Below the pieces are notes generated by a model, which made no database searches, had not been told where the DNA came from, and saw only the letters and a list, made by a program, of their open reading frames with translations. From positions 62,001-126,000 of IMG/VR virus record IMGVR_UViG_3300045923_000041: a stretch of DNA of 64,000 nt; one strand, 5' to 3'. Every line of letters begins with the position of its first letter. Position 1 is the stretch's first letter. This document shows, piece after piece, positions 1 to 64,000 of this stretch. The DNA comes from an uncultured virus (IMG/VR IMGVR_UViG_3300045923_000041). Lineage: Duplodnaviria; Heunggongvirae; Uroviricota; Caudoviricetes. Position numbers and translations under genes: made by a program.

Positions 1-2183
1 AGCCATCTGGGGGTCCCCTTGCGCGCTCGGGGCCAACCGGCTACACCGCCCATCCAAATCCAGACTGGCTCACGTACGTACGTAAGCGTGGGGGTAGTGG
101 CGAGCTGGTCGGGGTACCCCCAGTTGACCTGGCACAGAGACCCCACCGCATAGTCGTACAGATACGCGGTGCTCATAGCGACCATGTAGTCACCAAACAC
201 AGGGTTCCCGTTGACACCGTAAGGGTTATTCAGACCTCGACGCCTGAAACAACGCCACACCCCGTTATACGAGCCGTTCGTGAAGCACGTCTGGCCGAGG
301 TTGTAGGAATCGATCGCAGAGGAGTTAACACTGAGGTTCTGAGTACGGTTGAAACCACTCAGAGTATACCCGCCGAAGGTTTGGGCGGCATACGGGTCGA
401 GGTCCCCATCCTCTGTGTTGTCCAATCTTTGGAAACCTATGCCGACATACCCAGTCGATTGGCACGACTGGTAGTAGCCCCATGTGCCGTCTTGAGAGAC
501 GCCCTGCTGCTCGATGTTGTTCGCGCACAAAAGCTGCGCTCGACCAGGGTTGGTAGGATTGAGGTTGCTGCACCAGTACGACGCACTCGTACCGACAGAA
601 CCAGCCCCGCCTGTTCCGATGACGGCCATAGTCGCAGTCGCAAGTCCGCCGGGGCCTAGAGGGAAGCCGTTGGCAGTGGGGTTACCCGTAGAGCCCCCAG
701 GACAGACAGTAGAAGACACCTGAGATAGAGCATTGGCCATCGTGGAGAACCGACCAGTCGATGTCGTCGTGGCGCCCTCAGTCGAAGTGCTCTGGTCGAT
801 GCACTGGTAGTAAATGTGCCCTTGGGTAGCGTTGAGGCGCCACCAGACCATCTCACGAACGTAGGCGATCGGAGGACCAGCCGTGCTCGTTACTGTGGCC
901 GCTGAAAAGGAGCCCGTGACCGTATCGGTAGTGGAGTTGTTCCACCCGTAGAGGTTGCCCGCCCAGCCGCTCGAACCTGTACCCACGACACGCGGAGCAA
1001 TGACCAAGAATCCCGTGCCGCCAGAGGAATCAGGCATGTACCCGAGAAGCTCGCCTTGAGCGCCCGTGCTCGACTGCGTGACGTTCTCACCGCGGATGAA
1101 GGTACCCGTCGAGACGTTCGTCCCGATCGGAATCTTCATGGTCGTTGGGCCTTGGAGACAAATCCACTGTCCGCCACCACCGGAACCCTGCAAGTAGCTC
1201 GGGTAGATGTGCTGTAGAGGATCGGTCTCAACCCATTGGAGATTGGGGTTGTTGCCGTCGCTGGCAACACCACCGGGGTTGTAGAGCAGGACGTTCGAAG
1301 CGCTCACGTACCCAGCGATCAGGAACGTACCGTTGTTGCCGCCCGCCAAGCTCGAAGGGTTGAGGATGGTGATTCGGCGCCCAACGTCCGCAGCCGTGAA
1401 GCCTGCGAAGGTTGACGTGGTGAAGTTGATGAGAGTGCTCGTCCCCGAGGTTACCGTAGAGAAGGCACCAATTGAGCCGTCGTTCCCACCGTACTGCTCT
1501 GTGATGGTCAGGCTGGTGTTACCGCTCTCCGCAACGAGCTGCGGTGCGTAAACGATGACCTGCGAGGAGGTCGCCGAGACGATACGGAAGCTGCCGTTGT
1601 TGTTACTGATCGAGCCTGTGATCGTAGCGTACCGCCCAGGCGAACCGTTGACCGTGAAGCCGGACACACCCGTGATCGTGGCCTGGCCCGTCGAACCGCT
1701 GGCCGCCCCGATGACAGCCGCACCGCTGCTCGCGCCACCACCGGACACGTTCGATAGGTGCACTGCTCCGCCAACACCCCAAAGGTCGAGCGCTGAGTTG
1801 CGCAAGAGTGCCCAGGTCAAGCCGGAGTCCGTCGATACGCCGCTGGTGTTGTAGATCGTGACCGAGGTCGCCGAGACGTACGAGGTGATGAGGAACGTGC
1901 CGTCGTTGCCGCCGTGCGAACCTCCCGAGATGGTGATGTACTGACCGACGCAACCGGGGGTCATGTTCGTCAGGCCACCCAACGTGACAGTGGGGCTTGA
2001 GAACGCGGTGACCGTACCGGCCGCCCCGCTCTGAAGGATGTTCGTGCAGCCGGAGCTTTGCCCGTTTCCCCCAGACATGTACTTCCAACCGGCCGCCAAC
2101 ATCGTGCGAGTGAGCTTCCAGATGGCGTGACTCGTCTCTCCGGAGTTCTGAAGAACGAGGTTGACTGTTGCTGCGTTGGCCAT
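1..2183 (-). CDS. Tail fibre/receptor-binding protein paralog B (3' end runs off the window)
   Basis: Not in the ORF track. Hand translation from ATG at 2183 (MANAATVNLVLQNSGETSHAIWKLTRTMLAAGWKY...) stays open to base 1 and aligns along its length with 2193..4262 (GPTxMKIPIGTNV, FIRGENxTQSxTGAQGELLG, RLDNxEDGDLDPY, RKGTPRW). Confidence 0.8.
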   Translation of the reverse strand, partial: MANAATVNLVLQNSGETSHAIWKLTRTMLAAGWKYMSGGNGQSSGCTNILQSGAAGTVTAFSSPTVTLGGLTNMTPGCVGQYITISGGSHGGNDGTFLITSYVSATSVTIYNTSGVSTDSGLTWALLRNSALDLWGVGGAVHLSNVSGGGASSGAAVIGAASGSTGQATITGVSGFTVNGSPGRYATITGSISNNNGSFRIVSATSSQVIVYAPQLVAESGNTSLTITEQYGGNDGSIGAFSTVTSGTSTLINFTTSTFAGFTAADVGRRITILNPSSLAGGNNGTFLIAGYVSASNVLLYNPGGVASDGNNPNLQWVETDPLQHIYPSYLQGSGGGGQWICLQGPTTMKIPIGTNVSTGTFIRGENVTQSSTGAQGELLGYMPDSSGGTGFLVIAPRVVGTGSSGWAGNLYGWNNSTTDTVTGSFSAATVTSTAGPPIAYVREMVWWRLNATQGHIYYQCIDQSTSTEGATTTSTGRFSTMANALSQVSSTVCPGGSTGNPTANGFPLGPGGLATATMAVIGTGGAGSVGTSASYWCSNLNPTNPGRAQLLCANNIEQQGVSQDGTWGYYQSCQSTGYVGIGFQRLDNTEDGDLDPYAAQTFGGYTLSGFNRTQNLSVNSSAIDSYNLGQTCFTNGSYNGVWRCFRRRGLNNPYGVNGNPVFGDYMVAMSTAYLYDYAVGSLCQVNWGYPDQLATTPTLTYVREPVWIWMGGVAGWPRARKGTPRW

Positions 2184-2192
2184 GGTGCTCTC

Positions 2193-4262
2193 TCAGAAAG
2201 AAGGAGTCGTCACGCCGTCCCATGGCCCGACAACCATCTGTGAAATTGCGGATGCGGAGGTCAACACAATCCACTGCAAAGAGTCGAACGTCGAGTTGAC
2301 GCTTGCCCCCTGACAGAGCTGTAGCCACCTGGGGGTGCCTTTACGCATTCGACCGGACGCAAGCTGTGCAGTGTAGGGGGAGAGATAGAGCCATAGTTGG
2401 TCACGCACATAGGTCGTGGTGACTGCGGTTCCAACTTGATCTGGGTTGCCCGTGTTTGTTTGAAGCGGAAACACAGCGGCCCCGAAGTCGTACAGCATCA
2501 TCACGCTGAACCAGTTGTAGGTCTCTCCCGAAAGACCTCGACGGCGGAAACCCTTGAACCCGTGACCGCCGGTAGAGTTAGCGATCCATGTTTGGTCTGT
2601 ACGGCAATTGTCCGTAGCGCTGCCAGCGCCGTTGATCGTCACCGTATCCGCTGATCTGTTAGCCGCTGCGTTCAGCGAACCTGACCAGTGCCCTTGATGG
2701 ACGTACGGATCGAGATCCCCGTCCTCCTGGTTGTCCAACCTCAAGTACGAGAGCATCTGGTACCCGGTCGAGTTGCACGACTGGAGATAGAACCAGGTCC
2801 CGTCCGCCGAGACTCCTTGCTGAGGCACACAGTTGGCCGCAATGAGCTGCGCCCTTCCAGGAGATGTGGGAGACACAACCGACCAGTAGCTCCAGTAGCT
2901 ACCACCGCCGCCTTGCCCTGGCTGGCCGAGAACTGCGTACGTGCCCGTCCACGAAGTCGAGAACCCGTTGGTCGTGCAGTTACCGCCCGTAGACCCGCCA
3001 GGAGCGAGGATCGAGGTGACCTGGCTCAACGTGCCCGCCATCGTCGAGAGGCGGCCCGTGCTTGCAGTCGTCGCCGACTCCGTGGACGAGTTCTGATCGA
3101 TCCTCTGATGCCACATGAGCCCAGAGTTGTTGTAGTTCTTGTAGATGCAGGTCTCGGCGATATACGCGATGGGCGTCGAGCTGGCAGGGGTTGTAATGGT
3201 GACCCCCGAGAAGGCCCCCGTGATGGTGTCCGTGTTGGCCGAGTTGTTCCAGCCGTACGTCGCGAACGGACCGGCTTGCACACCCGTCCCCACGACTCTT
3301 GGAGCGACGACGAGGTAGCCGGTACCACCGGAGGTGTCCGTCACGATCCCAAGAAGCTCCCCCTGCGCGCCGGTCGTGCTCTGTGTGATGTTTTCACCAC
3401 GGATGAAAGTGCCGCCCACGGGCACGTTCGTACCAATGGGGATCTTCATGATGGTCGGCCCCTGAAGGACGATCCAACACCCGTTACCCGTGATGTTCTG
3501 GATGTAGCTCGGGTAGATCTGGTTCAGCGGCGAGTATTCGACCCACTGAAGGGTTGGGTTCTGCGAGTCGTTGATCGTGACTGTCGGAGTGCACTCAGGC
3601 CCAGCATGCAGAAGGATGTGGTTGTTGGCCACGTAGCCGGCAATCAGATATGTGCCGTTGTTCCCGCTACCCGAGTTGAGGATCGTGATCATACGACCAA
3701 CGTCCGTGGTCGTGAATCCAGTGAACGAGCTGGTCGTGAAGTTGATGAGGGTGCTCTGCCCTGTGGTCGTGGTGGAGTACGTCGTGATGGAGCCATCGGC
3801 TCCGCCGTACTGCTCGACCACGGCCAAACTGGAGTTGCTCGTCTCCGCCACGAGTTGAGGAGCGAACACCGTGACCGTTGTTCCAGTCTGCGCCGTGATG
3901 CGGAAGCTGCCATTGTTGCCGCTCCCCGACCCCGTGATGGTCAGGTAGTCGCCAACGGAAGCCGACGTGAAGCTACTGACTCCCGTGATGGTCGAGGCGC
4001 CCGTCGATGCGACCGCAGCCCCGATGCTCACTCCCGAGCCGCTGCCGGTACCACGGCTCGCGTTCTGGAGGTTGACGGCCCCGTCTACGCCCCACCAGTC
4101 CAGAGCCGCGTTGTTGGAGTGATCGACCGTGCCGCTGTTGCCGTTGCCGCTCGCCTTGTACTTCCACCCAGCCGAGAGCATGGCCCGGGAGAGCTTCCAA
4201 ATGGCGCTGAACTGATCGACCGAGGTGTTCAGTGTGTAGTTGAGTACGTATGCGTTTGCCAT
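2193..4262 (-). CDS. Tail fibre/receptor-binding protein paralog A (689 aa)
   Basis: T/S/G/N-rich beta protein with VGxxxTIxxxxxxNNGxxxI modules, located downstream of the wedge genes. Function inferred from position. Confidence 0.65.
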   Translation of the reverse strand: MANAYVLNYTLNTSVDQFSAIWKLSRAMLSAGWKYKASGNGNSGTVDHSNNAALDWWGVDGAVNLQNASRGTGSGSGVSIGAAVASTGASTITGVSSFTSASVGDYLTITGSGSGNNGSFRITAQTGTTVTVFAPQLVAETSNSSLAVVEQYGGADGSITTYSTTTTGQSTLINFTTSSFTGFTTTDVGRMITILNSGSGNNGTYLIAGYVANNHILLHAGPECTPTVTINDSQNPTLQWVEYSPLNQIYPSYIQNITGNGCWIVLQGPTIMKIPIGTNVPVGGTFIRGENITQSTTGAQGELLGIVTDTSGGTGYLVVAPRVVGTGVQAGPFATYGWNNSANTDTITGAFSGVTITTPASSTPIAYIAETCIYKNYNNSGLMWHQRIDQNSSTESATTASTGRLSTMAGTLSQVTSILAPGGSTGGNCTTNGFSTSWTGTYAVLGQPGQGGGGSYWSYWSVVSPTSPGRAQLIAANCVPQQGVSADGTWFYLQSCNSTGYQMLSYLRLDNQEDGDLDPYVHQGHWSGSLNAAANRSADTVTINGAGSATDNCRTDQTWIANSTGGHGFKGFRRRGLSGETYNWFSVMMLYDFGAAVFPLQTNTGNPDQVGTAVTTTYVRDQLWLYLSPYTAQLASGRMRKGTPRWLQLCQGASVNSTFDSLQWIVLTSASAISQMVVGPWDGVTTPSF

Positions 4263-4268
4263 CTGATC

Positions 4269-5468
4269 TTACCCCCAAGTGATGACCACGGAGGCGTAGC
4301 TGCAAGTGACTGCGTTGGAGCCGGAGACGCTGCCCATCTTGAGCTGCACCTCGTAGAGCTTCGAAGCCGAAGGAAGCGTCAGAGTCGCGGTAACAAGCGT
4401 GGGGGTCAGCGCCGAGCTGCTAAGGGGAAAGGTGGGGCTCGACGTGACGACGTTGCCATCTGTCACGTTGTAGAGCTGGATTACCGCGGCAACGCTTGCC
4501 GAAGTCGTGACCAACACTGCATTGAAGGTCGCCTGCGCGTTCGCCGGGTAGACCGTTGGGTTGATCTGACGGTTGCCGATCCGCTGGTATGTGGTCGTCG
4601 AGTTGACCTGGACCCCGGCAACGAGGGGCAGCTCGATGGAGGTCGCCACCGTCAGGGGGTCTGTCCGGCCGACGTCGAGCACGTCCCAGTTCGTGCCGTC
4701 GAACGCAACCTCAACCGAGTAGTACGTGGTCCCGTTCGGAGGAGCGGAAAGCGACAGGATGATGGACCCGCCCACCCCGTTCAGGAGGTTGAACCCGCCG
4801 CAGCCGGCCGTGAGCCCGATCTTGTACTTGAAGCGCTTGCCCGATTGGGGTGTGGGAGAGGTGCTAGCGATCTGCTCCTGGTACAGACCCGTGCCCGTGA
4901 GGTTCAGGTTACGCCAGGGGTAGTCGGTCCCATCGACAATGGTGACCGTGGAGGCTCCCGAGCCCGTGAAGTTGACGGTGACAGGAAGCCCTACGAACCG
5001 GCCAACCGTCGCCCGCAGGAACCGTAGCAGACCATCGACGAAGACGTTCGTGCTGGCCGCCTGAGAGCCCTCCCAGCCCGCGTTCTGCGCGGCGGAAGAA
5101 CCCCCGATGTTGGTCATGTTGCCGGTCATGCCGGCGCTGGGGAGGACGTAACCGTACGTGTCGGCGATGGCGAAGAACTTGACGTCCGTCGTCACCACCG
5201 GGCCGGAATCGGTCCGGACAAGCTTGATGACGTACACGCCGTCGAGCGTCGGGGCGTTAATGTTCGCCGTCTGACTGGTCGGGTTGTTGATGGTCGGAGC
5301 CGAGGACAGGGGCCCGGGCCAACCAACGATGGACCACGACCAAGACGTAGCGCCAGCGCCCGCCGCATCGGTGAAGTTCACCTGCGTGCCAGTCACGTAG
5401 CCGAGCGCCGACTGACCTGCGGTGGTCGTCGTGAGGCCCTGTGAGAACTGGATCTGGGCGCTGGGCAT
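4269..5468 (-). CDS. Virion structural protein with N-terminal PKD/Ig-like domain (fibre-associated)
   Basis: VNFTD..GATSWSWSI...GVYVIKLVRTD resembles a PKD-type domain; beta-rich; tightly packed in the fibre block. Confidence 0.55.
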   Translation of the reverse strand: MPSAQIQFSQGLTTTTAGQSALGYVTGTQVNFTDAAGAGATSWSWSIVGWPGPLSSAPTINNPTSQTANINAPTLDGVYVIKLVRTDSGPVVTTDVKFFAIADTYGYVLPSAGMTGNMTNIGGSSAAQNAGWEGSQAASTNVFVDGLLRFLRATVGRFVGLPVTVNFTGSGASTVTIVDGTDYPWRNLNLTGTGLYQEQIASTSPTPQSGKRFKYKIGLTAGCGGFNLLNGVGGSIILSLSAPPNGTTYYSVEVAFDGTNWDVLDVGRTDPLTVATSIELPLVAGVQVNSTTTYQRIGNRQINPTVYPANAQATFNAVLVTTSASVAAVIQLYNVTDGNVVTSSPTFPLSSSALTPTLVTATLTLPSASKLYEVQLKMGSVSGSNAVTCSYASVVITWG

Positions 5469-5481
5469 CTCGCCCCCTTAC

Positions 5482-6000
5482 TTATCCCAGAGTTATGGTG
5501 AACGTCAGCGTCAGGGTGTCGCTCGTGAACAGCGTTCGGGCTGAACCGAAGAGGATCTCGTGGTTCATGACACCGGAGGGGTAGCCCGCCGTGAAGAGAG
5601 CCGTCTTCGCAACCGACTGCGAGGTACCGCCCGTGTACGTGAACGTGTTGGAGATGGTGGTCTGGTTGCCGGAGCCGCTCGCCAGAGTGACCGAGCCCTG
5701 GATGCGACCGAGGCCGCTGCCCGTCAGCTCGCTCGCAAGGCTGGTGTCGCCTGCGTTGGGGCTGCCCGTGTCGGCCGTGAGGGCGATGTAGTTGAAGCCG
5801 TTGGTCAGAAGGCCCGAAGTGCCGTAGCACTGCGAGTGCATCTGGACACGCCCGGCGTTCAGGATGAGGTTCCCGGCCACCTCGTCCTCGCCAACTTGCT
5901 TGAAGAGCCAGATGCCCTTGGCCTCATCGTAGGCGTAAGGCCGCTCCTGGTGGATGAGCACCTTTGCTCGTGGCAGCGCTACAGAATCCTGGATGAGCAT
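5482..6000 (-). CDS. Tail-collar/fibre attachment-type structural protein
   Basis: NLILNAGR...YIALT.DT..P.AGDTSL.SEL...TALF...DTLTLTFTITL pattern of fibre-proximal domains. AGGAG spacing favours the ATG at 6000 over 6006. Confidence 0.6.
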   Translation of the reverse strand: MLIQDSVALPRAKVLIHQERPYAYDEAKGIWLFKQVGEDEVAGNLILNAGRVQMHSQCYGTSGLLTNGFNYIALTADTGSPNAGDTSLASELTGSGLGRIQGSVTLASGSGNQTTISNTFTYTGGTSQSVAKTALFTAGYPSGVMNHEILFGSARTLFTSDTLTLTFTITLG

Positions 6001-6022
6001 GCACATCTCCTAGCGAGGATGA

Positions 6023-6035
6023 CCCATAAAAGGAC
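6023..6035 (-). promoter_or_regulatory. Putative phage late-promoter motif (GTCCTTTTATGGG)
   Basis: Copy of the YTCYYYTTAT motif in a short intergenic gap upstream of a gene start. Confidence 0.55.
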
Positions 6036-6037
6036 GC

Positions 6038-6913
6038 TCAGAAGTCGTCTGAGTGGTCCTCATCGACGACGGCCTTGTTCGTCTTCTTGCCGAGCCGGTC
6101 CCGGTTCCGGATGCCGCCCCAGTACGAGCGGAAGTCGTCGTAGTAGTAGGCGCTCAGCGACGCCCGCATGGCATCCAGGACGATCTTGGCCGTGTCGTTC
6201 GGGATGTACGTGTCCTGGAAGATGTACCGGATCGTGTAGAGCGTGTGCGCTGGGCGCAGAATGTCGATGATCTGCCGCAGGGAGGAGTCCGAGTTGAACA
6301 GGTCGGGCGGGAACCCTCCCCCGGACGGGGTCAGGATCTCGATGTTGAACCCGAACTCGTCGGAGATGTCGAGCCCGGCCGCACCCTCGCGCAGGAGCAG
6401 GAAGTTCTCCGTGACCGTGATCTGACCCGAGAGAAACAGAGCCGCCGCATCGGCCATCGACTTGGGGATCGACCCCTGGAAGTAGATGCTGATGATGCTC
6501 AGGAGAAAGGACCGGAACGAGGCGTCTGTCCACTGCGTCGGAGGGATCTTGCCGTTCAAGACCATCAGGTAGCCGATGATCGAGTACAGGAAGTCCGAGC
6601 GCGTCGAGGACTGGATCGGGTTGTACGTCCCGTTCGAGACCTGCCAGGATGTCGTCGGCGTAGGGGCCACGAACGAGTAGTCACCGGCCACGTCTTCGAG
6701 CGCCAGCTCCAGCTTTGCCAGCTCTACGGAGACCGCCTTCAACTCTTGGGTGTAGTTCGGACCCTCGATGGTCGAGAGGTAGTTGCTCGGCAGGAGGTTC
6801 ATCACGGTCGTGAAGATGGCCTGCGACCGATAGAGCAGCCGGAGGTTGTACTCCTTGCCCGTTTGCGAGACGGTGTTGTTCAGCCGGTTGGGGTCAAATG
6901 CGAACCTGGGCAT
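6038..6913 (-). CDS. Baseplate wedge protein (P2 gpI / T4 gp7-like)
   Basis: C-terminal IIDILRPAHTLY (RPAH/KPAH motif); directly follows the J-like gene. Confidence 0.7.
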   Translation of the reverse strand: MPRFAFDPNRLNNTVSQTGKEYNLRLLYRSQAIFTTVMNLLPSNYLSTIEGPNYTQELKAVSVELAKLELALEDVAGDYSFVAPTPTTSWQVSNGTYNPIQSSTRSDFLYSIIGYLMVLNGKIPPTQWTDASFRSFLLSIISIYFQGSIPKSMADAAALFLSGQITVTENFLLLREGAAGLDISDEFGFNIEILTPSGGGFPPDLFNSDSSLRQIIDILRPAHTLYTIRYIFQDTYIPNDTAKIVLDAMRASLSAYYYDDFRSYWGGIRNRDRLGKKTNKAVVDEDHSDDF

Positions 6914-6916
6914 GGA

Positions 6917-9900
6917 TCAGGCGCTCGCGTAAGTGATGTTGAAATTACCGAGGGTGATGTATTCGACCTGGGCCGCTGTGATGTCGTGCGCTCCGGTCTG
7001 GCCGCTCACGATGTATGTCACCGTGTAGACGTGATTCGTGGGCACGTCCGCAGGGGATCCTGCGTTCGAGAGCGAGACGACCACGTGATTCGCGGTGAGC
7101 AAGAGACGCTGGGCCAAGATGGCAGCCGGAGTGGTGAAGCCCTGAGCTATGAGGGTGGCGTCGTCCGAGTACCCGAGGATGCTTGCGCCCTCGCTACCGA
7201 TGATCCACCCCTGGTTGGCGGCAAGACAGACTTGTGCGAGCGAAGCCGCGTTCGTGAGCTGCACGTCATCCTGGAAGACGCCGTGCGTCTGCGTCGGCAA
7301 ACCCCCGTTGTCGGTCGTGGGGTTCTCCAGAGCAGCCGTCAGGATGAAGGCGTTGTTACCACCGATGTCCAGCGAGGCTACGGACTCGAAGGCAGAGTTG
7401 ACCGCCTCTCGAAGCTTGATCGACCCGTCCGCGTACCCCATCGTCGCGAAGGGCAGGACGTTGAAGGACACACCCGACTGGTCATTGATGGCGCCGTCCA
7501 CGTTCGACTGCGCTACACCCTGGCCGATGAGCTTCGTGTTGAGCACGATGCTCACCGCCGACCGGATCTCGGCGTCCACGGTGGACTGGCTCGCGCCCGC
7601 CTTGAGCTGGACAGTGGTCTCGATGTTGACGTTGTTGTCGATCGCCTGCTTCACGAGCACGTCGGCCGTGACGTGGCGCTTCGTGTTCACGACCTCTTGG
7701 AGCTGCTGGAGCAGGTCGTTGATGACGTAGGTGACCGTGAAGTTCTCGTCGTGCGTGTAGTCCACGCTCACGGTCTGGCCGCTGACGATCGTGGAGGTGG
7801 CCGTCCGGATGATGAGCGCCGGCGTCGTGGGCGTTCCCTGGATGATGTCGTAGTCGGGGGTCGGGCTGGACGGACCGTTGTACTCGATCGTTCTGTCTGC
7901 CGAGTAGACGGCGATCGTGTCCGTGTTGATGCCCACGTTGCTGAGGGGCACCTGGAAGAACCCGATGATGACGTGCGTCTCGTTGTTGACCTGGATCGGC
8001 GAACCGCTCGGAATGCCGTTGTACTGGACAAGGGTGAGGTTGTCGGTCGCGATCGTGGACTGCCCCGTGATGAGCGGGTCGTCAGACTGGTCGAAGATGA
8101 TGTTGTGCGTGAGGTCGAGCGGTCCGGCAATCTCGCCGACAACCGAGACGATCCTGCGCACGGGCTGGTAGCTGAAGGTGAAGGTGTTGACCGACTGGAA
8201 GCGGTAGTCCACCTCGATGACGTCGTCGATGTGGGTAGTCGGCTGATCCGGTAGCGCAGCGTTGAGCTGGAATGTGTTGTAGGAGAGGATCGTGGCTCCC
8301 GTGAGGTCGTACGCGATCCCTTGCGTCACGTTGAACACGCCCTGACCAGGGCCGCTCAAGATCTCCGTGATGGGGGTGCTCGGAGTCACACGCGAGTCGA
8401 GCACCTGGAAGACGAGCGTCGAGATGTTGATGATCTCGACAGGGATGTTGAGCGCGAGCTGGTAGGTGAAGGCGAACGTCTCCGTGATGTTGCGCTCGTT
8501 GACGCCCTGGACCCAGATGTCCACCTTGCCGCCGATGTGCTTGTGGCGAACCGGGTCGTAGTCCCGCATCATGAGGGGATCGCCGCTCTTGACGACCAGC
8601 GCCTTGATGATGCCGATCTGCGAGGCTGCCGTGAGGGCGTAACCGCCTTGGGTCCCTGTATCGACGGCCTGGAAGCCGAGCATGGCACGAGCGGCTAGAT
8701 CCTCGTTGGTCTCCACGTCCGTGCCGAAGACCGTTGAGGACTCGTTGACGACACTGACGCCCGCCACACCAGAGATCGAGGTGATGGTGCCTGCGGACCT
8801 ATTACCGTCAGCGCCCGCCTGCGTGGCCACGATGTCGGCCACAATCTCGTAGCGTTGCGTCGAGAAGTTGTAGTACGCCTGGGAGTTCTCCGCGGGCAGC
8901 GTGTACGAACCTGCGATGAGGAACGGCCACGCAGGGAGGTTCTGCGAGCTGTCAGCCGACGCGGTCACGATGGTGCCGGCTGGGATGACGATGTCCAGAA
9001 GGGGACGAGTCGGCGTGTAGATGACCACCTGACCGACCGCAGGAGCGCCAGGCAAGCGTGTCTTGTCTACGTTCGCCGCGAGCTTGTCGTACTGCGTGTC
9101 GATGAGCGACTGCGTCTGGTCGTCGGTCGTGGCGCCGATGGCTGCCTTGAGGGCCGACTTGTACGGGCTCGACGCCACCGCATCCGGCATCCCGTTGCCC
9201 GTGGTGTCGTCGATCTGAATGAGCGTGAGGAAGCTCTGCGACCTGTGGATGAAGTCGAGCAGGAACCAGAGACGCTCAGCCTCGCTAGCGAACGGGTCGA
9301 TCGAGACGTCACGGGACGTGGAGCCTGGGATGAGTGCGACGCTCGCGTTCACCCGTTGGATGGCTGTGATGTAGTCGGTCGTGATCTGCGCTGCGGTGCG
9401 GCCCGGCAAGTCCAGGATCGCCGTGTCGATGGTGAGAGGTGTGCCGAGTACCTCTTGCGAGTACGGGGTCTCGACCTCCTGGTTCAACACGCTGTCGAAG
9501 AAGACCGCCGTGACCACGTAGTAGAGCGGGTCACTGTTCGAGACATTGGCGAACTGGTCGGAGTTGATGATCCCCGTGCCGCCGCTTCGGGTGTGCGTGA
9601 ACGAGATGAAGTTGTTGAACTGGTAGCTCTGGAGGTTGCTGCTGTACCGCAGCTTCGGCCCGAGCGCACCGGCCGGGTAGGACTTGTCGAAGCGGACGTT
9701 GAGTAGGTTGCCGAAGTTGTCCGTCTCCGTCACCTGGATGCGGATGTTCTTGAGCGTGGTGTTGTCCCAAGTCGCAATATCTTGCGCGGAAGAGACGTCA
9801 TCCTCTTCGTAGACCGTGGGCGTGGTCACGGGGGACTGATTGACGAGGAAGTACCCGGTGGCGCCGCCCGGAGTCGTAGAGGCGTAGAAGTTGAACCCCT

Positions 9901-10402
9901 GGAACGTCGTGCTCGGCGGTACCACCAGCGTTGCTGGGTTCGAGACGAGCGACGACGGGTTCGTGATCGTTGCGGTGTTTGAGACCAGGTTCGGCTGGAT
10001 GGCCTGGATGTTGACGGAGCCGTTCGCGCGCACCACGCGCACGCCCGTGGGGATGAGCGTGGACACGTCGTTGACCGTGAGCACGTACGTCACGGTCGCC
10101 GTAGAGGTTGCGCTCACGGCACCGAGGATGTCGATCGCTCGGATGGCGATGGTGTTGACGCCAAGGGCGAGCGCGAGACCCGAGGGGTAGGAGTTCGGGT
10201 TCGGGATCGTGAAGGTCTGCTGGTCGAACAGGATGAGCGTGGGGTCGGACGAAAACGCCGACCCGTTCACGGAGATCTGAAGCGCCACGGTATCGACCGT
10301 GACTGTTCCCGTGATCACGATCGCGCTCTCGTTCGTGGAGAACACGAGCGACGTGGTGTATCCGAGTCCGTTTCTGAGTGCGATTTGGGGAGCGGTTGCC
10401 AT
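6917..10402 (-). CDS. Baseplate wedge protein J / gp6-like, extended (1161 aa)
   Basis: PGSTSRDV.IDP, IPAGTIV, ATQAGADGN, GTDVETNEDLAAR, GGKVDIWV motifs typical of baseplate J. Confidence 0.85.
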   Translation of the reverse strand: MATAPQIALRNGLGYTTSLVFSTNESAIVITGTVTVDTVALQISVNGSAFSSDPTLILFDQQTFTIPNPNSYPSGLALALGVNTIAIRAIDILGAVSATSTATVTYVLTVNDVSTLIPTGVRVVRANGSVNIQAIQPNLVSNTATITNPSSLVSNPATLVVPPSTTFQGFNFYASTTPGGATGYFLVNQSPVTTPTVYEEDDVSSAQDIATWDNTTLKNIRIQVTETDNFGNLLNVRFDKSYPAGALGPKLRYSSNLQSYQFNNFISFTHTRSGGTGIINSDQFANVSNSDPLYYVVTAVFFDSVLNQEVETPYSQEVLGTPLTIDTAILDLPGRTAAQITTDYITAIQRVNASVALIPGSTSRDVSIDPFASEAERLWFLLDFIHRSQSFLTLIQIDDTTGNGMPDAVASSPYKSALKAAIGATTDDQTQSLIDTQYDKLAANVDKTRLPGAPAVGQVVIYTPTRPLLDIVIPAGTIVTASADSSQNLPAWPFLIAGSYTLPAENSQAYYNFSTQRYEIVADIVATQAGADGNRSAGTITSISGVAGVSVVNESSTVFGTDVETNEDLAARAMLGFQAVDTGTQGGYALTAASQIGIIKALVVKSGDPLMMRDYDPVRHKHIGGKVDIWVQGVNERNITETFAFTYQLALNIPVEIINISTLVFQVLDSRVTPSTPITEILSGPGQGVFNVTQGIAYDLTGATILSYNTFQLNAALPDQPTTHIDDVIEVDYRFQSVNTFTFSYQPVRRIVSVVGEIAGPLDLTHNIIFDQSDDPLITGQSTIATDNLTLVQYNGIPSGSPIQVNNETHVIIGFFQVPLSNVGINTDTIAVYSADRTIEYNGPSSPTPDYDIIQGTPTTPALIIRTATSTIVSGQTVSVDYTHDENFTVTYVINDLLQQLQEVVNTKRHVTADVLVKQAIDNNVNIETTVQLKAGASQSTVDAEIRSAVSIVLNTKLIGQGVAQSNVDGAINDQSGVSFNVLPFATMGYADGSIKLREAVNSAFESVASLDIGGNNAFILTAALENPTTDNGGLPTQTHGVFQDDVQLTNAASLAQVCLAANQGWIIGSEGASILGYSDDATLIAQGFTTPAAILAQRLLLTANHVVVSLSNAGSPADVPTNHVYTVTYIVSGQTGAHDITAAQVEYITLGNFNITYASA

Positions 10403-10405
10403 GGG

Positions 10406-11554
10406 TCACCCGGTGAGGACGAAGCCGCTGAGCGACTGCCGAATGAGACCCTGCTGGGCAGTCGAACCAAGCAGGTTGAGTGGTTGGGGCAGAATCAAAC
10501 CGCGAGTGATCTGAATCGGCTTGGTTGATCGGTTCTGTATCGTCATCGACACGTAGAGCAGCGTTGGATCGGACGTGTCTTGAGTGACCGTCGTCTGAAG
10601 GAGCCTGTAGGGGTACTCCTCGTCAGAGAGGTACTGCCCGACGACCGTCTCCTGTTGCTGCTTGATTGACTGCCAGCGGGTGAACGTCGTCGTGATGTCC
10701 GTCACGATCTGGTTCTGAAGGATGCTGCCGTTCGCGATCTTCTTGCCAACGGTATCGACGATGTACGTCCCGTACCACGTGTGGAACGGGTTGGACCCGC
10801 GCCGCGTGAACATGAGCTTCTGGGTCTCTTGGAGAAGCAGAGCTTCGTCCGTGACGTTCGCTGTCTCGCCTGTGTTGCCGTAGCGCCAGTCGTTCTCGTA
10901 GTTCAGCCCACCGCACCGCCGGCAGTCCTGGTACTGCGTCGTGTACGAGACCTGTACGAAGTCGTTGTAGCCCTTGAGGGGCTCATCGAAGACGATGAGA
11001 CGCGTCGGCCGCGGTGACACTGAGGTCGAGGGATCGATGACCAGGCTCCACCCTGGCGCCACCTGACGTCCTCGATACTCGCGGCCGGTCTGGATGCCGA
11101 ACGTAGCCGCCAGAGTGCTTGTCGAGCTGACGTAGATGCTTGCCCCCGTGCCCATCCCTGCGGTCACGAGGCCGATCTGCGAACCATTGGTCGTGAAGGC
11201 GAACTCAGTCCCAGCCTGCTGGTTCAAGATCTGAATGAGCTGGCCAGCCTGCATACGGTTGGTCGCCGGAGCAGTGATGGTGATGGACGGCCCCTGATTC
11301 ACTGAGACCACCATCGTGTCGTTGACCCCGGTCGTGATGGTGAACGGCCCCACAACCGTCCCCGTCGTCGAGGCTGGAACCTGCACGCCGTACGAGGGGA
11401 TCTGGTAGGAGCCGTTGTACAGAACCGAGACCGACTGGATGTTCGAGATCGGCTTGAGCGGCACCACCGTCTGGTGGTCGAGGGGGCTCACGAAAAGCGC
11501 CTCGTCCACGACGAAGTGTGGGCACACCTGGTCGATCTGGCGGTCGTAGCTCAC
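10406..11554 (-). CDS. Sheath initiator / gp25-like wedge protein with N-terminal extension
   Basis: C-terminal LLQETQKLMFTRRGSNPFHTWYGT matches the gp25/gpW signature; immediately upstream of J. Confidence 0.75.
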   Translation of the reverse strand: MSYDRQIDQVCPHFVVDEALFVSPLDHQTVVPLKPISNIQSVSVLYNGSYQIPSYGVQVPASTTGTVVGPFTITTGVNDTMVVSVNQGPSITITAPATNRMQAGQLIQILNQQAGTEFAFTTNGSQIGLVTAGMGTGASIYVSSTSTLAATFGIQTGREYRGRQVAPGWSLVIDPSTSVSPRPTRLIVFDEPLKGYNDFVQVSYTTQYQDCRRCGGLNYENDWRYGNTGETANVTDEALLLQETQKLMFTRRGSNPFHTWYGTYIVDTVGKKIANGSILQNQIVTDITTTFTRWQSIKQQQETVVGQYLSDEEYPYRLLQTTVTQDTSDPTLLYVSMTIQNRSTKPIQITRGLILPQPLNLLGSTAQQGLIRQSLSGFVLTG

Positions 11555-12297
11555 TGGCTGTCCAATCCGTCGTTGGGGGTCACGTAGCCCTGGAAGGCGC
11601 GGTAGAACCCATCGACCACGGTACGAGCCGGCCCCGGTTCGAGGCCGATGTACGGCGCGTAGGCGTAGTTGCCGGTCGGGTCCTGCCCCTTGTCGTCAGC
11701 GATGGCGCGGTAGTTCTGGCTGGTGATGAGGGCGTTGATCGCAGCGATGAGATTGGCGAGGGACCCTGTGGTCGTCGCATCCCCCTGGATGGTGTTGAGG
11801 AGCTGCGCCTCGGCTGCGAGCTGGTCGGCGTAGTCGAGAGCGCGGCGGATCTTGCGCTCGATGGCCTCCCGCTTGTACTGGATGCTGTCGTTCATCCACG
11901 CGCGGATCTGCTGCACGGGGATGGCCGAGTCGGCATCCATGAGCCCTTGCGTGCCCACGACCTTGCCGTTGCTGATGAGCTGCGCCGAATGGGACTCATC
12001 CCCCTTCATGAGGAAGAGCGCTTGCGTCTGCGACTGACGAAGAGGCAGGTCGTAGAACGCGTCACCCCCAAGGATCTCGTAGACCGCGAACAGACGTCCG
12101 ATATACGAGTCCGGGTCGCTGACGGCATAGCTGACCACCACGGACTGGTTGAACTGGAACAGAACGTTCCCCACCCGGGCCTGCTCCGCCGCAAGGTGGG
12201 CCAGCCGTCCAGGGATGTCCGCAAGCTGCGCTTGCGCGAACGTCTGGAGCCGCTTGAATTGCGACGCATTGAACGTTCCCAAGAAGTCCCAAGCCAA
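11551..12297 (-). CDS. Hypothetical helical baseplate-region protein (TTG start)
   Basis: 248-aa ORF, AGGAG upstream of TTG, stop overlaps the next start (4-nt overlap). Confidence 0.7.
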   Translation of the reverse strand: MAWDFLGTFNASQFKRLQTFAQAQLADIPGRLAHLAAEQARVGNVLFQFNQSVVVSYAVSDPDSYIGRLFAVYEILGGDAFYDLPLRQSQTQALFLMKGDESHSAQLISNGKVVGTQGLMDADSAIPVQQIRAWMNDSIQYKREAIERKIRRALDYADQLAAEAQLLNTIQGDATTTGSLANLIAAINALITSQNYRAIADDKGQDPTGNYAYAPYIGLEPGPARTVVDGFYRAFQGYVTPNDGLDSQ

Positions 12298-12299
12298 AA

Positions 12300-13079
12300 C
12301 TAACTCCTCGCGTGACGGGTCAGGTACTCAGCAGCTCGTAGAAGAAGGTCAGGGACGTCCTTGAAAAACCCCAAGCCTCTGTTGCAATGGGCGCACAAGA
12401 GGGATCGCATTTTGCCGGTGCGGTGGTCGTGATCGGCATGAACAGAATTTGGGTTTTTCCCGGTCTTGGACATCGGGGTGCGACAGATGGCGCAGCACCC
12501 TTCCTGCGCCTGCCACATCTGCTCGAACTGCCCAGACGACCATCCAGAACGGCGACGCCTCTCAGCGTCAAGCCGTTCCTTTCGGTACACTTCGTCGTTT
12601 TGGTACTTGGCCCCGTTCACCTCTGACGTACAACTTCGGCAGACGGAAGTACGACAGCCCTCCCCGTAAAAGGCCCCACGGGGCAGATCGTTTCTACAGA
12701 CCGAGCAAACCTTAGTCGGCTTGGAGGGTTTGGGGGTCCGACCAGAGGGACGTCTTGCAATACCCTGTCGCAGCAAGACATTCCGAATGGTGCCAACCGA
12801 TAGCTTGTGATGTGTTGCGAGGGTCTCCAGAGACAAACCCCTTTGGTACCCTTCTGCAATAGCCAGAGCGGTCTCTGAACTGACCTTCGATCCCACTGGT
12901 CGCGTTAGACGACCATGCACCTCTTCGGCGCTGAGAGGGTAGTCCCTCAACCAAACGCTCAAGGATGCGGTGGAGACACCCGTGCATCTTGAAATGTCTG
13001 CAAGAGACAGGCGTTCTTCCAGACGTAGCCGGAGAGCTTCCGCCTTCTCCTCGGACGTTCTACGGACCCCTCTGGGCAT
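12300..13079 (-). mobile_element. Free-standing homing endonuclease: HTH domains plus endonuclease VII (HNH-fold) domain
   Basis: CSVC..CRSC zinc motif, then CCAIC...VHADHDHRTGKMRSLLCAHCNRGLGFFKD (EndoVII signature); two N-terminal HTH-like segments; visibly more AT-rich codon usage than the neighbours. Confidence 0.85.
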
Positions 13080-13092
13080 TGAATCCCCTGTT

Positions 13093-13116
13093 GATAAAGG
13101 GAGCCCATAAAGAGAA
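13093..13116 (-). promoter_or_regulatory. Two tandem copies of the putative late-promoter motif upstream of the endonuclease
   Basis: Minus strand reads TTCTCTTTATGGG-CTCCCTTTATC. Confidence 0.55.
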
Positions 13117-13122
13117 AAGCCG

Positions 13123-15351
13123 TTAGAAGATCAGGCCAAAGGCCGTAGCAAAGGGCCCGGGATCCACGGCCACGTACGCCAGGGCGATACCGGCCGAGTA
13201 GCCCCCCGGCCCGCTCGGGGGGACGGTCCCGGTCGCGTTGTCGATCTGGGAGAACCAGTCGAAGACGCTTCCGCTGCTCTGAACCGAGAGCAGGTAGAAC
13301 CCCACGGACAGGCTGAGGATGAAGTCGAGGATGCTGATCAGGAACTCGATGAACTGCTCCAAGACCGTGATCTTGCGCTCGATAGCGGAGATGAACTCCG
13401 CGATCTCCTCGAAGATCCCCTTGAAGGCGTCCACGAGAGCCTGAATCTTGGCGATCAGGTCGTATACGAGCTGACCCACCCAGGGGATGAGATCCCTCAA
13501 GATGCTGATCCGAACCCAGTCCGGCGGCACACCCCCATGCAGGAAGTTCGTCACGTACTGGAGCGCGAACTGAATGTTCTTGCGGCAGCTCGGATCCTTG
13601 TACGCTGCGATGTACGCCTGGTAGGTGTCGAGGGTGTAGTTACCGTCCGCGTCGAGAGCGATGATGTTCGCGCAGAGCTGTTGAAGGTTCGTCGCGTCCT
13701 TGATCTGCCGAACCGATGGCGTCAGGGGTCCACGTGGGAAGGCCCCCTGCATGACTTGCTGGAAGCCGGAAGTGGCTGCATAGCCCTGCTCCAAGAAGGC
13801 CGAGCCCACGACGCCCGCAAGGCGGTTCGCCTGTAGACGTACGAGCTTGTTCTGGAAAGGCTGCTGTACTTCCACGCCGCCGTTCGTAGGAAGTGGCGAG
13901 TTGGGGGTCAGGGCGCTGACCGTAGCGTTGTCAGCGTTGGACGTGACCTCCGGTTGCAGGAGGAGACCCCCAAGAACGCCCGCGTACCGGGTGAGGGTGC
14001 CCTTACCGATGGCCCAAGGCGGGGTAGTTCCCGTGGGGTTGCCCGCGGCATCGAAGGTGTCCTGTGGGACGCTCGCCCCCGTACCGTCCTTTTGCCCGGC
14101 CTGTGTGACCGGCGCCTGGAAGTTGAGCGCGAAGCCTGCGATGAACAGGTTCGTGAGGTTCTGAATGACGTCGAAGTTCGGCGGGATTTTGGGGACTCTG
14201 ACGCGGAAGATGCCGCTCGGGTTGCCCACGACAACGTTATCCCCCGGCCACGGCAAGTACCACTTGCGAGTCTTGGGGTTCTGTAGAGGGGTAGTGGCCC
14301 AGTTGAGCTGCGTCCCGTTGATGTCCAAAGTGCCCGTGTAGGCGCGCAGACGGTAGTAGTAGGTCTGATCCGACTGGATGTTCTCCGTGTCGAACCACTG
14401 GATGAAGCCGAGTTCCCCGATGAGCCCATTGAGGATCGTCGTGAGGATGTTCCCGCTGTCGTCTCCGAGCGTGAGCGTTTGGTACGTGTCGAACTTGATG
14501 ATCGGCTCACCATGGTCGTCGGTGAGGTGGATCGTCTGGTTGTAGAACTGTCCCGGGATACCGCGAGTCTCGTGCAGCGTGGGCACGCTTGCCGTGACGC
14601 GACCGACACCACTAGCGCCAACGTCGATGTCGTTGTTGATGGGGGTCGAGCTGCGTTCGATGAGCCACTGCGGCGGGATGAACTCGTTGGCAACGATACC
14701 CGCGAGGTCCGTGAATCCGGGGTCGGGGGGCTGCATACCACCGCCAAGAGTCCACGAGAGCGAGACTGCGTTGGCCTGAATCGAGAACGCCTTCGCGAGG
14801 CTGTTGATCGGTTGGACGGGAGTGGTGTTGTTGTTGACCGGGAAGATCTTCACGTTCGCCGGCGCAGCGAAGCGCGGCATGATGAAATCGCGAGAGAAGA
14901 ACTTGAGCAGGATCTTGATGAGACGCAGGAGTCCGACCGGGCCGACCGCATCCGCGACGAGCAAGATGAATCCGCTCTGTGTCGCCCCTGCGATGGGCTG
15001 CGGACGGTTCGGGTCACGCGAGTCGAGCAGCGATCCCTTGAACCGGCCCGTGAACGCTTGGTAGCCGCCCACGTACTTGAAGAAGTTGGGGTCTTTCGTT
15101 GGGTCTGGGATGTCGAAGTAGGCGTAGAGCCCTGTCTGATCGAGCGCCTGGACGAGGGTCTCGATGAGCTGGATGAGGGCCTTGACGAGCGCCTCGATGG
15201 GGTTGAGCAGCGCGAGAAGAAACGCCTTGACCGTTTCGAGGATGGTCTTGAGCACTTCCAGGAAAACGAGAAGCGTCTCCAGAACGTTCCGCACCGGCTC
15301 CAGGAGGTCCTGGCCGGGGAGCTGAATAGAGAAGCCTTCCCAGGATGCCAT
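13123..15351 (-). CDS. Baseplate-region protein with long amphipathic helices at both termini (742 aa)
   Basis: N-terminal LETLLVFLEVLKTILETVKAFLL... and C-terminal LIAKIQALVDAFKGIFEEIAEFI... flank an FN3-like beta region (QTYYYRLRAY). Confidence 0.6.
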   Translation of the reverse strand: MASWEGFSIQLPGQDLLEPVRNVLETLLVFLEVLKTILETVKAFLLALLNPIEALVKALIQLIETLVQALDQTGLYAYFDIPDPTKDPNFFKYVGGYQAFTGRFKGSLLDSRDPNRPQPIAGATQSGFILLVADAVGPVGLLRLIKILLKFFSRDFIMPRFAAPANVKIFPVNNNTTPVQPINSLAKAFSIQANAVSLSWTLGGGMQPPDPGFTDLAGIVANEFIPPQWLIERSSTPINNDIDVGASGVGRVTASVPTLHETRGIPGQFYNQTIHLTDDHGEPIIKFDTYQTLTLGDDSGNILTTILNGLIGELGFIQWFDTENIQSDQTYYYRLRAYTGTLDINGTQLNWATTPLQNPKTRKWYLPWPGDNVVVGNPSGIFRVRVPKIPPNFDVIQNLTNLFIAGFALNFQAPVTQAGQKDGTGASVPQDTFDAAGNPTGTTPPWAIGKGTLTRYAGVLGGLLLQPEVTSNADNATVSALTPNSPLPTNGGVEVQQPFQNKLVRLQANRLAGVVGSAFLEQGYAATSGFQQVMQGAFPRGPLTPSVRQIKDATNLQQLCANIIALDADGNYTLDTYQAYIAAYKDPSCRKNIQFALQYVTNFLHGGVPPDWVRISILRDLIPWVGQLVYDLIAKIQALVDAFKGIFEEIAEFISAIERKITVLEQFIEFLISILDFILSLSVGFYLLSVQSSGSVFDWFSQIDNATGTVPPSGPGGYSAGIALAYVAVDPGPFATAFGLIF

Positions 15352-15354
15352 CTG

Positions 15355-15576
15355 TCATGCCCCGTACGTGAGCTTGCGCAACTTCTTGCGCTGGCGGTCG
15401 ATCTCCAACCGCGTGGTCTTGATCGTCTCGTTGATGATCGTGCGCATGTGGCCGATGATGGCGAATTCCTGCTTGTACTGCCACTGCGCCCGAGGCTCAG
15501 CAGCGGCCTCAGGTTCAGGAGCAGGCGCCTCGGGGGCCGCCGCTTGCTCTTCGGGGATCTTGGGTTCGTCGCTCAT
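15355..15576 (-). CDS. Small hypothetical protein (73 aa)
   Basis: ATGA overlap with the upstream stop and a 3-nt gap to the next gene. Confidence 0.7.
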   Translation of the reverse strand: MSDEPKIPEEQAAAPEAPAPEPEAAAEPRAQWQYKQEFAIIGHMRTIINETIKTTRLEIDRQRKKLRKLTYGA

Positions 15577-18500
15577 GCCGCCTGTACCGCCAGAATCATG
15601 AGTAGTTGGTTGAGAATGTTCGCTTGAGCCGCGATGCGGTTCGTGATCGCAACAGCCTCTTGAATCAGCAAGCCGCTCTGCTGGTCGATGCGGGCGTCAA
15701 TCCAGGTGTACCGTGCGTCATACAAACGGTCTGTGCCAGTCAAAGCGTTCTCGATGAGCGCTATGGGTCCGGTCGCTGGGTTGGTCAGGTAGTTCACACG
15801 GTTCTGCACCACAGTGTGCCGTGCCGTGAGGTCCGTGGCCAAGAAACCCCAGGCCACCGCTTGAGCGTCCCCCACGACCGGCACTGAGGTGGTGAGGAGC
15901 GTCTGCCATGTGGTGGTCGTCGTGACGAAGGTCGTGTTCTGCGCGAGAATGCTGAACACGTTCGTAAGCGTCGTGAAGCTCAGGCCAAACGTGCTCACGA
16001 TCTGGTAGGTCGTCGGAATCGCGGCCGTGAAGTTCTGCGTTGTCGTCAGCACGTGCGGCGGGGTCGTGCTCGCGATCTGGTAGATGCCAGCGTTCGAGCC
16101 GCTAGGCACGTACACGTAGTCGGACCCCGTCACCTCCGTGAAGTCCTGCGTGCTGTCCGTCAGGGTGGTGGGCAGCGTAACGGTGCCCGTGCTCGGTCCT
16201 ACGACCACCGTGAAGGCATCCGTGAAGAACTGGTTGATCGCTGCCTCTTCGGTCGTCCCGATCGTGACCAGCTCTTGAGACACTGCCGCGAGGAGCGATT
16301 GGTAGAAGAACCCGTCGTACGTCGCGAGGGTGTTGTCCACGCGATAGGAGAACGCCGAGTCGGTCGTCAGGGATTGGTCGAGCGTGACGGAGTTCGAGGC
16401 ATTGTACGTGGCGATGTTCCGGCGAAGACCCGCGTTCGCGCCCGTAGTCACAACAATCGTGTACCCGACCATAGACGCACTGAATGGCGTGCCGGAATCC
16501 GTGAAGGCTGTGCCAGTGACGGATCCAGAGAGGGTCTCGACGAGGCTCGACGTCGTGGTCACAACCTCGAACGAGAAGGGGTTCGGGTCGTACGTGAAGG
16601 GCTCGGACGGGGCGACGAACAATGCTGTAGTGGTGCTGCCGGTTCCGGCGTGGTGGAAAGAGGACCCTGCGTTCACACCCGTCAGGATGCGCACGAGGTC
16701 GTATTGCTTGGGGGCTCCCGGGAAGGTGCCGGACGTGAGCGTGATGTGCAGACCGCTGACGTCGATGGTGCCGGTCCCGACGAAGGGCAGCGCCAAGGTC
16801 TGCAAGTTCGTGATCTGCGCCAGCTCGCTGTTGAGCGGGCCGCCCCCTGCTTCCGTGGTCTCGCCATTGAATAGCGGGCCGACGAGCGGGATCGCTTGGT
16901 CACCATCGTCATCAACGGTGCCGCCATCGAGCGCAGGGAAGCGATAGGGTGCAACGTTCGTTGCGAAGAGGCCAGCACCGTAGACCTGAAGAATGTCCCC
17001 GCTCGTGGTCCCGAGCTGCACGGGGTAGATGAGCAGGAACTTGGGGATAATGGTGGTCGGCAGGGTACCGTCGAACGGGAAGTGCCGCTTCTTGTAGCGG
17101 ATCTCCCCAGTGCCAAGGTCGCAGTCCACGTCCTTGCCGAACTGGTAGACCATCTGGTAGCCGCCGCTGCCAGGCGGGTCGTTGCCGCCCGAGAGCATCG
17201 AGTTGGCATCGGAGGGGGACATCGTGATGGTCGCCCCGGCAGGTATCTCGAAAGCGGAGCCGCCGCTCAATGTGATGGTTTGAGGGGTGCCGCCCGAGAT
17301 AGCGGTGACCGTGACGTTTGCTGAGGCCGGGATGTACGAGTTGCCGAGAGACTCGTTGTGCGTCGGATCCTCGACGACCACCTTCATCGGGGAGTTGGGA
17401 CCGCTAGTCGGGAACGCAGGGCGCTGGAGCGCATCGTTGGTCCCAGTCGCGTTGTCCACGGCGAAGACCGTGTTGCCAGGCGGGTAGGGCTGGAGGATCT
17501 GAGCACGGGGCGCCCGACGCGAGACCTGCGAAGGCAGAGACGAGAGGTTCGAGAAGGTCAACTTCGCGACCGTATCTCCGTCGTTGGGGCCGCTCGCGTC
17601 CTGGCACGGTGAGGTTGTGAACAGGTTCCGGCGTGTCGTGAAGAAGCGGCTGTAGGGACCAGCGATGTAGAGCTTCTGGTACGTGCCGTTGGGGAGCGGG
17701 AACGGCGAGACCTGCACGAGGTCGTCAATCTGGTTGAGCGCATCCGCGGGCGAGGACACCGTGCGGCCGATGACCCCATCGAACTTGAAGAGACCGTCAT
17801 GGTCGCCTACCACACGCCCGTCGAAGGCCGCGAGCACCGCTTCGAGGTCGTTGACGATGGTGTTGTAGTAGGTGAGGGTCGAGCGAGCGATGATGTCCTG
17901 GTTGGCCAGGTGCCCCTCGGAGTAGTAGATCGATTGACGGCCCTGGCTGTAGAGCTGGGGAGACGACGAGTTCGAGGTCTGCGGACCGCTCGTGGGCGCG
18001 CCCGAGGTCGAGTCCTGTTGAAGCTCCTGCGCGAACTCCCCTCGGAAGTTCGTCATCGTCTCGACCCGGTAGTAGAAGCTGTCCGGACTGAACGTGTAGT
18101 AGTTCGCCATCAAGCTCTGGTTGAGGAGCCCGTTGGGGGCGCTGGGAGTGATGACGTTCGTGTAGCTCGCCCGGAAGTGCAACCCAGCCTGAACCGTGTA
18201 GTAGCCCGTGTAGAAGATCGAGACTTCCTCACCTGGCTGCAAGGGCACTGTCAAGGTGATGTTGCCCGATGGCTCGATCGTATAGTCGGTCGGCGAGGAG
18301 AGGATCGTTCCGACCTGACCGCCCATACGCCGCCAGACGATGTACGGCTGCGTGAGCACAGGAACGTAGGTGGTCGTGACGACCTTGGCCCCAGCTTCGT
18401 AAATGGGCCGGACAGAGTAACTTAGCGTCTCGACGTCGTACTGAAGGACGGTGTTGCGTGCGAGTGTGATGTTGGTGACGTTGTTCGTCGAGTCGTAGGT

Positions 18501-21500
18501 GACACCCGTCGCCTCGTAGAAATCCTGTTCCGAGCCGGTCGTGAAGAGCAAGATCGTGCCGGTCTTGTACGAGCCCGTACGGTTGCCCGCGATCGTGACC
18601 TGGTTCATCCCGATCGAGACAGGCTCGTAAGAGGCCAGCTCCGTCTGGAAGTACGAAGGGATGAAGACGGTCGGCGTCAGGGGTGTCGGCCCCGAAGCCA
18701 CGTAGAGGGTCGGATTCTGGAAGTCGTCTGTGAAGGACTCGCCGCCCCCAAGGGTTACCGTGGTCATGCCGGTCCCGGCGTCGTACGTAGACGAGCCGAT
18801 CAGATAGACCTGCTGCGTCTCGATGCGCAGGAGGAAACCGGGCGGGAAGCTAGCGGCATAGTTGCCCGCGATCATGAAGTAGGTGTTGTCCGGGATGACC
18901 GAGGGTGCCGTGATGTTCGAGTCGCTGACGATGTTCACCTGGGCGAGATTGATCGGCGGTTGCAGGACCGTCGTCGTCTTCTCGCCACCGATCGCCTCGT
19001 AGACGTAGTAGTCGATGTAGACGTTCTCGATCGGGTTGACGATCGCGCCATGGGGCAGTGCGTTCGTCAGAATGGCGTCCGGTTGGAAGGTGATCGTCGA
19101 GTTGGATGCGTTGACGACACACTGTGTGGGAATGACCTGTGGTCGGCCTCCACGCCAGACGGCTTGCGTGGGGTTCGTTGCAACCGTGCGCCCGAGAGGG
19201 TTGAACTGGAGGGTCGTCGTGGGCACGGGATGCGGCTGGCACAACTCCTTGCGCACGAGAAACGTCATCGGCTCGACGATCACGGTGCTCGGCGCGTTCT
19301 GCGACGTGTACGTGACCAAACCCTCTTCCTCCGCGAGCATGCGGACAGTGAAGGTGATCGTGCCGAGAGCCGGCGTCATCACGTAGTCCACGTTCTGCGT
19401 CAGGAGGCGCACGAAGTAGACGGTCCCACCCGCGGTCACGTCCACCTGCGAGAAGTTCAGGTCGCCAGTCGCGGCGCTGACCTCGACTGTGCCCTGAGGC
19501 AGAGACGACGGACTGGAGAACGCCGCATCGTTTGCGACGACGTTGACGTGCGTGGAAAAGGTCGCGTTCGGCCCCTTGCCGTAGCGGAATCGCACGACAT
19601 TCACGTAGGTCGTCATCACGCTCAGGCGCGGCGAGTTCGTGATCGTGCCGAGGGCTCGGATGCGCTCGACCTTCGTGTTCGGATCGACCAGCTCCACCTC
19701 TTGGAAGAATCGATCCGCCAAGACCTCCTTCGAGGCGAACACCTGGTAGTCGAGGTTCGAAGAGGTGGTACCGGCAACATCCGTGAGGAGCAACGTCGGG
19801 TTGACCGGGGACCCAATCGTGTAGACGCCCTGCGCAGCGCCCGAAGTCACCGCGAGGTACATGCCTGGAAGCACATTGTCCGTGGTGAAGTCAGCGCTCG
19901 TGTCGGTGAAGGACGTCCCGGAGAACGAGCCTGTAGACCCTTCCGCAAGCTGCTCATTCACCTGCGTGAAGGAGAACTGGCCGGCGGTCTCGTCGAAGAG
20001 CCCTCCAAGGCCCGTAGTCGAGACGAACACTCCAGAGCCGGGCGGGCTCTCCGTGAACGGCGTGTAGAAGCCTGAGCCGGGCGCTGTCTCGATGGCGAAG
20101 TTCAGGTTCGACGGGAAGACTAGCGGGTTTGGCAAGACCGCGATGGCGGTCGCTTGCTGTAGCAGCAACGATTGGGTGTTGTAGCGCTGCGCGTACTGAA
20201 GCGTGCCCGTGTCCGAGTCCAAGACATACCCGATGCCCGCAGTGGGGGTCGTCGTCTGGTTCGGGAGGTTGCTGGAGATGAAGCTGCCCGTCCCCTGCTC
20301 GACCATCACCACGAGGGGGTACTGCGTGTACGGGGCGTACGTCGGGTTGTCGATCGGGATGGCAGGCAAGAAGACCTGTGGCATCGCGATGATGGGGGAC
20401 TGGAACGTGGCGTCCGTCACCTGATATATGGCCGAGACGTCCTTGATCGAAGCGTCCGTACCCGCGAGGTCCACGGGGCACCTGAAGAACCGCATCGACA
20501 CGCCGCGCTCAACCGGAAGGTCTCCGGAGACCATCTGGAGCGTCTGGCCGCCGTACAGGAGGCGATCCGCCTGCGAGAACTGAATCTGGCCCGTCGTCGG
20601 GTCGTACTGGACCTGCCCTTGTTTGCCGACTGCACTGAACGAGGCAACCGGAGTGGCTACCGCTTCCTCGAACTGGACGACGCCAGGGACGCGGAAGATG
20701 ATGTCCCCGCCCGGCGCCGGGATGGGGCTCAAGACGCTCGCCTGGGGCGATGTGTTGCCGACCAGGTTGATGGTGCCGAGGTTCTGGACCGGCAGCGTCA
20801 GGTTCGCCGAGATGAGCACCCCATCGTAGTAGACGGGGGTCCCTGCGTTGTTGGTGATGTCGGTCGAGTTGAACTTGAGCAGCCCGGTGGTCGTGTTCCA
20901 CTCGACGGTGCCGATCGTTGGGTTCGGTGAGAAGGTCGAGACGCCGATCGCCTGCAAGTAGAGCCCGTATCCGATCCGGAGCAGCGGGTACTGCGACGTT
21001 CCAGGGATGGGGGTGAGCAGGAGCGAGTTGTTGCCGATGTCCCCGATGTTGCCGTTCGACTGTTGCGTGGTGAACGGCGCCTGTTGCTGGAACAGGATGG
21101 GCTGCCCCTGGTAGGACGGGTTCGTCAGGTCAGTTGTGTTCCAGAGAAGCTGACCCGCCGTCGAGCCGGTCGTGATCATCTGCACGTTGCCCGGCGCGGG
21201 CGTCGTGAAGCTGGTCACGAGCGTCAGGGTGAACGTGAAGATGGGAGCGGCGGGGGTACCTATCGACAACCGGAACGGGGCAACGGCCGGCGACGTTGAG
21301 GTGTTGCTGATCTGAACGGGAGCCTTGACCGTCGAGGTATTCAACGTGGGGCCGAACAACCCGAGGTTGAGGGGTGTGCTGCCAGGCAAGGGACGGAACT
21401 GCTGGTGCTTGCCGTCGTACGTGAAGCGCTGGATGGCCGCCTCTCCGACGACGAAGCCCTCGTTCTTCGTCCACCCAAAGGTAGCCGAAGGGAGCTTCCC

Positions 21501-21674
21501 GTCCGTCATGACGAGAACGAGGTAGTCCGTTCTCGGGACGTTCTCGGCCGAGGAATAGTAGGAGCTGAACGCGCCGGGGTTAGACTCGAAGTTCGCTGGG
21601 GTCAGCGTGAACTGCGAGTTGGCCGCCCCGACGAGCGGTGGCTCCAACACGTATCCCGTGATCGAGAAGCCCAT
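15573..21674 (-). CDS. Very large multidomain baseplate/tail structural protein (2033 aa)
   Basis: Beta-rich, with repeated FTDxxxxF...GxNAG modules and DYxxxxxxGxITF-like motifs; lies between the spike and wedge genes. Confidence 0.7.
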   Translation of the reverse strand: MGFSITGYVLEPPLVGAANSQFTLTPANFESNPGAFSSYYSSAENVPRTDYLVLVMTDGKLPSATFGWTKNEGFVVGEAAIQRFTYDGKHQQFRPLPGSTPLNLGLFGPTLNTSTVKAPVQISNTSTSPAVAPFRLSIGTPAAPIFTFTLTLVTSFTTPAPGNVQMITTGSTAGQLLWNTTDLTNPSYQGQPILFQQQAPFTTQQSNGNIGDIGNNSLLLTPIPGTSQYPLLRIGYGLYLQAIGVSTFSPNPTIGTVEWNTTTGLLKFNSTDITNNAGTPVYYDGVLISANLTLPVQNLGTINLVGNTSPQASVLSPIPAPGGDIIFRVPGVVQFEEAVATPVASFSAVGKQGQVQYDPTTGQIQFSQADRLLYGGQTLQMVSGDLPVERGVSMRFFRCPVDLAGTDASIKDVSAIYQVTDATFQSPIIAMPQVFLPAIPIDNPTYAPYTQYPLVVMVEQGTGSFISSNLPNQTTTPTAGIGYVLDSDTGTLQYAQRYNTQSLLLQQATAIAVLPNPLVFPSNLNFAIETAPGSGFYTPFTESPPGSGVFVSTTGLGGLFDETAGQFSFTQVNEQLAEGSTGSFSGTSFTDTSADFTTDNVLPGMYLAVTSGAAQGVYTIGSPVNPTLLLTDVAGTTSSNLDYQVFASKEVLADRFFQEVELVDPNTKVERIRALGTITNSPRLSVMTTYVNVVRFRYGKGPNATFSTHVNVVANDAAFSSPSSLPQGTVEVSAATGDLNFSQVDVTAGGTVYFVRLLTQNVDYVMTPALGTITFTVRMLAEEEGLVTYTSQNAPSTVIVEPMTFLVRKELCQPHPVPTTTLQFNPLGRTVATNPTQAVWRGGRPQVIPTQCVVNASNSTITFQPDAILTNALPHGAIVNPIENVYIDYYVYEAIGGEKTTTVLQPPINLAQVNIVSDSNITAPSVIPDNTYFMIAGNYAASFPPGFLLRIETQQVYLIGSSTYDAGTGMTTVTLGGGESFTDDFQNPTLYVASGPTPLTPTVFIPSYFQTELASYEPVSIGMNQVTIAGNRTGSYKTGTILLFTTGSEQDFYEATGVTYDSTNNVTNITLARNTVLQYDVETLSYSVRPIYEAGAKVVTTTYVPVLTQPYIVWRRMGGQVGTILSSPTDYTIEPSGNITLTVPLQPGEEVSIFYTGYYTVQAGLHFRASYTNVITPSAPNGLLNQSLMANYYTFSPDSFYYRVETMTNFRGEFAQELQQDSTSGAPTSGPQTSNSSSPQLYSQGRQSIYYSEGHLANQDIIARSTLTYYNTIVNDLEAVLAAFDGRVVGDHDGLFKFDGVIGRTVSSPADALNQIDDLVQVSPFPLPNGTYQKLYIAGPYSRFFTTRRNLFTTSPCQDASGPNDGDTVAKLTFSNLSSLPSQVSRRAPRAQILQPYPPGNTVFAVDNATGTNDALQRPAFPTSGPNSPMKVVVEDPTHNESLGNSYIPASANVTVTAISGGTPQTITLSGGSAFEIPAGATITMSPSDANSMLSGGNDPPGSGGYQMVYQFGKDVDCDLGTGEIRYKKRHFPFDGTLPTTIIPKFLLIYPVQLGTTSGDILQVYGAGLFATNVAPYRFPALDGGTVDDDGDQAIPLVGPLFNGETTEAGGGPLNSELAQITNLQTLALPFVGTGTIDVSGLHITLTSGTFPGAPKQYDLVRILTGVNAGSSFHHAGTGSTTTALFVAPSEPFTYDPNPFSFEVVTTTSSLVETLSGSVTGTAFTDSGTPFSASMVGYTIVVTTGANAGLRRNIATYNASNSVTLDQSLTTDSAFSYRVDNTLATYDGFFYQSLLAAVSQELVTIGTTEEAAINQFFTDAFTVVVGPSTGTVTLPTTLTDSTQDFTEVTGSDYVYVPSGSNAGIYQIASTTPPHVLTTTQNFTAAIPTTYQIVSTFGLSFTTLTNVFSILAQNTTFVTTTTTWQTLLTTSVPVVGDAQAVAWGFLATDLTARHTVVQNRVNYLTNPATGPIALIENALTGTDRLYDARYTWIDARIDQQSGLLIQEAVAITNRIAAQANILNQLLMILAVQAA

Positions 21675-21692
21675 CCTGTCTGCATCCTGTCT

Positions 21693-22265
21693 TCATACGA
21701 CGGACCCGAACCCGACCCCCACTGAGGGGGCCGGACCTGCTCCGCCCGCGATCGGTGTCACGGTAGTGTAGGCCGCAAAAGTAGTATCGAGCGCGATTCC
21801 GATGGCTGTTGCTTTCTTGACGGACCCTGGCCCCACCATCCCTGCCGTAGCGAACCCAGCGATCATGGCAGGGATCGCGGAGCCGCCCTGGAAACGTACT
21901 ACACCGGCCCCGACCCCTACCGTGGTGTGAGCTGTCGTGATGAGCCCCTGGGCGAAACCTGTCGTCAGACCGATGGACAGGCCGAGGATGGTCAGAGGGG
22001 CAAAGGGCCCAACAATGCCCATGGCCGCGAACCCCTGCGTGAGCCCTGCCGTAATGAGCGGAGTAGGGACCAGGAGAGGCGTGGCCCCCACCCCGACCCC
22101 GACCACACCAGAATCGACCGTGATCGGCTTGACGATGCCCGTCAGGTACGCGAAGACGCCGGACGCGACCCCGTTTGCAAACTGAGGCACAGACGGCCCA
22201 ATGTGGCCCGTTGAGACCAACGCGGCCGCAATCGTCGCCGTGAGCCCTACCGGAGTGATCGGCAT
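21693..22265 (-). CDS. Gly/Ala-rich hydrophobic protein, spike-associated (190 aa)
   Basis: TGATG overlap with the spike stop; almost no charged residues. Confidence 0.6.
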   Translation of the reverse strand: MPITPVGLTATIAAALVSTGHIGPSVPQFANGVASGVFAYLTGIVKPITVDSGVVGVGVGATPLLVPTPLITAGLTQGFAAMGIVGPFAPLTILGLSIGLTTGFAQGLITTAHTTVGVGAGVVRFQGGSAIPAMIAGFATAGMVGPGSVKKATAIGIALDTTFAAYTTVTPIAGGAGPAPSVGVGFGSVV

Positions 22266-24484
22266 CAGATTGACCTCACCACGGCGCAGCCTTGGAGCGG
22301 CAGGCCCGTGATCCAGTCGAGGGAGGGAGAGCCTGGGGGCATCATCGGGGCGCCACGGGCAACCCCAAAGACAGCCGCGGGACCCCCAAAGAGCATCTGT
22401 GGAGCGATGAGGGACACAACGCTGGTCGAGGTGATGGTCGCCGGTCCGCCTGCCGTCAGAGAGATGGCTGCGGCCGCCTGCATACTGACCGCTGCGGCTG
22501 CGGTCAGGGCGATAGCGCCCGCGCCCACGTTGACCGAGAAGGCTCCGGCGCCCACGTTGATCGCGAAGGCACCGCCGCCGTTGTTGAAGGTCGTCACGCC
22601 GGCGGCGGTGTTGTACGATCGGGCTCCTGCGACCACGGAGTCCAGAAGGGCGCCCGCGAGAATGGTCTTGATCTCCCCGCCCGCCAGGATGTTGGTCGTG
22701 ACGAGGAGCGCGTAGTTCATGATGGTCTTGTCGGTCACCGTGAGCGACAAGCCGCCATAGCTGCCCGTGAACCCGCCGTTAGCCGACTGAGACATGGTGT
22801 CGGCTTTGATCGAATGCCGACCGTTCGCGGTCTCCGTAATCGATCCGTAGGCATTGAGGACGTAGTCCCCGGTCAGCACCTTGTTCTCGTTACCCTCGAC
22901 CGTTGTATCGAGCGAGATGCCCTGACCCGTAGAGTCGGACGGCGAGCCCGAGTGCGTGACCTTCACGGGGCAGTCGTACTCGATGTCCACGGACTGACCC
23001 GCCGCGAGGTGGCCGACACGGGCCTTAATGCCCCCCGCAAAGTCCGCGATGAGCGAGGCGCCAAGGGATGTCTCCATCCCGAGGAACATCTTGAGCGCGC
23101 CGCCCATCGTGACCTCGGCGCTAACGTTCTTGGACCCGCTCGGGTAGCGCTCGACGACCGAGCCTGGGACGCTGAGAAACAGCTTACCCTGCTTGGAGAT
23201 CGAGCAAGAGAACGGATCGACCTTGTCTTGCTGATTCGGGGGGTTGATCTGGAAGAAGAACGCGCCCGCTGTGGTGTTCGCTTCGAGATCTGGCTCCGTG
23301 GCCAAACGTGGCACCACGTTCATCGTGAATTTGCCAGGGTCCTTCGAATCCGACCAGATGTCGTCGAAGATCTGCGGCTTGAGCATCTGCGCGTACTGGC
23401 GCATGCCGTTGCCAGAGAGCGCGTCGTTGCCCACGACCGTCCCCATCGCAAGCTCGATGAACCGACGAGGCTGCGACATCTGGAAGCCGTCGATCTCGTC
23501 CCGAACCTCCTGCGAGGCGTCTGTCGTGTGCGAGATCTCGACCCTGCGCTCCGTGTACGCGAGGGCGCCCAAGGAGGTATCCGGATCCTCGAAATTCACC
23601 CCGACGTTCGTTGCCGGGTAGAAGACTCGCCTGCCGTTGTTGTACGTGACCGGAGGGAAGTCAGACACGTCGTTGAAGAACCCAAGCACCTTGCCGTTCG
23701 AGTTGGCGTACTTGTTCGGGCCGTTGGGTACGTCCGGGCCGATGGCCGCAAGGTCAGTCTGACCGAAATAGCGGTTGGCTGTCGTTTGCAGCGTCACCCC
23801 GTCCTTCTGGAAGATGTCATTGGGGAGGAACGCTTGCCCGCGGCGGATCGGACCCGTGATCTCGTGCACGCCCGAAGTGTTCTCGACCCTATGGATGCCC
23901 TGCGTGATCAGCGTGCGGTCCACATCGCGCAGCTCGATGAAGTCGCCGGCACGGTTGTAGAACTTGGCGTCTCGCGTAAGGGCGAACTCGGCACCCTGCG
24001 ACGACATGCCGCCAACGTCGCCAGGACGCAAGCGCATGCGCTTGTAGCGGATGGTCGGCCCGAGGAAGTTGTTCAGGAAGGCCACGTCACTCGGATCCAC
24101 TTGAGAGGGATCCGTGGGGGCCATCGGGTCGAAGTTGAGTGCGAGGCGCGAGGCTGCCGGCAGGTAGCCGAGGATGACGCCTTGCGTGATCTGCTTACTC
24201 TTGCGTCGGTAGCCGAGAATGACGAGCGAGTTGACCTCTGGGATGCCCCCGAGGAAGCTTCGTGGACCCGCCATGCTCTGCGAGAGGTCCACCTCGTAGT
24301 GGTCACCACCTCCGGTGAGCACCTTGAGGTCCGCGACCATGTTGATCTCGTCAACGCGGGTGATGATCGCGACCTTGAGGCCGAACCCGCCGCCCTCCCC
24401 TGAGTCAGCGAACTTAGAATCCTTCCTCTGCCCCACTTCACGGGGCATCGGAGCGCCGGGCGGTCTGGTACCTGCGATTGACAT
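22265..24484 (-). CDS. Baseplate central spike (gp5/gpV-like)
   Basis: N-terminal OB-fold (VAIITRVD...GIPEVNSLVILGY), C-terminal beta-helix-like repeats, LDWITGLP tip; follows the hub. Confidence 0.75.
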   Translation of the reverse strand: MSIAGTRPPGAPMPREVGQRKDSKFADSGEGGGFGLKVAIITRVDEINMVADLKVLTGGGDHYEVDLSQSMAGPRSFLGGIPEVNSLVILGYRRKSKQITQGVILGYLPAASRLALNFDPMAPTDPSQVDPSDVAFLNNFLGPTIRYKRMRLRPGDVGGMSSQGAEFALTRDAKFYNRAGDFIELRDVDRTLITQGIHRVENTSGVHEITGPIRRGQAFLPNDIFQKDGVTLQTTANRYFGQTDLAAIGPDVPNGPNKYANSNGKVLGFFNDVSDFPPVTYNNGRRVFYPATNVGVNFEDPDTSLGALAYTERRVEISHTTDASQEVRDEIDGFQMSQPRRFIELAMGTVVGNDALSGNGMRQYAQMLKPQIFDDIWSDSKDPGKFTMNVVPRLATEPDLEANTTAGAFFFQINPPNQQDKVDPFSCSISKQGKLFLSVPGSVVERYPSGSKNVSAEVTMGGALKMFLGMETSLGASLIADFAGGIKARVGHLAAGQSVDIEYDCPVKVTHSGSPSDSTGQGISLDTTVEGNENKVLTGDYVLNAYGSITETANGRHSIKADTMSQSANGGFTGSYGGLSLTVTDKTIMNYALLVTTNILAGGEIKTILAGALLDSVVAGARSYNTAAGVTTFNNGGGAFAINVGAGAFSVNVGAGAIALTAAAAVSMQAAAAISLTAGGPATITSTSVVSLIAPQMLFGGPAAVFGVARGAPMMPPGSPSLDWITGLPLQGCAVVRSI

Positions 24485-24491
24485 TTGATCC

Positions 24492-27400
24492 TCAGGGGGT
24501 CGAAGCCGGGGGCAGCGCAGCTAGCTGAGACTGCGCGTTCGCGAGTTGCTGTTGTGTCGTGTAGAGCTGGCTTTCCAAGTTCTTGAGCGTCTGCGTGGTG
24601 TCCCCAGGCGCGACAACGTTCGGTTGGGACAGAGCCTTGATCTGCGTCTGGAGGCTAGAGATCTGACTCTGGTACCCTTGAATCTGTTGCGTGAGCTGCG
24701 CCCTCTGCGCGTTACTCTTGACCGAAGCTCCGAAGTTCTGCCAGTTCTGCGAGAGGGAAGACAGTGCGCTGTCCGCTTGCTGCGCGATGGCGATCGGGTT
24801 GTCCGTCTGCCCAGGCCCACCTGGTCCGTATGGCGGAGTAACGTTCGCGAACCCGTTGCCCGATGTTCCGAACTCGACGTTCTGCACAAGTTCCTGGTCG
24901 CTCTGCGCGATGAGTTCTTGCTGGCTGGGGTCGAGGTTGGTGGGGTCGCCACGCAGCGCGTTCTCGTACTGCTGGTGCACCTGGTCGAGCTGGTTGTAGA
25001 GGTTGTAGAGGAACGTGTCGATCGTGTTCTCCACTTCCTGAGGCGTCATCGGCACGGCCTGACTATCGTTGACCGGCACCGGGGTGTTCGTAGCGGCGGC
25101 CGTAGCCGGAGCGAGGTTGCCCTGATCCGGTGTCGCAGCATTGGGCGAGGAAAGCGTGGAGACGCTGTACCCGTTGCCCGAGGAGATGAAGATGAGGTCC
25201 GCACGACCGAGCAAGCACGCGCACTCCGTGTCTGAGGTGACGTCGCCCGTCTTCGGAACCATCTCGTAGAGCGTCAGGCCGTTCGAGAGCTGCCCAGCTT
25301 CGACGCTGTTCGGCACACCCGCTTGCTGCGGGGAGTTGAGTGTGGTGGCTTTCGGGTCGCCCAACATGGGGTACGCGCCGGGAGTCGTGGGCGGCGTGTA
25401 GTATTGCGGCCCGGTGTCTGGGTTGACGAAGCCTGCGGTCTGGAGATCCTCGGGGGTGAGCGTAGAGAGCGTAGCTGCCGGGTTCTGGTAGGCGCTCGTG
25501 ACAGACGTGATCCCCTGCGCCTGTGCGTTGAGCGTGGCGTAGAGGTCACCACCGAGAGCGGTCTGCTCCGAGACAGTGGCCATGCTGTCCCGTTGGCCTT
25601 GTTGCTGCACGACCAGGTTTCCATCCCGAAGCATGACGCCACGGCCGTAGCGGAACACGCCCACGACCTCGAACCCACGCTCATCCGAGACCGGCCGAAT
25701 GAGACCCGAAGCCCCTTGCAAGGCTTGAATTCCTCCAGAAGTGCCCTGGATGTGCAGGTTCTTGTTCGGGAAGATGAGCACCTCTTTGATCACATCCGCC
25801 TTGTCATACGCGTAGACGTACGCGCCAGCGGAGTTCAAACCGTACTGGTAGCGGTTGTTGAGATACTGCTCGCGCACACGCGTGTCGGTGTTTGCAGCGT
25901 TGAAGGGCGCGAGCACTGCACTTGCTGTCTGATTGGCGGCGTTCGTGAAGGCGGTCTTCTTCGCAGCGAGCACGTCTGGGTTCGTCGAGGACTGTGGCCG
26001 GTGACCCGCGACTTGACCCGTCTGATCCGTGGTCCCTTGAAAGGAACGCGTGAAGAGCATGACCGCGTTCGGGTAGCCTACGATGCGACCCGTCTTCGAG
26101 TTGCGAAGGATGAGAGGGTCGTATGGGCTTTGGCTGCCCGCATTCGGAATGGGAGGCGTCGGCGGGAAGGTGGCCGCCGTGCCCATCTTCAGGTTGAACG
26201 AAGCGCTCTGGGAGAGCTGCTTCGAGCTGTACGATACCTGGCCCGACGCTGAAGTGGTGGGGGTGCCCTGCGGCGCGCTGGCGAGCGAGAGCGTTCCAAT
26301 ACCCTGAGGGGCGATGAACTTCTTACGCCGAGCGGTCAAGGTCAACGAGGTTGTAGCTCGCCCACCGTACGCGATGTTGTGGCTGATACCGCTGACGTAC
26401 CAGACCTCGTCCTTGGGGGCGATGTAGACAGGGAACCCAAGACGCAGCTCTGGACGGATGGGGATCGTGACCGTTCCACGATGCCGGCGGGCGTTCCACC
26501 TGTCGAGCATGTCTAGGCCAACGTAGAACATCTTGTTGGTGTCGCCCAGGAACTCCGAGTTGAAGGTCTGCGACCGCCAACCGTACTGACGAAGCAAGTG
26601 GAAGTCCGTAACCGACGTCATCGGCGTCAGCTCTTGGGCAAGGCCGTAATCCACGTTGCCGCCGTAGCTGCCCTGCATGATGATCTGCGTGACGACTTCC
26701 GACTCGGAGGAGGAAAAGTCCCAGTCGATGATGTCGATGTCCTGGATCCAGGAGATCGGCTTGTTCCCGAGCACGTCCAGGTTGTAGAACGGTGGCTTGA
26801 AAACAACGCTCCCGTCCACGTCCATGTACAGCTCGAAGCCGATGGCCTCTTTCGCGGCCGTACCGAGTTCAAGCTTGGTCTGGTACTCGGAGTTCCACAG
26901 GGGGACTTCGACGTTGAGGTTGCTGCGGAAGGCTACGACCTCTTCATCCGTAGGGTCGTAGACCGCCTGACCCGAGTTGGGGCCGCCCATCGCCTTCGCG
27001 ATGCTCTTGGCAACCCAGTGCTTGCCGACCTTTGTTGTACCCGTGGGAACGTACTCGTTCAGAACGTCGCCCCGGATGGAGTAACCGTTCGCAGCATAGA
27101 GCATCAAGTTGCTGCGGATGCGTTGGAACCGCTCCTCCCAATAGATGGCGAGGTCGGCGAAGATACCGTTGAAGAGGTTCTTCTGCGCGCCCGACTCCCG
27201 GTACTGAGCCACAAGGCCGCCCGTACCGACGATGATGTCCCCGAAGGACTGCTGCGCGAGGGTCCAGATGATGTCGTAAGGATTGGCACCGAAGAAGGCG
27301 TTGCCGAAGAGCGCCATGCCCATCGCGCCCGGGTGCGGCGACGTGAACGCGCTGTTCGTCGCCATCTTGCAGACTTCCCACCACTTGAGGATGTCTGCGC

Positions 27401-27806
27401 AGTGGATGGAAACCGAGTGCTCGCCGCCCGAGTAGCTGTCGTTGACCTCCGTGACGAGACCCCAGAAGATCGGGTAGTATTGCGGCAGACCCTCCACGAG
27501 GAAGTGGCCCTTCGTGTAGATCTCGACCTCCATCATCGGGCAGATGATGGGGCTGTTGTCGAAGTAGAAGTCGTCTATGGCATGCCGGGGCACGGACAGG
27601 TTCAGGCTCGCCGAACCGGGCACACTGTCGATCGACAGGTCCACCTGGACCGACGTGATGTACTTGTTGAACGGGAAGCTCTTGTTGCAGACCGGGCAGC
27701 CGATCACATCCGAGTTGCCGTTGATGAGTACGATGGAGTCTGGCGCCGTCACAACAGTGGGGCGGGCTCCGTTGACGTACGTGCCTTGGAAGGGACTGCG
27801 GGCCAT
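24492..27806 (-). CDS. Baseplate hub protein (gp27/gpD-like)
   Basis: FWGLVTEVNDSY, FELYMDVDGSVVFKPPFYN, GTVTIPIRPELRLGFPVY..WYVSGISHNI..TTSLTLT; C-terminal coiled coil. Confidence 0.8.
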   Translation of the reverse strand: MARSPFQGTYVNGARPTVVTAPDSIVLINGNSDVIGCPVCNKSFPFNKYITSVQVDLSIDSVPGSASLNLSVPRHAIDDFYFDNSPIICPMMEVEIYTKGHFLVEGLPQYYPIFWGLVTEVNDSYSGGEHSVSIHCADILKWWEVCKMATNSAFTSPHPGAMGMALFGNAFFGANPYDIIWTLAQQSFGDIIVGTGGLVAQYRESGAQKNLFNGIFADLAIYWEERFQRIRSNLMLYAANGYSIRGDVLNEYVPTGTTKVGKHWVAKSIAKAMGGPNSGQAVYDPTDEEVVAFRSNLNVEVPLWNSEYQTKLELGTAAKEAIGFELYMDVDGSVVFKPPFYNLDVLGNKPISWIQDIDIIDWDFSSSESEVVTQIIMQGSYGGNVDYGLAQELTPMTSVTDFHLLRQYGWRSQTFNSEFLGDTNKMFYVGLDMLDRWNARRHRGTVTIPIRPELRLGFPVYIAPKDEVWYVSGISHNIAYGGRATTSLTLTARRKKFIAPQGIGTLSLASAPQGTPTTSASGQVSYSSKQLSQSASFNLKMGTAATFPPTPPIPNAGSQSPYDPLILRNSKTGRIVGYPNAVMLFTRSFQGTTDQTGQVAGHRPQSSTNPDVLAAKKTAFTNAANQTASAVLAPFNAANTDTRVREQYLNNRYQYGLNSAGAYVYAYDKADVIKEVLIFPNKNLHIQGTSGGIQALQGASGLIRPVSDERGFEVVGVFRYGRGVMLRDGNLVVQQQGQRDSMATVSEQTALGGDLYATLNAQAQGITSVTSAYQNPAATLSTLTPEDLQTAGFVNPDTGPQYYTPPTTPGAYPMLGDPKATTLNSPQQAGVPNSVEAGQLSNGLTLYEMVPKTGDVTSDTECACLLGRADLIFISSGNGYSVSTLSSPNAATPDQGNLAPATAAATNTPVPVNDSQAVPMTPQEVENTIDTFLYNLYNQLDQVHQQYENALRGDPTNLDPSQQELIAQSDQELVQNVEFGTSGNGFANVTPPYGPGGPGQTDNPIAIAQQADSALSSLSQNWQNFGASVKSNAQRAQLTQQIQGYQSQISSLQTQIKALSQPNVVAPGDTTQTLKNLESQLYTTQQQLANAQSQLAALPPASTP

Positions 27807-27814
27807 GGTCTGAT

Positions 27815-29668
27815 CTAGGTCTGGGTTGAGAGCGTGAGGCCGCCGGGACCAACTTCGTCGATGGTGGCGTTGTAGATAGGCACGGGAGCCGCAGGCTGCG
27901 GGATGACAGGAGAAGAGTTCGGGACCGTCGTCGATTGATTGGTAGGCGTCGTCGGCGGTTGCTGGACCGTGAAGCCCCCTTGAGGAATGCCATAGGTGAA
28001 GTTGGGGTCCGCCACCTGATCGAAGACGAAGGTCGCACGAGCCGTGAAGGAGAAGCTGTACTCCAACGAGTAAGGTTCCGTGTCGGTCTCGGTGATCGTG
28101 AAGTTGTCGAACGACCCCACGTACAGCGTGTAGTCGAAGTAGATGTAGATGGAGCCCAGGACCGAGAGGTTGCTCTTCGAGAAGTCGATGGGGTCGGGCA
28201 CGTAGATGCCCGCATTGTTGCGGTAGATCTGGTAGAGCGACACGAGGTTCTGGAACGACAGCGAATACTGCCGTGCCGTCCTCGTGAGGCCAGGACCCAT
28301 CGAATCGGTAGTCGTGTCGATCGCTTGGAAAGCAGCGATCTTGCCCGAGCCCTCGATCTTGTCCTGGTTGTCACCCCAGTGCTCGACGATGTCTTGCGGG
28401 CCGAAGCGGGTCCAGTTACCGTCCGCAATGACCTTCTCGTTGTTGACCTTGAACGACCTCGGGTTGACGAGGAGTTGCAGAGGCGGCGTCTGCGCCATCT
28501 GCGTAATGAGTTGCTGCGAGGCCAAGGCAGACGCTCGCTGCGCCTGTGCGTAGTTCTGCGCGACCTGGTTCTGCGAGTTCTGGAGGTCCGTGTTTTGGGA
28601 CGTAGAGATCTGCGAGGCTGCCTGCGCGCTAGCTCCTGACCCGGTAGCAACCCAATCTGTCGAGACGTTCGTGGTGATCGTACCCGCAGGGCTGAACGTG
28701 AGCGGCGCGGGGAGCTGACTCGTGTCCAGGGACCCAAGCTGGCCCACGAGAGTGTTTGGGTCGTGGAACCCTTGGAGGTACCCGCCCACGCTGACGCCCA
28801 TGTACGAGTATTGGCCAGCGCTCTTCAGGGCGTTCACGTAGCCCTGCGTGTCCCCCGCCGCTGCCGCCTGGAAGGCCGCTTGGCCGCCCGTTCCCTGGAT
28901 GGCGTTGAGGAACGCGGTCGCGCCCCCCACCGCCGTGCTGTACGACGTGTAGTAGGAGACCGGGCCTTCGCCCTGCGTCCCCGGGCAGTTCACGTACCCG
29001 AAAGTGTTGTGGTTGGCGATGGCCTTCGCGCCCCAGGACGTCGAGGGGTTGAAGTTGCCGATGTACCCAGGGTTGTTGTTGGGCCACTGGACCGTCGTGC
29101 CGCTCGGAGAGCCGGTCTCACGCATCGAGTGGGCACAGAGCGTTGCAAGAGTCAGTGCTGAAGGCGGGCTTCCGAACTTCTGCGTGTAGGCGGTGTTGAG
29201 GGCGGCCGCAAGCTGTTGCAAGCTCAACGTCTGAACGATGGGCGGTCCCTGGTTCGATCCCGGATCACCGTCCACGTTCTGCCCGTGGCAGCCTCCGAAG
29301 GCCCCCGCCGGTCCCTGACTCGAACTGACGGTGGAAGCACTGCCGCTCGCTGGCTGCGGTTGCGCCTGAGGGGCGGTCCCCAGAGTAGGCTGCTTGGGCG
29401 TGCGGTCCAACGTGCGCCCGGTAGGGAGCGACGAAGGCGGGATGAGCCCGATGACGAAGAGCTTCTTGCTCTGGTCAGGGTTGTTCATCGCGTCGGAAAC
29501 GGGGATGAACTGCGCTCCCATCGCATCCGGTTGCAGGATGAGCGACTGGCTGAGCTGCGACAGAAGCGAGTAGTAGAGCGACGGCGAGTAGTAGTTCGCG
29601 TTCTGCGCGATCTGTTGGTAGATCGACGTGTTCGACGGGTTCGTGTTGTTGTTGCCGTTGTCCGCCAT
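27815..29668 (-). CDS. Tail-tube initiator (gp48/gp54-like) fused to a lysozyme-fold muramidase/glucosaminidase domain
   Basis: Middle: LCAHSMRETG...NNNPGYI...SYSTAVGGATAF...GYVNALKSAG.Y (GH73/FlgJ-like). C-terminus: LLVNPRSF...VEHWGD...YVGSFDNFTITE...YSFSF, paralogous to 29672..30556. Confidence 0.7.
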   Translation of the reverse strand: MADNGNNNTNPSNTSIYQQIAQNANYYSPSLYYSLLSQLSQSLILQPDAMGAQFIPVSDAMNNPDQSKKLFVIGLIPPSSLPTGRTLDRTPKQPTLGTAPQAQPQPASGSASTVSSSQGPAGAFGGCHGQNVDGDPGSNQGPPIVQTLSLQQLAAALNTAYTQKFGSPPSALTLATLCAHSMRETGSPSGTTVQWPNNNPGYIGNFNPSTSWGAKAIANHNTFGYVNCPGTQGEGPVSYYTSYSTAVGGATAFLNAIQGTGGQAAFQAAAAGDTQGYVNALKSAGQYSYMGVSVGGYLQGFHDPNTLVGQLGSLDTSQLPAPLTFSPAGTITTNVSTDWVATGSGASAQAASQISTSQNTDLQNSQNQVAQNYAQAQRASALASQQLITQMAQTPPLQLLVNPRSFKVNNEKVIADGNWTRFGPQDIVEHWGDNQDKIEGSGKIAAFQAIDTTTDSMGPGLTRTARQYSLSFQNLVSLYQIYRNNAGIYVPDPIDFSKSNLSVLGSIYIYFDYTLYVGSFDNFTITETDTEPYSLEYSFSFTARATFVFDQVADPNFTYGIPQGGFTVQQPPTTPTNQSTTVPNSSPVIPQPAAPVPIYNATIDEVGPGGLTLSTQT

Positions 29669-29671
29669 AGG

Positions 29672-30556
29672 TCACACCCCCGTCTGGCCGCTGCCCCGGG
29701 CTCCGATGACAGGAGCGTTCGGGTTGGCGATGCCGGTTGCGGCCGAGGTCGTTCCTGAGGTCCCGATGGATGCCAGTGCAGCCGCTTGCTGCCCAGCCGT
29801 CAGGCCGCCTGAGGCGACGAAGCCTGCCTGTGACTGCACAGGAGGCGAGGTGTTTGGAGCTTGCACGGAGGTTGACGAGGTTGTCGGGTTCACCCCAGGC
29901 GTGCCCTGGAAGTTCGTAGACTGGAAGGCAGGCGTCCCGACGTAGCCGTTCGGAGAGAGACCGCCGCCCACGGGAATGAGCTGAATCGTCTGCTGGACCT
30001 TGAAGGACCAGGAGACCTTGAACATGAACGGCGTGTCGTCCGTCTCTTCCACTTCGAAGGTCTTGAAGTACCCGATGTACGTCCCGCGATCGTACATGAG
30101 CATGACGTTGCCCTGGAGGACGATGTTGCCAGCCGGATCGAAGACCGACCCGTTATTGCGGTACAGATCGTAGAGGTCCCGATAGCGGTCCCATGCAATC
30201 GTGTACTGGCGAACGACGCTGGCCGTGCCCGAGTAGATGTTGAGGAAGGCTCCGGTCACGCCGTCTGCGGAGAGGTCCGTCATCTCGTCGCCCCAGTGCT
30301 GCTCGACGAAGCCGCCGCGCGTCTGGATGCGTTCGATCTTCTTCGTGTAGTTCTCGGAGAAGTTCTGCGGGTTGACGTGCATGACGAGTGCGTGTGGAAG
30401 CAGAGCCTTGGTGTTGTCGAGAGGGCTTGTGATCTGGAACGCCATCGGGATGAACGACCGACGAGAGTCCACACCATGGACGTACGACGGCTGATTCGTC
30501 GGTCCCGAGTTGACCGGGAAGTTGTTGGGGTTCGCGGGAGAGTTGATCGCGGGCAT
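29672..30556 (-). CDS. Tail-tube initiator (gp48/gp54-like)
   Basis: MHVNPQNF...TRGGFVEQHWGD...YIGYFKTFEVEE...FKVSWSF; directly downstream of the tape measure gene. Confidence 0.75.
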   Translation of the reverse strand: MPAINSPANPNNFPVNSGPTNQPSYVHGVDSRRSFIPMAFQITSPLDNTKALLPHALVMHVNPQNFSENYTKKIERIQTRGGFVEQHWGDEMTDLSADGVTGAFLNIYSGTASVVRQYTIAWDRYRDLYDLYRNNGSVFDPAGNIVLQGNVMLMYDRGTYIGYFKTFEVEETDDTPFMFKVSWSFKVQQTIQLIPVGGGLSPNGYVGTPAFQSTNFQGTPGVNPTTSSTSVQAPNTSPPVQSQAGFVASGGLTAGQQAAALASIGTSGTTSAATGIANPNAPVIGARGSGQTGV

Positions 30557-30564
30557 AGGTCAGA

Positions 30565-33500
30565 TCACGTGAACTTGTTCCGCCGGTTGTACTCGGCGAT
30601 ACCGTTCATGACGTGCCCTTTGATCACGTTGGCCAGCTCTTGGCCCCCAGGACCATTGACGTTGATCGAGATGCCACCACCTCCACCACCTGCCCGCCCG
30701 ATCGTCTCCTTCGGGCCCACAGACGCGAAGCCCTCGCCCGCAGGAGCGCGCATGGTCTTGGCGACGCCACCCTGAATGCTCGTGACGTAGCCGCCCGATG
30801 CGTGCGCGGGCGCAACCGGAACAGGTCCGATGGCCTCTTGGGCAGCGTTCTTGCCGAACGTGGACATCGTGGACGCACCCGACCGGAGTTGTTCGAGCAC
30901 GCCTTCCTTGCTGTCGTCCTTGTAGAGGAAGTACTCCAGGAGGGCCTCGCGGTTCGCGTCGAGAACCTGGTCGTGGCCTTCCTTCCAGAACTTGTCCTTC
31001 ATGAAGGACTGGTTGATCTTGATCCCACGGATCCAAAGGACGTTGTAGAGATCGTCGATCGTCTTGCCGCTCGACATCACATCGAGCTGATCGCTGACGT
31101 TCTGGATGGTCTGGTTCGCCTGTGCCAGGGTCGGCGTCTGGTTGTTGATGGCGTCCACGACCTGCGGGATCGGCGCCGTGTTGTCCGCCACCTTCTGCTC
31201 CGCCTGCGACTGAGCAGGGGGTCCAGCGGCGGGCGTGCCCGCACCTGCCGGGGCTCCGGTAGTGGCCACGGACGGCGCCGCGGGGCCGGCTACCCCGGGC
31301 TTGTCGTCCGAATCATCGTCCGATTCACCCATCCCTGGCTTCACCGTTCCGGGAAGACCCAGGCCACCCTTCGTGATCTTCGCGAAGCCCACCATCTTCA
31401 CGAGCTGTTGCTCGGTCATGCCCGCCATGGCGCCCTTCATGAGGGACTGCATCTGCGCGGGATTGAGTCCCGCCGCATTGGAGGCGGACGTCAGGTTCGC
31501 GCCCATCCCCTCTTCCTGCAACGCCTTCTGGAGATTGTCCTTGATGTCGTCAGACAGATCCGACTTGTTGATCGCATCCGCCTGTTGATCCGGATTGAGC
31601 GCGGCGGTGACGGACTTGAGCGCGTCGAACTGGTCGGCCGAAGAGGCGCCGCCCACCTTCTTCATGAAGGCATCGCGAAGAGCTTCGCTGGCAGTGGTCG
31701 CGTTCCCGCTCTCCGCAAGCAGCCTGCCGAGATCCTTGCTCAGAACGTCTTGCTGACCACTCAGGCTCCGGATCAGCTCCTTGTGCGCCTTGGCGGGGTC
31801 GTTCTGGTTGTTCTTGGTAGACCAGAAATCGAAGAACTCATCCAGAGTCGAGCTGACCTGTTCAAGAACCTTGTACAGGTAATTCATGATCCCATCGACG
31901 ACGAGATCCAGCTTGTCACCGAGCTTCGACGTGAGCTTCGTCTGTTGCTTGGCGTAGTTGATCTCCTTCTGCGTGTCGGCGAGCGCTTGCTGTTGCGTCT
32001 CGTCCATCGCAGCGATGATCTTCTGATCGTTGACCTTGGACTCGTCGCCCACCGTATCGGCGGTGATGCCGAGTTCCTGCATGCGCTTGACCATCTGCGC
32101 CTGCTCGGGGGACGGGTTCGGGTTCGCGAACGCCGCCTTCATCTCGTCGCGCTGCTTGTCGATCGCCTTCTCCAGCTTGACCGCCTGATCGAACTGGTCC
32201 TGGGAGATGTTGGCCGCCTTACGTGCAGCGAACGCCTGGATGCCCACCATGTCCGAAAGCTTCTTGCCCCCGCCGAACTTCTGAAGAGCAGCCTTCGTCG
32301 CGGTTACGGCACCCGCGGCACTGAGGTTCTGCATGGCCTCGGCTACGCCCACCATGCCGCCCTGCTGGACTCGCTTGTAGTCCATCTCGATCGAGGTGAT
32401 GGCCTCGTTGAGCGGACCCGAGAGCTTCTTGCCGCTCTTGGCCGACGCATCGGCCAGTGCCTTCTCCAGGGACTTGCCGCCGTCCTTGCCCGCCTTGGCC
32501 ATCGCATCCTGGAACTCTTGAGCGTTCAGGCCGATGGTGCTCTGCACCTGCGTGCTGAGGGCACGGGTCTTGTCCTCAAGGTCATCGGTCACGACCTTGG
32601 CGGCCTTACCGACGCCGAGGATGGCAACCTGACGGATGCGGTCTTCCTCGCTCATGCCCTTGTACATGTTGACGAGGGTGCCCATGAACTTCTGTGCTTC
32701 GCGCGGGTTCATCTGCTTGCCCATCAGCTTGAGCAGAGACGTCGCCTGATCGATGCGAGTGTTGTAGAGGTTCAAGTCTGCGGAGACGCCACGGATGATG
32801 GCGAAGAACTTGTTGGACGCGATGCCCGAGTCCGCGGCCGAGTCCGCGGCCGCACGGCTCATCTTGGACATCGAGAGCATCGTAGAGTCGAAGCTCTGGC
32901 CCATGTCGCGCATGGCCTCGCTCTGGAACTGCGTGATCTCCTGGAGGCTCACACCCCAGTTGCGAGAGAAGGCCACCGCGACGTGAACGGCGTCACCCCA
33001 GTCCTGAACCTGACCCGTCATTCCCGAAGCCGAGTCCTTGGCGGACTTGAACTCCCGCTTCATCGTCTTGAGGTCCACACCCTCTTGGAAGAGCGTTTGC
33101 TCGAATTGCTTGTGCTCTTGCGCAGTGATGCCCCACTGCATGTTGTCGTTGATGTCGAAGGCCGAGTCGCGCATCTTGTCGAGCGTCGCACTCAGGCTCT
33201 TGTACGCCTTGTCGGCGTCCATGCCGTTGGCGTAGAGAATCGCAGAGGTGTCCGCGCTCGCCAGCACTTCCTTGTTGAAGTCCTTGGCCTGTCCTTCGAT
33301 CTGCATGAAGAGCTTGACGAGCATCCCCGCAATGTCAGCCACACCTCCAAGAGCGGGGCCCATCTTCGAGAACGCGCTCGTGAGCCCGCCGATACCCTCG
33401 GTGAGCTTGCCGACGCCCTTCATGAGGCCGCCCATGGCACCCAAACCAATGGCGCCCGCTTTGCCCCCGGCCCCGCCCTTGCCCCATAGCTTCCCGGCCT

Positions 33501-34104
33501 TCTTGAAGGTCAGGTCGCCCATGTGCCACATCTTCTTGCCGCTGACTCTGAAGACCTTGCCGATGGTGTTTTCGAGGATCTTGGCCGCAAACGAGAAGCC
33601 CTCGGAGAGCGTCTTGACCGCCTCCGTGACAGCGCCCTCAAGATCCTTGCGGAGCAACGCTCCGCCGACCTTGAACGCTCCGGTGAGTATCTGACCCGTT
33701 CCGTGGCTGGTCGCCGCCCCGCCCTTGGAGACCGCGCCGGCGATCTTGCCGCCCACGCCAGCCTTCTGAGCCGCCGAACGAAGGCGCTTGTACTCGGCGA
33801 CCGTCTCCTGGATCTTCTTCTTCTCCGCGCCGGTCGCGTGGAGCATCTTCTCTTGCTGACGACCGATGAGGACGTTGTACTTGTGGACCTTCTGGTAGCC
33901 AGTGACGACGTCCTTGATCCTCCGGGTCATGCCGCGAAGGTTCACGTCCGAGATCTTCTTGAGCGCCTTGCTGAAAAGCTGCGCTGCACGGCTCGTCTGC
34001 TTGAACCCTTGCTGCGTACGCAGGTTGAGGTTCTTGAAGTCCTTGAGCGCTGCCTGCGTCTCAAGCTGTAGCTTTACTTGCAGTACCTCTTGTTCCGTGG
34101 GCAT
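30565..34104 (-). CDS. Tape measure protein (1179 aa)
   Basis: Long helical A/K/Q/G/M-rich protein; C-terminal HASGGYV...GGGGGISINVNG; canonical position after the tube and chaperones. Confidence 0.85.
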   Translation of the reverse strand: MPTEQEVLQVKLQLETQAALKDFKNLNLRTQQGFKQTSRAAQLFSKALKKISDVNLRGMTRRIKDVVTGYQKVHKYNVLIGRQQEKMLHATGAEKKKIQETVAEYKRLRSAAQKAGVGGKIAGAVSKGGAATSHGTGQILTGAFKVGGALLRKDLEGAVTEAVKTLSEGFSFAAKILENTIGKVFRVSGKKMWHMGDLTFKKAGKLWGKGGAGGKAGAIGLGAMGGLMKGVGKLTEGIGGLTSAFSKMGPALGGVADIAGMLVKLFMQIEGQAKDFNKEVLASADTSAILYANGMDADKAYKSLSATLDKMRDSAFDINDNMQWGITAQEHKQFEQTLFQEGVDLKTMKREFKSAKDSASGMTGQVQDWGDAVHVAVAFSRNWGVSLQEITQFQSEAMRDMGQSFDSTMLSMSKMSRAAADSAADSGIASNKFFAIIRGVSADLNLYNTRIDQATSLLKLMGKQMNPREAQKFMGTLVNMYKGMSEEDRIRQVAILGVGKAAKVVTDDLEDKTRALSTQVQSTIGLNAQEFQDAMAKAGKDGGKSLEKALADASAKSGKKLSGPLNEAITSIEMDYKRVQQGGMVGVAEAMQNLSAAGAVTATKAALQKFGGGKKLSDMVGIQAFAARKAANISQDQFDQAVKLEKAIDKQRDEMKAAFANPNPSPEQAQMVKRMQELGITADTVGDESKVNDQKIIAAMDETQQQALADTQKEINYAKQQTKLTSKLGDKLDLVVDGIMNYLYKVLEQVSSTLDEFFDFWSTKNNQNDPAKAHKELIRSLSGQQDVLSKDLGRLLAESGNATTASEALRDAFMKKVGGASSADQFDALKSVTAALNPDQQADAINKSDLSDDIKDNLQKALQEEGMGANLTSASNAAGLNPAQMQSLMKGAMAGMTEQQLVKMVGFAKITKGGLGLPGTVKPGMGESDDDSDDKPGVAGPAAPSVATTGAPAGAGTPAAGPPAQSQAEQKVADNTAPIPQVVDAINNQTPTLAQANQTIQNVSDQLDVMSSGKTIDDLYNVLWIRGIKINQSFMKDKFWKEGHDQVLDANREALLEYFLYKDDSKEGVLEQLRSGASTMSTFGKNAAQEAIGPVPVAPAHASGGYVTSIQGGVAKTMRAPAGEGFASVGPKETIGRAGGGGGGISINVNGPGGQELANVIKGHVMNGIAEYNRRNKFT

Positions 34105-34107
34105 CTG

Positions 34108-35412
34108 TTATCTCCCCTTGCGGAACGTCGGGGGCTTCGCCGCAGACGCCGGGATACTGGGTTGAACCTCTTGGGGAGGCTGGATCCCCAAACGCGCCAT
34201 GCGCCGTTCGAACTGCTCATCATGCAGCTCGGGCCAAGTCATCCGCTTCGCATCGGATTGTGCCTCGTACTGCTTGTGTCGAACCATGCGCTCCCGGACC
34301 TCGACGGGGGTCAGACCCGTCATGTCTGTGCCTCCGACAAGTGCTTTCCCGTCGAACTCCTCTTCGCGGGCCTTCGCCATGGCGGTCAGTTCTTCACGAC
34401 GATCTTCGTAGCCCTTTCGGATCTTCGCCTCGGACTGCTCCACGATGATGTCGTGCCAGTCTTTCTCACCGCGAAGGTCGCTGTCGAGCTGCTTGATCAG
34501 CTCCTCGGTCGTGCGTGCGGCAACCCAGACCGCCCCGTCCTTGAGCAGCTTGGGGCGCATAGGCTCCCCAAGTAGGACATGCCGCAGAAGCTCGTCCTTG
34601 CGGGAGATCAGCTCTTCACGCTCTTGCTTTCGGCGCTGGTTGTCCTGGTTGTAGATCTTCGAGACACCCTTGCCCGCGCTGCACGACCCAATGAACTTCG
34701 CGTGATCCCAGCGGTGCTCCAAGTCCTCTCGGAGATCCTCGAAGCGGTTGAGGGCACGCCAGATAAGCTGCGCCCAGTTCAGCCCGAGCTGCGATGTTCC
34801 TGCGATCCCCGTCATGGCCGTCGAGGTCATGTCGATGTTCTGGACCTGGAACCAGCGGTAGCGGGACTGCTTCTCGGTCACGTAGCACTCCGTCAAGGTG
34901 ACCGCGTTGCTGGCGCGACGGTTGATCTCGCTGAGGTGGCGGACGATACGCTGCTTGACCGACAGGTGGAAGTCCCCGAACGTCTTGGCCAGAACCGAGA
35001 TGAAGTGGTCCCGGTTCGGCAGCACGTTGACGCCGTCCACCATGAGGACGCCGTAGGCCAGGAACATGTCCCAGAAGCGCTGCGACGGCTGACCGTTCTT
35101 CGTGTGACCCCCAGACATGCGGATCAGCTCGAACTCGTGATGGTTGAGAGACTTGAAGACGAAGTGCACGTCGTTGATCTCGGCGCTCTGCGTCAGGAAG
35201 CCGCGATAGAGAAGCGACTCGACGTCCTTGTAGACCTCGGGATTGACCTCCGGTTCACGAGGAGCTTCGACTCGCTTCTCTTCGTCCTTCTCAAGCTGGT
35301 CCAGTTCCGCTTGCTGCCGATCGTAAGGCGTAGCACTAGCGGGCCGATCGAACTCGGTCCGACCATGGAGCCTGGCCTGCTCCTCCCGATAGCTACGAGC
35401 GGCTTGCGGCAT
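34108..35412 (-). CDS. Tail assembly chaperone 2
   Basis: FVFKSLNHHE...YGVLMVDGVNV resembles chaperone 1; immediately before the TMP. Confidence 0.6.
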   Translation of the reverse strand: MPQAARSYREEQARLHGRTEFDRPASATPYDRQQAELDQLEKDEEKRVEAPREPEVNPEVYKDVESLLYRGFLTQSAEINDVHFVFKSLNHHEFELIRMSGGHTKNGQPSQRFWDMFLAYGVLMVDGVNVLPNRDHFISVLAKTFGDFHLSVKQRIVRHLSEINRRASNAVTLTECYVTEKQSRYRWFQVQNIDMTSTAMTGIAGTSQLGLNWAQLIWRALNRFEDLREDLEHRWDHAKFIGSCSAGKGVSKIYNQDNQRRKQEREELISRKDELLRHVLLGEPMRPKLLKDGAVWVAARTTEELIKQLDSDLRGEKDWHDIIVEQSEAKIRKGYEDRREELTAMAKAREEEFDGKALVGGTDMTGLTPVEVRERMVRHKQYEAQSDAKRMTWPELHDEQFERRMARLGIQPPQEVQPSIPASAAKPPTFRKGR

Positions 35413-35415
35413 GGA

Positions 35416-36567
35416 TCAGCGCTGCGGGCGGAACTTGGGGTTGATGCCGCCTGCTGGCCTCGGTTCGAGGATGCTTGCGAGGCCCCTCGGGTCCGTGTGC
35501 TGTTGTCCACGCTGCGCCAAAACCGGGGTAGGCGCCCTCTCTGCGGGCGATACGAACGTCCCCGGCGGAGCGTTGGGGGGTGCCACCATCCCGGGCGGAA
35601 TGACCGCCTGGGGAGGCGCTGCGCGAAGGGCCTCATCGATCATGGCGGCCTCGGCCGGGATGCGGCCAGCGACTACGGGCGGCCCGGTCATGGCTGGTGG
35701 AGCAACCGGAGGCGGACTGACGTACTGCGGCGCAGACGTTGCCGGCTCACGAACCTCAATCGGAGCCTTCGGCATCTCGGGGATGGGCACCGGCTGTTGG
35801 TTCATGGGCACCCGCTGCCTCATGATGTTGGCGACGTTCTGGATGGGGTCCGCCTTCTCGGCGACCGGACCACGAGTCGGGGTCGGTGCGGGAGCCTGAA
35901 CCGGAGGCGGGGCTGCCTGCGGAGCTTCCGCAGCCGGAGCCGGCTGGGGGTCGGAATGCCGCTGGTCGAACTCCCGCAACATCTCCGTGTCCTGCGGCGT
36001 CGTGTAGAACGTGTACCCGTTCTCGTGCAGGATCGCTTCGAGGATGGGCGGCGGAACCTCCGCTTCCAGTTCCTTCAGCTCGCCGAGGATGCGGCGGTAC
36101 TTCTCCTCCGCGCTCTCCTCCGCGACGACGAAGTGCACACCCTCTTTGGCCTTGTTCTCGGCGAGCTGCACCGCGTCCGTGAACTTCCGGTACGCCGTGA
36201 AGATCGCTTCCTTACTCCACGTCGCCAGGACGTTCTTGCGGAGCCAGTCGTGCACCTCACGCTTGACAGTGCGCATCTGTGCCCGATTCTTGGGGTCGGG
36301 CTCCTCGACCTCTACGAAGTCAGCTTCACGGAGATCGACGCCGTTGATCTCGACGATCGAACGGCAGACGTGCCCCTCTTGCCACTTGTTGAGGTACGCC
36401 AGATCTTCCAGGTCTTTGCATTCCTGGACGACGGCCTCGTATTCGTCGGGACGGAGGTTGCGAAGAACAACCTCACAGTCCCCGACCTTGAACTTCTCTT
36501 CGACGAGCCCGACAGCCTTTGCTTGCTGAAGAGCCTCGGTGAGGTGCTTTGCGGATACGACTCCCAT
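35416..36567 (-). CDS. Tail assembly chaperone 1 with Pro-rich disordered C-terminal half
   Basis: VVLRNLRPDE...RSIVEINGVDL; between tube and TMP; AAGGAG SD. Confidence 0.65.
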   Translation of the reverse strand: MGVVSAKHLTEALQQAKAVGLVEEKFKVGDCEVVLRNLRPDEYEAVVQECKDLEDLAYLNKWQEGHVCRSIVEINGVDLREADFVEVEEPDPKNRAQMRTVKREVHDWLRKNVLATWSKEAIFTAYRKFTDAVQLAENKAKEGVHFVVAEESAEEKYRRILGELKELEAEVPPPILEAILHENGYTFYTTPQDTEMLREFDQRHSDPQPAPAAEAPQAAPPPVQAPAPTPTRGPVAEKADPIQNVANIMRQRVPMNQQPVPIPEMPKAPIEVREPATSAPQYVSPPPVAPPAMTGPPVVAGRIPAEAAMIDEALRAAPPQAVIPPGMVAPPNAPPGTFVSPAERAPTPVLAQRGQQHTDPRGLASILEPRPAGGINPKFRPQR

Positions 36568-36569
36568 CC

Positions 36570-36746
36570 TCGATCTCCTTGTCCATTTTGTTTGGACGCG
36601 ACCTAGAGGATGGCGACGGATAGGCGAGAGCGAATCTACATCTGGATCCGAGTCCCACTACAGGGAGACAGGAGCCATGTGCATTTGGTCTGATCTGGTC
36701 CGATTTACATCTTGGATCGCGTCGCCGTCTCAGGCTGCGTGCCCGA
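36570..36746 (-). promoter_or_regulatory. Structured intergenic leader with RRAYS pentamer array
   Basis: GACGGCGACG (36729-36720) pairs 9/10 with CGTCGCCATC (36618-36609), enclosing AAATC-GGACC-AGATC-AGACC-AAATG and GGATC-C-AGATG-T-AGATT. Confidence 0.5.
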
Positions 36747-37496
36747 TCACACGTTCGGTGGGACCGGAATGACCGCCGCGCTGTTGCTTGCGAAGCGGAG
36801 CGAGAAGCCCGAACCCGCCTGTCCGTTGGACGAGATGGGAGCGAGGCCCGTGTCGATGAACTCCCCGTACTGGGAGAAGCCGTCGATGACGTCAGAGACC
36901 TTGACCGAGGAGTTCTCGGCCACCATCGCTGCGTCCGACGTGTAGCTGGCGTTGTACGACTCGAACCAGCAACCCTCGAAGAAGGTGTACAGCGACTTGA
37001 CCGCGATGATCGGGGTGGTCGCCGGGTTGAAGATGAACTGCTGCGAGGGCGAGTTGCCGTTGGGGGACGACGCGGGCTGCGCGTTCGGTCCAGCGCCGAC
37101 GTCCTGTTGGACGCTGATCTCGCTGATCACCAGCTCTTGCTTGATGTCGAACGGCCAGCGGTGGTGCTTGAGCGAGCGGGCGATGCCGTCGATCCCTGCC
37201 TTGTAGCCCACCGTCTGGAAGATGTTGGCCGTGTAGAGCAGGGTCTTGTTGAGCGTGAGCGTCATCGGCTCAGTGACGCCGGGCACCAGCTCGGCGATCT
37301 GATCACCGAAGCCGACACCACGCACCGGGTCGATCGTACGAGACTCGTCAGAGCCGAACTCGGAGATCGCGCCGATCTGCACGAACCCCTGTCCGCCCAC
37401 GGAGTAACCGTAGACCTTGTTCTTCTGGGAGACGGCTGCGCGCGTGTTCGGCGCAGTCCCCATCCTGTAGATGTAGTTCGTGGTCGTGACCGGCAT
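36747..37496 (-). CDS. Tail tube protein
   Basis: QIGAISEF..ESRTIDPVRGVG...ELVPG...PFDI...FEGCWFESY..SY is the myovirus tube pattern; precedes the chaperones and TMP. Confidence 0.8.
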   Translation of the reverse strand: MPVTTTNYIYRMGTAPNTRAAVSQKNKVYGYSVGGQGFVQIGAISEFGSDESRTIDPVRGVGFGDQIAELVPGVTEPMTLTLNKTLLYTANIFQTVGYKAGIDGIARSLKHHRWPFDIKQELVISEISVQQDVGAGPNAQPASSPNGNSPSQQFIFNPATTPIIAVKSLYTFFEGCWFESYNASYTSDAAMVAENSSVKVSDVIDGFSQYGEFIDTGLAPISSNGQAGSGFSLRFASNSAAVIPVPPNV

Positions 37497-37517
37497 GACT
37501 GCTTACCCCTCGTCCCT

Positions 37518-38483
37518 TCAGACCTTCGCCGAAGCGAAGAGCCCGTGGATGTACTGAGCTTGCTTGGCGAGAGCCGTCAGGTCCTTGGCGACCCAGGGCT
37601 GCGCGAGATCGACGTTGTTGACGATCTCGGTCACGCGCGACGCGATGGCATAGAGGTCTTCCTTCGCCTTGGACGCGTTGAACTTGCGACCTGCCGTCAC
37701 GAGGGCATCGACCTTGACGCTCGTCTCCTCGACCGTGTTGATGATCGAGTCGGCGAGGCCGGTGTTCTGCTTGAGGCTTTCGAGCGAAGGCTGAGCCGCG
37801 GGTGCCGCAGCAGCCGGGGCGACCTCAGCGGCCGTCTTCGGGGCGTAGACCGGGGTGGTCGAGGGCTCCGGAGCGTAGACCGACTTGGTCGAAGGGCTGG
37901 CCGTCTCCACCTTCACGCCCTGCGCACTTCCGTGCGTGGCGCTCGCGGGGAGCTTCTGGCCTGCGTCTGCCGTGTCCACGACAGGCTTCGAGTCGATGTA
38001 CCACGCGTCGTTCTTGCTCTGGTCACCCGGGTCGTAGAAGTGCAGCCCGCCGACCAGTGAACGAAGCTCACTGTGCAGCTTCGGAGCGATCAGTTGTCCT
38101 GAGGCGTGCTTGTCGAGCAGGGTAACAACCCCCTCGATCTTCCCGAGCCTCTCCAGGAGCGTCTTTGCGTCAGCCATGGCTGGTCCTTCCCTCGTCGAGG
38201 TTCGATCTGAGCGCGGGATAAGAGAACTAGTGAAGTCCCCAGCGGTACCCCACCTGGATACATGGGGCTTCAAAAGCTCTCCCATAGCGTCCAGGTCCAC
38301 CGTAACTACGGCCGAACCGCCTTGGTTGAAGGCGTCGAGCACCTTACGTGCGAACCGCAAGGGGGTCAGCTCTGTCACGAACTTCAGCATCGAGACTGGG
38401 CCCAGCATCATCCGCTGGCCACCCGGCAGGGTCACGAAGTCTCGCAGACCATCCGTTCCGATGGTGACAATCGCCTTCCGCAT
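37518..38483 (-). CDS. Hypothetical protein with probable internal in-frame start at 38177 (MADAKTLL...)
   Basis: Open frame. The ATG at 38483 is abutted by a hairpin; the internal ATG at 38177 has a GAGGGAAGGA SD and a promoter motif upstream. Confidence 0.65.
   Translation of the reverse strand: MRKAIVTIGTDGLRDFVTLPGGQRMMLGPVSMLKFVTELTPLRFARKVLDAFNQGGSAVVTVDLDAMGELLKPHVSRWGTAGDFTSSLIPRSDRTSTREGPAMADAKTLLERLGKIEGVVTLLDKHASGQLIAPKLHSELRSLVGGLHFYDPGDQSKNDAWYIDSKPVVDTADAGQKLPASATHGSAQGVKVETASPSTKSVYAPEPSTTPVYAPKTAAEVAPAAAAPAAQPSLESLKQNTGLADSIINTVEETSVKVDALVTAGRKFNASKAKEDLYAIASRVTEIVNNVDLAQPWVAKDLTALAKQAQYIHGLFASAKV
38215..38227 (-). promoter_or_regulatory. Putative late-promoter motif inside a CDS (GTTCTCTTATCCC)
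   Basis: Matches the recurring motif; about 40 nt upstream of the internal ATG at 38177. Confidence 0.5.
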
Positions 38484-38504
38484 GTGCGCTCTATCAGAGC
38501 GCAC
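38484..38504. repeat. Perfect 9-bp inverted repeat (GTGCGCTCT-nnn-AGAGCGCAC)
   Basis: Seen directly; abuts the ATG at 38483. Confidence 0.8.
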
Positions 38505-38515
38505 GAAAGGAAACG

Positions 38516-38683
38516 TCAGTCTGCGTCTAGCGCTTCGTCATCAAGCCCGAGGTGGTCGAAGTCGGGAGGGGGCGATGGGATAGTGTCTCTCCGCCCCTCT
38601 TCCACCATCTCTTCGAAGTCCTCGAAGTGGTCGAACACGGGGTGGTCTACGCTGAGCAACTCGTCGATGACGGGGACTGCCAT
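38516..38683 (-). CDS. Highly acidic 55-aa micro-protein
   Basis: MAVPVIDELLSVDHPVFDHFEDFEEMVEEGRRDTIPSPPPDFDHLGLDDEALDAD; fills the gap between genes; AGGA upstream; below the ORF-track size cut-off. Confidence 0.6.
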   Translation of the reverse strand: MAVPVIDELLSVDHPVFDHFEDFEEMVEEGRRDTIPSPPPDFDHLGLDDEALDAD

Positions 38684-38702
38684 GTTCTGCTTCCTGTACC
38701 CG

Positions 38703-39557
38703 TCAGACCCTCAAAAAGACTTCCATCAAATGGGGGATGTCGATGAGGGTGCCCGTAGGTGGGGAACGCAGCCATAGCTCGTCTGCCGTCCATTCCGGGG
38801 GTTGACCCAAAGCCGCCTCAATCTGGTTGAGCAGAGAGGCCGCCTGCACGAGATTAAAGGGCACGTACACGCTCTTGCGCGATCCCAGCACCTCGCGATG
38901 GCCAGCCTTACCCGGGGGTCCCAGGAGCACCCCTCGGAGGTACCCCTGGCGGTACAGGTCAATCCACGTGAGGTTCAACCTCCCCCGACCCTCAGCTACT
39001 ACGAATCCATTTGTTCCAGTTTCAAGGATCGTTGCCGTTGGGAGTTGTTGCCCAACATGGGGGAGACGATCTTCCGTGACGTGCTCGTAGATCCACCCAA
39101 CAACCGTCCGTAGCTGCTCGCCTTGCTCCTTCTTGGAAGTCTCCCGGGTGAAGAGGAGCGTGACCATCACAAGAAAGTTCACGAGATCTGGGGCCAGGTG
39201 CGCGAGGCCCTGAATGCCACGTCGATGTGCCAGGTCCACGGAGGCAAGCAAGCCGGGCGTGGCCGGATGTGTCACGAGATCACGGTGCAGGAACAACGTG
39301 ATGGCGTATAGCGTGTCGAAGTTCTCAAGTGTCCGAGTGACGAACTTCTCTGGCAGCGGACGCCCAAGCAGCACATCCTCGTAGAAGCTCCACAAGGCAC
39401 CTGGGTCCACGAGTGTGAACTCCGCCCCGTGATGCTCGTACGCATACAGGTGCGGATCAGCCGCTTGCGCACGCGTGAGGCCGGTCTCGAACGAGATAGC
39501 GTCCTTGACGAGGCCGTTGACCTTGGGGTCAACGAGCACCTGAAGCTGGATCTCCAC
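38703..39557 (-). CDS. Hypothetical protein, possibly degenerate DHH-like phosphoesterase fold
   Basis: YEHHG, FVTRTLENFDTLYAITLFL and SVDLAHRRG resemble permuted DHH-type motifs with acidic residues substituted. Confidence 0.4.
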   Translation of the reverse strand: MEIQLQVLVDPKVNGLVKDAISFETGLTRAQAADPHLYAYEHHGAEFTLVDPGALWSFYEDVLLGRPLPEKFVTRTLENFDTLYAITLFLHRDLVTHPATPGLLASVDLAHRRGIQGLAHLAPDLVNFLVMVTLLFTRETSKKEQGEQLRTVVGWIYEHVTEDRLPHVGQQLPTATILETGTNGFVVAEGRGRLNLTWIDLYRQGYLRGVLLGPPGKAGHREVLGSRKSVYVPFNLVQAASLLNQIEAALGQPPEWTADELWLRSPPTGTLIDIPHLMEVFLRV

Positions 39558-39566
39558 CGAGGGTCG

Positions 39567-40001
39567 TTACACCGGCTCGGCTTCGGGCTCCGGCTTCTTC
39601 GCGTGCCAGTCGATGAACCGACCCGCCTCGATGGCGTCCTCGTGCTCGTCGAACAGCTCCATGTACTTCTCGATGCGGTCCCGCACGCCGTCACGCCAGT
39701 TCTGCGTGCGCTTGACCTTGAGGATCATGTCCCTGGGCATGAGCGGCCGGTTCTTCGAGAAGTCGTACATGATCATCTGGATGATGTCGGCGCCGCTCTT
39801 GCGGGTCTGCGCCCCCTCGGTCGGAACCGTCGTACGGATGCGGATACCGACCTTCGGCGTCAGAAAGAGGTCGTAGGTCACCTCTCCCATCGAACTGCCC
39901 TGCTTGGGGTGGAGCGCGTGGAAGGCGCGCTTGAGGAAGGTATCCCACTCCTCAAGCGAAGCCTCCGTGTACGTCGCCCCTGCCATGCCCTCTCGCTTCA
40001 T
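39567..40001 (-). CDS. Hypothetical phage protein (144 aa)
   Basis: ATGA overlap with the helicase stop and GGAGG SD support a start at 40001 rather than 40220. Confidence 0.7.
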   Translation of the reverse strand: MKREGMAGATYTEASLEEWDTFLKRAFHALHPKQGSSMGEVTYDLFLTPKVGIRIRTTVPTEGAQTRKSGADIIQMIMYDFSKNRPLMPRDMILKVKRTQNWRDGVRDRIEKYMELFDEHEDAIEAGRFIDWHAKKPEPEAEPV

Positions 40002-43000
40002 GACGGCCTCCGGTCGTATGCGGACACCGCTGGGAAGTCCTCCGGGGTCCTCGGGTCGATCGTGTCCGACTCGAAGAAGCTGGCGAGCACGGTGGTTGCG
40101 TCCGGCGGCTCGGGGGTCGGGTCGTTCTTGCCGGGGACGTTCTGTCCCTTCTTGAGCCCTGCCTCCGAGACGAAGACGCTCGGTCCAGCATCTCGCCCGT
40201 AAGCGCTCTTGGCCGGGCACACGATGGTCAGGTTTTTCGCTGCGCGGGTCATCGCAACGTAGGCGAGCTGGCGCTCTGTCTTGAACTCCTCGGCCCGCTC
40301 CTTGGCCAGGCGCTCTTGCGCCTCGGGCGGGAGAAGCTCCTCACCCGGCTTCGGCCTCGGCTCGTACGGGAAGACACCCCTGGCCATGACCACAGAGGTG
40401 TTGTTCCACTGCGCGCCCTTGACCGAGTGCACGGTGGAGAGGGTCACGCAGGGCGGCGCCTTGCGCTCGTTCGGGGGGAGCTTCTGCTGCTCCGCATCCC
40501 ACTGGTCGAGATCGATGCGCAGATCCTTCGAGGCGGCCACGAGCTTGTCGATGCGCGCCTTGAACTTCTTGGGATCGCTCGGGTCCGTGTCCAGGTTCGC
40601 TGGATCCGGCTGCGCGATCTGGAAGAGGAAGACCACGTTGCCGATCGGCTTCTTCGACGGGTCATCATCCGGATCGGGCGGCGAGTCGCTCTCTTCCTCG
40701 TGTCCCCCAAATACGGGCATGAGCACGTCGCGCAGGGTCGGAGCAGGAGCATCCCTGCGTTCGGGCACACCCTTGACGTTGAGGATGTCGCCGAAGAGGT
40801 CTTGTGTCGTGTAAGGCTTGTTCTCGCCGGTCAGCCTGTCGTAGATCTTGCCGACCTCTACGGACTCCCGCATCCCACGAAGAGCGCGGCCGAGGTTCTC
40901 CAGCTCCTCACCCGTAGCCCGAACCTTCCAGTTCTCCCAGCGGCGGGCCGGGTCCATCGCGTCCATGAACGCGTTGATACCGGGACGGTCGAAGAGATCG
41001 AGCGGGTTGACGTTCTTCGAAGAGGTGCCGAGCTGGCGCGCCCTCTTTTCGACGACCTCGTTAACGATGCGCTCCGACTCCCCCGCCTTGAGGTAGAACC
41101 TGTTCGGCTTGTTCAAGACCTCGATGAGCGACTTCTGCATGCGCTCGAAATCCTGACCCGCTGCCAGGTTGAAGTAGCTCATCACGGTCACGGTCTCGGG
41201 GGACCGGAGGAAGCTCGTGCCGCCCTTGCGTGCGTACGGGATGCCCTGGATGATGCAGGCCGTCTCGAAGTCGTTCTGCTCCATGTTGGTACGGGTCAGA
41301 ACGGCGTAGTCTTCCAGCGGAGCGCCGGCGTCCACGTCCTGCTTGATCTGCGAGACGACGCTCAGAGCGCCCGCTGCATGGGTCGGCGGCTCTTGAACGA
41401 CGATCGAAGACTGCCCCCGCGGCTTGGACGCATCCGGCACCGCCTCCATGGGGACGCCACGGGGGTGGTTGGTCATGAGCTGGTTGGCGTGATCGACGAT
41501 CTCGGGCAAGCAGCGATAGTTCGTGCGGATGGTCTTGGTCTTCCACCCGGGCTTGCCGTGGAACTGCGTGAGCAGCTCCGGACGAGCGCCCACGAAGCGG
41601 TTGACGCTCTGCACTTCGTCGCCCACGAGCCATACGGACTTGCCGTCCGAACCGTCGCCAATGTGCTCGGACATCATGGCGATGATCTGGTGCTGCACCG
41701 TGTTGAGGTCTTGGGCCTCATCGACCAGGATGTGATCGAACATGGCCTGAACGCGCTTGCGCACGATGGGGTCTCGCTTGAGCACGTCGCGGAACATGAT
41801 GATCATGTCCGAGAAGTCGCCAAGACGAGCCTTGCCGTTATCGCGCCACTTCGCGAGGAACTCTCCCCACTGCTTCATCGCCTTGGGGCTGGTGTCCTTG
41901 CAGGGCGGGCTCCAGGTCTTGTCGATGCCCTTGAAGCCGTTGAGCCAGGCGTACCACTCGGCCTGGTCCTTCTCTTCTTCCGTTCCGGCCATCGCCTTCG
42001 CTTGCGCGGGAGTGATGTCGTTCATCATCCAGGACTGGACGACATTCTTCGCCCGCCCCGGCGGATCCTGGTCCCGGCATTCCTTCCAGATGCGGGCCAT
42101 GTACCCGCCGAAGGCTCCCGGGGAAGGTGCCCGGCCTGAACGCTGGTCCTGGTCGCCCGCCTTCTTCGAGGGCGTAGTCATGAGCCACGTGGTGAGCGCG
42201 GCCTTCTCCTCAGGCGTGCCGTTCTCGACGACGAACTTGCGGAACATGCCGTGCATCGTCCCGACGTTCATCTGCTTGAGCGCGTCGTCGCCGACCTGCG
42301 CTCCGATGCGCTCCCGAAGCTCGCGGGCGGCCTTGCGGTTGAAGCTCACGACGAAGATACGAGCCGGGTTGACCTTGCGGTCCTTGACCAGGTAAGCCGC
42401 ACGAGCCGTGACCGTGGTGGTCTTGCCCGAACCGGCGCCGGCCATGATGACGACGCGGCCGTCTGTCAGAGCGGCATCGAGCTGCTCGGGGTCCAGGCGG
42501 GCCAGAGACTCGGGGACGGCCCCGGCCTTCGAGGCGGCTGCGGCCGCTGTGGCGATGCCGATGACCTCGGACTTGGTAGGCGGAGCGTCCGCCTCCCCGC
42601 TCACATCAAGAGCCCGCTTGGCAGCCTCCTGAGCGTCCTTCTGGATGACTGTCAATCGGTCTGCATGGTCCTTGGTCGCAACGTGTGCCTCTTCACTGAG
42701 GACGGGGCCTGCCACCCTCTTGGCGTTGTCGAGGGTCAAGGCATGGGTGTCGTCGAGCGTGGCCGTTGCAGCGGCATCCACGGCGTTCTGAACATCGCCA
42801 GCGCCCGCGACCTTCGCCGCGAGGTCAATCCATGCGCGCACCCGCGCGTTGCGGATCGAGACCGTGGCGATTTGACCCATCGCCGAAGCGCCATCGTCGT
42901 ACGTGGACGCCTGCATGACCAAGTTCACCTCGCGACGTGCGCGGGCGGACTCGAAGACCTTGCGGATGGTGGCCGTACCCCCAAGAGAGAGCACGTTGCG

Positions 43001-43348
43001 GAGCTGGAGGGCCTGACGAGGCAGGCCAGCGCGGCTCGTGGCAAACCGGAACGCCTTGGCCAGCATCTTCTTGCGCGTCTCGTTGGGCATGTGCCCGGTC
43101 AGAAACGCATGGTACGCGTCGCCGTGCTGCGAGTTGGCCTGCTGAAGAAGCCTCAGGCCCCGCTTGAGAACGGGGTCCATGGGGTCGTGAAGACCCGTCT
43201 TCTCCTTCAGGAACCGGAAGTACGTGTCATAGGCGAAGACGAAGACCACCCATTCGGCGACTTCGAGATCTCCCACATCCTCGACCGGATCAGAGTGCCC
43301 GGTCGGAACTGGCTCAGCGGCGGTGCGACGGTCGTAGCTCATCACCAT
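39998..43348 (-). CDS. SF1A DNA helicase (UvrD/PcrA/Rep family) with ~280-aa N-terminal extension
   Basis: Q motif LDPEQ, I AGAGSGKT, Ia SFNRKAARELRER, II VDEAQD, III VGDEVQSVNRFVGA, IV NYRC, IVa VLTRTN, V STVHSVKG, VI ERQLAYVAMTRA. Confidence 0.95.
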   Translation of the reverse strand: MVMSYDRRTAAEPVPTGHSDPVEDVGDLEVAEWVVFVFAYDTYFRFLKEKTGLHDPMDPVLKRGLRLLQQANSQHGDAYHAFLTGHMPNETRKKMLAKAFRFATSRAGLPRQALQLRNVLSLGGTATIRKVFESARARREVNLVMQASTYDDGASAMGQIATVSIRNARVRAWIDLAAKVAGAGDVQNAVDAAATATLDDTHALTLDNAKRVAGPVLSEEAHVATKDHADRLTVIQKDAQEAAKRALDVSGEADAPPTKSEVIGIATAAAAASKAGAVPESLARLDPEQLDAALTDGRVVIMAGAGSGKTTTVTARAAYLVKDRKVNPARIFVVSFNRKAARELRERIGAQVGDDALKQMNVGTMHGMFRKFVVENGTPEEKAALTTWLMTTPSKKAGDQDQRSGRAPSPGAFGGYMARIWKECRDQDPPGRAKNVVQSWMMNDITPAQAKAMAGTEEEKDQAEWYAWLNGFKGIDKTWSPPCKDTSPKAMKQWGEFLAKWRDNGKARLGDFSDMIIMFRDVLKRDPIVRKRVQAMFDHILVDEAQDLNTVQHQIIAMMSEHIGDGSDGKSVWLVGDEVQSVNRFVGARPELLTQFHGKPGWKTKTIRTNYRCLPEIVDHANQLMTNHPRGVPMEAVPDASKPRGQSSIVVQEPPTHAAGALSVVSQIKQDVDAGAPLEDYAVLTRTNMEQNDFETACIIQGIPYARKGGTSFLRSPETVTVMSYFNLAAGQDFERMQKSLIEVLNKPNRFYLKAGESERIVNEVVEKRARQLGTSSKNVNPLDLFDRPGINAFMDAMDPARRWENWKVRATGEELENLGRALRGMRESVEVGKIYDRLTGENKPYTTQDLFGDILNVKGVPERRDAPAPTLRDVLMPVFGGHEEESDSPPDPDDDPSKKPIGNVVFLFQIAQPDPANLDTDPSDPKKFKARIDKLVAASKDLRIDLDQWDAEQQKLPPNERKAPPCVTLSTVHSVKGAQWNNTSVVMARGVFPYEPRPKPGEELLPPEAQERLAKERAEEFKTERQLAYVAMTRAAKNLTIVCPAKSAYGRDAGPSVFVSEAGLKKGQNVPGKNDPTPEPPDATTVLASFFESDTIDPRTPEDFPAVSAYDRRPS

Positions 43349-43380
43349 CTCTACCCTTACACCCGTCGTTCAATAGATGG

Positions 43381-43421
43381 AAGCAAACAGCCCCGGAGTC
43401 CGACGAGGGACTTCGGGGCTG
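43381..43421 (-). terminator. Probable intrinsic terminator after the sheath gene
   Basis: CAGCCCCGAAGTCC-ctcgtc-GGACTCCGGGGCTG (13/14 bp) followed by TTTGCTT on the minus strand. Confidence 0.7.
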
Positions 43422-43442
43422 CCGGCTGGGGTTTCCCTAGCC

Positions 43443-46400
43443 TCAGAGGCTCGCGCGGAGGTTGAACGTCAGCACGAGGTAGAGGAGGGGGAAGATCGGC
43501 TGGTAGTAGGCCGAGAAGTCGAGCGTCGTGGGGTCGTTCGGATCGACCACTGCGCTCACGCCCGTGTACGCGCCGATGATCTGCGCCTCGATGAGGCCCT
43601 TGAGAAGGGCGGTCATCGAAACCGTGACCTCGTTGGTACGCGAGAGCAGGTACTTCGTGCCGACGAACGAGTCCAGGATGACTCGGCTCTGCTGCTGCAC
43701 GAAGTCGCTGATCTGCGTCACCGTGGGGAGACGCGTCAGGATCGTGCTCATGTTCGTCGTCAGAGCAGCGCGGATGCGGATGAGCGGTTGCAGCTCTTCG
43801 AGCACCGTGATGCCTGCGACGGCGGTCTGGTTGGCCGTGACAGGGTCGAGCACCCGGGGGATGCTCGTGAAGCCCTGGAGGCGGCGACGGTCGTAGGGGG
43901 TCGCGACGTCCACCGCAGGCGAGCACCCCGCGCCGGCAACTGCCGCCGCGTAGAAGGTACCGTCCACGATCGAGTCGTAGCTTGCGCCCGTCTCGTCCGT
44001 CAGGGTGATGTCGGAGCTGTCGGGGTAGAACGCGACGATGCGGTTTGAGAGCAAGCTCCGAACGACCGTCTGAGCGTTCGTCGGCGACGTGCCCGAAGCG
44101 AACCCGATGAAGCCCATCCGCTCCGACTGGTTGCGGATGTTGGATTCCACTTCACAGTGCTGCGTCAGGTAGGCGTAGACTGCCGTGCTGGTCGCGAGCG
44201 GGACGAGGATGTCCGGCTTCACGTTGCCAGGCAGCGGGGTCGCGAGGTTCTGGATGGCCGTGATGAAGCTCGCGTCCGACGCCTGGTTCGTGTTCGGCAC
44301 CGCGAGCACCTGGCTGATACCCACGAGCACCGCGCCGTTGAGGATGGCGAGGTACGCCGCGAGGCTGACCCGGTTTTGCGGGGCCACGACGCCGAAGTTG
44401 GCGTTGATGGTCGCTTGCTGCTGGAAGAGCCGGACCGTGAAGTCCTGCTTCATGTACTGGTAGGACACGAAGTAGAAGTCGCCGACTGCCGGAGCGGTGC
44501 CGCTCGGGTTGAAGGTCGTGATCGTGCCCGTGTCGTTCGTTCCGACGCCCACGGTGTTGGAGACGGTGGTCTCCAGACCCGGGATGGCGTAGGTCGGAAT
44601 GGCCGAGGTCACGTTGAACGTCTGCGAGACGAGCAGCGTGAAGCTTCCGGATCCCCCGTAGCTGCCGATGGCGGACGGCAGCACCGTGAAGCGCAGGCCC
44701 GTCTTCGCATCGACGTACGTCTGACCAGGGTAGCCAGTTCCGCTCGAACCCGAGGAGTTCGAAGACGTGACCACGAAGTTGTCGATCGGGTTCTCGCCGT
44801 CATCCCCATCCGTGCCCGGCACGAGACCGATGTTGGTGCTCGTGTTGAACGCGGAGTTCGAGGAGGTGACGAAGCCGATGCTCGAACCTGCCGCGCCGAC
44901 CGTCAACGACTCGAACGTGATGTAGTTCAGGCTGTTGATCTGATCGACGTAGGCAATGGCCGCCGACTTGAAGCCGGAGGTCGCCATGAGTTCGTCCACG
45001 ATCTCGTAGGCGAAGACCTGGACCTGGCTTGCCGAGGCGTTCTGCGTGAAGCCGAGTGGCGTGTTCGCCGTTCCCGTGCCGATGATGATCGACGAGTTGG
45101 CGTTGTTGGTCGGGCTCGTGAGGCGGAGCTTGCCCGAGTTTGCGAGAGTACCAACCGAGGCGACACCAGAGAGACCCGGGGTCGTGTTGATCGCGGTCAC
45201 GATGGCCGACGTAGCGACCGACGTCCCGTTGGGGATGGTGATCGTGTACTGGTTGCCGTTGACCGAGATGATGAGCTGGTCGTTGACCCCCAACGTGATG
45301 TTGTAGGGGCCTGCGATGCTGCTCAGGAGGGTTGCCGGCTTGTTGATCGCGCCGGTCGTGCCCTTACCCGTCGAGAAGGTCTGGAACCCGAGGGTCGAGG
45401 TGACAGTACCCTGGTTGATCTCGACTGCCGAGGGGCTGTCGAAACCGCCAGGCAGCGCGCCCGGAACCGAGTAGCTGTAGATGTAGAACAGTACGTCGCC
45501 CGTGCTCGGCCCGATCTGGGAGAAGTTGGCGAGGTTGTTCGGTGCCGTTCCGGAGAACGCAGCGTTGAGGTCGATGACCTCGTTGATCGAGGCCACGATG
45601 GCTGCCGGGCTGTAGTAGCCCCCAGCCGCCGAGCCGAAGACCGCCGTGGTCGAGGGGTTGGTCGTACCCGTGTAAGCCGTCGTGAGCGTGATGTTGCCGC
45701 TCGTGACCGCCTGGACCACGTAGTACGTGCCCGCCTGCGAAGCGAACGTGATGACGTTGCCCGGGAAGACGAGCCCGACTTGCGAGGTCGAAGTCGTGAC
45801 CGTGGCGCTTGCCGTCACATCGAAGGTACCCGTGAGGGCTCCCGTGGGCAGCGTGACCGAGAGGGCCGTGCCGTCGATGGTCAGGTTGAGGACGTTGTTC
45901 GGAGCGGCCGGGATCTGGATGAACCCAGAGTCGCCACCCGACTGGACCGGCGTGACGTGCCCGCCGACCACGACACCGCGCTCTGCGGCAGCGAGGTTGG
46001 TCGTCACGTTGCTGCCGTTGACTTCCGTGACCCACGTCGCCGAGGACGGCGTGAAGATCGAGTACGGCTCAGCGTTGCGGTTCGTGAAGCTCGCGTTGTT
46101 GGCGGCCGCCGTACCGAACGTCACCGTCACGGTCTCGGGGACCGGCGTTCCGGCGCCCGTCATGAAGGCGTCGGGGATGCTCTGAACGCCACGCGGCCAG
46201 ATGACCTGTTGGCTGAGACCAGACGTCGTGCCGAACCGGATCTGCCAGGCGTTCTGGTTCTGGTTCGAGTCGAGGATCTGGTACGTACCCGCCCCGTACG
46301 CCCCAGGGGTCGTGCAGGTCAGGATGAACGTGTCATCCGTAATCCGGTTGTACCAGAAGGTGGCCCAAGCCTGGAAGTCGGGCGGGACCGGGTTGGCCAG

Positions 46401-47942
46401 CGTGACGAGACGCTGAAGTCCGTCCACCGCCGTCACCGTGACCGGGCCACGGTTGACTGCATCACGGAACGAGCGACCCACGTAGACCTGAACGAGGTCC
46501 GGGCGGTTCGTCACGAGGTCTTGGCGCGCGTTCGTGACCGAGTTGAAGAGCGGCAGGCCAAGGGGCGTGTCGCGGCCGTTGCCGGTCGTCGGGATTTCCG
46601 GCAGCGTGAACTGGTTGGTCGAAACCGTCGCCGGGATCGTCGTGGTGTTCACAACGCGCGTGCACGGGGCCAGCCAGAGCTTGTCGTCCACGAGAAGGGC
46701 GCTGACGAGCGTGTTGTCGAACGGCTGCGCACCAGTCGAGGTCGAACCTGCTGCGATGACGAAGCTCGTCCCCCAGAGGATGACCGAGACCGACTTCGAA
46801 GGGTTGGAGACGATGAAGTCCACACCCTGCACGTAGTCGTTGCGGCCTGGCGAGATGCCGCACGCGACCACGTTGGTCACGAGGGAGTTCGGCAGGTAGT
46901 CGAACGTGTTCTGCCAGGTGTTGGCCGAGTATTGAACCGTGACCGTGGTCCCCGCTGCCGGAGCGTAGGGGAGCGTCACGACACCGTTCGTACCGTCGAG
47001 GCTCGTCGGGATGACCTGGACGTTGTTGACGAGAACGACCACCTTCGAGGTGTCCGTCGTCGTCACGCCGCCGCCCGTGCCGTCCGTGACCGGGATGTTG
47101 AAGACCCGGAACGCCTGGTTGCGGACCGTCTTCGCACCGGCCGAGAAGCCGAGGATGCCGTTGGCCGTGCCCGAACCGATGATGAGGTTCTGGGTCGTCG
47201 TGAACTGCACGTGGTTCAGACCCGCGTTGTCGGTGAAGACCGACGCCACGAGGTTGGTCACCGCGGCTGCGTTGATCGCAGAAGCGAAACCCGCCGCCGT
47301 GTAGCTCTGTGCCCCGAGCGAGATCGTCGAGGTGACGCCGTTGACCGAGACAGCGAACTGGTCGCTCTGGCCACCGACCACCACGTACGGCTCGAACGCC
47401 GGCGCAACGAGGGTTGCGAGGCTGTTGCTCACCTGGGCCGAGACGTCGTCCTTGAAGGACGTGTCGCCACGGTGGAAGTAGTAGGTGACGTTGACCTGGT
47501 CGGTCGGCTGCGTCGGCACCTGGAGGGTGATGAGACCCTGCGAACCGTTGACCGCTGCGAGAGCAACCGGCGTCCCGTTGACCGTAACGGTCACAGCGCT
47601 CGTGTTGTTCGAGACCGTCCCGGTCCCTTGACCGTTGGTGATCGGGAAGTTCGCCACCTTGAAGGTGACAAGGGTTCCCGTCTGGAGGCCGAGGATGAGG
47701 TTCTGGGGGTTCGTCGCGTTGACGACCCACTCCTCAGTGACGTCCTCGTTGACGATCTGTTCGTCGGCCGAGCCGGACGAACCGCGCACGATCTCGACGT
47801 TGTCGTTCTCCAGCACTTGCTGGCCGACCCCGATAATGACAGGGATCCTTAGACCCGCCGTCAGGTTCGAGACGTTGGCTTCAGTCAGCGTCCGCGTGTA
47901 AACGCCGGGCGGGACGTAGGAAATGAACGGGCCGAGTGCCAT
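43443..47942 (-). CDS. Tail sheath protein, giant multidomain form (1499 aa)
   Basis: N-terminal YVPPGVYTRT..IPVIIGVG; C-terminal PDILVPL...HCEVESN..ERMGFIG...IRAALTT...VTQISDFV...YYQPIFPLLYLVLTF. Confidence 0.92.
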   Translation of the reverse strand: MALGPFISYVPPGVYTRTLTEANVSNLTAGLRIPVIIGVGQQVLENDNVEIVRGSSGSADEQIVNEDVTEEWVVNATNPQNLILGLQTGTLVTFKVANFPITNGQGTGTVSNNTSAVTVTVNGTPVALAAVNGSQGLITLQVPTQPTDQVNVTYYFHRGDTSFKDDVSAQVSNSLATLVAPAFEPYVVVGGQSDQFAVSVNGVTSTISLGAQSYTAAGFASAINAAAVTNLVASVFTDNAGLNHVQFTTTQNLIIGSGTANGILGFSAGAKTVRNQAFRVFNIPVTDGTGGGVTTTDTSKVVVLVNNVQVIPTSLDGTNGVVTLPYAPAAGTTVTVQYSANTWQNTFDYLPNSLVTNVVACGISPGRNDYVQGVDFIVSNPSKSVSVILWGTSFVIAAGSTSTGAQPFDNTLVSALLVDDKLWLAPCTRVVNTTTIPATVSTNQFTLPEIPTTGNGRDTPLGLPLFNSVTNARQDLVTNRPDLVQVYVGRSFRDAVNRGPVTVTAVDGLQRLVTLANPVPPDFQAWATFWYNRITDDTFILTCTTPGAYGAGTYQILDSNQNQNAWQIRFGTTSGLSQQVIWPRGVQSIPDAFMTGAGTPVPETVTVTFGTAAANNASFTNRNAEPYSIFTPSSATWVTEVNGSNVTTNLAAAERGVVVGGHVTPVQSGGDSGFIQIPAAPNNVLNLTIDGTALSVTLPTGALTGTFDVTASATVTTSTSQVGLVFPGNVITFASQAGTYYVVQAVTSGNITLTTAYTGTTNPSTTAVFGSAAGGYYSPAAIVASINEVIDLNAAFSGTAPNNLANFSQIGPSTGDVLFYIYSYSVPGALPGGFDSPSAVEINQGTVTSTLGFQTFSTGKGTTGAINKPATLLSSIAGPYNITLGVNDQLIISVNGNQYTITIPNGTSVATSAIVTAINTTPGLSGVASVGTLANSGKLRLTSPTNNANSSIIIGTGTANTPLGFTQNASASQVQVFAYEIVDELMATSGFKSAAIAYVDQINSLNYITFESLTVGAAGSSIGFVTSSNSAFNTSTNIGLVPGTDGDDGENPIDNFVVTSSNSSGSSGTGYPGQTYVDAKTGLRFTVLPSAIGSYGGSGSFTLLVSQTFNVTSAIPTYAIPGLETTVSNTVGVGTNDTGTITTFNPSGTAPAVGDFYFVSYQYMKQDFTVRLFQQQATINANFGVVAPQNRVSLAAYLAILNGAVLVGISQVLAVPNTNQASDASFITAIQNLATPLPGNVKPDILVPLATSTAVYAYLTQHCEVESNIRNQSERMGFIGFASGTSPTNAQTVVRSLLSNRIVAFYPDSSDITLTDETGASYDSIVDGTFYAAAVAGAGCSPAVDVATPYDRRRLQGFTSIPRVLDPVTANQTAVAGITVLEELQPLIRIRAALTTNMSTILTRLPTVTQISDFVQQQSRVILDSFVGTKYLLSRTNEVTVSMTALLKGLIEAQIIGAYTGVSAVVDPNDPTTLDFSAYYQPIFPLLYLVLTFNLRASL

Positions 47943-48103
47943 CCGAGTGTCTCCTCAGCAGAGTGGAGAGAGGTGCTGCGTTCTCATCCGCATCTGGGTG
48001 CGATCTGCCGGAAATCGACAGTGCTTTCGCTTATCTGATTCGGATTCGGATCTCGCCCGTAGGTCGGCGCTGACGTTCTACGCTGGATAGAGTTACAAGA
48101 GAA
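47943..48103 (-). promoter_or_regulatory. Sheath leader: promoter-like motif, RRAYS array, small hairpins and SD
   Basis: GTTCTCTTGT at the distal end; AGATC-C-GAATC-C-GAATC-AGATA; GC-GAAA-GC; CTGTCG/CGGCAG stem; AGATG-C-GGATG-AGAAC; GAGGAG. Confidence 0.5.
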
Positions 48104-48550
48104 CTAGCGATGCTCGCCGCCGGGTCCCCTCTGTGCCCTGACCGAGTCGATGGCGACCTTGGCGAGATTGCGCCTCGCTGTACGTCCGCCGTCGCTCATA
48201 GGCTCATAATCAATGTAATCGCGGTTGTTGTGGCGGATCAGGGCATGGGTTCCACCCTGTTTACGGGCTTCGGCCTTGACCTTCTCCCGTTCGTGGATCT
48301 CCGCCCAGCGGACTTCCGCATCCCGCCCGACAAGCTTGTCCGCCGTAGGATAGTCGTTGTCGTGGACGCCCGTGTTCGCCGTAGCGCCCGTCTGGGAGCC
48401 CTTGAAGGCGAAAGCCAGTGAGTCCGCGTCCCACACTCGCGGTGCATCGCGCCCGCACGAGGGGCACTCGTGCGTCAGGTGCTCTGCCATCTTGAGGGTG
48501 CGGAGGAACTCGACGTTGCAGTCCTCGCACGCGAACGTGTACATGGGCAT
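48104..48550 (-). CDS. FmdB-family zinc-ribbon protein
   Basis: MPMYTFACEDC...ECPSCG..APRV. Confidence 0.85.
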   Translation of the reverse strand: MPMYTFACEDCNVEFLRTLKMAEHLTHECPSCGRDAPRVWDADSLAFAFKGSQTGATANTGVHDNDYPTADKLVGRDAEVRWAEIHEREKVKAEARKQGGTHALIRHNNRDYIDYEPMSDGGRTARRNLAKVAIDSVRAQRGPGGEHR

Positions 48551-48566
48551 GGGATCCTCATTTGGG

Positions 48567-49760
48567 TCAGCGGATGCGCTCGAAGTCGTTGTTGCGCCCG
48601 TTGAAGATGGGCAAGGAGGGGTAGATCAGGGGGCTTGCGCCGCTGGCGAGGGGGGCGACCTGGTCTGACGGCGTATTGGGGTCGGCCGGCTGACCGGCTG
48701 CGTTTGTCTGCCTGACACGACTGATCGTGAAGGGCATCGGCGCGTGCACTTCCCAGTCCGCGCGCAACTGGAGCGACAACGAGGCCGAGTACATGTAGAT
48801 GTCGCCCGTCTCATCCATGGGCTCTTCGCTCTCACCGCCCATGGAGAGGTCCACGATCTCGATGCCCTCGTTCTCCAGGTACGGCTTCTTGTCCGCCCAG
48901 AGGTACATCATCGCGAGGTCGGAGATCTCTTCCATCTGGATCGGGTCTTGAGCCACGGCTTCCAGTTCGAAGCTGACCTCCCACTTGCCACCGTACGCCC
49001 GCGCCACATCCACACGGTCCGGGTAGACCACGACCGCGCACTTGTCCCCAACGCGGGCACGCTTGCCGAACGCCATGACCACACCGGGCAGTGTCTTGAA
49101 GTCCGAGACGTTCCAAAAGAACGGGATCGGACCAAGGGACGGGACCGAGTAGCGGTACTCCGCCATGACCCTCGCCCCGGGCTTGAAGCGGGTCTTGAAG
49201 ACAATCGCTCCGGTCGAGTAGTTGACAACGTAGTCAGTACCCTCCGTGAGCAGCCAGTTGCCGTTCTCGTAGATCCGGAGCGTGCCCTTCGAAGGAGGGT
49301 TCTGAAGCTGACCCTCAGTCTCGATGCCGGTCTGAAAGAAGAGCAGAGGTTCTTGGGGGACCGTGATGAGGGGGTCAATCGTGTACATGCCAGGCTCGGA
49401 GGCGTTCTTGGGCACGGACAAGATCTCGATGTAGTAGACCCCAGGCAGGATCGGCATCTGCTCTTGGTTGTTCGCGAGGACAGCCTGATCCTCGCGAACC
49501 CACTCGATAGGATGCGCGGGCGTACCAAAGTAGAAGAGACCCACGTGGCTCTCGACCGTCCCCATGAAGTTGTCGCCAGCTAGGGAGATCTTGTTGGCAC
49601 TCGATCCCTTGACGATGATCCCGTACTGCGGACGCTCGTTGAAGCTGTACTTGTTCTGGATGTACGGAACGATCTTGCTGTAGATGGGGTGGCGCGAGAA
49701 CGAGTCTTTCAACTCGTTGATGATGCGCCGCTTGAGAGCCCCAATGATGTAGTAGTACAC
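48567..49760 (-). CDS. Tail terminator/completion protein (gp15-like) with inserted domain
   Basis: Upstream of the sheath; ERPQYGIIVK...GGKWEVSFELEAVAQD...YSASLSLQLRADW; inserted LTEGTDYVVNYSTGAIVF module. Confidence 0.6.
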   Translation of the reverse strand: MYYYIIGALKRRIINELKDSFSRHPIYSKIVPYIQNKYSFNERPQYGIIVKGSSANKISLAGDNFMGTVESHVGLFYFGTPAHPIEWVREDQAVLANNQEQMPILPGVYYIEILSVPKNASEPGMYTIDPLITVPQEPLLFFQTGIETEGQLQNPPSKGTLRIYENGNWLLTEGTDYVVNYSTGAIVFKTRFKPGARVMAEYRYSVPSLGPIPFFWNVSDFKTLPGVVMAFGKRARVGDKCAVVVYPDRVDVARAYGGKWEVSFELEAVAQDPIQMEEISDLAMMYLWADKKPYLENEGIEIVDLSMGGESEEPMDETGDIYMYSASLSLQLRADWEVHAPMPFTISRVRQTNAAGQPADPNTPSDQVAPLASGASPLIYPSLPIFNGRNNDFERIR

Positions 49761-49767
49761 GTGGGCC

Positions 49768-50781
49768 TCAGGCGTGTTCCTCCATCGCCAGGACCAGGAG
49801 GCCCTCTGCGACAGCGGTCATGGGGTCCTTCGCCATCCGGATCTCGCTGATCTCGATGGGGAAGCCCTTCTTCTTGATCTCGGAGAACTCCGACTTGAAG
49901 ACCTCCTCGAAACCGATGGCCTTGCACGTGCCGCCGGAAACGACGAACGGGATCGGCCCTGGCAGCTCAATGCTCGACTGCGCCTTGCGGAACTGGATGG
50001 CGATGTTCTCCAGGCAATGGCGGATGAGCGCGCGGATGTAGAGAGAGATCGCTTCGGCGTCCCGATCATCATCCTTGTGGTTGATGAGGTCCACGCCCTT
50101 CTCCTTGATGGTGCACATGCGCGAGGCCGTAGACCCGGTCGCCTTGGCTGCGTGGGAGTCGATCCAGTCGCCGCCACGTGCAAGAGAAAACTCCAGACCC
50201 TTGATGGTCTGATAGGAGAGCGCCACGTTGCACATGCCCGAACCGAATGACACGGACAGGCCCGAGAATGTCTCGTCGGCGCACTGGCTGTAGATGATCG
50301 CCATCGCCTCGTTCATCGGGTGCGCCGTGAACCCGTGCTCGGTGATGATCTTGCGGAAGATCTCCGTGTGGTAGACGACGTCCTGGTCCGGCATGTCCAC
50401 GGGCGCCGCGGGGACGCTGTAGAAGCAGTGCTCGTCCTTGCAAGACGGCTCTTCGAGTACACTCTTGACGAGGAGACTCAGGATCTGCTGCGCCTTGAGT
50501 TCCCCGGCCGCGATGACGCCGTTGCTCAGGGGACGACGCACTTCCCTCTTGAAGAGGTTGGCCATCGTCAGAGCTGAATCGCCGATGACGACGAGCTGGC
50601 CGTCGCCCATCTCGATGTAATCGACCTTCGAGAGCCGGAGCTGCTTCTTGGCCTCCGATTCGAGGTCGATGAATGCGTCGCGGATGCGGTTGGTCGAGAC
50701 CTTGTCGCCGACCTGGCGTGCCGAGACGATGTTCATGGTCCCAATGTCGAGACCAATGCCCTTCCTCTTGTCCGTGCTCAT
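49768..50781 (-). CDS. Actin-like ATPase (volactin/MreB/MamK superfamily)
   Basis: Phosphate-1 GLDIGTMN, RRPLSNG, connect-1 NEAMAIIY, phosphate-2 SFGSGMCNV, RGGDWID, adenosine VVSGGT, connect-2 DPMTAVAEG; 337 aa. Confidence 0.92.
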   Translation of the reverse strand: MSTDKRKGIGLDIGTMNIVSARQVGDKVSTNRIRDAFIDLESEAKKQLRLSKVDYIEMGDGQLVVIGDSALTMANLFKREVRRPLSNGVIAAGELKAQQILSLLVKSVLEEPSCKDEHCFYSVPAAPVDMPDQDVVYHTEIFRKIITEHGFTAHPMNEAMAIIYSQCADETFSGLSVSFGSGMCNVALSYQTIKGLEFSLARGGDWIDSHAAKATGSTASRMCTIKEKGVDLINHKDDDRDAEAISLYIRALIRHCLENIAIQFRKAQSSIELPGPIPFVVSGGTCKAIGFEEVFKSEFSEIKKKGFPIEISEIRMAKDPMTAVAEGLLVLAMEEHA

Positions 50782-50800
50782 CTGGGTCCTCTTTCATCTG

Positions 50801-50819
50801 ACCGGGCAACGTGCCCGGT
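50801..50819. repeat. Perfect 8-bp inverted repeat upstream of the actin-gene SD
   Basis: ACCGGGCA-acg-TGCCCGGT; no U-tract follows. Confidence 0.7.
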
Positions 50820-50824
50820 GAACT

Positions 50825-51604
50825 TCATTTGATCTTCCAGTCGGAAGCAGTCTTCACGCTCTTCGAAGCAACCCGGCCGCCCGCACGCTGCTTGAGCAGG
50901 TACACGAACGACTCGTTCACGTCAGCGATGCCCTGGAGAAGGTTGTCAATGCCGTGCGAGAGCATCCCCTTCTTTTCCAACAGCTCGTAGCCGATACGCA
51001 GAAGCACGAGGAACCGGAGCACACCCTTGAGCGAGATGAGAACGCACTGCTCGGGCGCGGCCTGCATAGGGGCGGCGTTGTACAGATCCTTGACGATGAG
51101 GAGCTGGTGCGTGCTCTGGATGACCGGGTTCACGAGCACGGGAGTGCCGGCGCCCACTGCGCGCTCTCCAAGGCTGTCGATGAGCGGCTGCGTCTCGTTG
51201 TAGAGGCGTTCGAAGAGCAGGTGATCGGCGTAGAAGGCCGTGCCCTGCGTCTGCCAGTGATGCGTCTGGTGGATGAAGGAGAGCGCGCGAAGGTAGGTGA
51301 GCAGTGCCGCAAGCTCCGCCATCGACTGCTCGCCGTAGTCGAGCAAGAAGTGCGCGAGCACGTTGGCCACGTCCTCGTTCGCGGCTTCTTTGGCCACCAT
51401 CGCGCGGACCTCGGCCAGAGAGTCCTTGTCGGGAATCGACGAGGCACCCTTCGGACGACCCACTGCCTTCGAACACGAGGCATCCGGAAGATAGGGGGGA
51501 CCCATCTTCAGGTGGTCGTATGTCGTGGGGTCGTGCCAGACTGCGTAGATCGAGTCGGCGTGTTCCCCAGAGTACGGGTCGATGACGGCGCGTTTGCCGC
51601 TCAC
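50825..51604 (-). CDS. Dps/ferritin-like protein with N-terminal extension
   Basis: HWQTQGTAFYADHLLFERLYNETQPLIDSLGER gives H, H+12, D+27, E+31, the spacing of the Dps ferroxidase centre. Confidence 0.85.
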   Translation of the reverse strand: MSGKRAVIDPYSGEHADSIYAVWHDPTTYDHLKMGPPYLPDASCSKAVGRPKGASSIPDKDSLAEVRAMVAKEAANEDVANVLAHFLLDYGEQSMAELAALLTYLRALSFIHQTHHWQTQGTAFYADHLLFERLYNETQPLIDSLGERAVGAGTPVLVNPVIQSTHQLLIVKDLYNAAPMQAAPEQCVLISLKGVLRFLVLLRIGYELLEKKGMLSHGIDNLLQGIADVNESFVYLLKQRAGGRVASKSVKTASDWKIK

Positions 51605-51609
51605 AGCGC

Positions 51610-52125
51610 TCAGCCCTTCTTCTTGTGGATGCCGTGCGTGAATTCGAGGCTGCCCATACCGCCCGCCGAGGTGGACTTGATGCGGTGCTCCAGCTCATAG
51701 GGGCCCATGCCCTCCTCGTTGAGCTTCTTGGCGTCCTTGGGGTCGTAGCCGTGGGCTTCGAGGATGGCCTCAAGCTCCTTGAGTTCCCCAGGATGCGCTG
51801 CGCCTTCCGCCTGCCAGTCGGCCTTCTTGCGCTTGTTTTGTGTCTTGCCGCCAGGCCCAGCACCCCCGGGGAGCGCCGCCTTGGCCTCCTCACGCAGGTC
51901 TTGACCGACACCCGAGGGCGTCTCGCGCTCCGGCTTGGCGGTGAACGTCTTGCCCGTGTACGGAGAGCGGACGGTCAGCTTCTTCTCCTTGAGCCAGAAC
52001 TCGTTGCCCGTGGGATCCACGTACTTCCAAAGCATGCCGCCCTGGCCCTGCTTCTTGTCACCCTTGGCGAGCTTCTCGGTAAGCTCACTGGCCTGCTTCT
52101 TGAGCTGCTCTTGGATGGGGTGCAT
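51610..52125 (-). CDS. Hypothetical Lys-rich protein (171 aa)
   Basis: ORF with AAGGA SD and an upstream promoter motif. Confidence 0.7.
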   Translation of the reverse strand: MHPIQEQLKKQASELTEKLAKGDKKQGQGGMLWKYVDPTGNEFWLKEKKLTVRSPYTGKTFTAKPERETPSGVGQDLREEAKAALPGGAGPGGKTQNKRKKADWQAEGAAHPGELKELEAILEAHGYDPKDAKKLNEEGMGPYELEHRIKSTSAGGMGSLEFTHGIHKKKG

Positions 52126-52149
52126 GGTCTTCCTTCTGTAACGGCCGAG

Positions 52150-52162
52150 GGGATAAGAGGAA
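52150..52162 (-). promoter_or_regulatory. Putative late-promoter motif (TTCCTCTTATCCC)
   Basis: Recurring motif in an intergenic gap. Confidence 0.55.
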
Positions 52163-52164
52163 GT

Positions 52165-52770
52165 TCAGGGCTTGGCCTTGCGCCGAAGCTCCCGAAGCTT
52201 GTCCGAAGCGCCCGAAAGGGTGCTATCCGACTCGGTTTTCTTGGCCTCGATGCGACTCTCGGTGTTTTCGGGCCTGATCGTCGCTGGGATGAACGTCGGA
52301 GTGTTGTCCTCGGGCACCGCCGCACGCACCAGCGGGCCGCCGTTGCCCTGGACCTGGACGATGGTCGTCGTCGAGGGACCCTGCGTGCGAAGAAGCTCCA
52401 AGATCGTGTCCAGCTTGACCGTGGCCCGCTGTTCAGCCGCCAGAGCGTCCTGGCGTTGCTTCTCAAGAGCTTCCCGCAGACGCTTGTTCTCTTCTTCGAG
52501 GGCCTGCTGGCGAGCCGCAAGCGAAGGGTCCGGAGCCGCTGCAACGGGCTCGGTTGAGCCCGGGGGGATGATGACGTTTCGCTGGACGTAGGGACCCGAC
52601 TGGATGAGGCAGATGTACTTCTGCCCGATAGCCCGCCAGAGATCCTTGGACTTGTTCGCTTTGTCCGCCGGGATCGTGACCGTATGGCCGTGGGGAACAC
52701 CCACCCCCAAGTCCGTGATGAAGTGGATCCCGGCGACGAGGCCGAAGACGGTGACATCGCTCACGGCCAT
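52165..52770 (-). CDS. Coiled-coil protein with short basic amphipathic C-terminal helix
   Basis: LAARQQALEEENKRLREALEKQ; ends TLSGASDKLRELRRKAKP. Confidence 0.7.
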   Translation of the reverse strand: MAVSDVTVFGLVAGIHFITDLGVGVPHGHTVTIPADKANKSKDLWRAIGQKYICLIQSGPYVQRNVIIPPGSTEPVAAAPDPSLAARQQALEEENKRLREALEKQRQDALAAEQRATVKLDTILELLRTQGPSTTTIVQVQGNGGPLVRAAVPEDNTPTFIPATIRPENTESRIEAKKTESDSTLSGASDKLRELRRKAKP

Positions 52771-52771
52771 G

Positions 52772-53281
52772 TCAACGACCCTTCTTGTTGTGGAGGGTCT
52801 GTCGGAGCTGGAGCATCACCTCACGGGTCATGCGCTCCTTGATGAACTTCTTGGCCTCTTGCTTGGCCTTCGTGATGAAGTCCACACGACCGCGGCCGGG
52901 GTGCCACCAGCTCCCGTTCTCCATCGAACGAGGCGTCGCCCAGCGGAAGATCATCTCGCCCGAGTCGAGGACGATGGGGATCGGGACCTTCGCCTTCGTG
53001 AGCCACTTCATCTGCCTCTTCTCCTGTCCGAAGACGAGAGGCTTGAAACCGGGGTGACTGGTCGTGATGACGAGGCTGTTCGGGAAGATCTTGATCCGGA
53101 GCGACTTCGACAGCGACTTGCGGGCGCGGTCCGAAAAGGTGGGAATGTTCTGGAACTTGGCCTTGAGGCGCCGGTTCAGCTCGGCCTTGAGCTTGCGCAG
53201 CACCCCTTCTGGGTTGACGTTGAGGTTCTCGCCGATGAGGGGTTTGGCGTAGACACCGCTGACACGCGTGGGGGCGCCCAT
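52772..53281 (-). CDS. Neck/tail-completion protein (HK97 gp10-like position)
   Basis: Basic protein with SLSKSLRI and WWHPG..DFI; TGATG overlap supports a start at 53281. Confidence 0.55.
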   Translation of the reverse strand: MGAPTRVSGVYAKPLIGENLNVNPEGVLRKLKAELNRRLKAKFQNIPTFSDRARKSLSKSLRIKIFPNSLVITTSHPGFKPLVFGQEKRQMKWLTKAKVPIPIVLDSGEMIFRWATPRSMENGSWWHPGRGRVDFITKAKQEAKKFIKERMTREVMLQLRQTLHNKKGR

Positions 53282-54645
53282 CAGTATTCCGTGTTCTCCC
53301 AAGCGTCGGTCTCTCCACGGAGCTGGCGCTCTGCGGGGATGTTGGGCTTGTTCGTGATCTCCGAGCTGGCTTCCTGGTCAGGGCCCATCGGAGCGAACTC
53401 GACGGCCGGGAACCTGACAGGATTGTCCACGGGCACCTTGTTGCGGATGTCCTTCTCGTCGAAGTGACCCACCGTGAAGTGCTGTTGCAGGATCATGCCT
53501 CGGCTTGTAGGCATCCGAACGGCGCCGATCGAGTATCGTTCACCGTTGATCTTCACGAAGAAGTCACGGTGTGCAAGGAGCGGCGTCGGTCCCGTCCAGG
53601 ACTCGTACGTGTGCTCGACCGTGCGACCGCGATCCTTCTGTGTGATGCGCTTCTCAGAGTCATCCGGCGCGATGATGATGTCGTACGGTCCGTCGTAGCC
53701 GCCGATGATCCCCGTACCGAAGCAGAGGGGATCGTCATTGATTGGTTGCTTGTGGATGTCGTCCTGGAAACAAGGGCACGGCGTGCCCACCTGCTTGCGC
53801 AAGAAGACCTTCACGCGCTCGCCCGCCTGCTCAAGCAGCCAGCGGTTTCGGCGTGCGGCCTCCTTCCAGATGTAGTCGATCTTCTCCATCTCGTAGGAGT
53901 TCGTGGCCGTCGCGTACTCCAGCGGCGTCTCCATGACCTTCTGGGACTGGACAACGCTCGTGGCGTGGTTGACGGGGATGCCCACGGTCGTGACGAGATA
54001 GAAGACCCTCTGAACGAGGTCCGTGCGCACGAGCTGCTTCGTGTACCTGTACGAGCAGGTCACGACGCTCGTTGAAGAAGGGACCACCGTGGGCAAGTAG
54101 TTCTGCGTGCCCGTGTCGGGGTAGCGCCGGACGTCGATCTCGATCTCGCCCGTCTGACCATCGACACGCAGGACCGGAACGATCTGGCCATCGACGATGA
54201 CCTGCACGTCCTCGGCAGAGTTGGCGTAGACCTCCTGCGAGGCTTCCTTGACGATGGGCCGAAGCAGCGTGCGGAAGACGTAACGAGGACCATAGCCGGC
54301 CATGCCCGTGCTCTGCTCGCCGAAGATGACCCACTGTTGAGGGGTGATCTGCTCGTCGGTAACGAGGACGTTGTTGGTCTGATCGCGCCAGTAGCGAGAC
54401 CCGATGGGCAGGCTGTTCACGCGCTCGAACGGTCCGAACTCCGAGTCGAACGCACGGTAGATGTTGACCCCCAAGATGGAGAACCGACCGTTGAGGGTCA
54501 GGATCCCGGGGCTGTCCCACGTGAGGTCGAACACACCAGGCCGGTACCCACTCCTCACGAAGAAGTTGAGGGGTGAGACCGGCCACGGAGCCCGGACGTA
54601 CTCCAGCTCACTGGGGTTCCGGTCGCGATTACTTGCATAAGGCAT
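53281..54645 (-). CDS. Head-closure/neck protein with FN3-like N-terminus
   Basis: GERVKVFLRK..GTPCPC...LCFGTGIIGGY motif of large-myovirus neck proteins. Confidence 0.65.
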   Translation of the reverse strand: MPYASNRDRNPSELEYVRAPWPVSPLNFFVRSGYRPGVFDLTWDSPGILTLNGRFSILGVNIYRAFDSEFGPFERVNSLPIGSRYWRDQTNNVLVTDEQITPQQWVIFGEQSTGMAGYGPRYVFRTLLRPIVKEASQEVYANSAEDVQVIVDGQIVPVLRVDGQTGEIEIDVRRYPDTGTQNYLPTVVPSSTSVVTCSYRYTKQLVRTDLVQRVFYLVTTVGIPVNHATSVVQSQKVMETPLEYATATNSYEMEKIDYIWKEAARRNRWLLEQAGERVKVFLRKQVGTPCPCFQDDIHKQPINDDPLCFGTGIIGGYDGPYDIIIAPDDSEKRITQKDRGRTVEHTYESWTGPTPLLAHRDFFVKINGERYSIGAVRMPTSRGMILQQHFTVGHFDEKDIRNKVPVDNPVRFPAVEFAPMGPDQEASSEITNKPNIPAERQLRGETDAWENTEY

Positions 54646-54666
54646 GGAGGCTCCCCCAGATCAGCC

Positions 54667-54679
54667 CCCATAAAGGGAA
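54667..54679 (-). promoter_or_regulatory. Putative late-promoter motif (TTCCCTTTATGGG)
   Basis: Recurring motif in an intergenic gap. Confidence 0.55.
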
Positions 54680-54682
54680 GAA

Positions 54683-54979
54683 TCACTGCGGTGCTTGCGC
54701 ACCTTCACCCTGGGCGTTGACGAAGCTGATCTGCCCTGTCTTGGCGTCCACCTCGACAGGTGTACCCGGGTTGAGCCCACGGTCGGTCAACTCCTTGGCG
54801 AAGAGACGCTGCTTCTCCTCGTCGAGCTGCCTGGCCGAGACGAGGATCTTGATCTTCTCGTGCTCCAAGTCGAGGAGCTGGTCGCCAAGCTGAGACCTGG
54901 CAGCCGAGACCTGTGCCATTCTTTTCAGCACATCTGGCGAGATCGGGTCGTTCGGGGTCAGCTTCTTCTCGGTGCTCAT
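54683..54979 (-). CDS. Small coiled-coil protein (98 aa)
   Basis: GGAGG spacing favours the MSTEKK start at 54979. Confidence 0.7.
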   Translation of the reverse strand: MSTEKKLTPNDPISPDVLKRMAQVSAARSQLGDQLLDLEHEKIKILVSARQLDEEKQRLFAKELTDRGLNPGTPVEVDAKTGQISFVNAQGEGAQAPQ

Positions 54980-55029
54980 CTTCATCCTCCGGTGGCGCAC
55001 AAACGCGCGCCCGTCCTACAGGAGGGGAT

Positions 55030-55042
55030 GGCATAAGAGGAC
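55030..55042 (-). promoter_or_regulatory. Putative late-promoter motif (GTCCTCTTATGCC)
   Basis: Recurring motif in an intergenic gap. Confidence 0.55.
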
Positions 55043-55055
55043 TAGACAGCTTGGG

Positions 55056-55973
55056 TCAGAAGCCGACGAACTTGCGAGGAGAGAGCACACCTCGGCCGGC
55101 GTACGGACCGAATGCCGAACGGATGCCGGTACCAAACTTGGGCTGCTGGACGCCCTTGATGTAGTTGACGGTCGCCTTGCCCTTTTCGAGCTGCGTCTGG
55201 AAGTGCTCACTGGCGGCTTGCTGAGCGCCTTCGTACTTGGCGGCCTTCTCCAGGTTGAGCGAGACACCGCCGATGCTGTAGTCGAACTCGTCGGCGATCC
55301 AGTTGATGCGCATGGCCTGGAGCGCGTAGTACGTCGCGCCCGTCAAGAGCATCGTCCTCCACTCGGGATGGAGCTGCACCATCTGAGCGATGTTGGCGAA
55401 GGGAGTCTTGGGGGGCGCCGCGATGATGTCGTCGAGCGCGTTGTACATGTACTCGACCAGCTCGTGGTCCTCCCAGATGAAGCCGAAGACCTTGCTGAAC
55501 TGCGTAACCGTCTCTTCGTGGGCCGGCGGACGGAAGTGGTAGTTGCGGTCGGGGTTGTTGTCGCGGAGCAGGTTGCGCAAGCGGCGCATGAGTTCCCGCT
55601 CGTGGTGGTCCATCTCGCCACCCTCACCCCCACCGGGGCCGAACCCACCCGGTTGGACCCGGTCGATGACCGCGAAGTTCATGACGACCTGTTGCAGCGG
55701 CCCTCCGACGACCTCACGGAAGGTCCAGCGGATGCGGTAGGCACCGATGTTGGCGTCAAGCGGGATGAGCAGGCTCGCGTAGTATTCCCCGACAGACGGG
55801 TTCACGGGCACACGCATGCTCGGACCGACGAGGACTTCGCTGCCGGTCGTGAAGTCGTAGAGGGCGTAGCTGATCTCGGCGGCGTTGACGGGCGTGCCGT
55901 TGACGTTCGTCAGGTAGATGTTGAGGTCGTTCCTGCCGAGGAGCTGACCCTTGTAGAATGCGGTGGTTGCCAT
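55056..55973 (-). CDS. Head-tail adaptor with N-terminal Ig-like domain
   Basis: C-terminal LRNLLRD...WEDHELVEY..ALDDI...FDYSIGGVSLNLEKAAKY fits the adaptor pattern; precedes the closure gene. Confidence 0.6.
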   Translation of the reverse strand: MATTAFYKGQLLGRNDLNIYLTNVNGTPVNAAEISYALYDFTTGSEVLVGPSMRVPVNPSVGEYYASLLIPLDANIGAYRIRWTFREVVGGPLQQVVMNFAVIDRVQPGGFGPGGGEGGEMDHHERELMRRLRNLLRDNNPDRNYHFRPPAHEETVTQFSKVFGFIWEDHELVEYMYNALDDIIAAPPKTPFANIAQMVQLHPEWRTMLLTGATYYALQAMRINWIADEFDYSIGGVSLNLEKAAKYEGAQQAASEHFQTQLEKGKATVNYIKGVQQPKFGTGIRSAFGPYAGRGVLSPRKFVGF

Positions 55974-55976
55974 GCT

Positions 55977-58900
55977 TCAGTCCCATCCGCGCTTGCGGCC
56001 TCGTGGCGTCTTGTCGTCGGGGAAGTGCGCCGAGACGGCGTCGAGCACCTCGAAGTAGTAGTCCTTCGTGAAGGACTGGCTAAAGAAGGTTTCTTGAACG
56101 GTCCAGCGGACCATCCAGATGCCCGGCTGGCCACCTTCGCCAACGACACCCGTGACGTAGAAGTGTCCCACACCGGGGCCGTGCGCCGGCTCGCGAGCGT
56201 CGGGCCCGACCGGCATGAGGAACATGTCCTTCACCTGGTAGAGGGCGAACGTGACCTTGTAGGGTTCGACCGGGTGACGGCGCTTGTCGTCGTCCTTCTC
56301 GTAGACGTAGAGCGGCAGATGGTGCGGCTCGAAGAACGTGGCCCAGTACGGGAACGCGACGAGCCGCGAGGTCGTGCGAGTCCTGAGGATGGGCGGCAGA
56401 ACCGGGGCTTGGTAGTTGTAGCCCGCGATGATCGCGCTGATCGGCGGTAGCGAGACGTACTGCGCCGGCGGCTGGACGTAGATGAAGGCGTTCTGCGAGG
56501 GAACACCGTAGCCCGCGAAGATCGAATCTTGGGGCGGGAGGTCTGCAACCGGGGGGAGAGCCGCAGGAATGATCTGCGCGTTCTGTGGTGGGAACCCGAA
56601 GCCCGCGAAGAGGTACTGCGGGGGCGGGAGGTCCGGAACGAGCGGGGCCGGGATCGTCGGGATGATCTGCGGTGCTTGCGCCGCCTGGCCGTAGCCGACC
56701 ACCAGCTCCGGGATCACAGTGGGGTACGGAGCGCGAGCGTCGTACGCCTGGAAGAGCTGTGCGACCTGTGCAGGGAAGCCGAACCCAGGGATGACGTACT
56801 GAGGCGGCGGAAGATCCGGTACGAGCGGGGGCGGTACCGCAGGGATGATCTGAGCAACCTGTGCTGCCTGCCCGTAGCCTGCCAGCACGTAGTCCGTAGG
56901 CGGCAAGAGCGCAGCGGGGGCGGGCACGCCGATGTAGATGGCGGGGTTCTGCGCGGCCTGTCCGAAGCCTGCGAAGAGGCTGTCGAGCGGGGGCAGAGGG
57001 ACGTAGTCTGCGGGGGCTGCCTTCGAGATGAAGGGCGCCTGAGCGGCCTGCCCGTAGCCCGCGAACAGGTAGTCCGTGGGCGGGAGCTGCACGTAGGGGG
57101 ACGGCGGGGGCAGCGAGAAGACCACTGCGGACTGCGCGGCCGTTCCAGCACCACCCGTGAGAGCACCACCGGACGTCGCATAGAAGGCCGGCGGCGGATC
57201 ACCCGAGCTGAGGAGCAGCGGCGGCGGGATGAGGTAGTACGCGTGCGGGGCGACGGGCGGAGCGATGATGATCTGCGCGTTCTGCGCGGCCTGACCGTAG
57301 CCCTTGAGGACGTAGTCCTGAGGGGGGAGCTGAGCACTCGGCGGGAGAACGAAAGGTTGGAACAGCTCGGGGCTCTGCGCTGCCTGGCCGTGTCCTGCGA
57401 AGACTGCGTCCTCCGGAGGGAGCTGGGTGAACGGTGGCACGAGTGGCTGCGTGTAGACCACGGCCTTCTGAGGCGGGAACCCGAAGCCAGCGAAGATGGA
57501 GTCCAGCGGAGGCAGTGCAGCGCTCGGCGGGAGAACGAACGGCTGGTAGAGAGCGGCGTTCTGAGCCGGACGTCCAAAGCCCGCGTAGATGCTCTGTGGG
57601 GGCGGCAGCACCTCGGTTGGAGGCAGCACGAACGGCTGGACGAGGGTCGGTGCCTGCGCCGCCTGACCGAAGCCCTTGAGGATGTAGTCGGTCGGAGGCA
57701 GTGCAGCGAACGGCGGGACGAGCGGCTGCGTGTAGATTGCCGGGTTCTGTGGCGGGTAGCCGAAGCCCGCGAAGATCGAGTCCTCGGGCGGCAGGACAGC
57801 CGAGGGCGGCAGCAACGTGGGCTGCACGAAGAACGGCGCTTCGGCGGGCTTGCCGTACCCCGCATAGATGTAGTCCTGCGGCGGGAGTACCTCGGTCGGA
57901 GGCAGGATCGTCGCCTGAACATGGAAGGGTGCTTCCGCGGCCTGGCCGTACCCGGCGAACACGTAGTCCTGCGGAGGCAGATTGGCGCTTGGGGGAAGCA
58001 ACGTGGGCTGCACGAAAAAGGGCACTTCGGCGGCCTGCCCGTAGCCTGCAAAGATCGAATCCAGCGGGGGAAGAGCAGCCGAGGGCGGAAGAACGAACGG
58101 CTGGAACAGCGCTGCGACCTGTGCAGGCTTGCCGTAACCGGCGTAGATGCTCTGCGGCGGAGGCAGGGCAGCCGAGGGCGGTAGGACGAACGGCTGTACG
58201 AAGAACGGTGCCTGAGCAGCCTGACCATACCCAGCGTAGACGTAGTCTTGCGGAGGCAGGTTCGCAGCGGGCGGCGGAACCCCAATGATCTGGACCGCCA
58301 CTTGTGCAGGCTTGCCGAAGCCTGCGAAGATCGAATCCTCGGGCGGCAGGGCCACGTACGGGGGCTGCGGTTGCAAAGTGAAGGGGATGTTCGAGAGGCT
58401 GGGGGTTCCGTAGCCCGCGAAGATCGAGTCCTCCGGGGGCAAGATCGCGCTGGGGGCCGGGAAGAGCGAAGGGTAGAAGACCTCGGCGATCTGCGCAGCT
58501 TGACCGTAGCCGGTGACCACGTAGTCCTGCGGAGGCAGCGTCGCGCTCGGAGCAACGAGCGGTTGGGAGATGGTGAACGCGTTGAGCGAAGGCTTGCCGT
58601 ACCCTGCAACGAGGAAGGTGGGAGGGGGCAGGAGTGCAGACGGCGGCAGGACAAACGGCTGGAAGAGCGCTGCGTTCTGTGCCGGTTGACCGAACCCGGC
58701 GAAGATGCTTTGGGGTGGGGGCAGATCCGGAACCCTGGGCGGCGGGATCGCAGGGAGGATCTGTGCGACTTGAGCCGGCTGACCATACCCAATGAAGATC
58801 GAGTCCTCCGGGGGCAGAACCGCGAAGGGTGGGATCTGCGCCGGAACAACGGACGGGGCTTGTGTTGCCTGACCGAAGCCCTTGAGGATGTAGTCTTGCG

Positions 58901-61900
58901 GCGGAAGCTGAACGTAGGGGGCGGGGGGCTGTACCAGGAGTTGGGCGACCTGCGAGGGTTGACCGTATCCAGCGAAGATCGAGTCGAGCGGCGGGAGCGT
59001 TGCCGAAGGTGGGATCTGCGCCGGGACGATGAACGGCACTTGTGCCGCCTGTCCGAAGCCCGTGTAGATGTAGTCGGTAGGCGGGAGGATCGCGCTCGGA
59101 GCAGGAACCCCAATGAACGTGGCCGCTGCCTGTGCAGCTTGACCAAAGCCAGCGTACACGGACGTGGGAGGGGGCAGAGCAGGAACAACTGGCGGCGGAA
59201 TCGCAGGAATGATCTGCGCGGCCTGCGTCGGGAAGCCGAATCCCGCGAAGACGTAATCGGTCGGCGGGAGCTGTGCGCTCGGCGGGAGGATCGTCGGCTG
59301 GACGAAGAACGGTGCCTGCGAAGGCTGGCCGTACCCCGCATAGACAGAGTCGAGAGGAGGCAGGCTCGCATTCGGCGGGAGTACGAAGGGCTGAACGAGC
59401 TGTGCGTTCTGAGCAGGCTGGCCGTACCCAGCGTACACGTAGTCCGTGGGAGGGAGCAGAGGTACGAATGGCGGCGGTGTTCCAACGAAGGTCGCTGGGG
59501 CCTGAGCTGCCTGACCGAAGCCCGCGTACACGTAGTCCGTGGGCGGAAGCAGCGGCACGAAGGGGGGCGGAACCGCAGGGATGATCTGCGCCGTCTGCGA
59601 AGGTTGGCCGTATCCCTTGAGGACGTAGTCAGTTGGCGGAAGCAGCGCGAGTTGAGGGAGGTTGAACGGCTGGTACAGCGCTGCGTTCTGCGGGGGTTGG
59701 CCGTATCCTGCCAACACATAGTCGGTGGGCGGTAGCTGCGCGTTCGGCGGAAGCACAAACGGTTGAACGAAGAACGGCGCTTCTGCGGGTTGACCGTACC
59801 CGGCCAGCACGTAGTCGGTCGGAGGAAGCACCGCGGACGGCGGCAAGACCACCGGCTGGACGAGAGATGCATTCTGGGAGGGTTGGCCGTATCCCGTAAG
59901 AACCGCGTCAAGCGGAGGCAGGATCGCGCTCGGCGGGATCACGAACGGCTGCACGAGCTGCGCGTTTTGCGAGGGTTGGCCAGCACCCGTGTTGGTCTGC
60001 CCGCCGAACGCGCCCGTGATGCCGATGGGCTCCCCGTTCTCAATCGCCTGGAAGAGCGGCAAGTCCGCTACTAGGGGCGGGAGGAACGAGTTGCCATAGA
60101 CGTACCCCACGAGCGGATTGGCGCCCTGTCCGAGAGCGCCGCCCGAAGTGGCGTTGAACGTACCACCATCCGAGATGTACACGGTAGGCGGTTTGGTACG
60201 GTAACGCTCTGCCGGAGCCTCGATGTCGAACTCCGTGAAGGTGATGACAGGAGGTTGTGCGGCTTGGCCGGCACCTTGACCAAGAGCACCGCCTGAGGTG
60301 GGGTTGAAGGACCCACCGTCCGAGATGTACACGTGCGGCGGCTTCCCACGGCCACGCAGCGCCTCCGCGTCGATGTCCAACTCACTGTAGAGGGTAATGG
60401 GCGAAGGAGGCGGCCCCGGCTGGCCGTACCCAGTGTTGGTCTGCCCTCCGAACGCACCCGTGATGCCGTTGGGTTCACCGTTCTCAAGAGCCTGGAACGG
60501 AGGCAGGTCGGCACGGATCTGATTGAAGATCTGCTCCTGCGCGTTGAGGTTGATGGTCGTCGCAAGCCCCAGGGGCTTGAATGCGGCAACCGCAGCGCTC
60601 CAGTTGTAGCTCGACGTGAACGTACAGCCTGGCGAGTAGGTGCCAGGGGCGCCCGCGAGCTGGTCTTGCTCCATCGCTGCGCCGGAGTTGAAGTTGTACC
60701 TGGTGATCGCACCGCCCGTGGGCACGTAGCCGGTGCTAGACCCGTTCGTCTCGATGACCGTGAACAGGAGGTCCGTGCCTACCGTTGTCGTGATCGGCAC
60801 TGACACGGAGGTGCTTGCAGTGGTGCCGATCGCGGTCGCCACATCAAGGGGATCCGACGTGTTCTGGACACCGGAGTATTCCACCACACTGAGTTCGTAG
60901 TAGTTGGATCCACCCCAAGTCGCGGTGACGGCGTTGCTAGCGTGGGCAGCGATGTTCCAAGCGTAGTAGATAGCGACGATACCCCCAGGACTGACCACTG
61001 CCGAGTGGTACACGTTGCCAGCGGTATCAGTGACCGAGATGGGACCACCAGTGGGCGAGAACACCGCCGCCACAAGCAGGTTGCCCGCTGTGTTCGAGCC
61101 GGTGAACGTAGCCGTGACGCTGGTACCTGGGGCGACGTTGTTGCTCGCCACCTGGACGTACGTGGGAGCCGTGATGCCGGGGTTTCCCGCGATGCTCAAC
61201 GAACCAAACTGACCACTGATGTTGAGGTACCCCGTAAGGGTAACAACATCGAGTCCCTTCAAGATCGTTTGCTGCGTTGGGGGAAGCCCCCACGGCTGCA
61301 TCGCGGGGGACAGGACATCCAAGGGGCTCGCGTAGATGGTCCCCTTCGCCGGCACGATAGAACCGGCCCCTGCGTGGAGAGCTATGCTGTAGGGCAGCAC
61401 CTCGGGAGCCTTGAAGGGCGATGAGTGCGAGACGTACGCGACGCCTGGCGATTGACCGTACCCGGCCTTGACGCCTGTTGTCGCCGGAAGCTGTGGCGAC
61501 TCGCTAACCGAGGGTCTGGTGATTGTGTTGATGTTCGACAGACCCGCAAAGCTCTGTGCCTTGAAGGTCACAATGCAAGAGACAACCGAACCGCCCGACG
61601 ACGCGATCGTGGAAGTGCTGCTGTAGGCCCCGGTCGATGTGACTACACGATCGGCCACACCATTCCACGGACCGTTGCCACCGAGACCTCTGGAAGTCCA
61701 AGTGGGGTCCAACGCTGAAAGGTTGTTACCCGCCCAAGCGAGCCAGTTGAACAGAAGCTCGGTGGCTTGGGTTGTTGTGGGGGTAGGACCCGTTGTGAAG
61801 CTCGTACCAGACGAACCCGTGTAGGTATCGACAGAAACGTCTGGACCAGCAAGCCCGCTGTACTCCAAGGCCCACACGTAGAAGCTCTGCATGCCTCCCG

Positions 61901-64000
61901 TGGTGTACGTGACCGTGATGTGCGTGGCGCCCGCGATCGTGATCTTCGAGTAGTAGACCCCCGTCTCGTACGTGCTCGCGTCGTCGAACGTGGTGAGGGC
62001 CGGATAGTACGAGTTGCCCTTGTCGTCGGTAACCGAGACGAAGCTTGAAGGGTACTGCCCGCTCCAGGCGACGATCACGGTGTTGCCCACCGTGGCCGCC
62101 ACGGGGAGGATGGCCGTAACGGAGGTGACCGCGGTGTAAGCCACACCCGCTACAGGGGCCTTTTGAATGAACGTTGGGTTCGCGTACCCCAAGCCCAGTT
62201 GCTGTGTGAGTGTGCCAACAGCACCCGTGACGTTAAGGCCACCGTAGATCGGTTGGAACGAGCCACCGCTTAGCGCGCCACCTGTCGTTGGCTCGAAGGT
62301 CCCGCCGTCTGCGAGCTGCACCGCGGTCAACGAAGGCAGATCAGCGGGAGCAGGTCGCAGACGGTTGTAGACCGAGGACTGGATAGCCGAAGGGTTGTTC
62401 CAGTAGAAGTTCGCCGCGATCATACCCCAAGAGGCGTTGCCAGCGAGCGTAACTCCCGCGCTGTTGGTACCGATCGTCGCACCGATGTCATCTTCAATGA
62501 TCTGGTCGAAAATAGAAGTGACCAGGCGTTGCGTGTACCCAGAACCGGGCGTCGTCGTCGGTTGCGAGCCGCTCCACCCGGTAGCGATGATGGCGCCGAG
62601 CTTGCTGGTCGTGAAGTTGCCCGTGGATGGCGTGGAGGTGAACAACGAGTTCGTGCTCGTGTCCATCGCCGCGCCCGTATCGTAGGCGTTGATGCCCGAA
62701 TACTCGGCCGCGATCACGGTCATCGCGTTGACGTTGGTCGTGGTGAAAGCGACGCTGACCTGATTGCCCGAGCCGCCCGTGATGCCGAAGGCAACGTAGA
62801 CGGCCATCGACACGGCGCTGTAGCCGCTGCTCGCCGTGCCCGCCCAGCTCAAGACCTGTGTGTAGGAGTTCCCTTGGGTATCGGTCACGCCCGTGCCCGG
62901 GAAGCCGTTGGCCGGATAGACCATGCCGCACATGACGAAGACCACGATGGCGTTACCCGCGGTGTTCGCCGATCCGAAGGCTGCCGTCGTCGCTGGGCTT
63001 GCAACGCTACCGCCGGGCTCTTCGAGATACGCTCCCTGTTTGAACGTGACGGCCGGAACCGACACGGGAGTGCCCGACAGGACCATGGTCCCGAGGTTGC
63101 CCGTGACATTCAGGAGGCTGAATATGTTGGACGGAACGCCAAGCGTCGTCTGGCCACCAAAAGCACCCGTGATGCCCGTTTGATTGGCGTGCTGAAGGGT
63201 TTGGAACGGAGGCAGGTCCGGAACCACCGGAGGCAAGAAGATGTTGTCGATCTCGTATCCGATGGTGAGCGGAGGCGGCGGGGTAAACGGACCCGGCGCG
63301 ACTTGACCGCCAAAGGCGCCCGTGATCCCGTTGTTGTGGCCCGTAGGGATCGCCTGAAACGGCGGCAACAACATCACATCGGTCGTAGGCGCGGCCGAAG
63401 CTTCCAGGGCGTTGATGACCGATTCGTCCTGTGCTGCGTAGAACCCCGCCGCGACGATCCCCCAGGTCTGAGCGGTCATGGTCGCAATGGCCGTCACGGA
63501 CCCCGCAGCACCAAAGACCGCGTACTCCAGAATGTCTGCGTATCCGCTCGTCTTCTGAATGAGCCTGAACCCACCACCAGCTCCCGTCGCCGAACCAGTG
63601 TTGATCGTCGCTGCGAAGACAATGCACTGGCGGTGAGCGAGGTTGAAGGGCCCAGTGGTGGCGTTTGCCGTCGTACCCGTAGCCCCAGCGCCGTTGTCGT
63701 AAGCAGTGATACCCGCGACCTCGAAGCAGTAGATGGCGGGCGAGGTCATGCTGCCCGTAGCCGTAAAAGACACCGCGTTGGAAGCCCCGCCCACCACATT
63801 GAAGGCCACGTAAACGGCCATCTGCGTGCTGTTGGGTGTGCTCGATACGGAGGCACCCGGGCAGGCGACGTATGTGTTGCCTTGAGTGTCCGTGACCGTG
63901 TTAAACGTGACGCCCGTGGAGTTCTGGTTGGCGAGGATAACGACGATCGCTCGTCCCGGCTTGACGGTGGCTCCGAATGTTGCTGTCTGCGTAGACTCCC
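55977..64000 (-). CDS. Giant repeat-rich virion-associated protein (>2670 aa; start lies beyond the window)
   Basis: The frame stays open from 63821 to the window edge (ESTQTATFGATVKPGRAIVVILANQNSTGVTFNTVTDTQGNTY...). Four VTDxxGNxY beta domains, Pro-rich repeats, C-terminal Ig-like domain. Confidence 0.85.
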   Translation of the reverse strand, partial: ESTQTATFGATVKPGRAIVVILANQNSTGVTFNTVTDTQGNTYVACPGASVSSTPNSTQMAVYVAFNVVGGASNAVSFTATGSMTSPAIYCFEVAGITAYDNGAGATGTTANATTGPFNLAHRQCIVFAATINTGSATGAGGGFRLIQKTSGYADILEYAVFGAAGSVTAIATMTAQTWGIVAAGFYAAQDESVINALEASAAPTTDVMLLPPFQAIPTGHNNGITGAFGGQVAPGPFTPPPPLTIGYEIDNIFLPPVVPDLPPFQTLQHANQTGITGAFGGQTTLGVPSNIFSLLNVTGNLGTMVLSGTPVSVPAVTFKQGAYLEEPGGSVASPATTAAFGSANTAGNAIVVFVMCGMVYPANGFPGTGVTDTQGNSYTQVLSWAGTASSGYSAVSMAVYVAFGITGGSGNQVSVAFTTTNVNAMTVIAAEYSGINAYDTGAAMDTSTNSLFTSTPSTGNFTTSKLGAIIATGWSGSQPTTTPGSGYTQRLVTSIFDQIIEDDIGATIGTNSAGVTLAGNASWGMIAANFYWNNPSAIQSSVYNRLRPAPADLPSLTAVQLADGGTFEPTTGGALSGGSFQPIYGGLNVTGAVGTLTQQLGLGYANPTFIQKAPVAGVAYTAVTSVTAILPVAATVGNTVIVAWSGQYPSSFVSVTDDKGNSYYPALTTFDDASTYETGVYYSKITIAGATHITVTYTTGGMQSFYVWALEYSGLAGPDVSVDTYTGSSGTSFTTGPTPTTTQATELLFNWLAWAGNNLSALDPTWTSRGLGGNGPWNGVADRVVTSTGAYSSTSTIASSGGSVVSCIVTFKAQSFAGLSNINTITRPSVSESPQLPATTGVKAGYGQSPGVAYVSHSSPFKAPEVLPYSIALHAGAGSIVPAKGTIYASPLDVLSPAMQPWGLPPTQQTILKGLDVVTLTGYLNISGQFGSLSIAGNPGITAPTYVQVASNNVAPGTSVTATFTGSNTAGNLLVAAVFSPTGGPISVTDTAGNVYHSAVVSPGGIVAIYYAWNIAAHASNAVTATWGGSNYYELSVVEYSGVQNTSDPLDVATAIGTTASTSVSVPITTTVGTDLLFTVIETNGSSTGYVPTGGAITRYNFNSGAAMEQDQLAGAPGTYSPGCTFTSSYNWSAAVAAFKPLGLATTINLNAQEQIFNQIRADLPPFQALENGEPNGITGAFGGQTNTGYGQPGPPPSPITLYSELDIDAEALRGRGKPPHVYISDGGSFNPTSGGALGQGAGQAAQPPVITFTEFDIEAPAERYRTKPPTVYISDGGTFNATSGGALGQGANPLVGYVYGNSFLPPLVADLPLFQAIENGEPIGITGAFGGQTNTGAGQPSQNAQLVQPFVIPPSAILPPLDAVLTGYGQPSQNASLVQPVVLPPSAVLPPTDYVLAGYGQPAEAPFFVQPFVLPPNAQLPPTDYVLAGYGQPPQNAALYQPFNLPQLALLPPTDYVLKGYGQPSQTAQIIPAVPPPFVPLLPPTDYVYAGFGQAAQAPATFVGTPPPFVPLLPPTDYVYAGYGQPAQNAQLVQPFVLPPNASLPPLDSVYAGYGQPSQAPFFVQPTILPPSAQLPPTDYVFAGFGFPTQAAQIIPAIPPPVVPALPPPTSVYAGFGQAAQAAATFIGVPAPSAILPPTDYIYTGFGQAAQVPFIVPAQIPPSATLPPLDSIFAGYGQPSQVAQLLVQPPAPYVQLPPQDYILKGFGQATQAPSVVPAQIPPFAVLPPEDSIFIGYGQPAQVAQILPAIPPPRVPDLPPPQSIFAGFGQPAQNAALFQPFVLPPSALLPPPTFLVAGYGKPSLNAFTISQPLVAPSATLPPQDYVVTGYGQAAQIAEVFYPSLFPAPSAILPPEDSIFAGYGTPSLSNIPFTLQPQPPYVALPPEDSIFAGFGKPAQVAVQIIGVPPPAANLPPQDYVYAGYGQAAQAPFFVQPFVLPPSAALPPPQSIYAGYGKPAQVAALFQPFVLPPSAALPPLDSIFAGYGQAAEVPFFVQPTLLPPSANLPPQDYVFAGYGQAAEAPFHVQATILPPTEVLPPQDYIYAGYGKPAEAPFFVQPTLLPPSAVLPPEDSIFAGFGYPPQNPAIYTQPLVPPFAALPPTDYILKGFGQAAQAPTLVQPFVLPPTEVLPPPQSIYAGFGRPAQNAALYQPFVLPPSAALPPLDSIFAGFGFPPQKAVVYTQPLVPPFTQLPPEDAVFAGHGQAAQSPELFQPFVLPPSAQLPPQDYVLKGYGQAAQNAQIIIAPPVAPHAYYLIPPPLLLSSGDPPPAFYATSGGALTGGAGTAAQSAVVFSLPPPSPYVQLPPTDYLFAGYGQAAQAPFISKAAPADYVPLPPLDSLFAGFGQAAQNPAIYIGVPAPAALLPPTDYVLAGYGQAAQVAQIIPAVPPPLVPDLPPPQYVIPGFGFPAQVAQLFQAYDARAPYPTVIPELVVGYGQAAQAPQIIPTIPAPLVPDLPPPQYLFAGFGFPPQNAQIIPAALPPVADLPPQDSIFAGYGVPSQNAFIYVQPPAQYVSLPPISAIIAGYNYQAPVLPPILRTRTTSRLVAFPYWATFFEPHHLPLYVYEKDDDKRRHPVEPYKVTFALYQVKDMFLMPVGPDAREPAHGPGVGHFYVTGVVGEGGQPGIWMVRWTVQETFFSQSFTKDYYFEVLDAVSAHFPDDKTPRGRKRGWD
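56390..59940 (-). repeat. About 37 tandem ~93-bp (31-aa) coding repeats
   Basis: Consensus PPSAxLPPxD(Y/S)(V/I)xAG(Y/F)GQ(P/A)AQxxxxxQPxxL, counted by hand. Confidence 0.9.

What the first reader, a model, noticed from the sequence alone, without database searches (positions are those of the whole stretch)
49768..52770. Candidate actin module: coiled-coil adaptor, Lys-rich protein, Dps and actin
Seen: the 201-aa protein, 1 nt after the neck gene, has a small N-domain, a coiled coil, a disordered linker and a terminal helix (SGASDKLRELRRK). A promoter motif then precedes the 171-aa, Dps and actin genes. Known: ParR/AlfB-type adaptors bind their actin through a short C-terminal helix on a flexible tail. 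Inference: this protein nucleates filaments or links them to virion parts rather than to DNA.
Basis: inference. Interest (0 to 1): 0.7.

Follow-up and report, generated by a model that had tools for sequence, protein, structure and literature searches.

The report
Huge-phage actin with docking adaptor
A fragment of a very large uncultured phage encodes its own actin-type filament protein together with a small partner protein whose conserved tail probably hooks onto that actin, so these phages probably build and tether their own filaments.

Summary
The window is part of a 126-kb fragment of a huge phage (CheckV completeness 27%). ORF 49768-50781(-) is a clear volactin-type actin (PF25216, 251 bits).

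The adaptor idea is supported by comparison, not by any binding test, because the complex predictor was unavailable.
- The 201-aa family lies upstream of the actin in 71 of 80 related viral loci. The 9 misses are all cut short upstream.
- Both genes are missing from Tunturi_5-like phages that keep the flanking neck and tail genes.
- The 47-residue tail (P-x-F-I-P ... A-x-x-x-L-R-x-L-R-K) is as conserved as the folded domain.
- The same two-part tail sits on N-terminally unrelated proteins encoded next to distant volactin-type actins (families B and C, and one Omnitrophica contig). It occurs nowhere else among 12,612 ORFs scanned.

The Dps-like and Lys-rich genes are later inserts, not core parts. 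The adaptor's cargo and its effect on filaments are unknown. I found no paper describing this. This scan has noted the same pair on at least 16 other genomes.

The parts
52165..52770 (-). 201-aa candidate volactin-docking adaptor (family A)
   Evidence: ORF; no Pfam or PHROG family; AF2 model. A profile of the family finds 1222 cluster representatives at E <= 1e-3, nearly all 180-220 aa. It is present upstream of the actin in 71 of 80 related loci.
52597..52770 (-). N-terminal small beta/alpha domain (aa 1-58); target unknown
   Evidence: pLDDT 85-98. Mean top-residue frequency is 0.52 over 48 sequences. There are only weak likenesses to small uncharacterised phage proteins (BFVD best E 6.7e-3) and no PDB match at E <= 0.4.
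52384..52527 (-). Long helix (aa 82-129), probably a coiled coil
   Evidence: pLDDT >90. Its only structural matches are coiled-coil chains, Z about 5.5.
52177..52317 (-). Conserved two-part tail (aa 152-198): P-x-F-I-P ... R-I ... then the terminal helix A-x-x-x-L-R-x-L-R-K (aa 185-198 = 52177-52218)
   Evidence: Predicted disordered except for helix 185-198, yet as conserved as the folded domain: 0.50 against 0.22-0.25 for the linkers. P158 is kept in 96%, P162 in 98%, L192 in 100% and R196 in 88% of sequences. The same tail occurs on unrelated proteins next to distant actins.
49768..50781 (-). Volactin-type actin (337 aa)
   Evidence: PF25216 E 2.5e-74. 125 relatives were found in viral contigs at 51-100% identity, many on contigs of 200-512 kb. 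55 columns are invariant over 42 sequences, including D12, G14, T15, G180, G182, G283 and G284.
52126..52164 (-). 39-nt spacer with a Shine-Dalgarno-like GAAGGAAG and the recurring motif at 52150-52159
   Evidence: Sequence. The motif count is and was defined after looking. No sigma-70-like site was found.
51610..52125 (-). 171-aa Lys-rich protein, an accessory insert
   Evidence: 14.6% Lys. No family found and no usable Atlas hit. The family is found in 46 of 80 loci with lengths of 68-474 aa, and is absent where the adaptor abuts the actin.
50825..51604 (-). 259-aa Dps-like protein with an N-terminal extension of about 90 aa, an accessory insert
   Evidence: The family is found in 64 of 80 loci and is absent from the divergent loci.
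52772..53302 (-). 176-aa neck-like protein, 1 nt upstream of the adaptor gene
   Evidence: Model pLDDT 89. Best match is 9mu2_P of the SaPI1 neck, Z 9.1. The family is found in 69 of 80 loci and usually overlaps the adaptor's start by a few bases.
48567..49760 (-). 397-aa homologue of the annotated tail terminator of Tunturi_5 (context)
   Evidence: phmmer E 1.1e-18 and profile E 7.3e-28 to ORF 13750-15339 of L082, which is annotated 'tail terminator'.
53281..54645 (-). 454-aa homologue of the 'minor tail protein' gp322 of Tunturi_5 (context)
   Evidence: tblastn 28.8% identity, E 1e-21; annotation. Its profile also hits the sheath ORFs.

Best explanation
The 201-aa protein is the dedicated partner ('adaptor') of the phage's own volactin-type actin.

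Shown by sequence and model: it has a folded N-terminal domain, a long helix that probably pairs into a coiled coil, a floppy linker, and a conserved two-part tail that ends in a short basic helix.

Inferred: the tail docks on the actin. This would resemble the C-terminal peptides of ParR and arcadin-2, which bind the hydrophobic groove of their actins. The N-terminal domain would hold a phage-specific cargo or anchor, so that filaments made late in infection are tethered or seeded at that cargo.

The position between a neck-like gene and the tail-terminator gene makes a virion or assembly component the first candidate for the cargo. That last step is a guess. The Dps-like and Lys-rich genes are later additions to the locus and are not needed for the pair.
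For: (1) The architecture is as stated. The tail is as conserved as the folded domain and about twice as conserved as the linkers.

(2) Linkage inside the clade. An iterated profile finds the family upstream of the actin in 71 of 80 viral loci. The 9 misses (L004, L027, L037, L043, L046, L058, L067, L069, L073) each hold at most 2,046 nt upstream of the actin. It is also found in LR745208.1 and in 3 of 3 informative MAG contigs. There is exactly one copy in each of 4 whole records and in the window's own 126-kb record.

(3) In 11 divergent loci the adaptor gene ends 0-102 nt before the actin with nothing between. The pair is therefore the core.

(4) Joint absence. Tunturiibacter phage Tunturi_5 and loci L092 and L093 keep the order minor tail protein - small gene - tail terminator - Zn-ribbon - sheath, but have neither the adaptor nor the actin. 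The whole 308,711-bp Tunturi_5 genome has no adaptor match. It is also not among the only 2 of 50,697 phage records that match the actin.

(5) The same tail occurs on unrelated N-terminal parts, always beside a volactin-type actin only 35-43% identical to ours or to each other. Family B (7 loci) lies after a ClpP gene. Family C (6 loci, 4 distinct) lies after a NUDIX gene. A 141-aa ORF lies downstream of the actin on an Omnitrophica contig. L113 is hit by the family-A profile at 4.6e-11.

(6) Specificity. A pattern written after seeing these tails hits 54 of 12,612 six-frame ORFs in 109 loci. 40 are family-A members, 14 are the actin's neighbour in 14 of 18 distant loci, and none lie elsewhere, including 839 outgroup ORFs.

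(7) Non-circular ranking. A profile built from family-C tails alone puts family-A ORFs in 30 of its next 39 ranks, although these make up only 79 of the 12,612 ORFs. A profile built from family-B tails alone puts them in 14 of its next 38 ranks, and also ranks the Omnitrophica, L114 and family-C neighbours.

(8) Profile-profile alignments are tail to tail with both motifs in register: A/C P 2.5e-4, A/B P 8e-4, B/C P 9e-3.

(9) On a quick actin tree each adaptor type is one clade: A 97, C 100, B 99.

(10) Precedent. Arcadin-2 and ParR bind their actins through C-terminal peptides in the hydrophobic groove (passages of PMC5173319).
Against: No interaction was computed or measured.

The links between tail families are weak one by one. 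hhalign probabilities are 4-43%. The best cross-family HMM E-values are only 0.028-0.029. The family-B and family-C tail profiles do not reach the window's own protein at E <= 0.1.

The pattern was designed after seeing the sequences.

The 71 loci belong to one phage clade in which the whole neck-tail block is syntenic, so they amount to roughly one evolutionary event.

Two distant loci (LR756511.1/L083 and L105) have only a 69-76-aa upstream ORF with a likeness to the first motif and no terminal helix. L114 has only the terminal helix.

Cellular volactin loci show no tail by pattern or HMM within 1.5 kb.

No fused adaptor-actin protein was found (weak evidence).
Confidence: 0.6

Rival explanations
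1. The protein binds the actin through its tail but acts as a regulator, not a tether. It would cap, sequester or depolymerise the actin, as arcadin-2 does with crenactin or thymosin beta-4 with actin.
For: The same comparative evidence for tail-actin linkage applies. Arcadin-2 is also encoded beside its actin, binds by a C-terminal peptide and depolymerises filaments (passages of PMC5173319).
Against: A well-conserved folded N-terminal domain plus a probable dimerising helix is more than a sequestering peptide needs. The N-terminal parts differ between lineages while the tail stays, which fits exchangeable cargo domains. Neither point is decisive.
Confidence: 0.15
2. It is a neck or tail assembly factor (chaperone, scaffold or minor virion protein) with no tie to the actin. 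The tail would serve another partner, for instance a protease, a portal or a packaging signal. The actin would merely share a gene-insertion hot spot.
For: The gene follows a neck-like gene after a 1-nt spacer and sits in the neck-tail block. In Tunturi-like phages the same junction holds multi-kb blocks of unrelated small genes, so it is an insertion hot spot. Family B follows a ClpP protease gene.
Against: Phages with the same structural genes do without it, so it is not a required part of that virion module. The tail recurs beside actins in non-structural contexts: NUDIX, ParA-like ATPase and ClpP/cold-shock neighbours. It occurs nowhere else in 12,612 ORFs.
Confidence: 0.15
3. It is a ParR/AlfB/AlpA-type DNA-binding centromere adaptor that couples phage DNA to the filament.
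For: The gene order (adaptor upstream of the actin) and the tail architecture resemble type II partition loci. The prophage pair AlpA-AlpC works this way (abstracts of PMC4446434 and PMC5539076, search listing).
Against: No DNA-binding family or fold was recognised in the N-terminal domain. No iteron-like repeat array lies within 47900-55100; only two-copy families of 12-16 nt were found. The gene sits among late virion genes.
Confidence: 0.05

Closest known systems
Volactin (VolA, HVO_2015) of Haloferax volcanii, Pfam PF25216 (Schiller et al. 2024, PMC10869688; abstract and passages read)
   Same: The window's actin matches the family model end to end (positions 3-321 of 321) at 251 bits. Cellular archaeal volactins fall in the same tree. 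[quoted passage not shown]
   Different: This one is viral, sits in a neck-tail operon, and is paired with a soluble coiled-coil partner. The cellular genes instead have a DUF7139 neighbour. The paper does not mention phages (0 occurrences of phage, virus or viral).
ParM-ParR and AlfA-AlfB type II plasmid partition systems
   Same: An actin-like ATPase gene lies next to a small adaptor gene. ParR binds ParM's hydrophobic groove with its C-terminal part (passage in PMC5173319).
   Different: No ribbon-helix-helix or other DNA-binding domain was recognised. There are no centromere repeats nearby. The actin belongs to another family, and the tail has two motifs spread over about 47 residues.
Crenactin-arcadin-2 of Pyrobaculum (Izore et al. 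2016, PMC5173319; passages read)
   Same: The partner is encoded in the same cluster, the only interacting part is a C-terminal peptide, and the rest of the protein is dispensable for binding.
   Different: Arcadin-2 is a depolymeriser and has no known cargo domain. I did not test for sequence or fold relationship to it. The host is an archaeon, not a phage.
AlpC-AlpA of Corynebacterium prophage CGP3 (PMC4446434, PMC5539076; search listing and abstract starts only)
   Same: A phage-borne actin-like protein with a dedicated adaptor.
   Different: AlpA binds DNA sites (alpS) and serves viral DNA transport and replication. Here there is no sign of DNA binding, and the genes lie among late virion genes of a huge phage. 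The actin family also differs.
PhuZ tubulin spindle of nucleus-forming jumbo phages (recalled; reviews PMC7950403 and PMC8314001 seen in the search listing only)
   Same: A cytoskeletal polymer encoded by a very large phage.
   Different: PhuZ is a tubulin, not an actin. No Tubulin family match (PF00091) was found in 0 of 4 related records, two of them 100% complete at 407 and 513 kb.

Membership tests
Volactin (PF25216), for ORF 49768-50781 | Match to the family model above the curated cut-off over its whole length | tested here: met
   251.1 bits against a cut-off of 35; profile positions 3-321 of 321.
Volactin (PF25216), for ORF 49768-50781 | Conserved actin-fold nucleotide-binding residues | tested here: met
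   D12, G14, T15, G180, G182, G283 and G284 are invariant in 42 sequences. That these are the phosphate- and adenosine-binding motifs is my reading from general knowledge of the actin fold.
Volactin (PF25216), for ORF 49768-50781 | ATP-dependent, dynamic filament formation | not testable with these tools
   This needs purified protein or imaging.
ParR/AlfB-type actin adaptor, for ORF 52165-52770 | Encoded next to its actin and inherited with it | tested here: met
   Present in 71 of 80 loci, with all 9 misses cut short upstream. Both genes are absent from Tunturi_5-like phages.
ParR/AlfB-type actin adaptor, for ORF 52165-52770 | Short C-terminal helix on a flexible tail | tested here: met
   Helix 185-198 follows a disordered stretch 130-184. 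The tail is conserved.
ParR/AlfB-type actin adaptor, for ORF 52165-52770 | The tail binds the actin | not testable with these tools
No natural fusion protein was found that could be folded instead.
ParR/AlfB-type actin adaptor, for ORF 52165-52770 | N-terminal DNA-binding domain (ribbon-helix-helix or similar) | tested here: inconclusive
   No Pfam or PHROG family. No PDB fold match at E <= 0.4. The VIA list is filled by coiled coils.
ParR/AlfB-type actin adaptor, for ORF 52165-52770 | Centromere-like repeat array near the genes | tested here: not met
   Only two-copy repeats of 12-16 nt lie in 47900-55100.
Dps (ferritin-like), for ORF 50825-51604 | Match to the Ferritin/Dps model above the curated cut-off | tested here: not met
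   PF00210 scores 17 bits against 24.5, and DUF5856 scores 22.7 against 34.6. The nearest solved chains are all Dps proteins, E 1e-5 to 1e-3, over residues 100-157 only. It is Dps-like but not a confirmed member.
Dps (ferritin-like), for ORF 50825-51604 | Ferroxidase-centre residues and dodecamer formation | not tested
   I did not align the iron ligands.

The most novel reading that the evidence does not exclude
Volactin-type actins, in cells and viruses alike, are served by one ancient docking tail carried on exchangeable cargo domains. In clade-A huge phages the tail sits on a neck-linked coiled-coil protein. In another phage group it sits on a ClpP-linked coiled-coil protein, in a third on a NUDIX-linked protein, and in archaea a remnant of the terminal helix sits in the DUF7139 membrane neighbour. 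Tubulin-less huge phages of 400-500 kb would then run their own actin cytoskeleton late in infection to position or move virion parts. The tail would also be a ready-made handle for finding the unknown volactin-binding factors of Haloferax.
Probability: 0.35. Interest if true: 0.8.

Novelty: new variant of a known kind. Interest (0 to 1): 0.65.

Why it matters
Phage-made cytoskeletons are so far known mainly as the PhuZ tubulin spindle. An actin with its own adaptor that is conserved across hundreds of huge-phage contigs, in phages without tubulin, would be a second and independent solution.

The conserved tail turns the question into a direct experiment. A peptide of about 50 residues and a 337-aa actin can be made and tested for binding, nucleation or capping.

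If the faint match to the archaeal DUF7139 neighbour holds, the same motif would point to the missing volactin-binding factor in Haloferax volcanii, where genetics and imaging already exist.

Tried and rejected
- Complex prediction (actin alignment A2 with tail residues 140-201 of A3) was answered 'not available'.
- The search for related loci with the adaptor alignment failed for lack of a conserved stretch. Single adaptor sequences found only near-identical loci: 3 and 2 loci. I therefore anchored on the actin and on the Tunturi_5 minor tail protein instead.
- A search for longer, fused adaptor proteins found none. The tool itself calls this weak evidence.
- Fold searches with the adaptor model gave no PDB match at E <= 0.4. 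VIA-align returned only coiled coils, Z about 5.5. BFVD returned small uncharacterised phage proteins, best E 6.7e-3. The ESM Atlas gave only unnamed viral clusters at scores up to 0.80.
- The Atlas gave nothing usable for the 171-aa protein.
- Iterating the tail profile at E <= 0.01 did not grow beyond family A plus L101-L104: 79 hits. Families A and B are joined only by profile-profile comparison and by rank enrichment.
- The sigma-70 scan found nothing. The 14-nt spacer string is not repeated above chance: 3 matches against 4.9 expected.
- Tail pattern and tail profiles found nothing in cellular volactin loci.
- A centromere-like repeat search was negative.
- The careful tree did not finish in the time allowed, so the tree I cite is the quick one.
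Full report
WHAT THE WINDOW IS

The window is bases 62001-126000 of a 126,452-bp IMG/VR virus record that CheckV rates 27% complete. That implies a phage of several hundred kb. A 362,937-bp contig carries identical copies of the genes studied here (L002).

Almost all genes lie on the minus strand. Recognisable ones include a Baseplate_J protein and a UvrD-type helicase.

Around the finding, the order in the direction of transcription is:
- a 2614-aa repeat protein;
- a 305-aa protein, homologous to the annotated head-tail connector of Tunturiibacter phage Tunturi_5;
- a 105-aa protein;
- a 454-aa protein, homologous to the Tunturi_5 'minor tail protein';
- a 176-aa protein;
- the 201-aa protein, which is the subject of the finding;
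- the 171-aa protein;
- the 259-aa Dps-like protein;
- the 337-aa actin;
- a 397-aa protein, homologous to the Tunturi_5 'tail terminator';
- a 148-aa Zn-ribbon protein;
- a 1499-aa protein, homologous to the Tunturi_5 'tail sheath'.

THE OBSERVATION

All stated coordinates and spacings are right. The actin is a full-length member of Pfam Volactin: 251 bits against a cut-off of 35.

- a compact domain, residues 1-58, pLDDT 85-98;
- a helix, residues 82-129, pLDDT >90;
- an unstructured stretch, residues 130-184;
- a terminal helix, residues 185-198.

The long helix matches only coiled-coil chains.

The 171-aa protein is 14.6% lysine.

The 259-aa protein is Dps-like but falls below Pfam's cut-off. 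Its nearest solved relatives are all Dps proteins, at E about 1e-5 over about 57 residues.

The 176-aa 'neck' gene gives a confident model (pLDDT 89). Its single strong structural match is a chain of the SaPI1 neck: 9mu2_P, Z 9.1, the only chain of 48,161 with Z >= 8. Foldseek found nothing for it.

No sigma-70-type promoter lies in the region. A short motif that I defined after looking, C[CT][CT]TTAT[GC][GC], occurs five times on the coding strand and never on the other. Four of the five lie in short intergenic gaps, one of them 25 nt ahead of the 171-aa gene.

LINKAGE OF THE ADAPTOR AND THE ACTIN WITHIN THE PHAGE CLADE

The actin has 125 relatives in viral contigs. 80 were fetched, at 51-100% identity, many on contigs of 200-512 kb.

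With a single sequence, tblastn finds the 201-aa protein in 60 of 81 loci. An iterated profile finds it in 71 of 80. The nine misses are all loci that end at most 2,046 nt upstream of the actin.

The family evolves fast, at 18-64% identity to the window's copy. It is nevertheless large: a profile search of 1.84 billion representatives gives 1222 hits at E <= 1e-3 and 203 at E <= 1e-30, nearly all 180-220 aa and matched end to end.

Four whole related records hold exactly one copy each. The window's own record holds one copy and one actin.

The Lys-rich and Dps-like families are present in only 46 and 64 of the 80 loci. In the divergent branch the adaptor gene ends 0-102 nt before the actin gene with nothing in between. 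That branch comprises L075-L081, LR745208.1 and three MAG contigs that carry the same phage genes. The conserved unit is therefore neck-like gene - adaptor - actin, and the Dps-like and Lys-rich genes came later.

JOINT ABSENCE IN THE OUTGROUP

The cultured jumbo phage Tunturi_5 (308,711 bp) and two related contigs keep the order minor tail protein - one small unrelated gene - tail terminator - Zn-ribbon - sheath. They have neither the adaptor nor the actin.

The whole Tunturi_5 genome has no adaptor match. It is also not among the only two phage records of 50,697 that match the actin.

Two further relatives carry multi-kb blocks of small genes at this junction. The site is therefore an insertion hot spot, which by itself could explain mere neighbourhood.

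THE TAIL IS THE CONSERVED, PORTABLE PART

Within family A, the 47-residue tail (152-198) is predicted to be mostly disordered. It is nevertheless as conserved as the folded domain: mean top-residue frequency 0.50 against 0.52, with 0.22-0.25 for the linkers and 0.34 for the long helix. P158, P162, L192 and R196 are kept in 88-100% of sequences.

I then fetched loci around much more distant actins, at 28-43% identity. In most of them, the gene next to the actin encodes a protein with a different N-terminal part. Its end, however, has the same layout: an aromatic-I/V-P/D turn, then about 20-45 residues including a hydrophobic-x-V/I pair, then a helix A-x-x-x-L-R/K-x-L/F-R/K-K at the very C-terminus.

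- Family B: 7 loci, proteins of 253-329 aa, just after a ClpP gene.
- Family C: 6 loci, 4 distinct sequences, proteins of 156-195 aa, after a NUDIX gene, on jumbo viral contigs and two archaeal-MAG contigs.
- Omnitrophica contig: a 141-aa ORF downstream of the actin, followed by a ParA-like ATPase.
- L113: hit by the family-A profile at 4.6e-11.
- L114: only the terminal helix is present.
- L083 and L105: only a 69-76-aa ORF with a likeness to the first motif.

HOW STRONG IS THAT LIKENESS?

Profile-profile comparisons align tail to tail with both motifs in register, but with modest scores: A/C P 2.5e-4 (probability 43%), A/B P 8e-4 (24%), B/C P 9e-3 (4%).

A pattern that I wrote after seeing the tails hits 54 of 12,612 six-frame ORFs from 109 loci. 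40 are family-A members. 14 are the actin's neighbour in 14 of the 18 distant loci. None lie anywhere else, including 839 ORFs of the outgroup loci.

Because that pattern is post hoc, I also ran a ranking test that is not circular. A profile built from the four family-C tails alone places family-A ORFs in 30 of the 39 ranks after its own members. Family-A ORFs are only 79 of the 12,612, or 0.6%. A profile built from the seven family-B tails places them in 14 of its next 38 ranks, and also ranks the Omnitrophica, L114 and family-C neighbours.

The individual E-values there are weak (best 0.028 and 0.029), and the family-A rows are related to each other. Even so, the enrichment is far beyond chance.

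On a quick actin tree each adaptor type forms one clade. The cellular archaeal volactins form another clade (support 86) among them (the careful search did not finish).

CELLULAR VOLACTINS

In a sample of 201 genomes of one archaeal phylum, 18 have a volactin. Within 1.5 kb of those genes, neither the pattern nor any tail profile finds a hit, apart from the phage-like contig already counted.

15 of 18 cellular places have a conserved neighbour carrying DUF7139. A 27-column segment near its C-terminus aligns with the terminal-helix motif of family A: hhalign P 3.5e-4, probability 37%.

This is faint.

WHAT IT MOST LIKELY DOES

Shown:
- the architecture;
- conservation of the tail;
- strict co-inheritance with the actin;
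- recurrence of the tail on unrelated proteins beside distant actins.

Inferred:
- the tail docks on the actin, as the C-terminal peptides of ParR and arcadin-2 do in the hydrophobic groove of ParM and crenactin (PMC5173319, passages);
- the long helix dimerises;
- the N-terminal domain holds a cargo or anchor.

Guessed: the cargo is a neck or other virion-assembly part. This rests on the 1-nt coupling to a neck-like gene and the late-operon position.

Whether the pair nucleates, tethers, caps or dismantles filaments cannot be told from sequence. Related complete genomes of 407 and 513 kb have no tubulin-family match (0 of 4 records). This leaves room for an actin-based counterpart of the PhuZ system.

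PRIOR KNOWLEDGE

- The term 'volactin' occurs in 17 papers of the library. None of the 14 listed titles concerns phages. The founding paper does not mention phage or virus.
- Searches combining actin terms with jumbo, huge or mega-phage terms gave no paper on a phage volactin.
- A 2021 comparative overview and a 2026 review of jumbo phages contain no 'actin' apart from 'actino...' words.
- I did not read supplements.
- Within this scan the same pairing has been noted on at least 16 other genomes. Those are unchecked notes, not independent evidence.

VERDICT

The adaptor reading is the best-supported explanation (about 0.6), but it lacks any binding evidence. 'Nucleator' and 'virion link' remain open. 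The Dps-like and Lys-rich genes are passengers. This is a new variant of the known actin-plus-tail-adaptor theme, set in the virion-gene block of tubulin-less huge phages.

Noticed in passing
window 55977-63821 (-): A 2614-aa ORF made largely of dozens of Pro-rich repeats of about 30 residues (recurring L-P-P-x-D ... G-Y-G-Q). It has no Pfam or PHROG match. The opposite strand holds long spurious ORFs.
   Followed up: no
L072:9980-12082: The actin gene of one related phage is 700 aa long because it carries an intein with a LAGLIDADG domain (PF14890, PF14528) inserted after about residue 204.
   Followed up: partly
L098:5965-9331 (Omnitrophica MAG contig): A volactin-type actin is followed by a masked stretch, a 141-aa protein with the docking-tail layout, and a ParA-like ATPase with a CBM48/AMPK glycogen-binding domain. 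This may be a cellular or plasmid version of the pair.
   Followed up: partly
L106-L112: Another viral group has the order ClpP protease - coiled-coil tail protein (family B) - actin - a small protein that looks like a cold-shock domain. The cold-shock likeness is by eye only and was not tested.
   Followed up: partly
L115-L132, L135 (cellular archaeal volactin loci): 15 of 18 places have a conserved DUF7139 neighbour, mostly transcribed divergently from the volactin gene. A short segment near its C-terminus faintly matches the adaptor's terminal-helix motif, hhalign P 3.5e-4.
   Followed up: partly
L083:7756-7986 (LR756511.1, 595 kb) and L105:4797-5006: The most distant phage actins (28-35% identity) are preceded by a 69-76-aa ORF. 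It ends in a W-A-I-P-D/E-F ... K-F-G-K stretch and has no terminal helix. This may be a minimal or different partner.
   Followed up: no
window 53281-54645 and 43443-47942; L082, L084, L092, L093: The profile of the 454-aa 'minor tail protein' family also hits the tail-sheath ORFs at E 3e-25 to 5e-48. The two proteins therefore share a domain.
   Followed up: no
L090:10284-19281, L091:10281-17019: In Tunturi-like phages the junction between the minor tail protein and the tail terminator holds 6-9 kb of small genes, many on the opposite strand. The junction is a gene-insertion hot spot.
   Followed up: partly
window 55030-55039, 54667-54676, 52150-52159, 38215-38224, 6023-6032 (-): The motif C[CT][CT]TTAT[GC][GC] occurs only on the coding strand, and four of its five copies lie in short intergenic gaps. 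It is a candidate phage promoter element, defined after looking.
   Followed up: partly
L002's record (G204, 362,937 bp): IMG/VR classes this near-identical, longer contig as a 'provirus' at 76% completeness. That is odd for a huge phage and was not examined.
   Followed up: no
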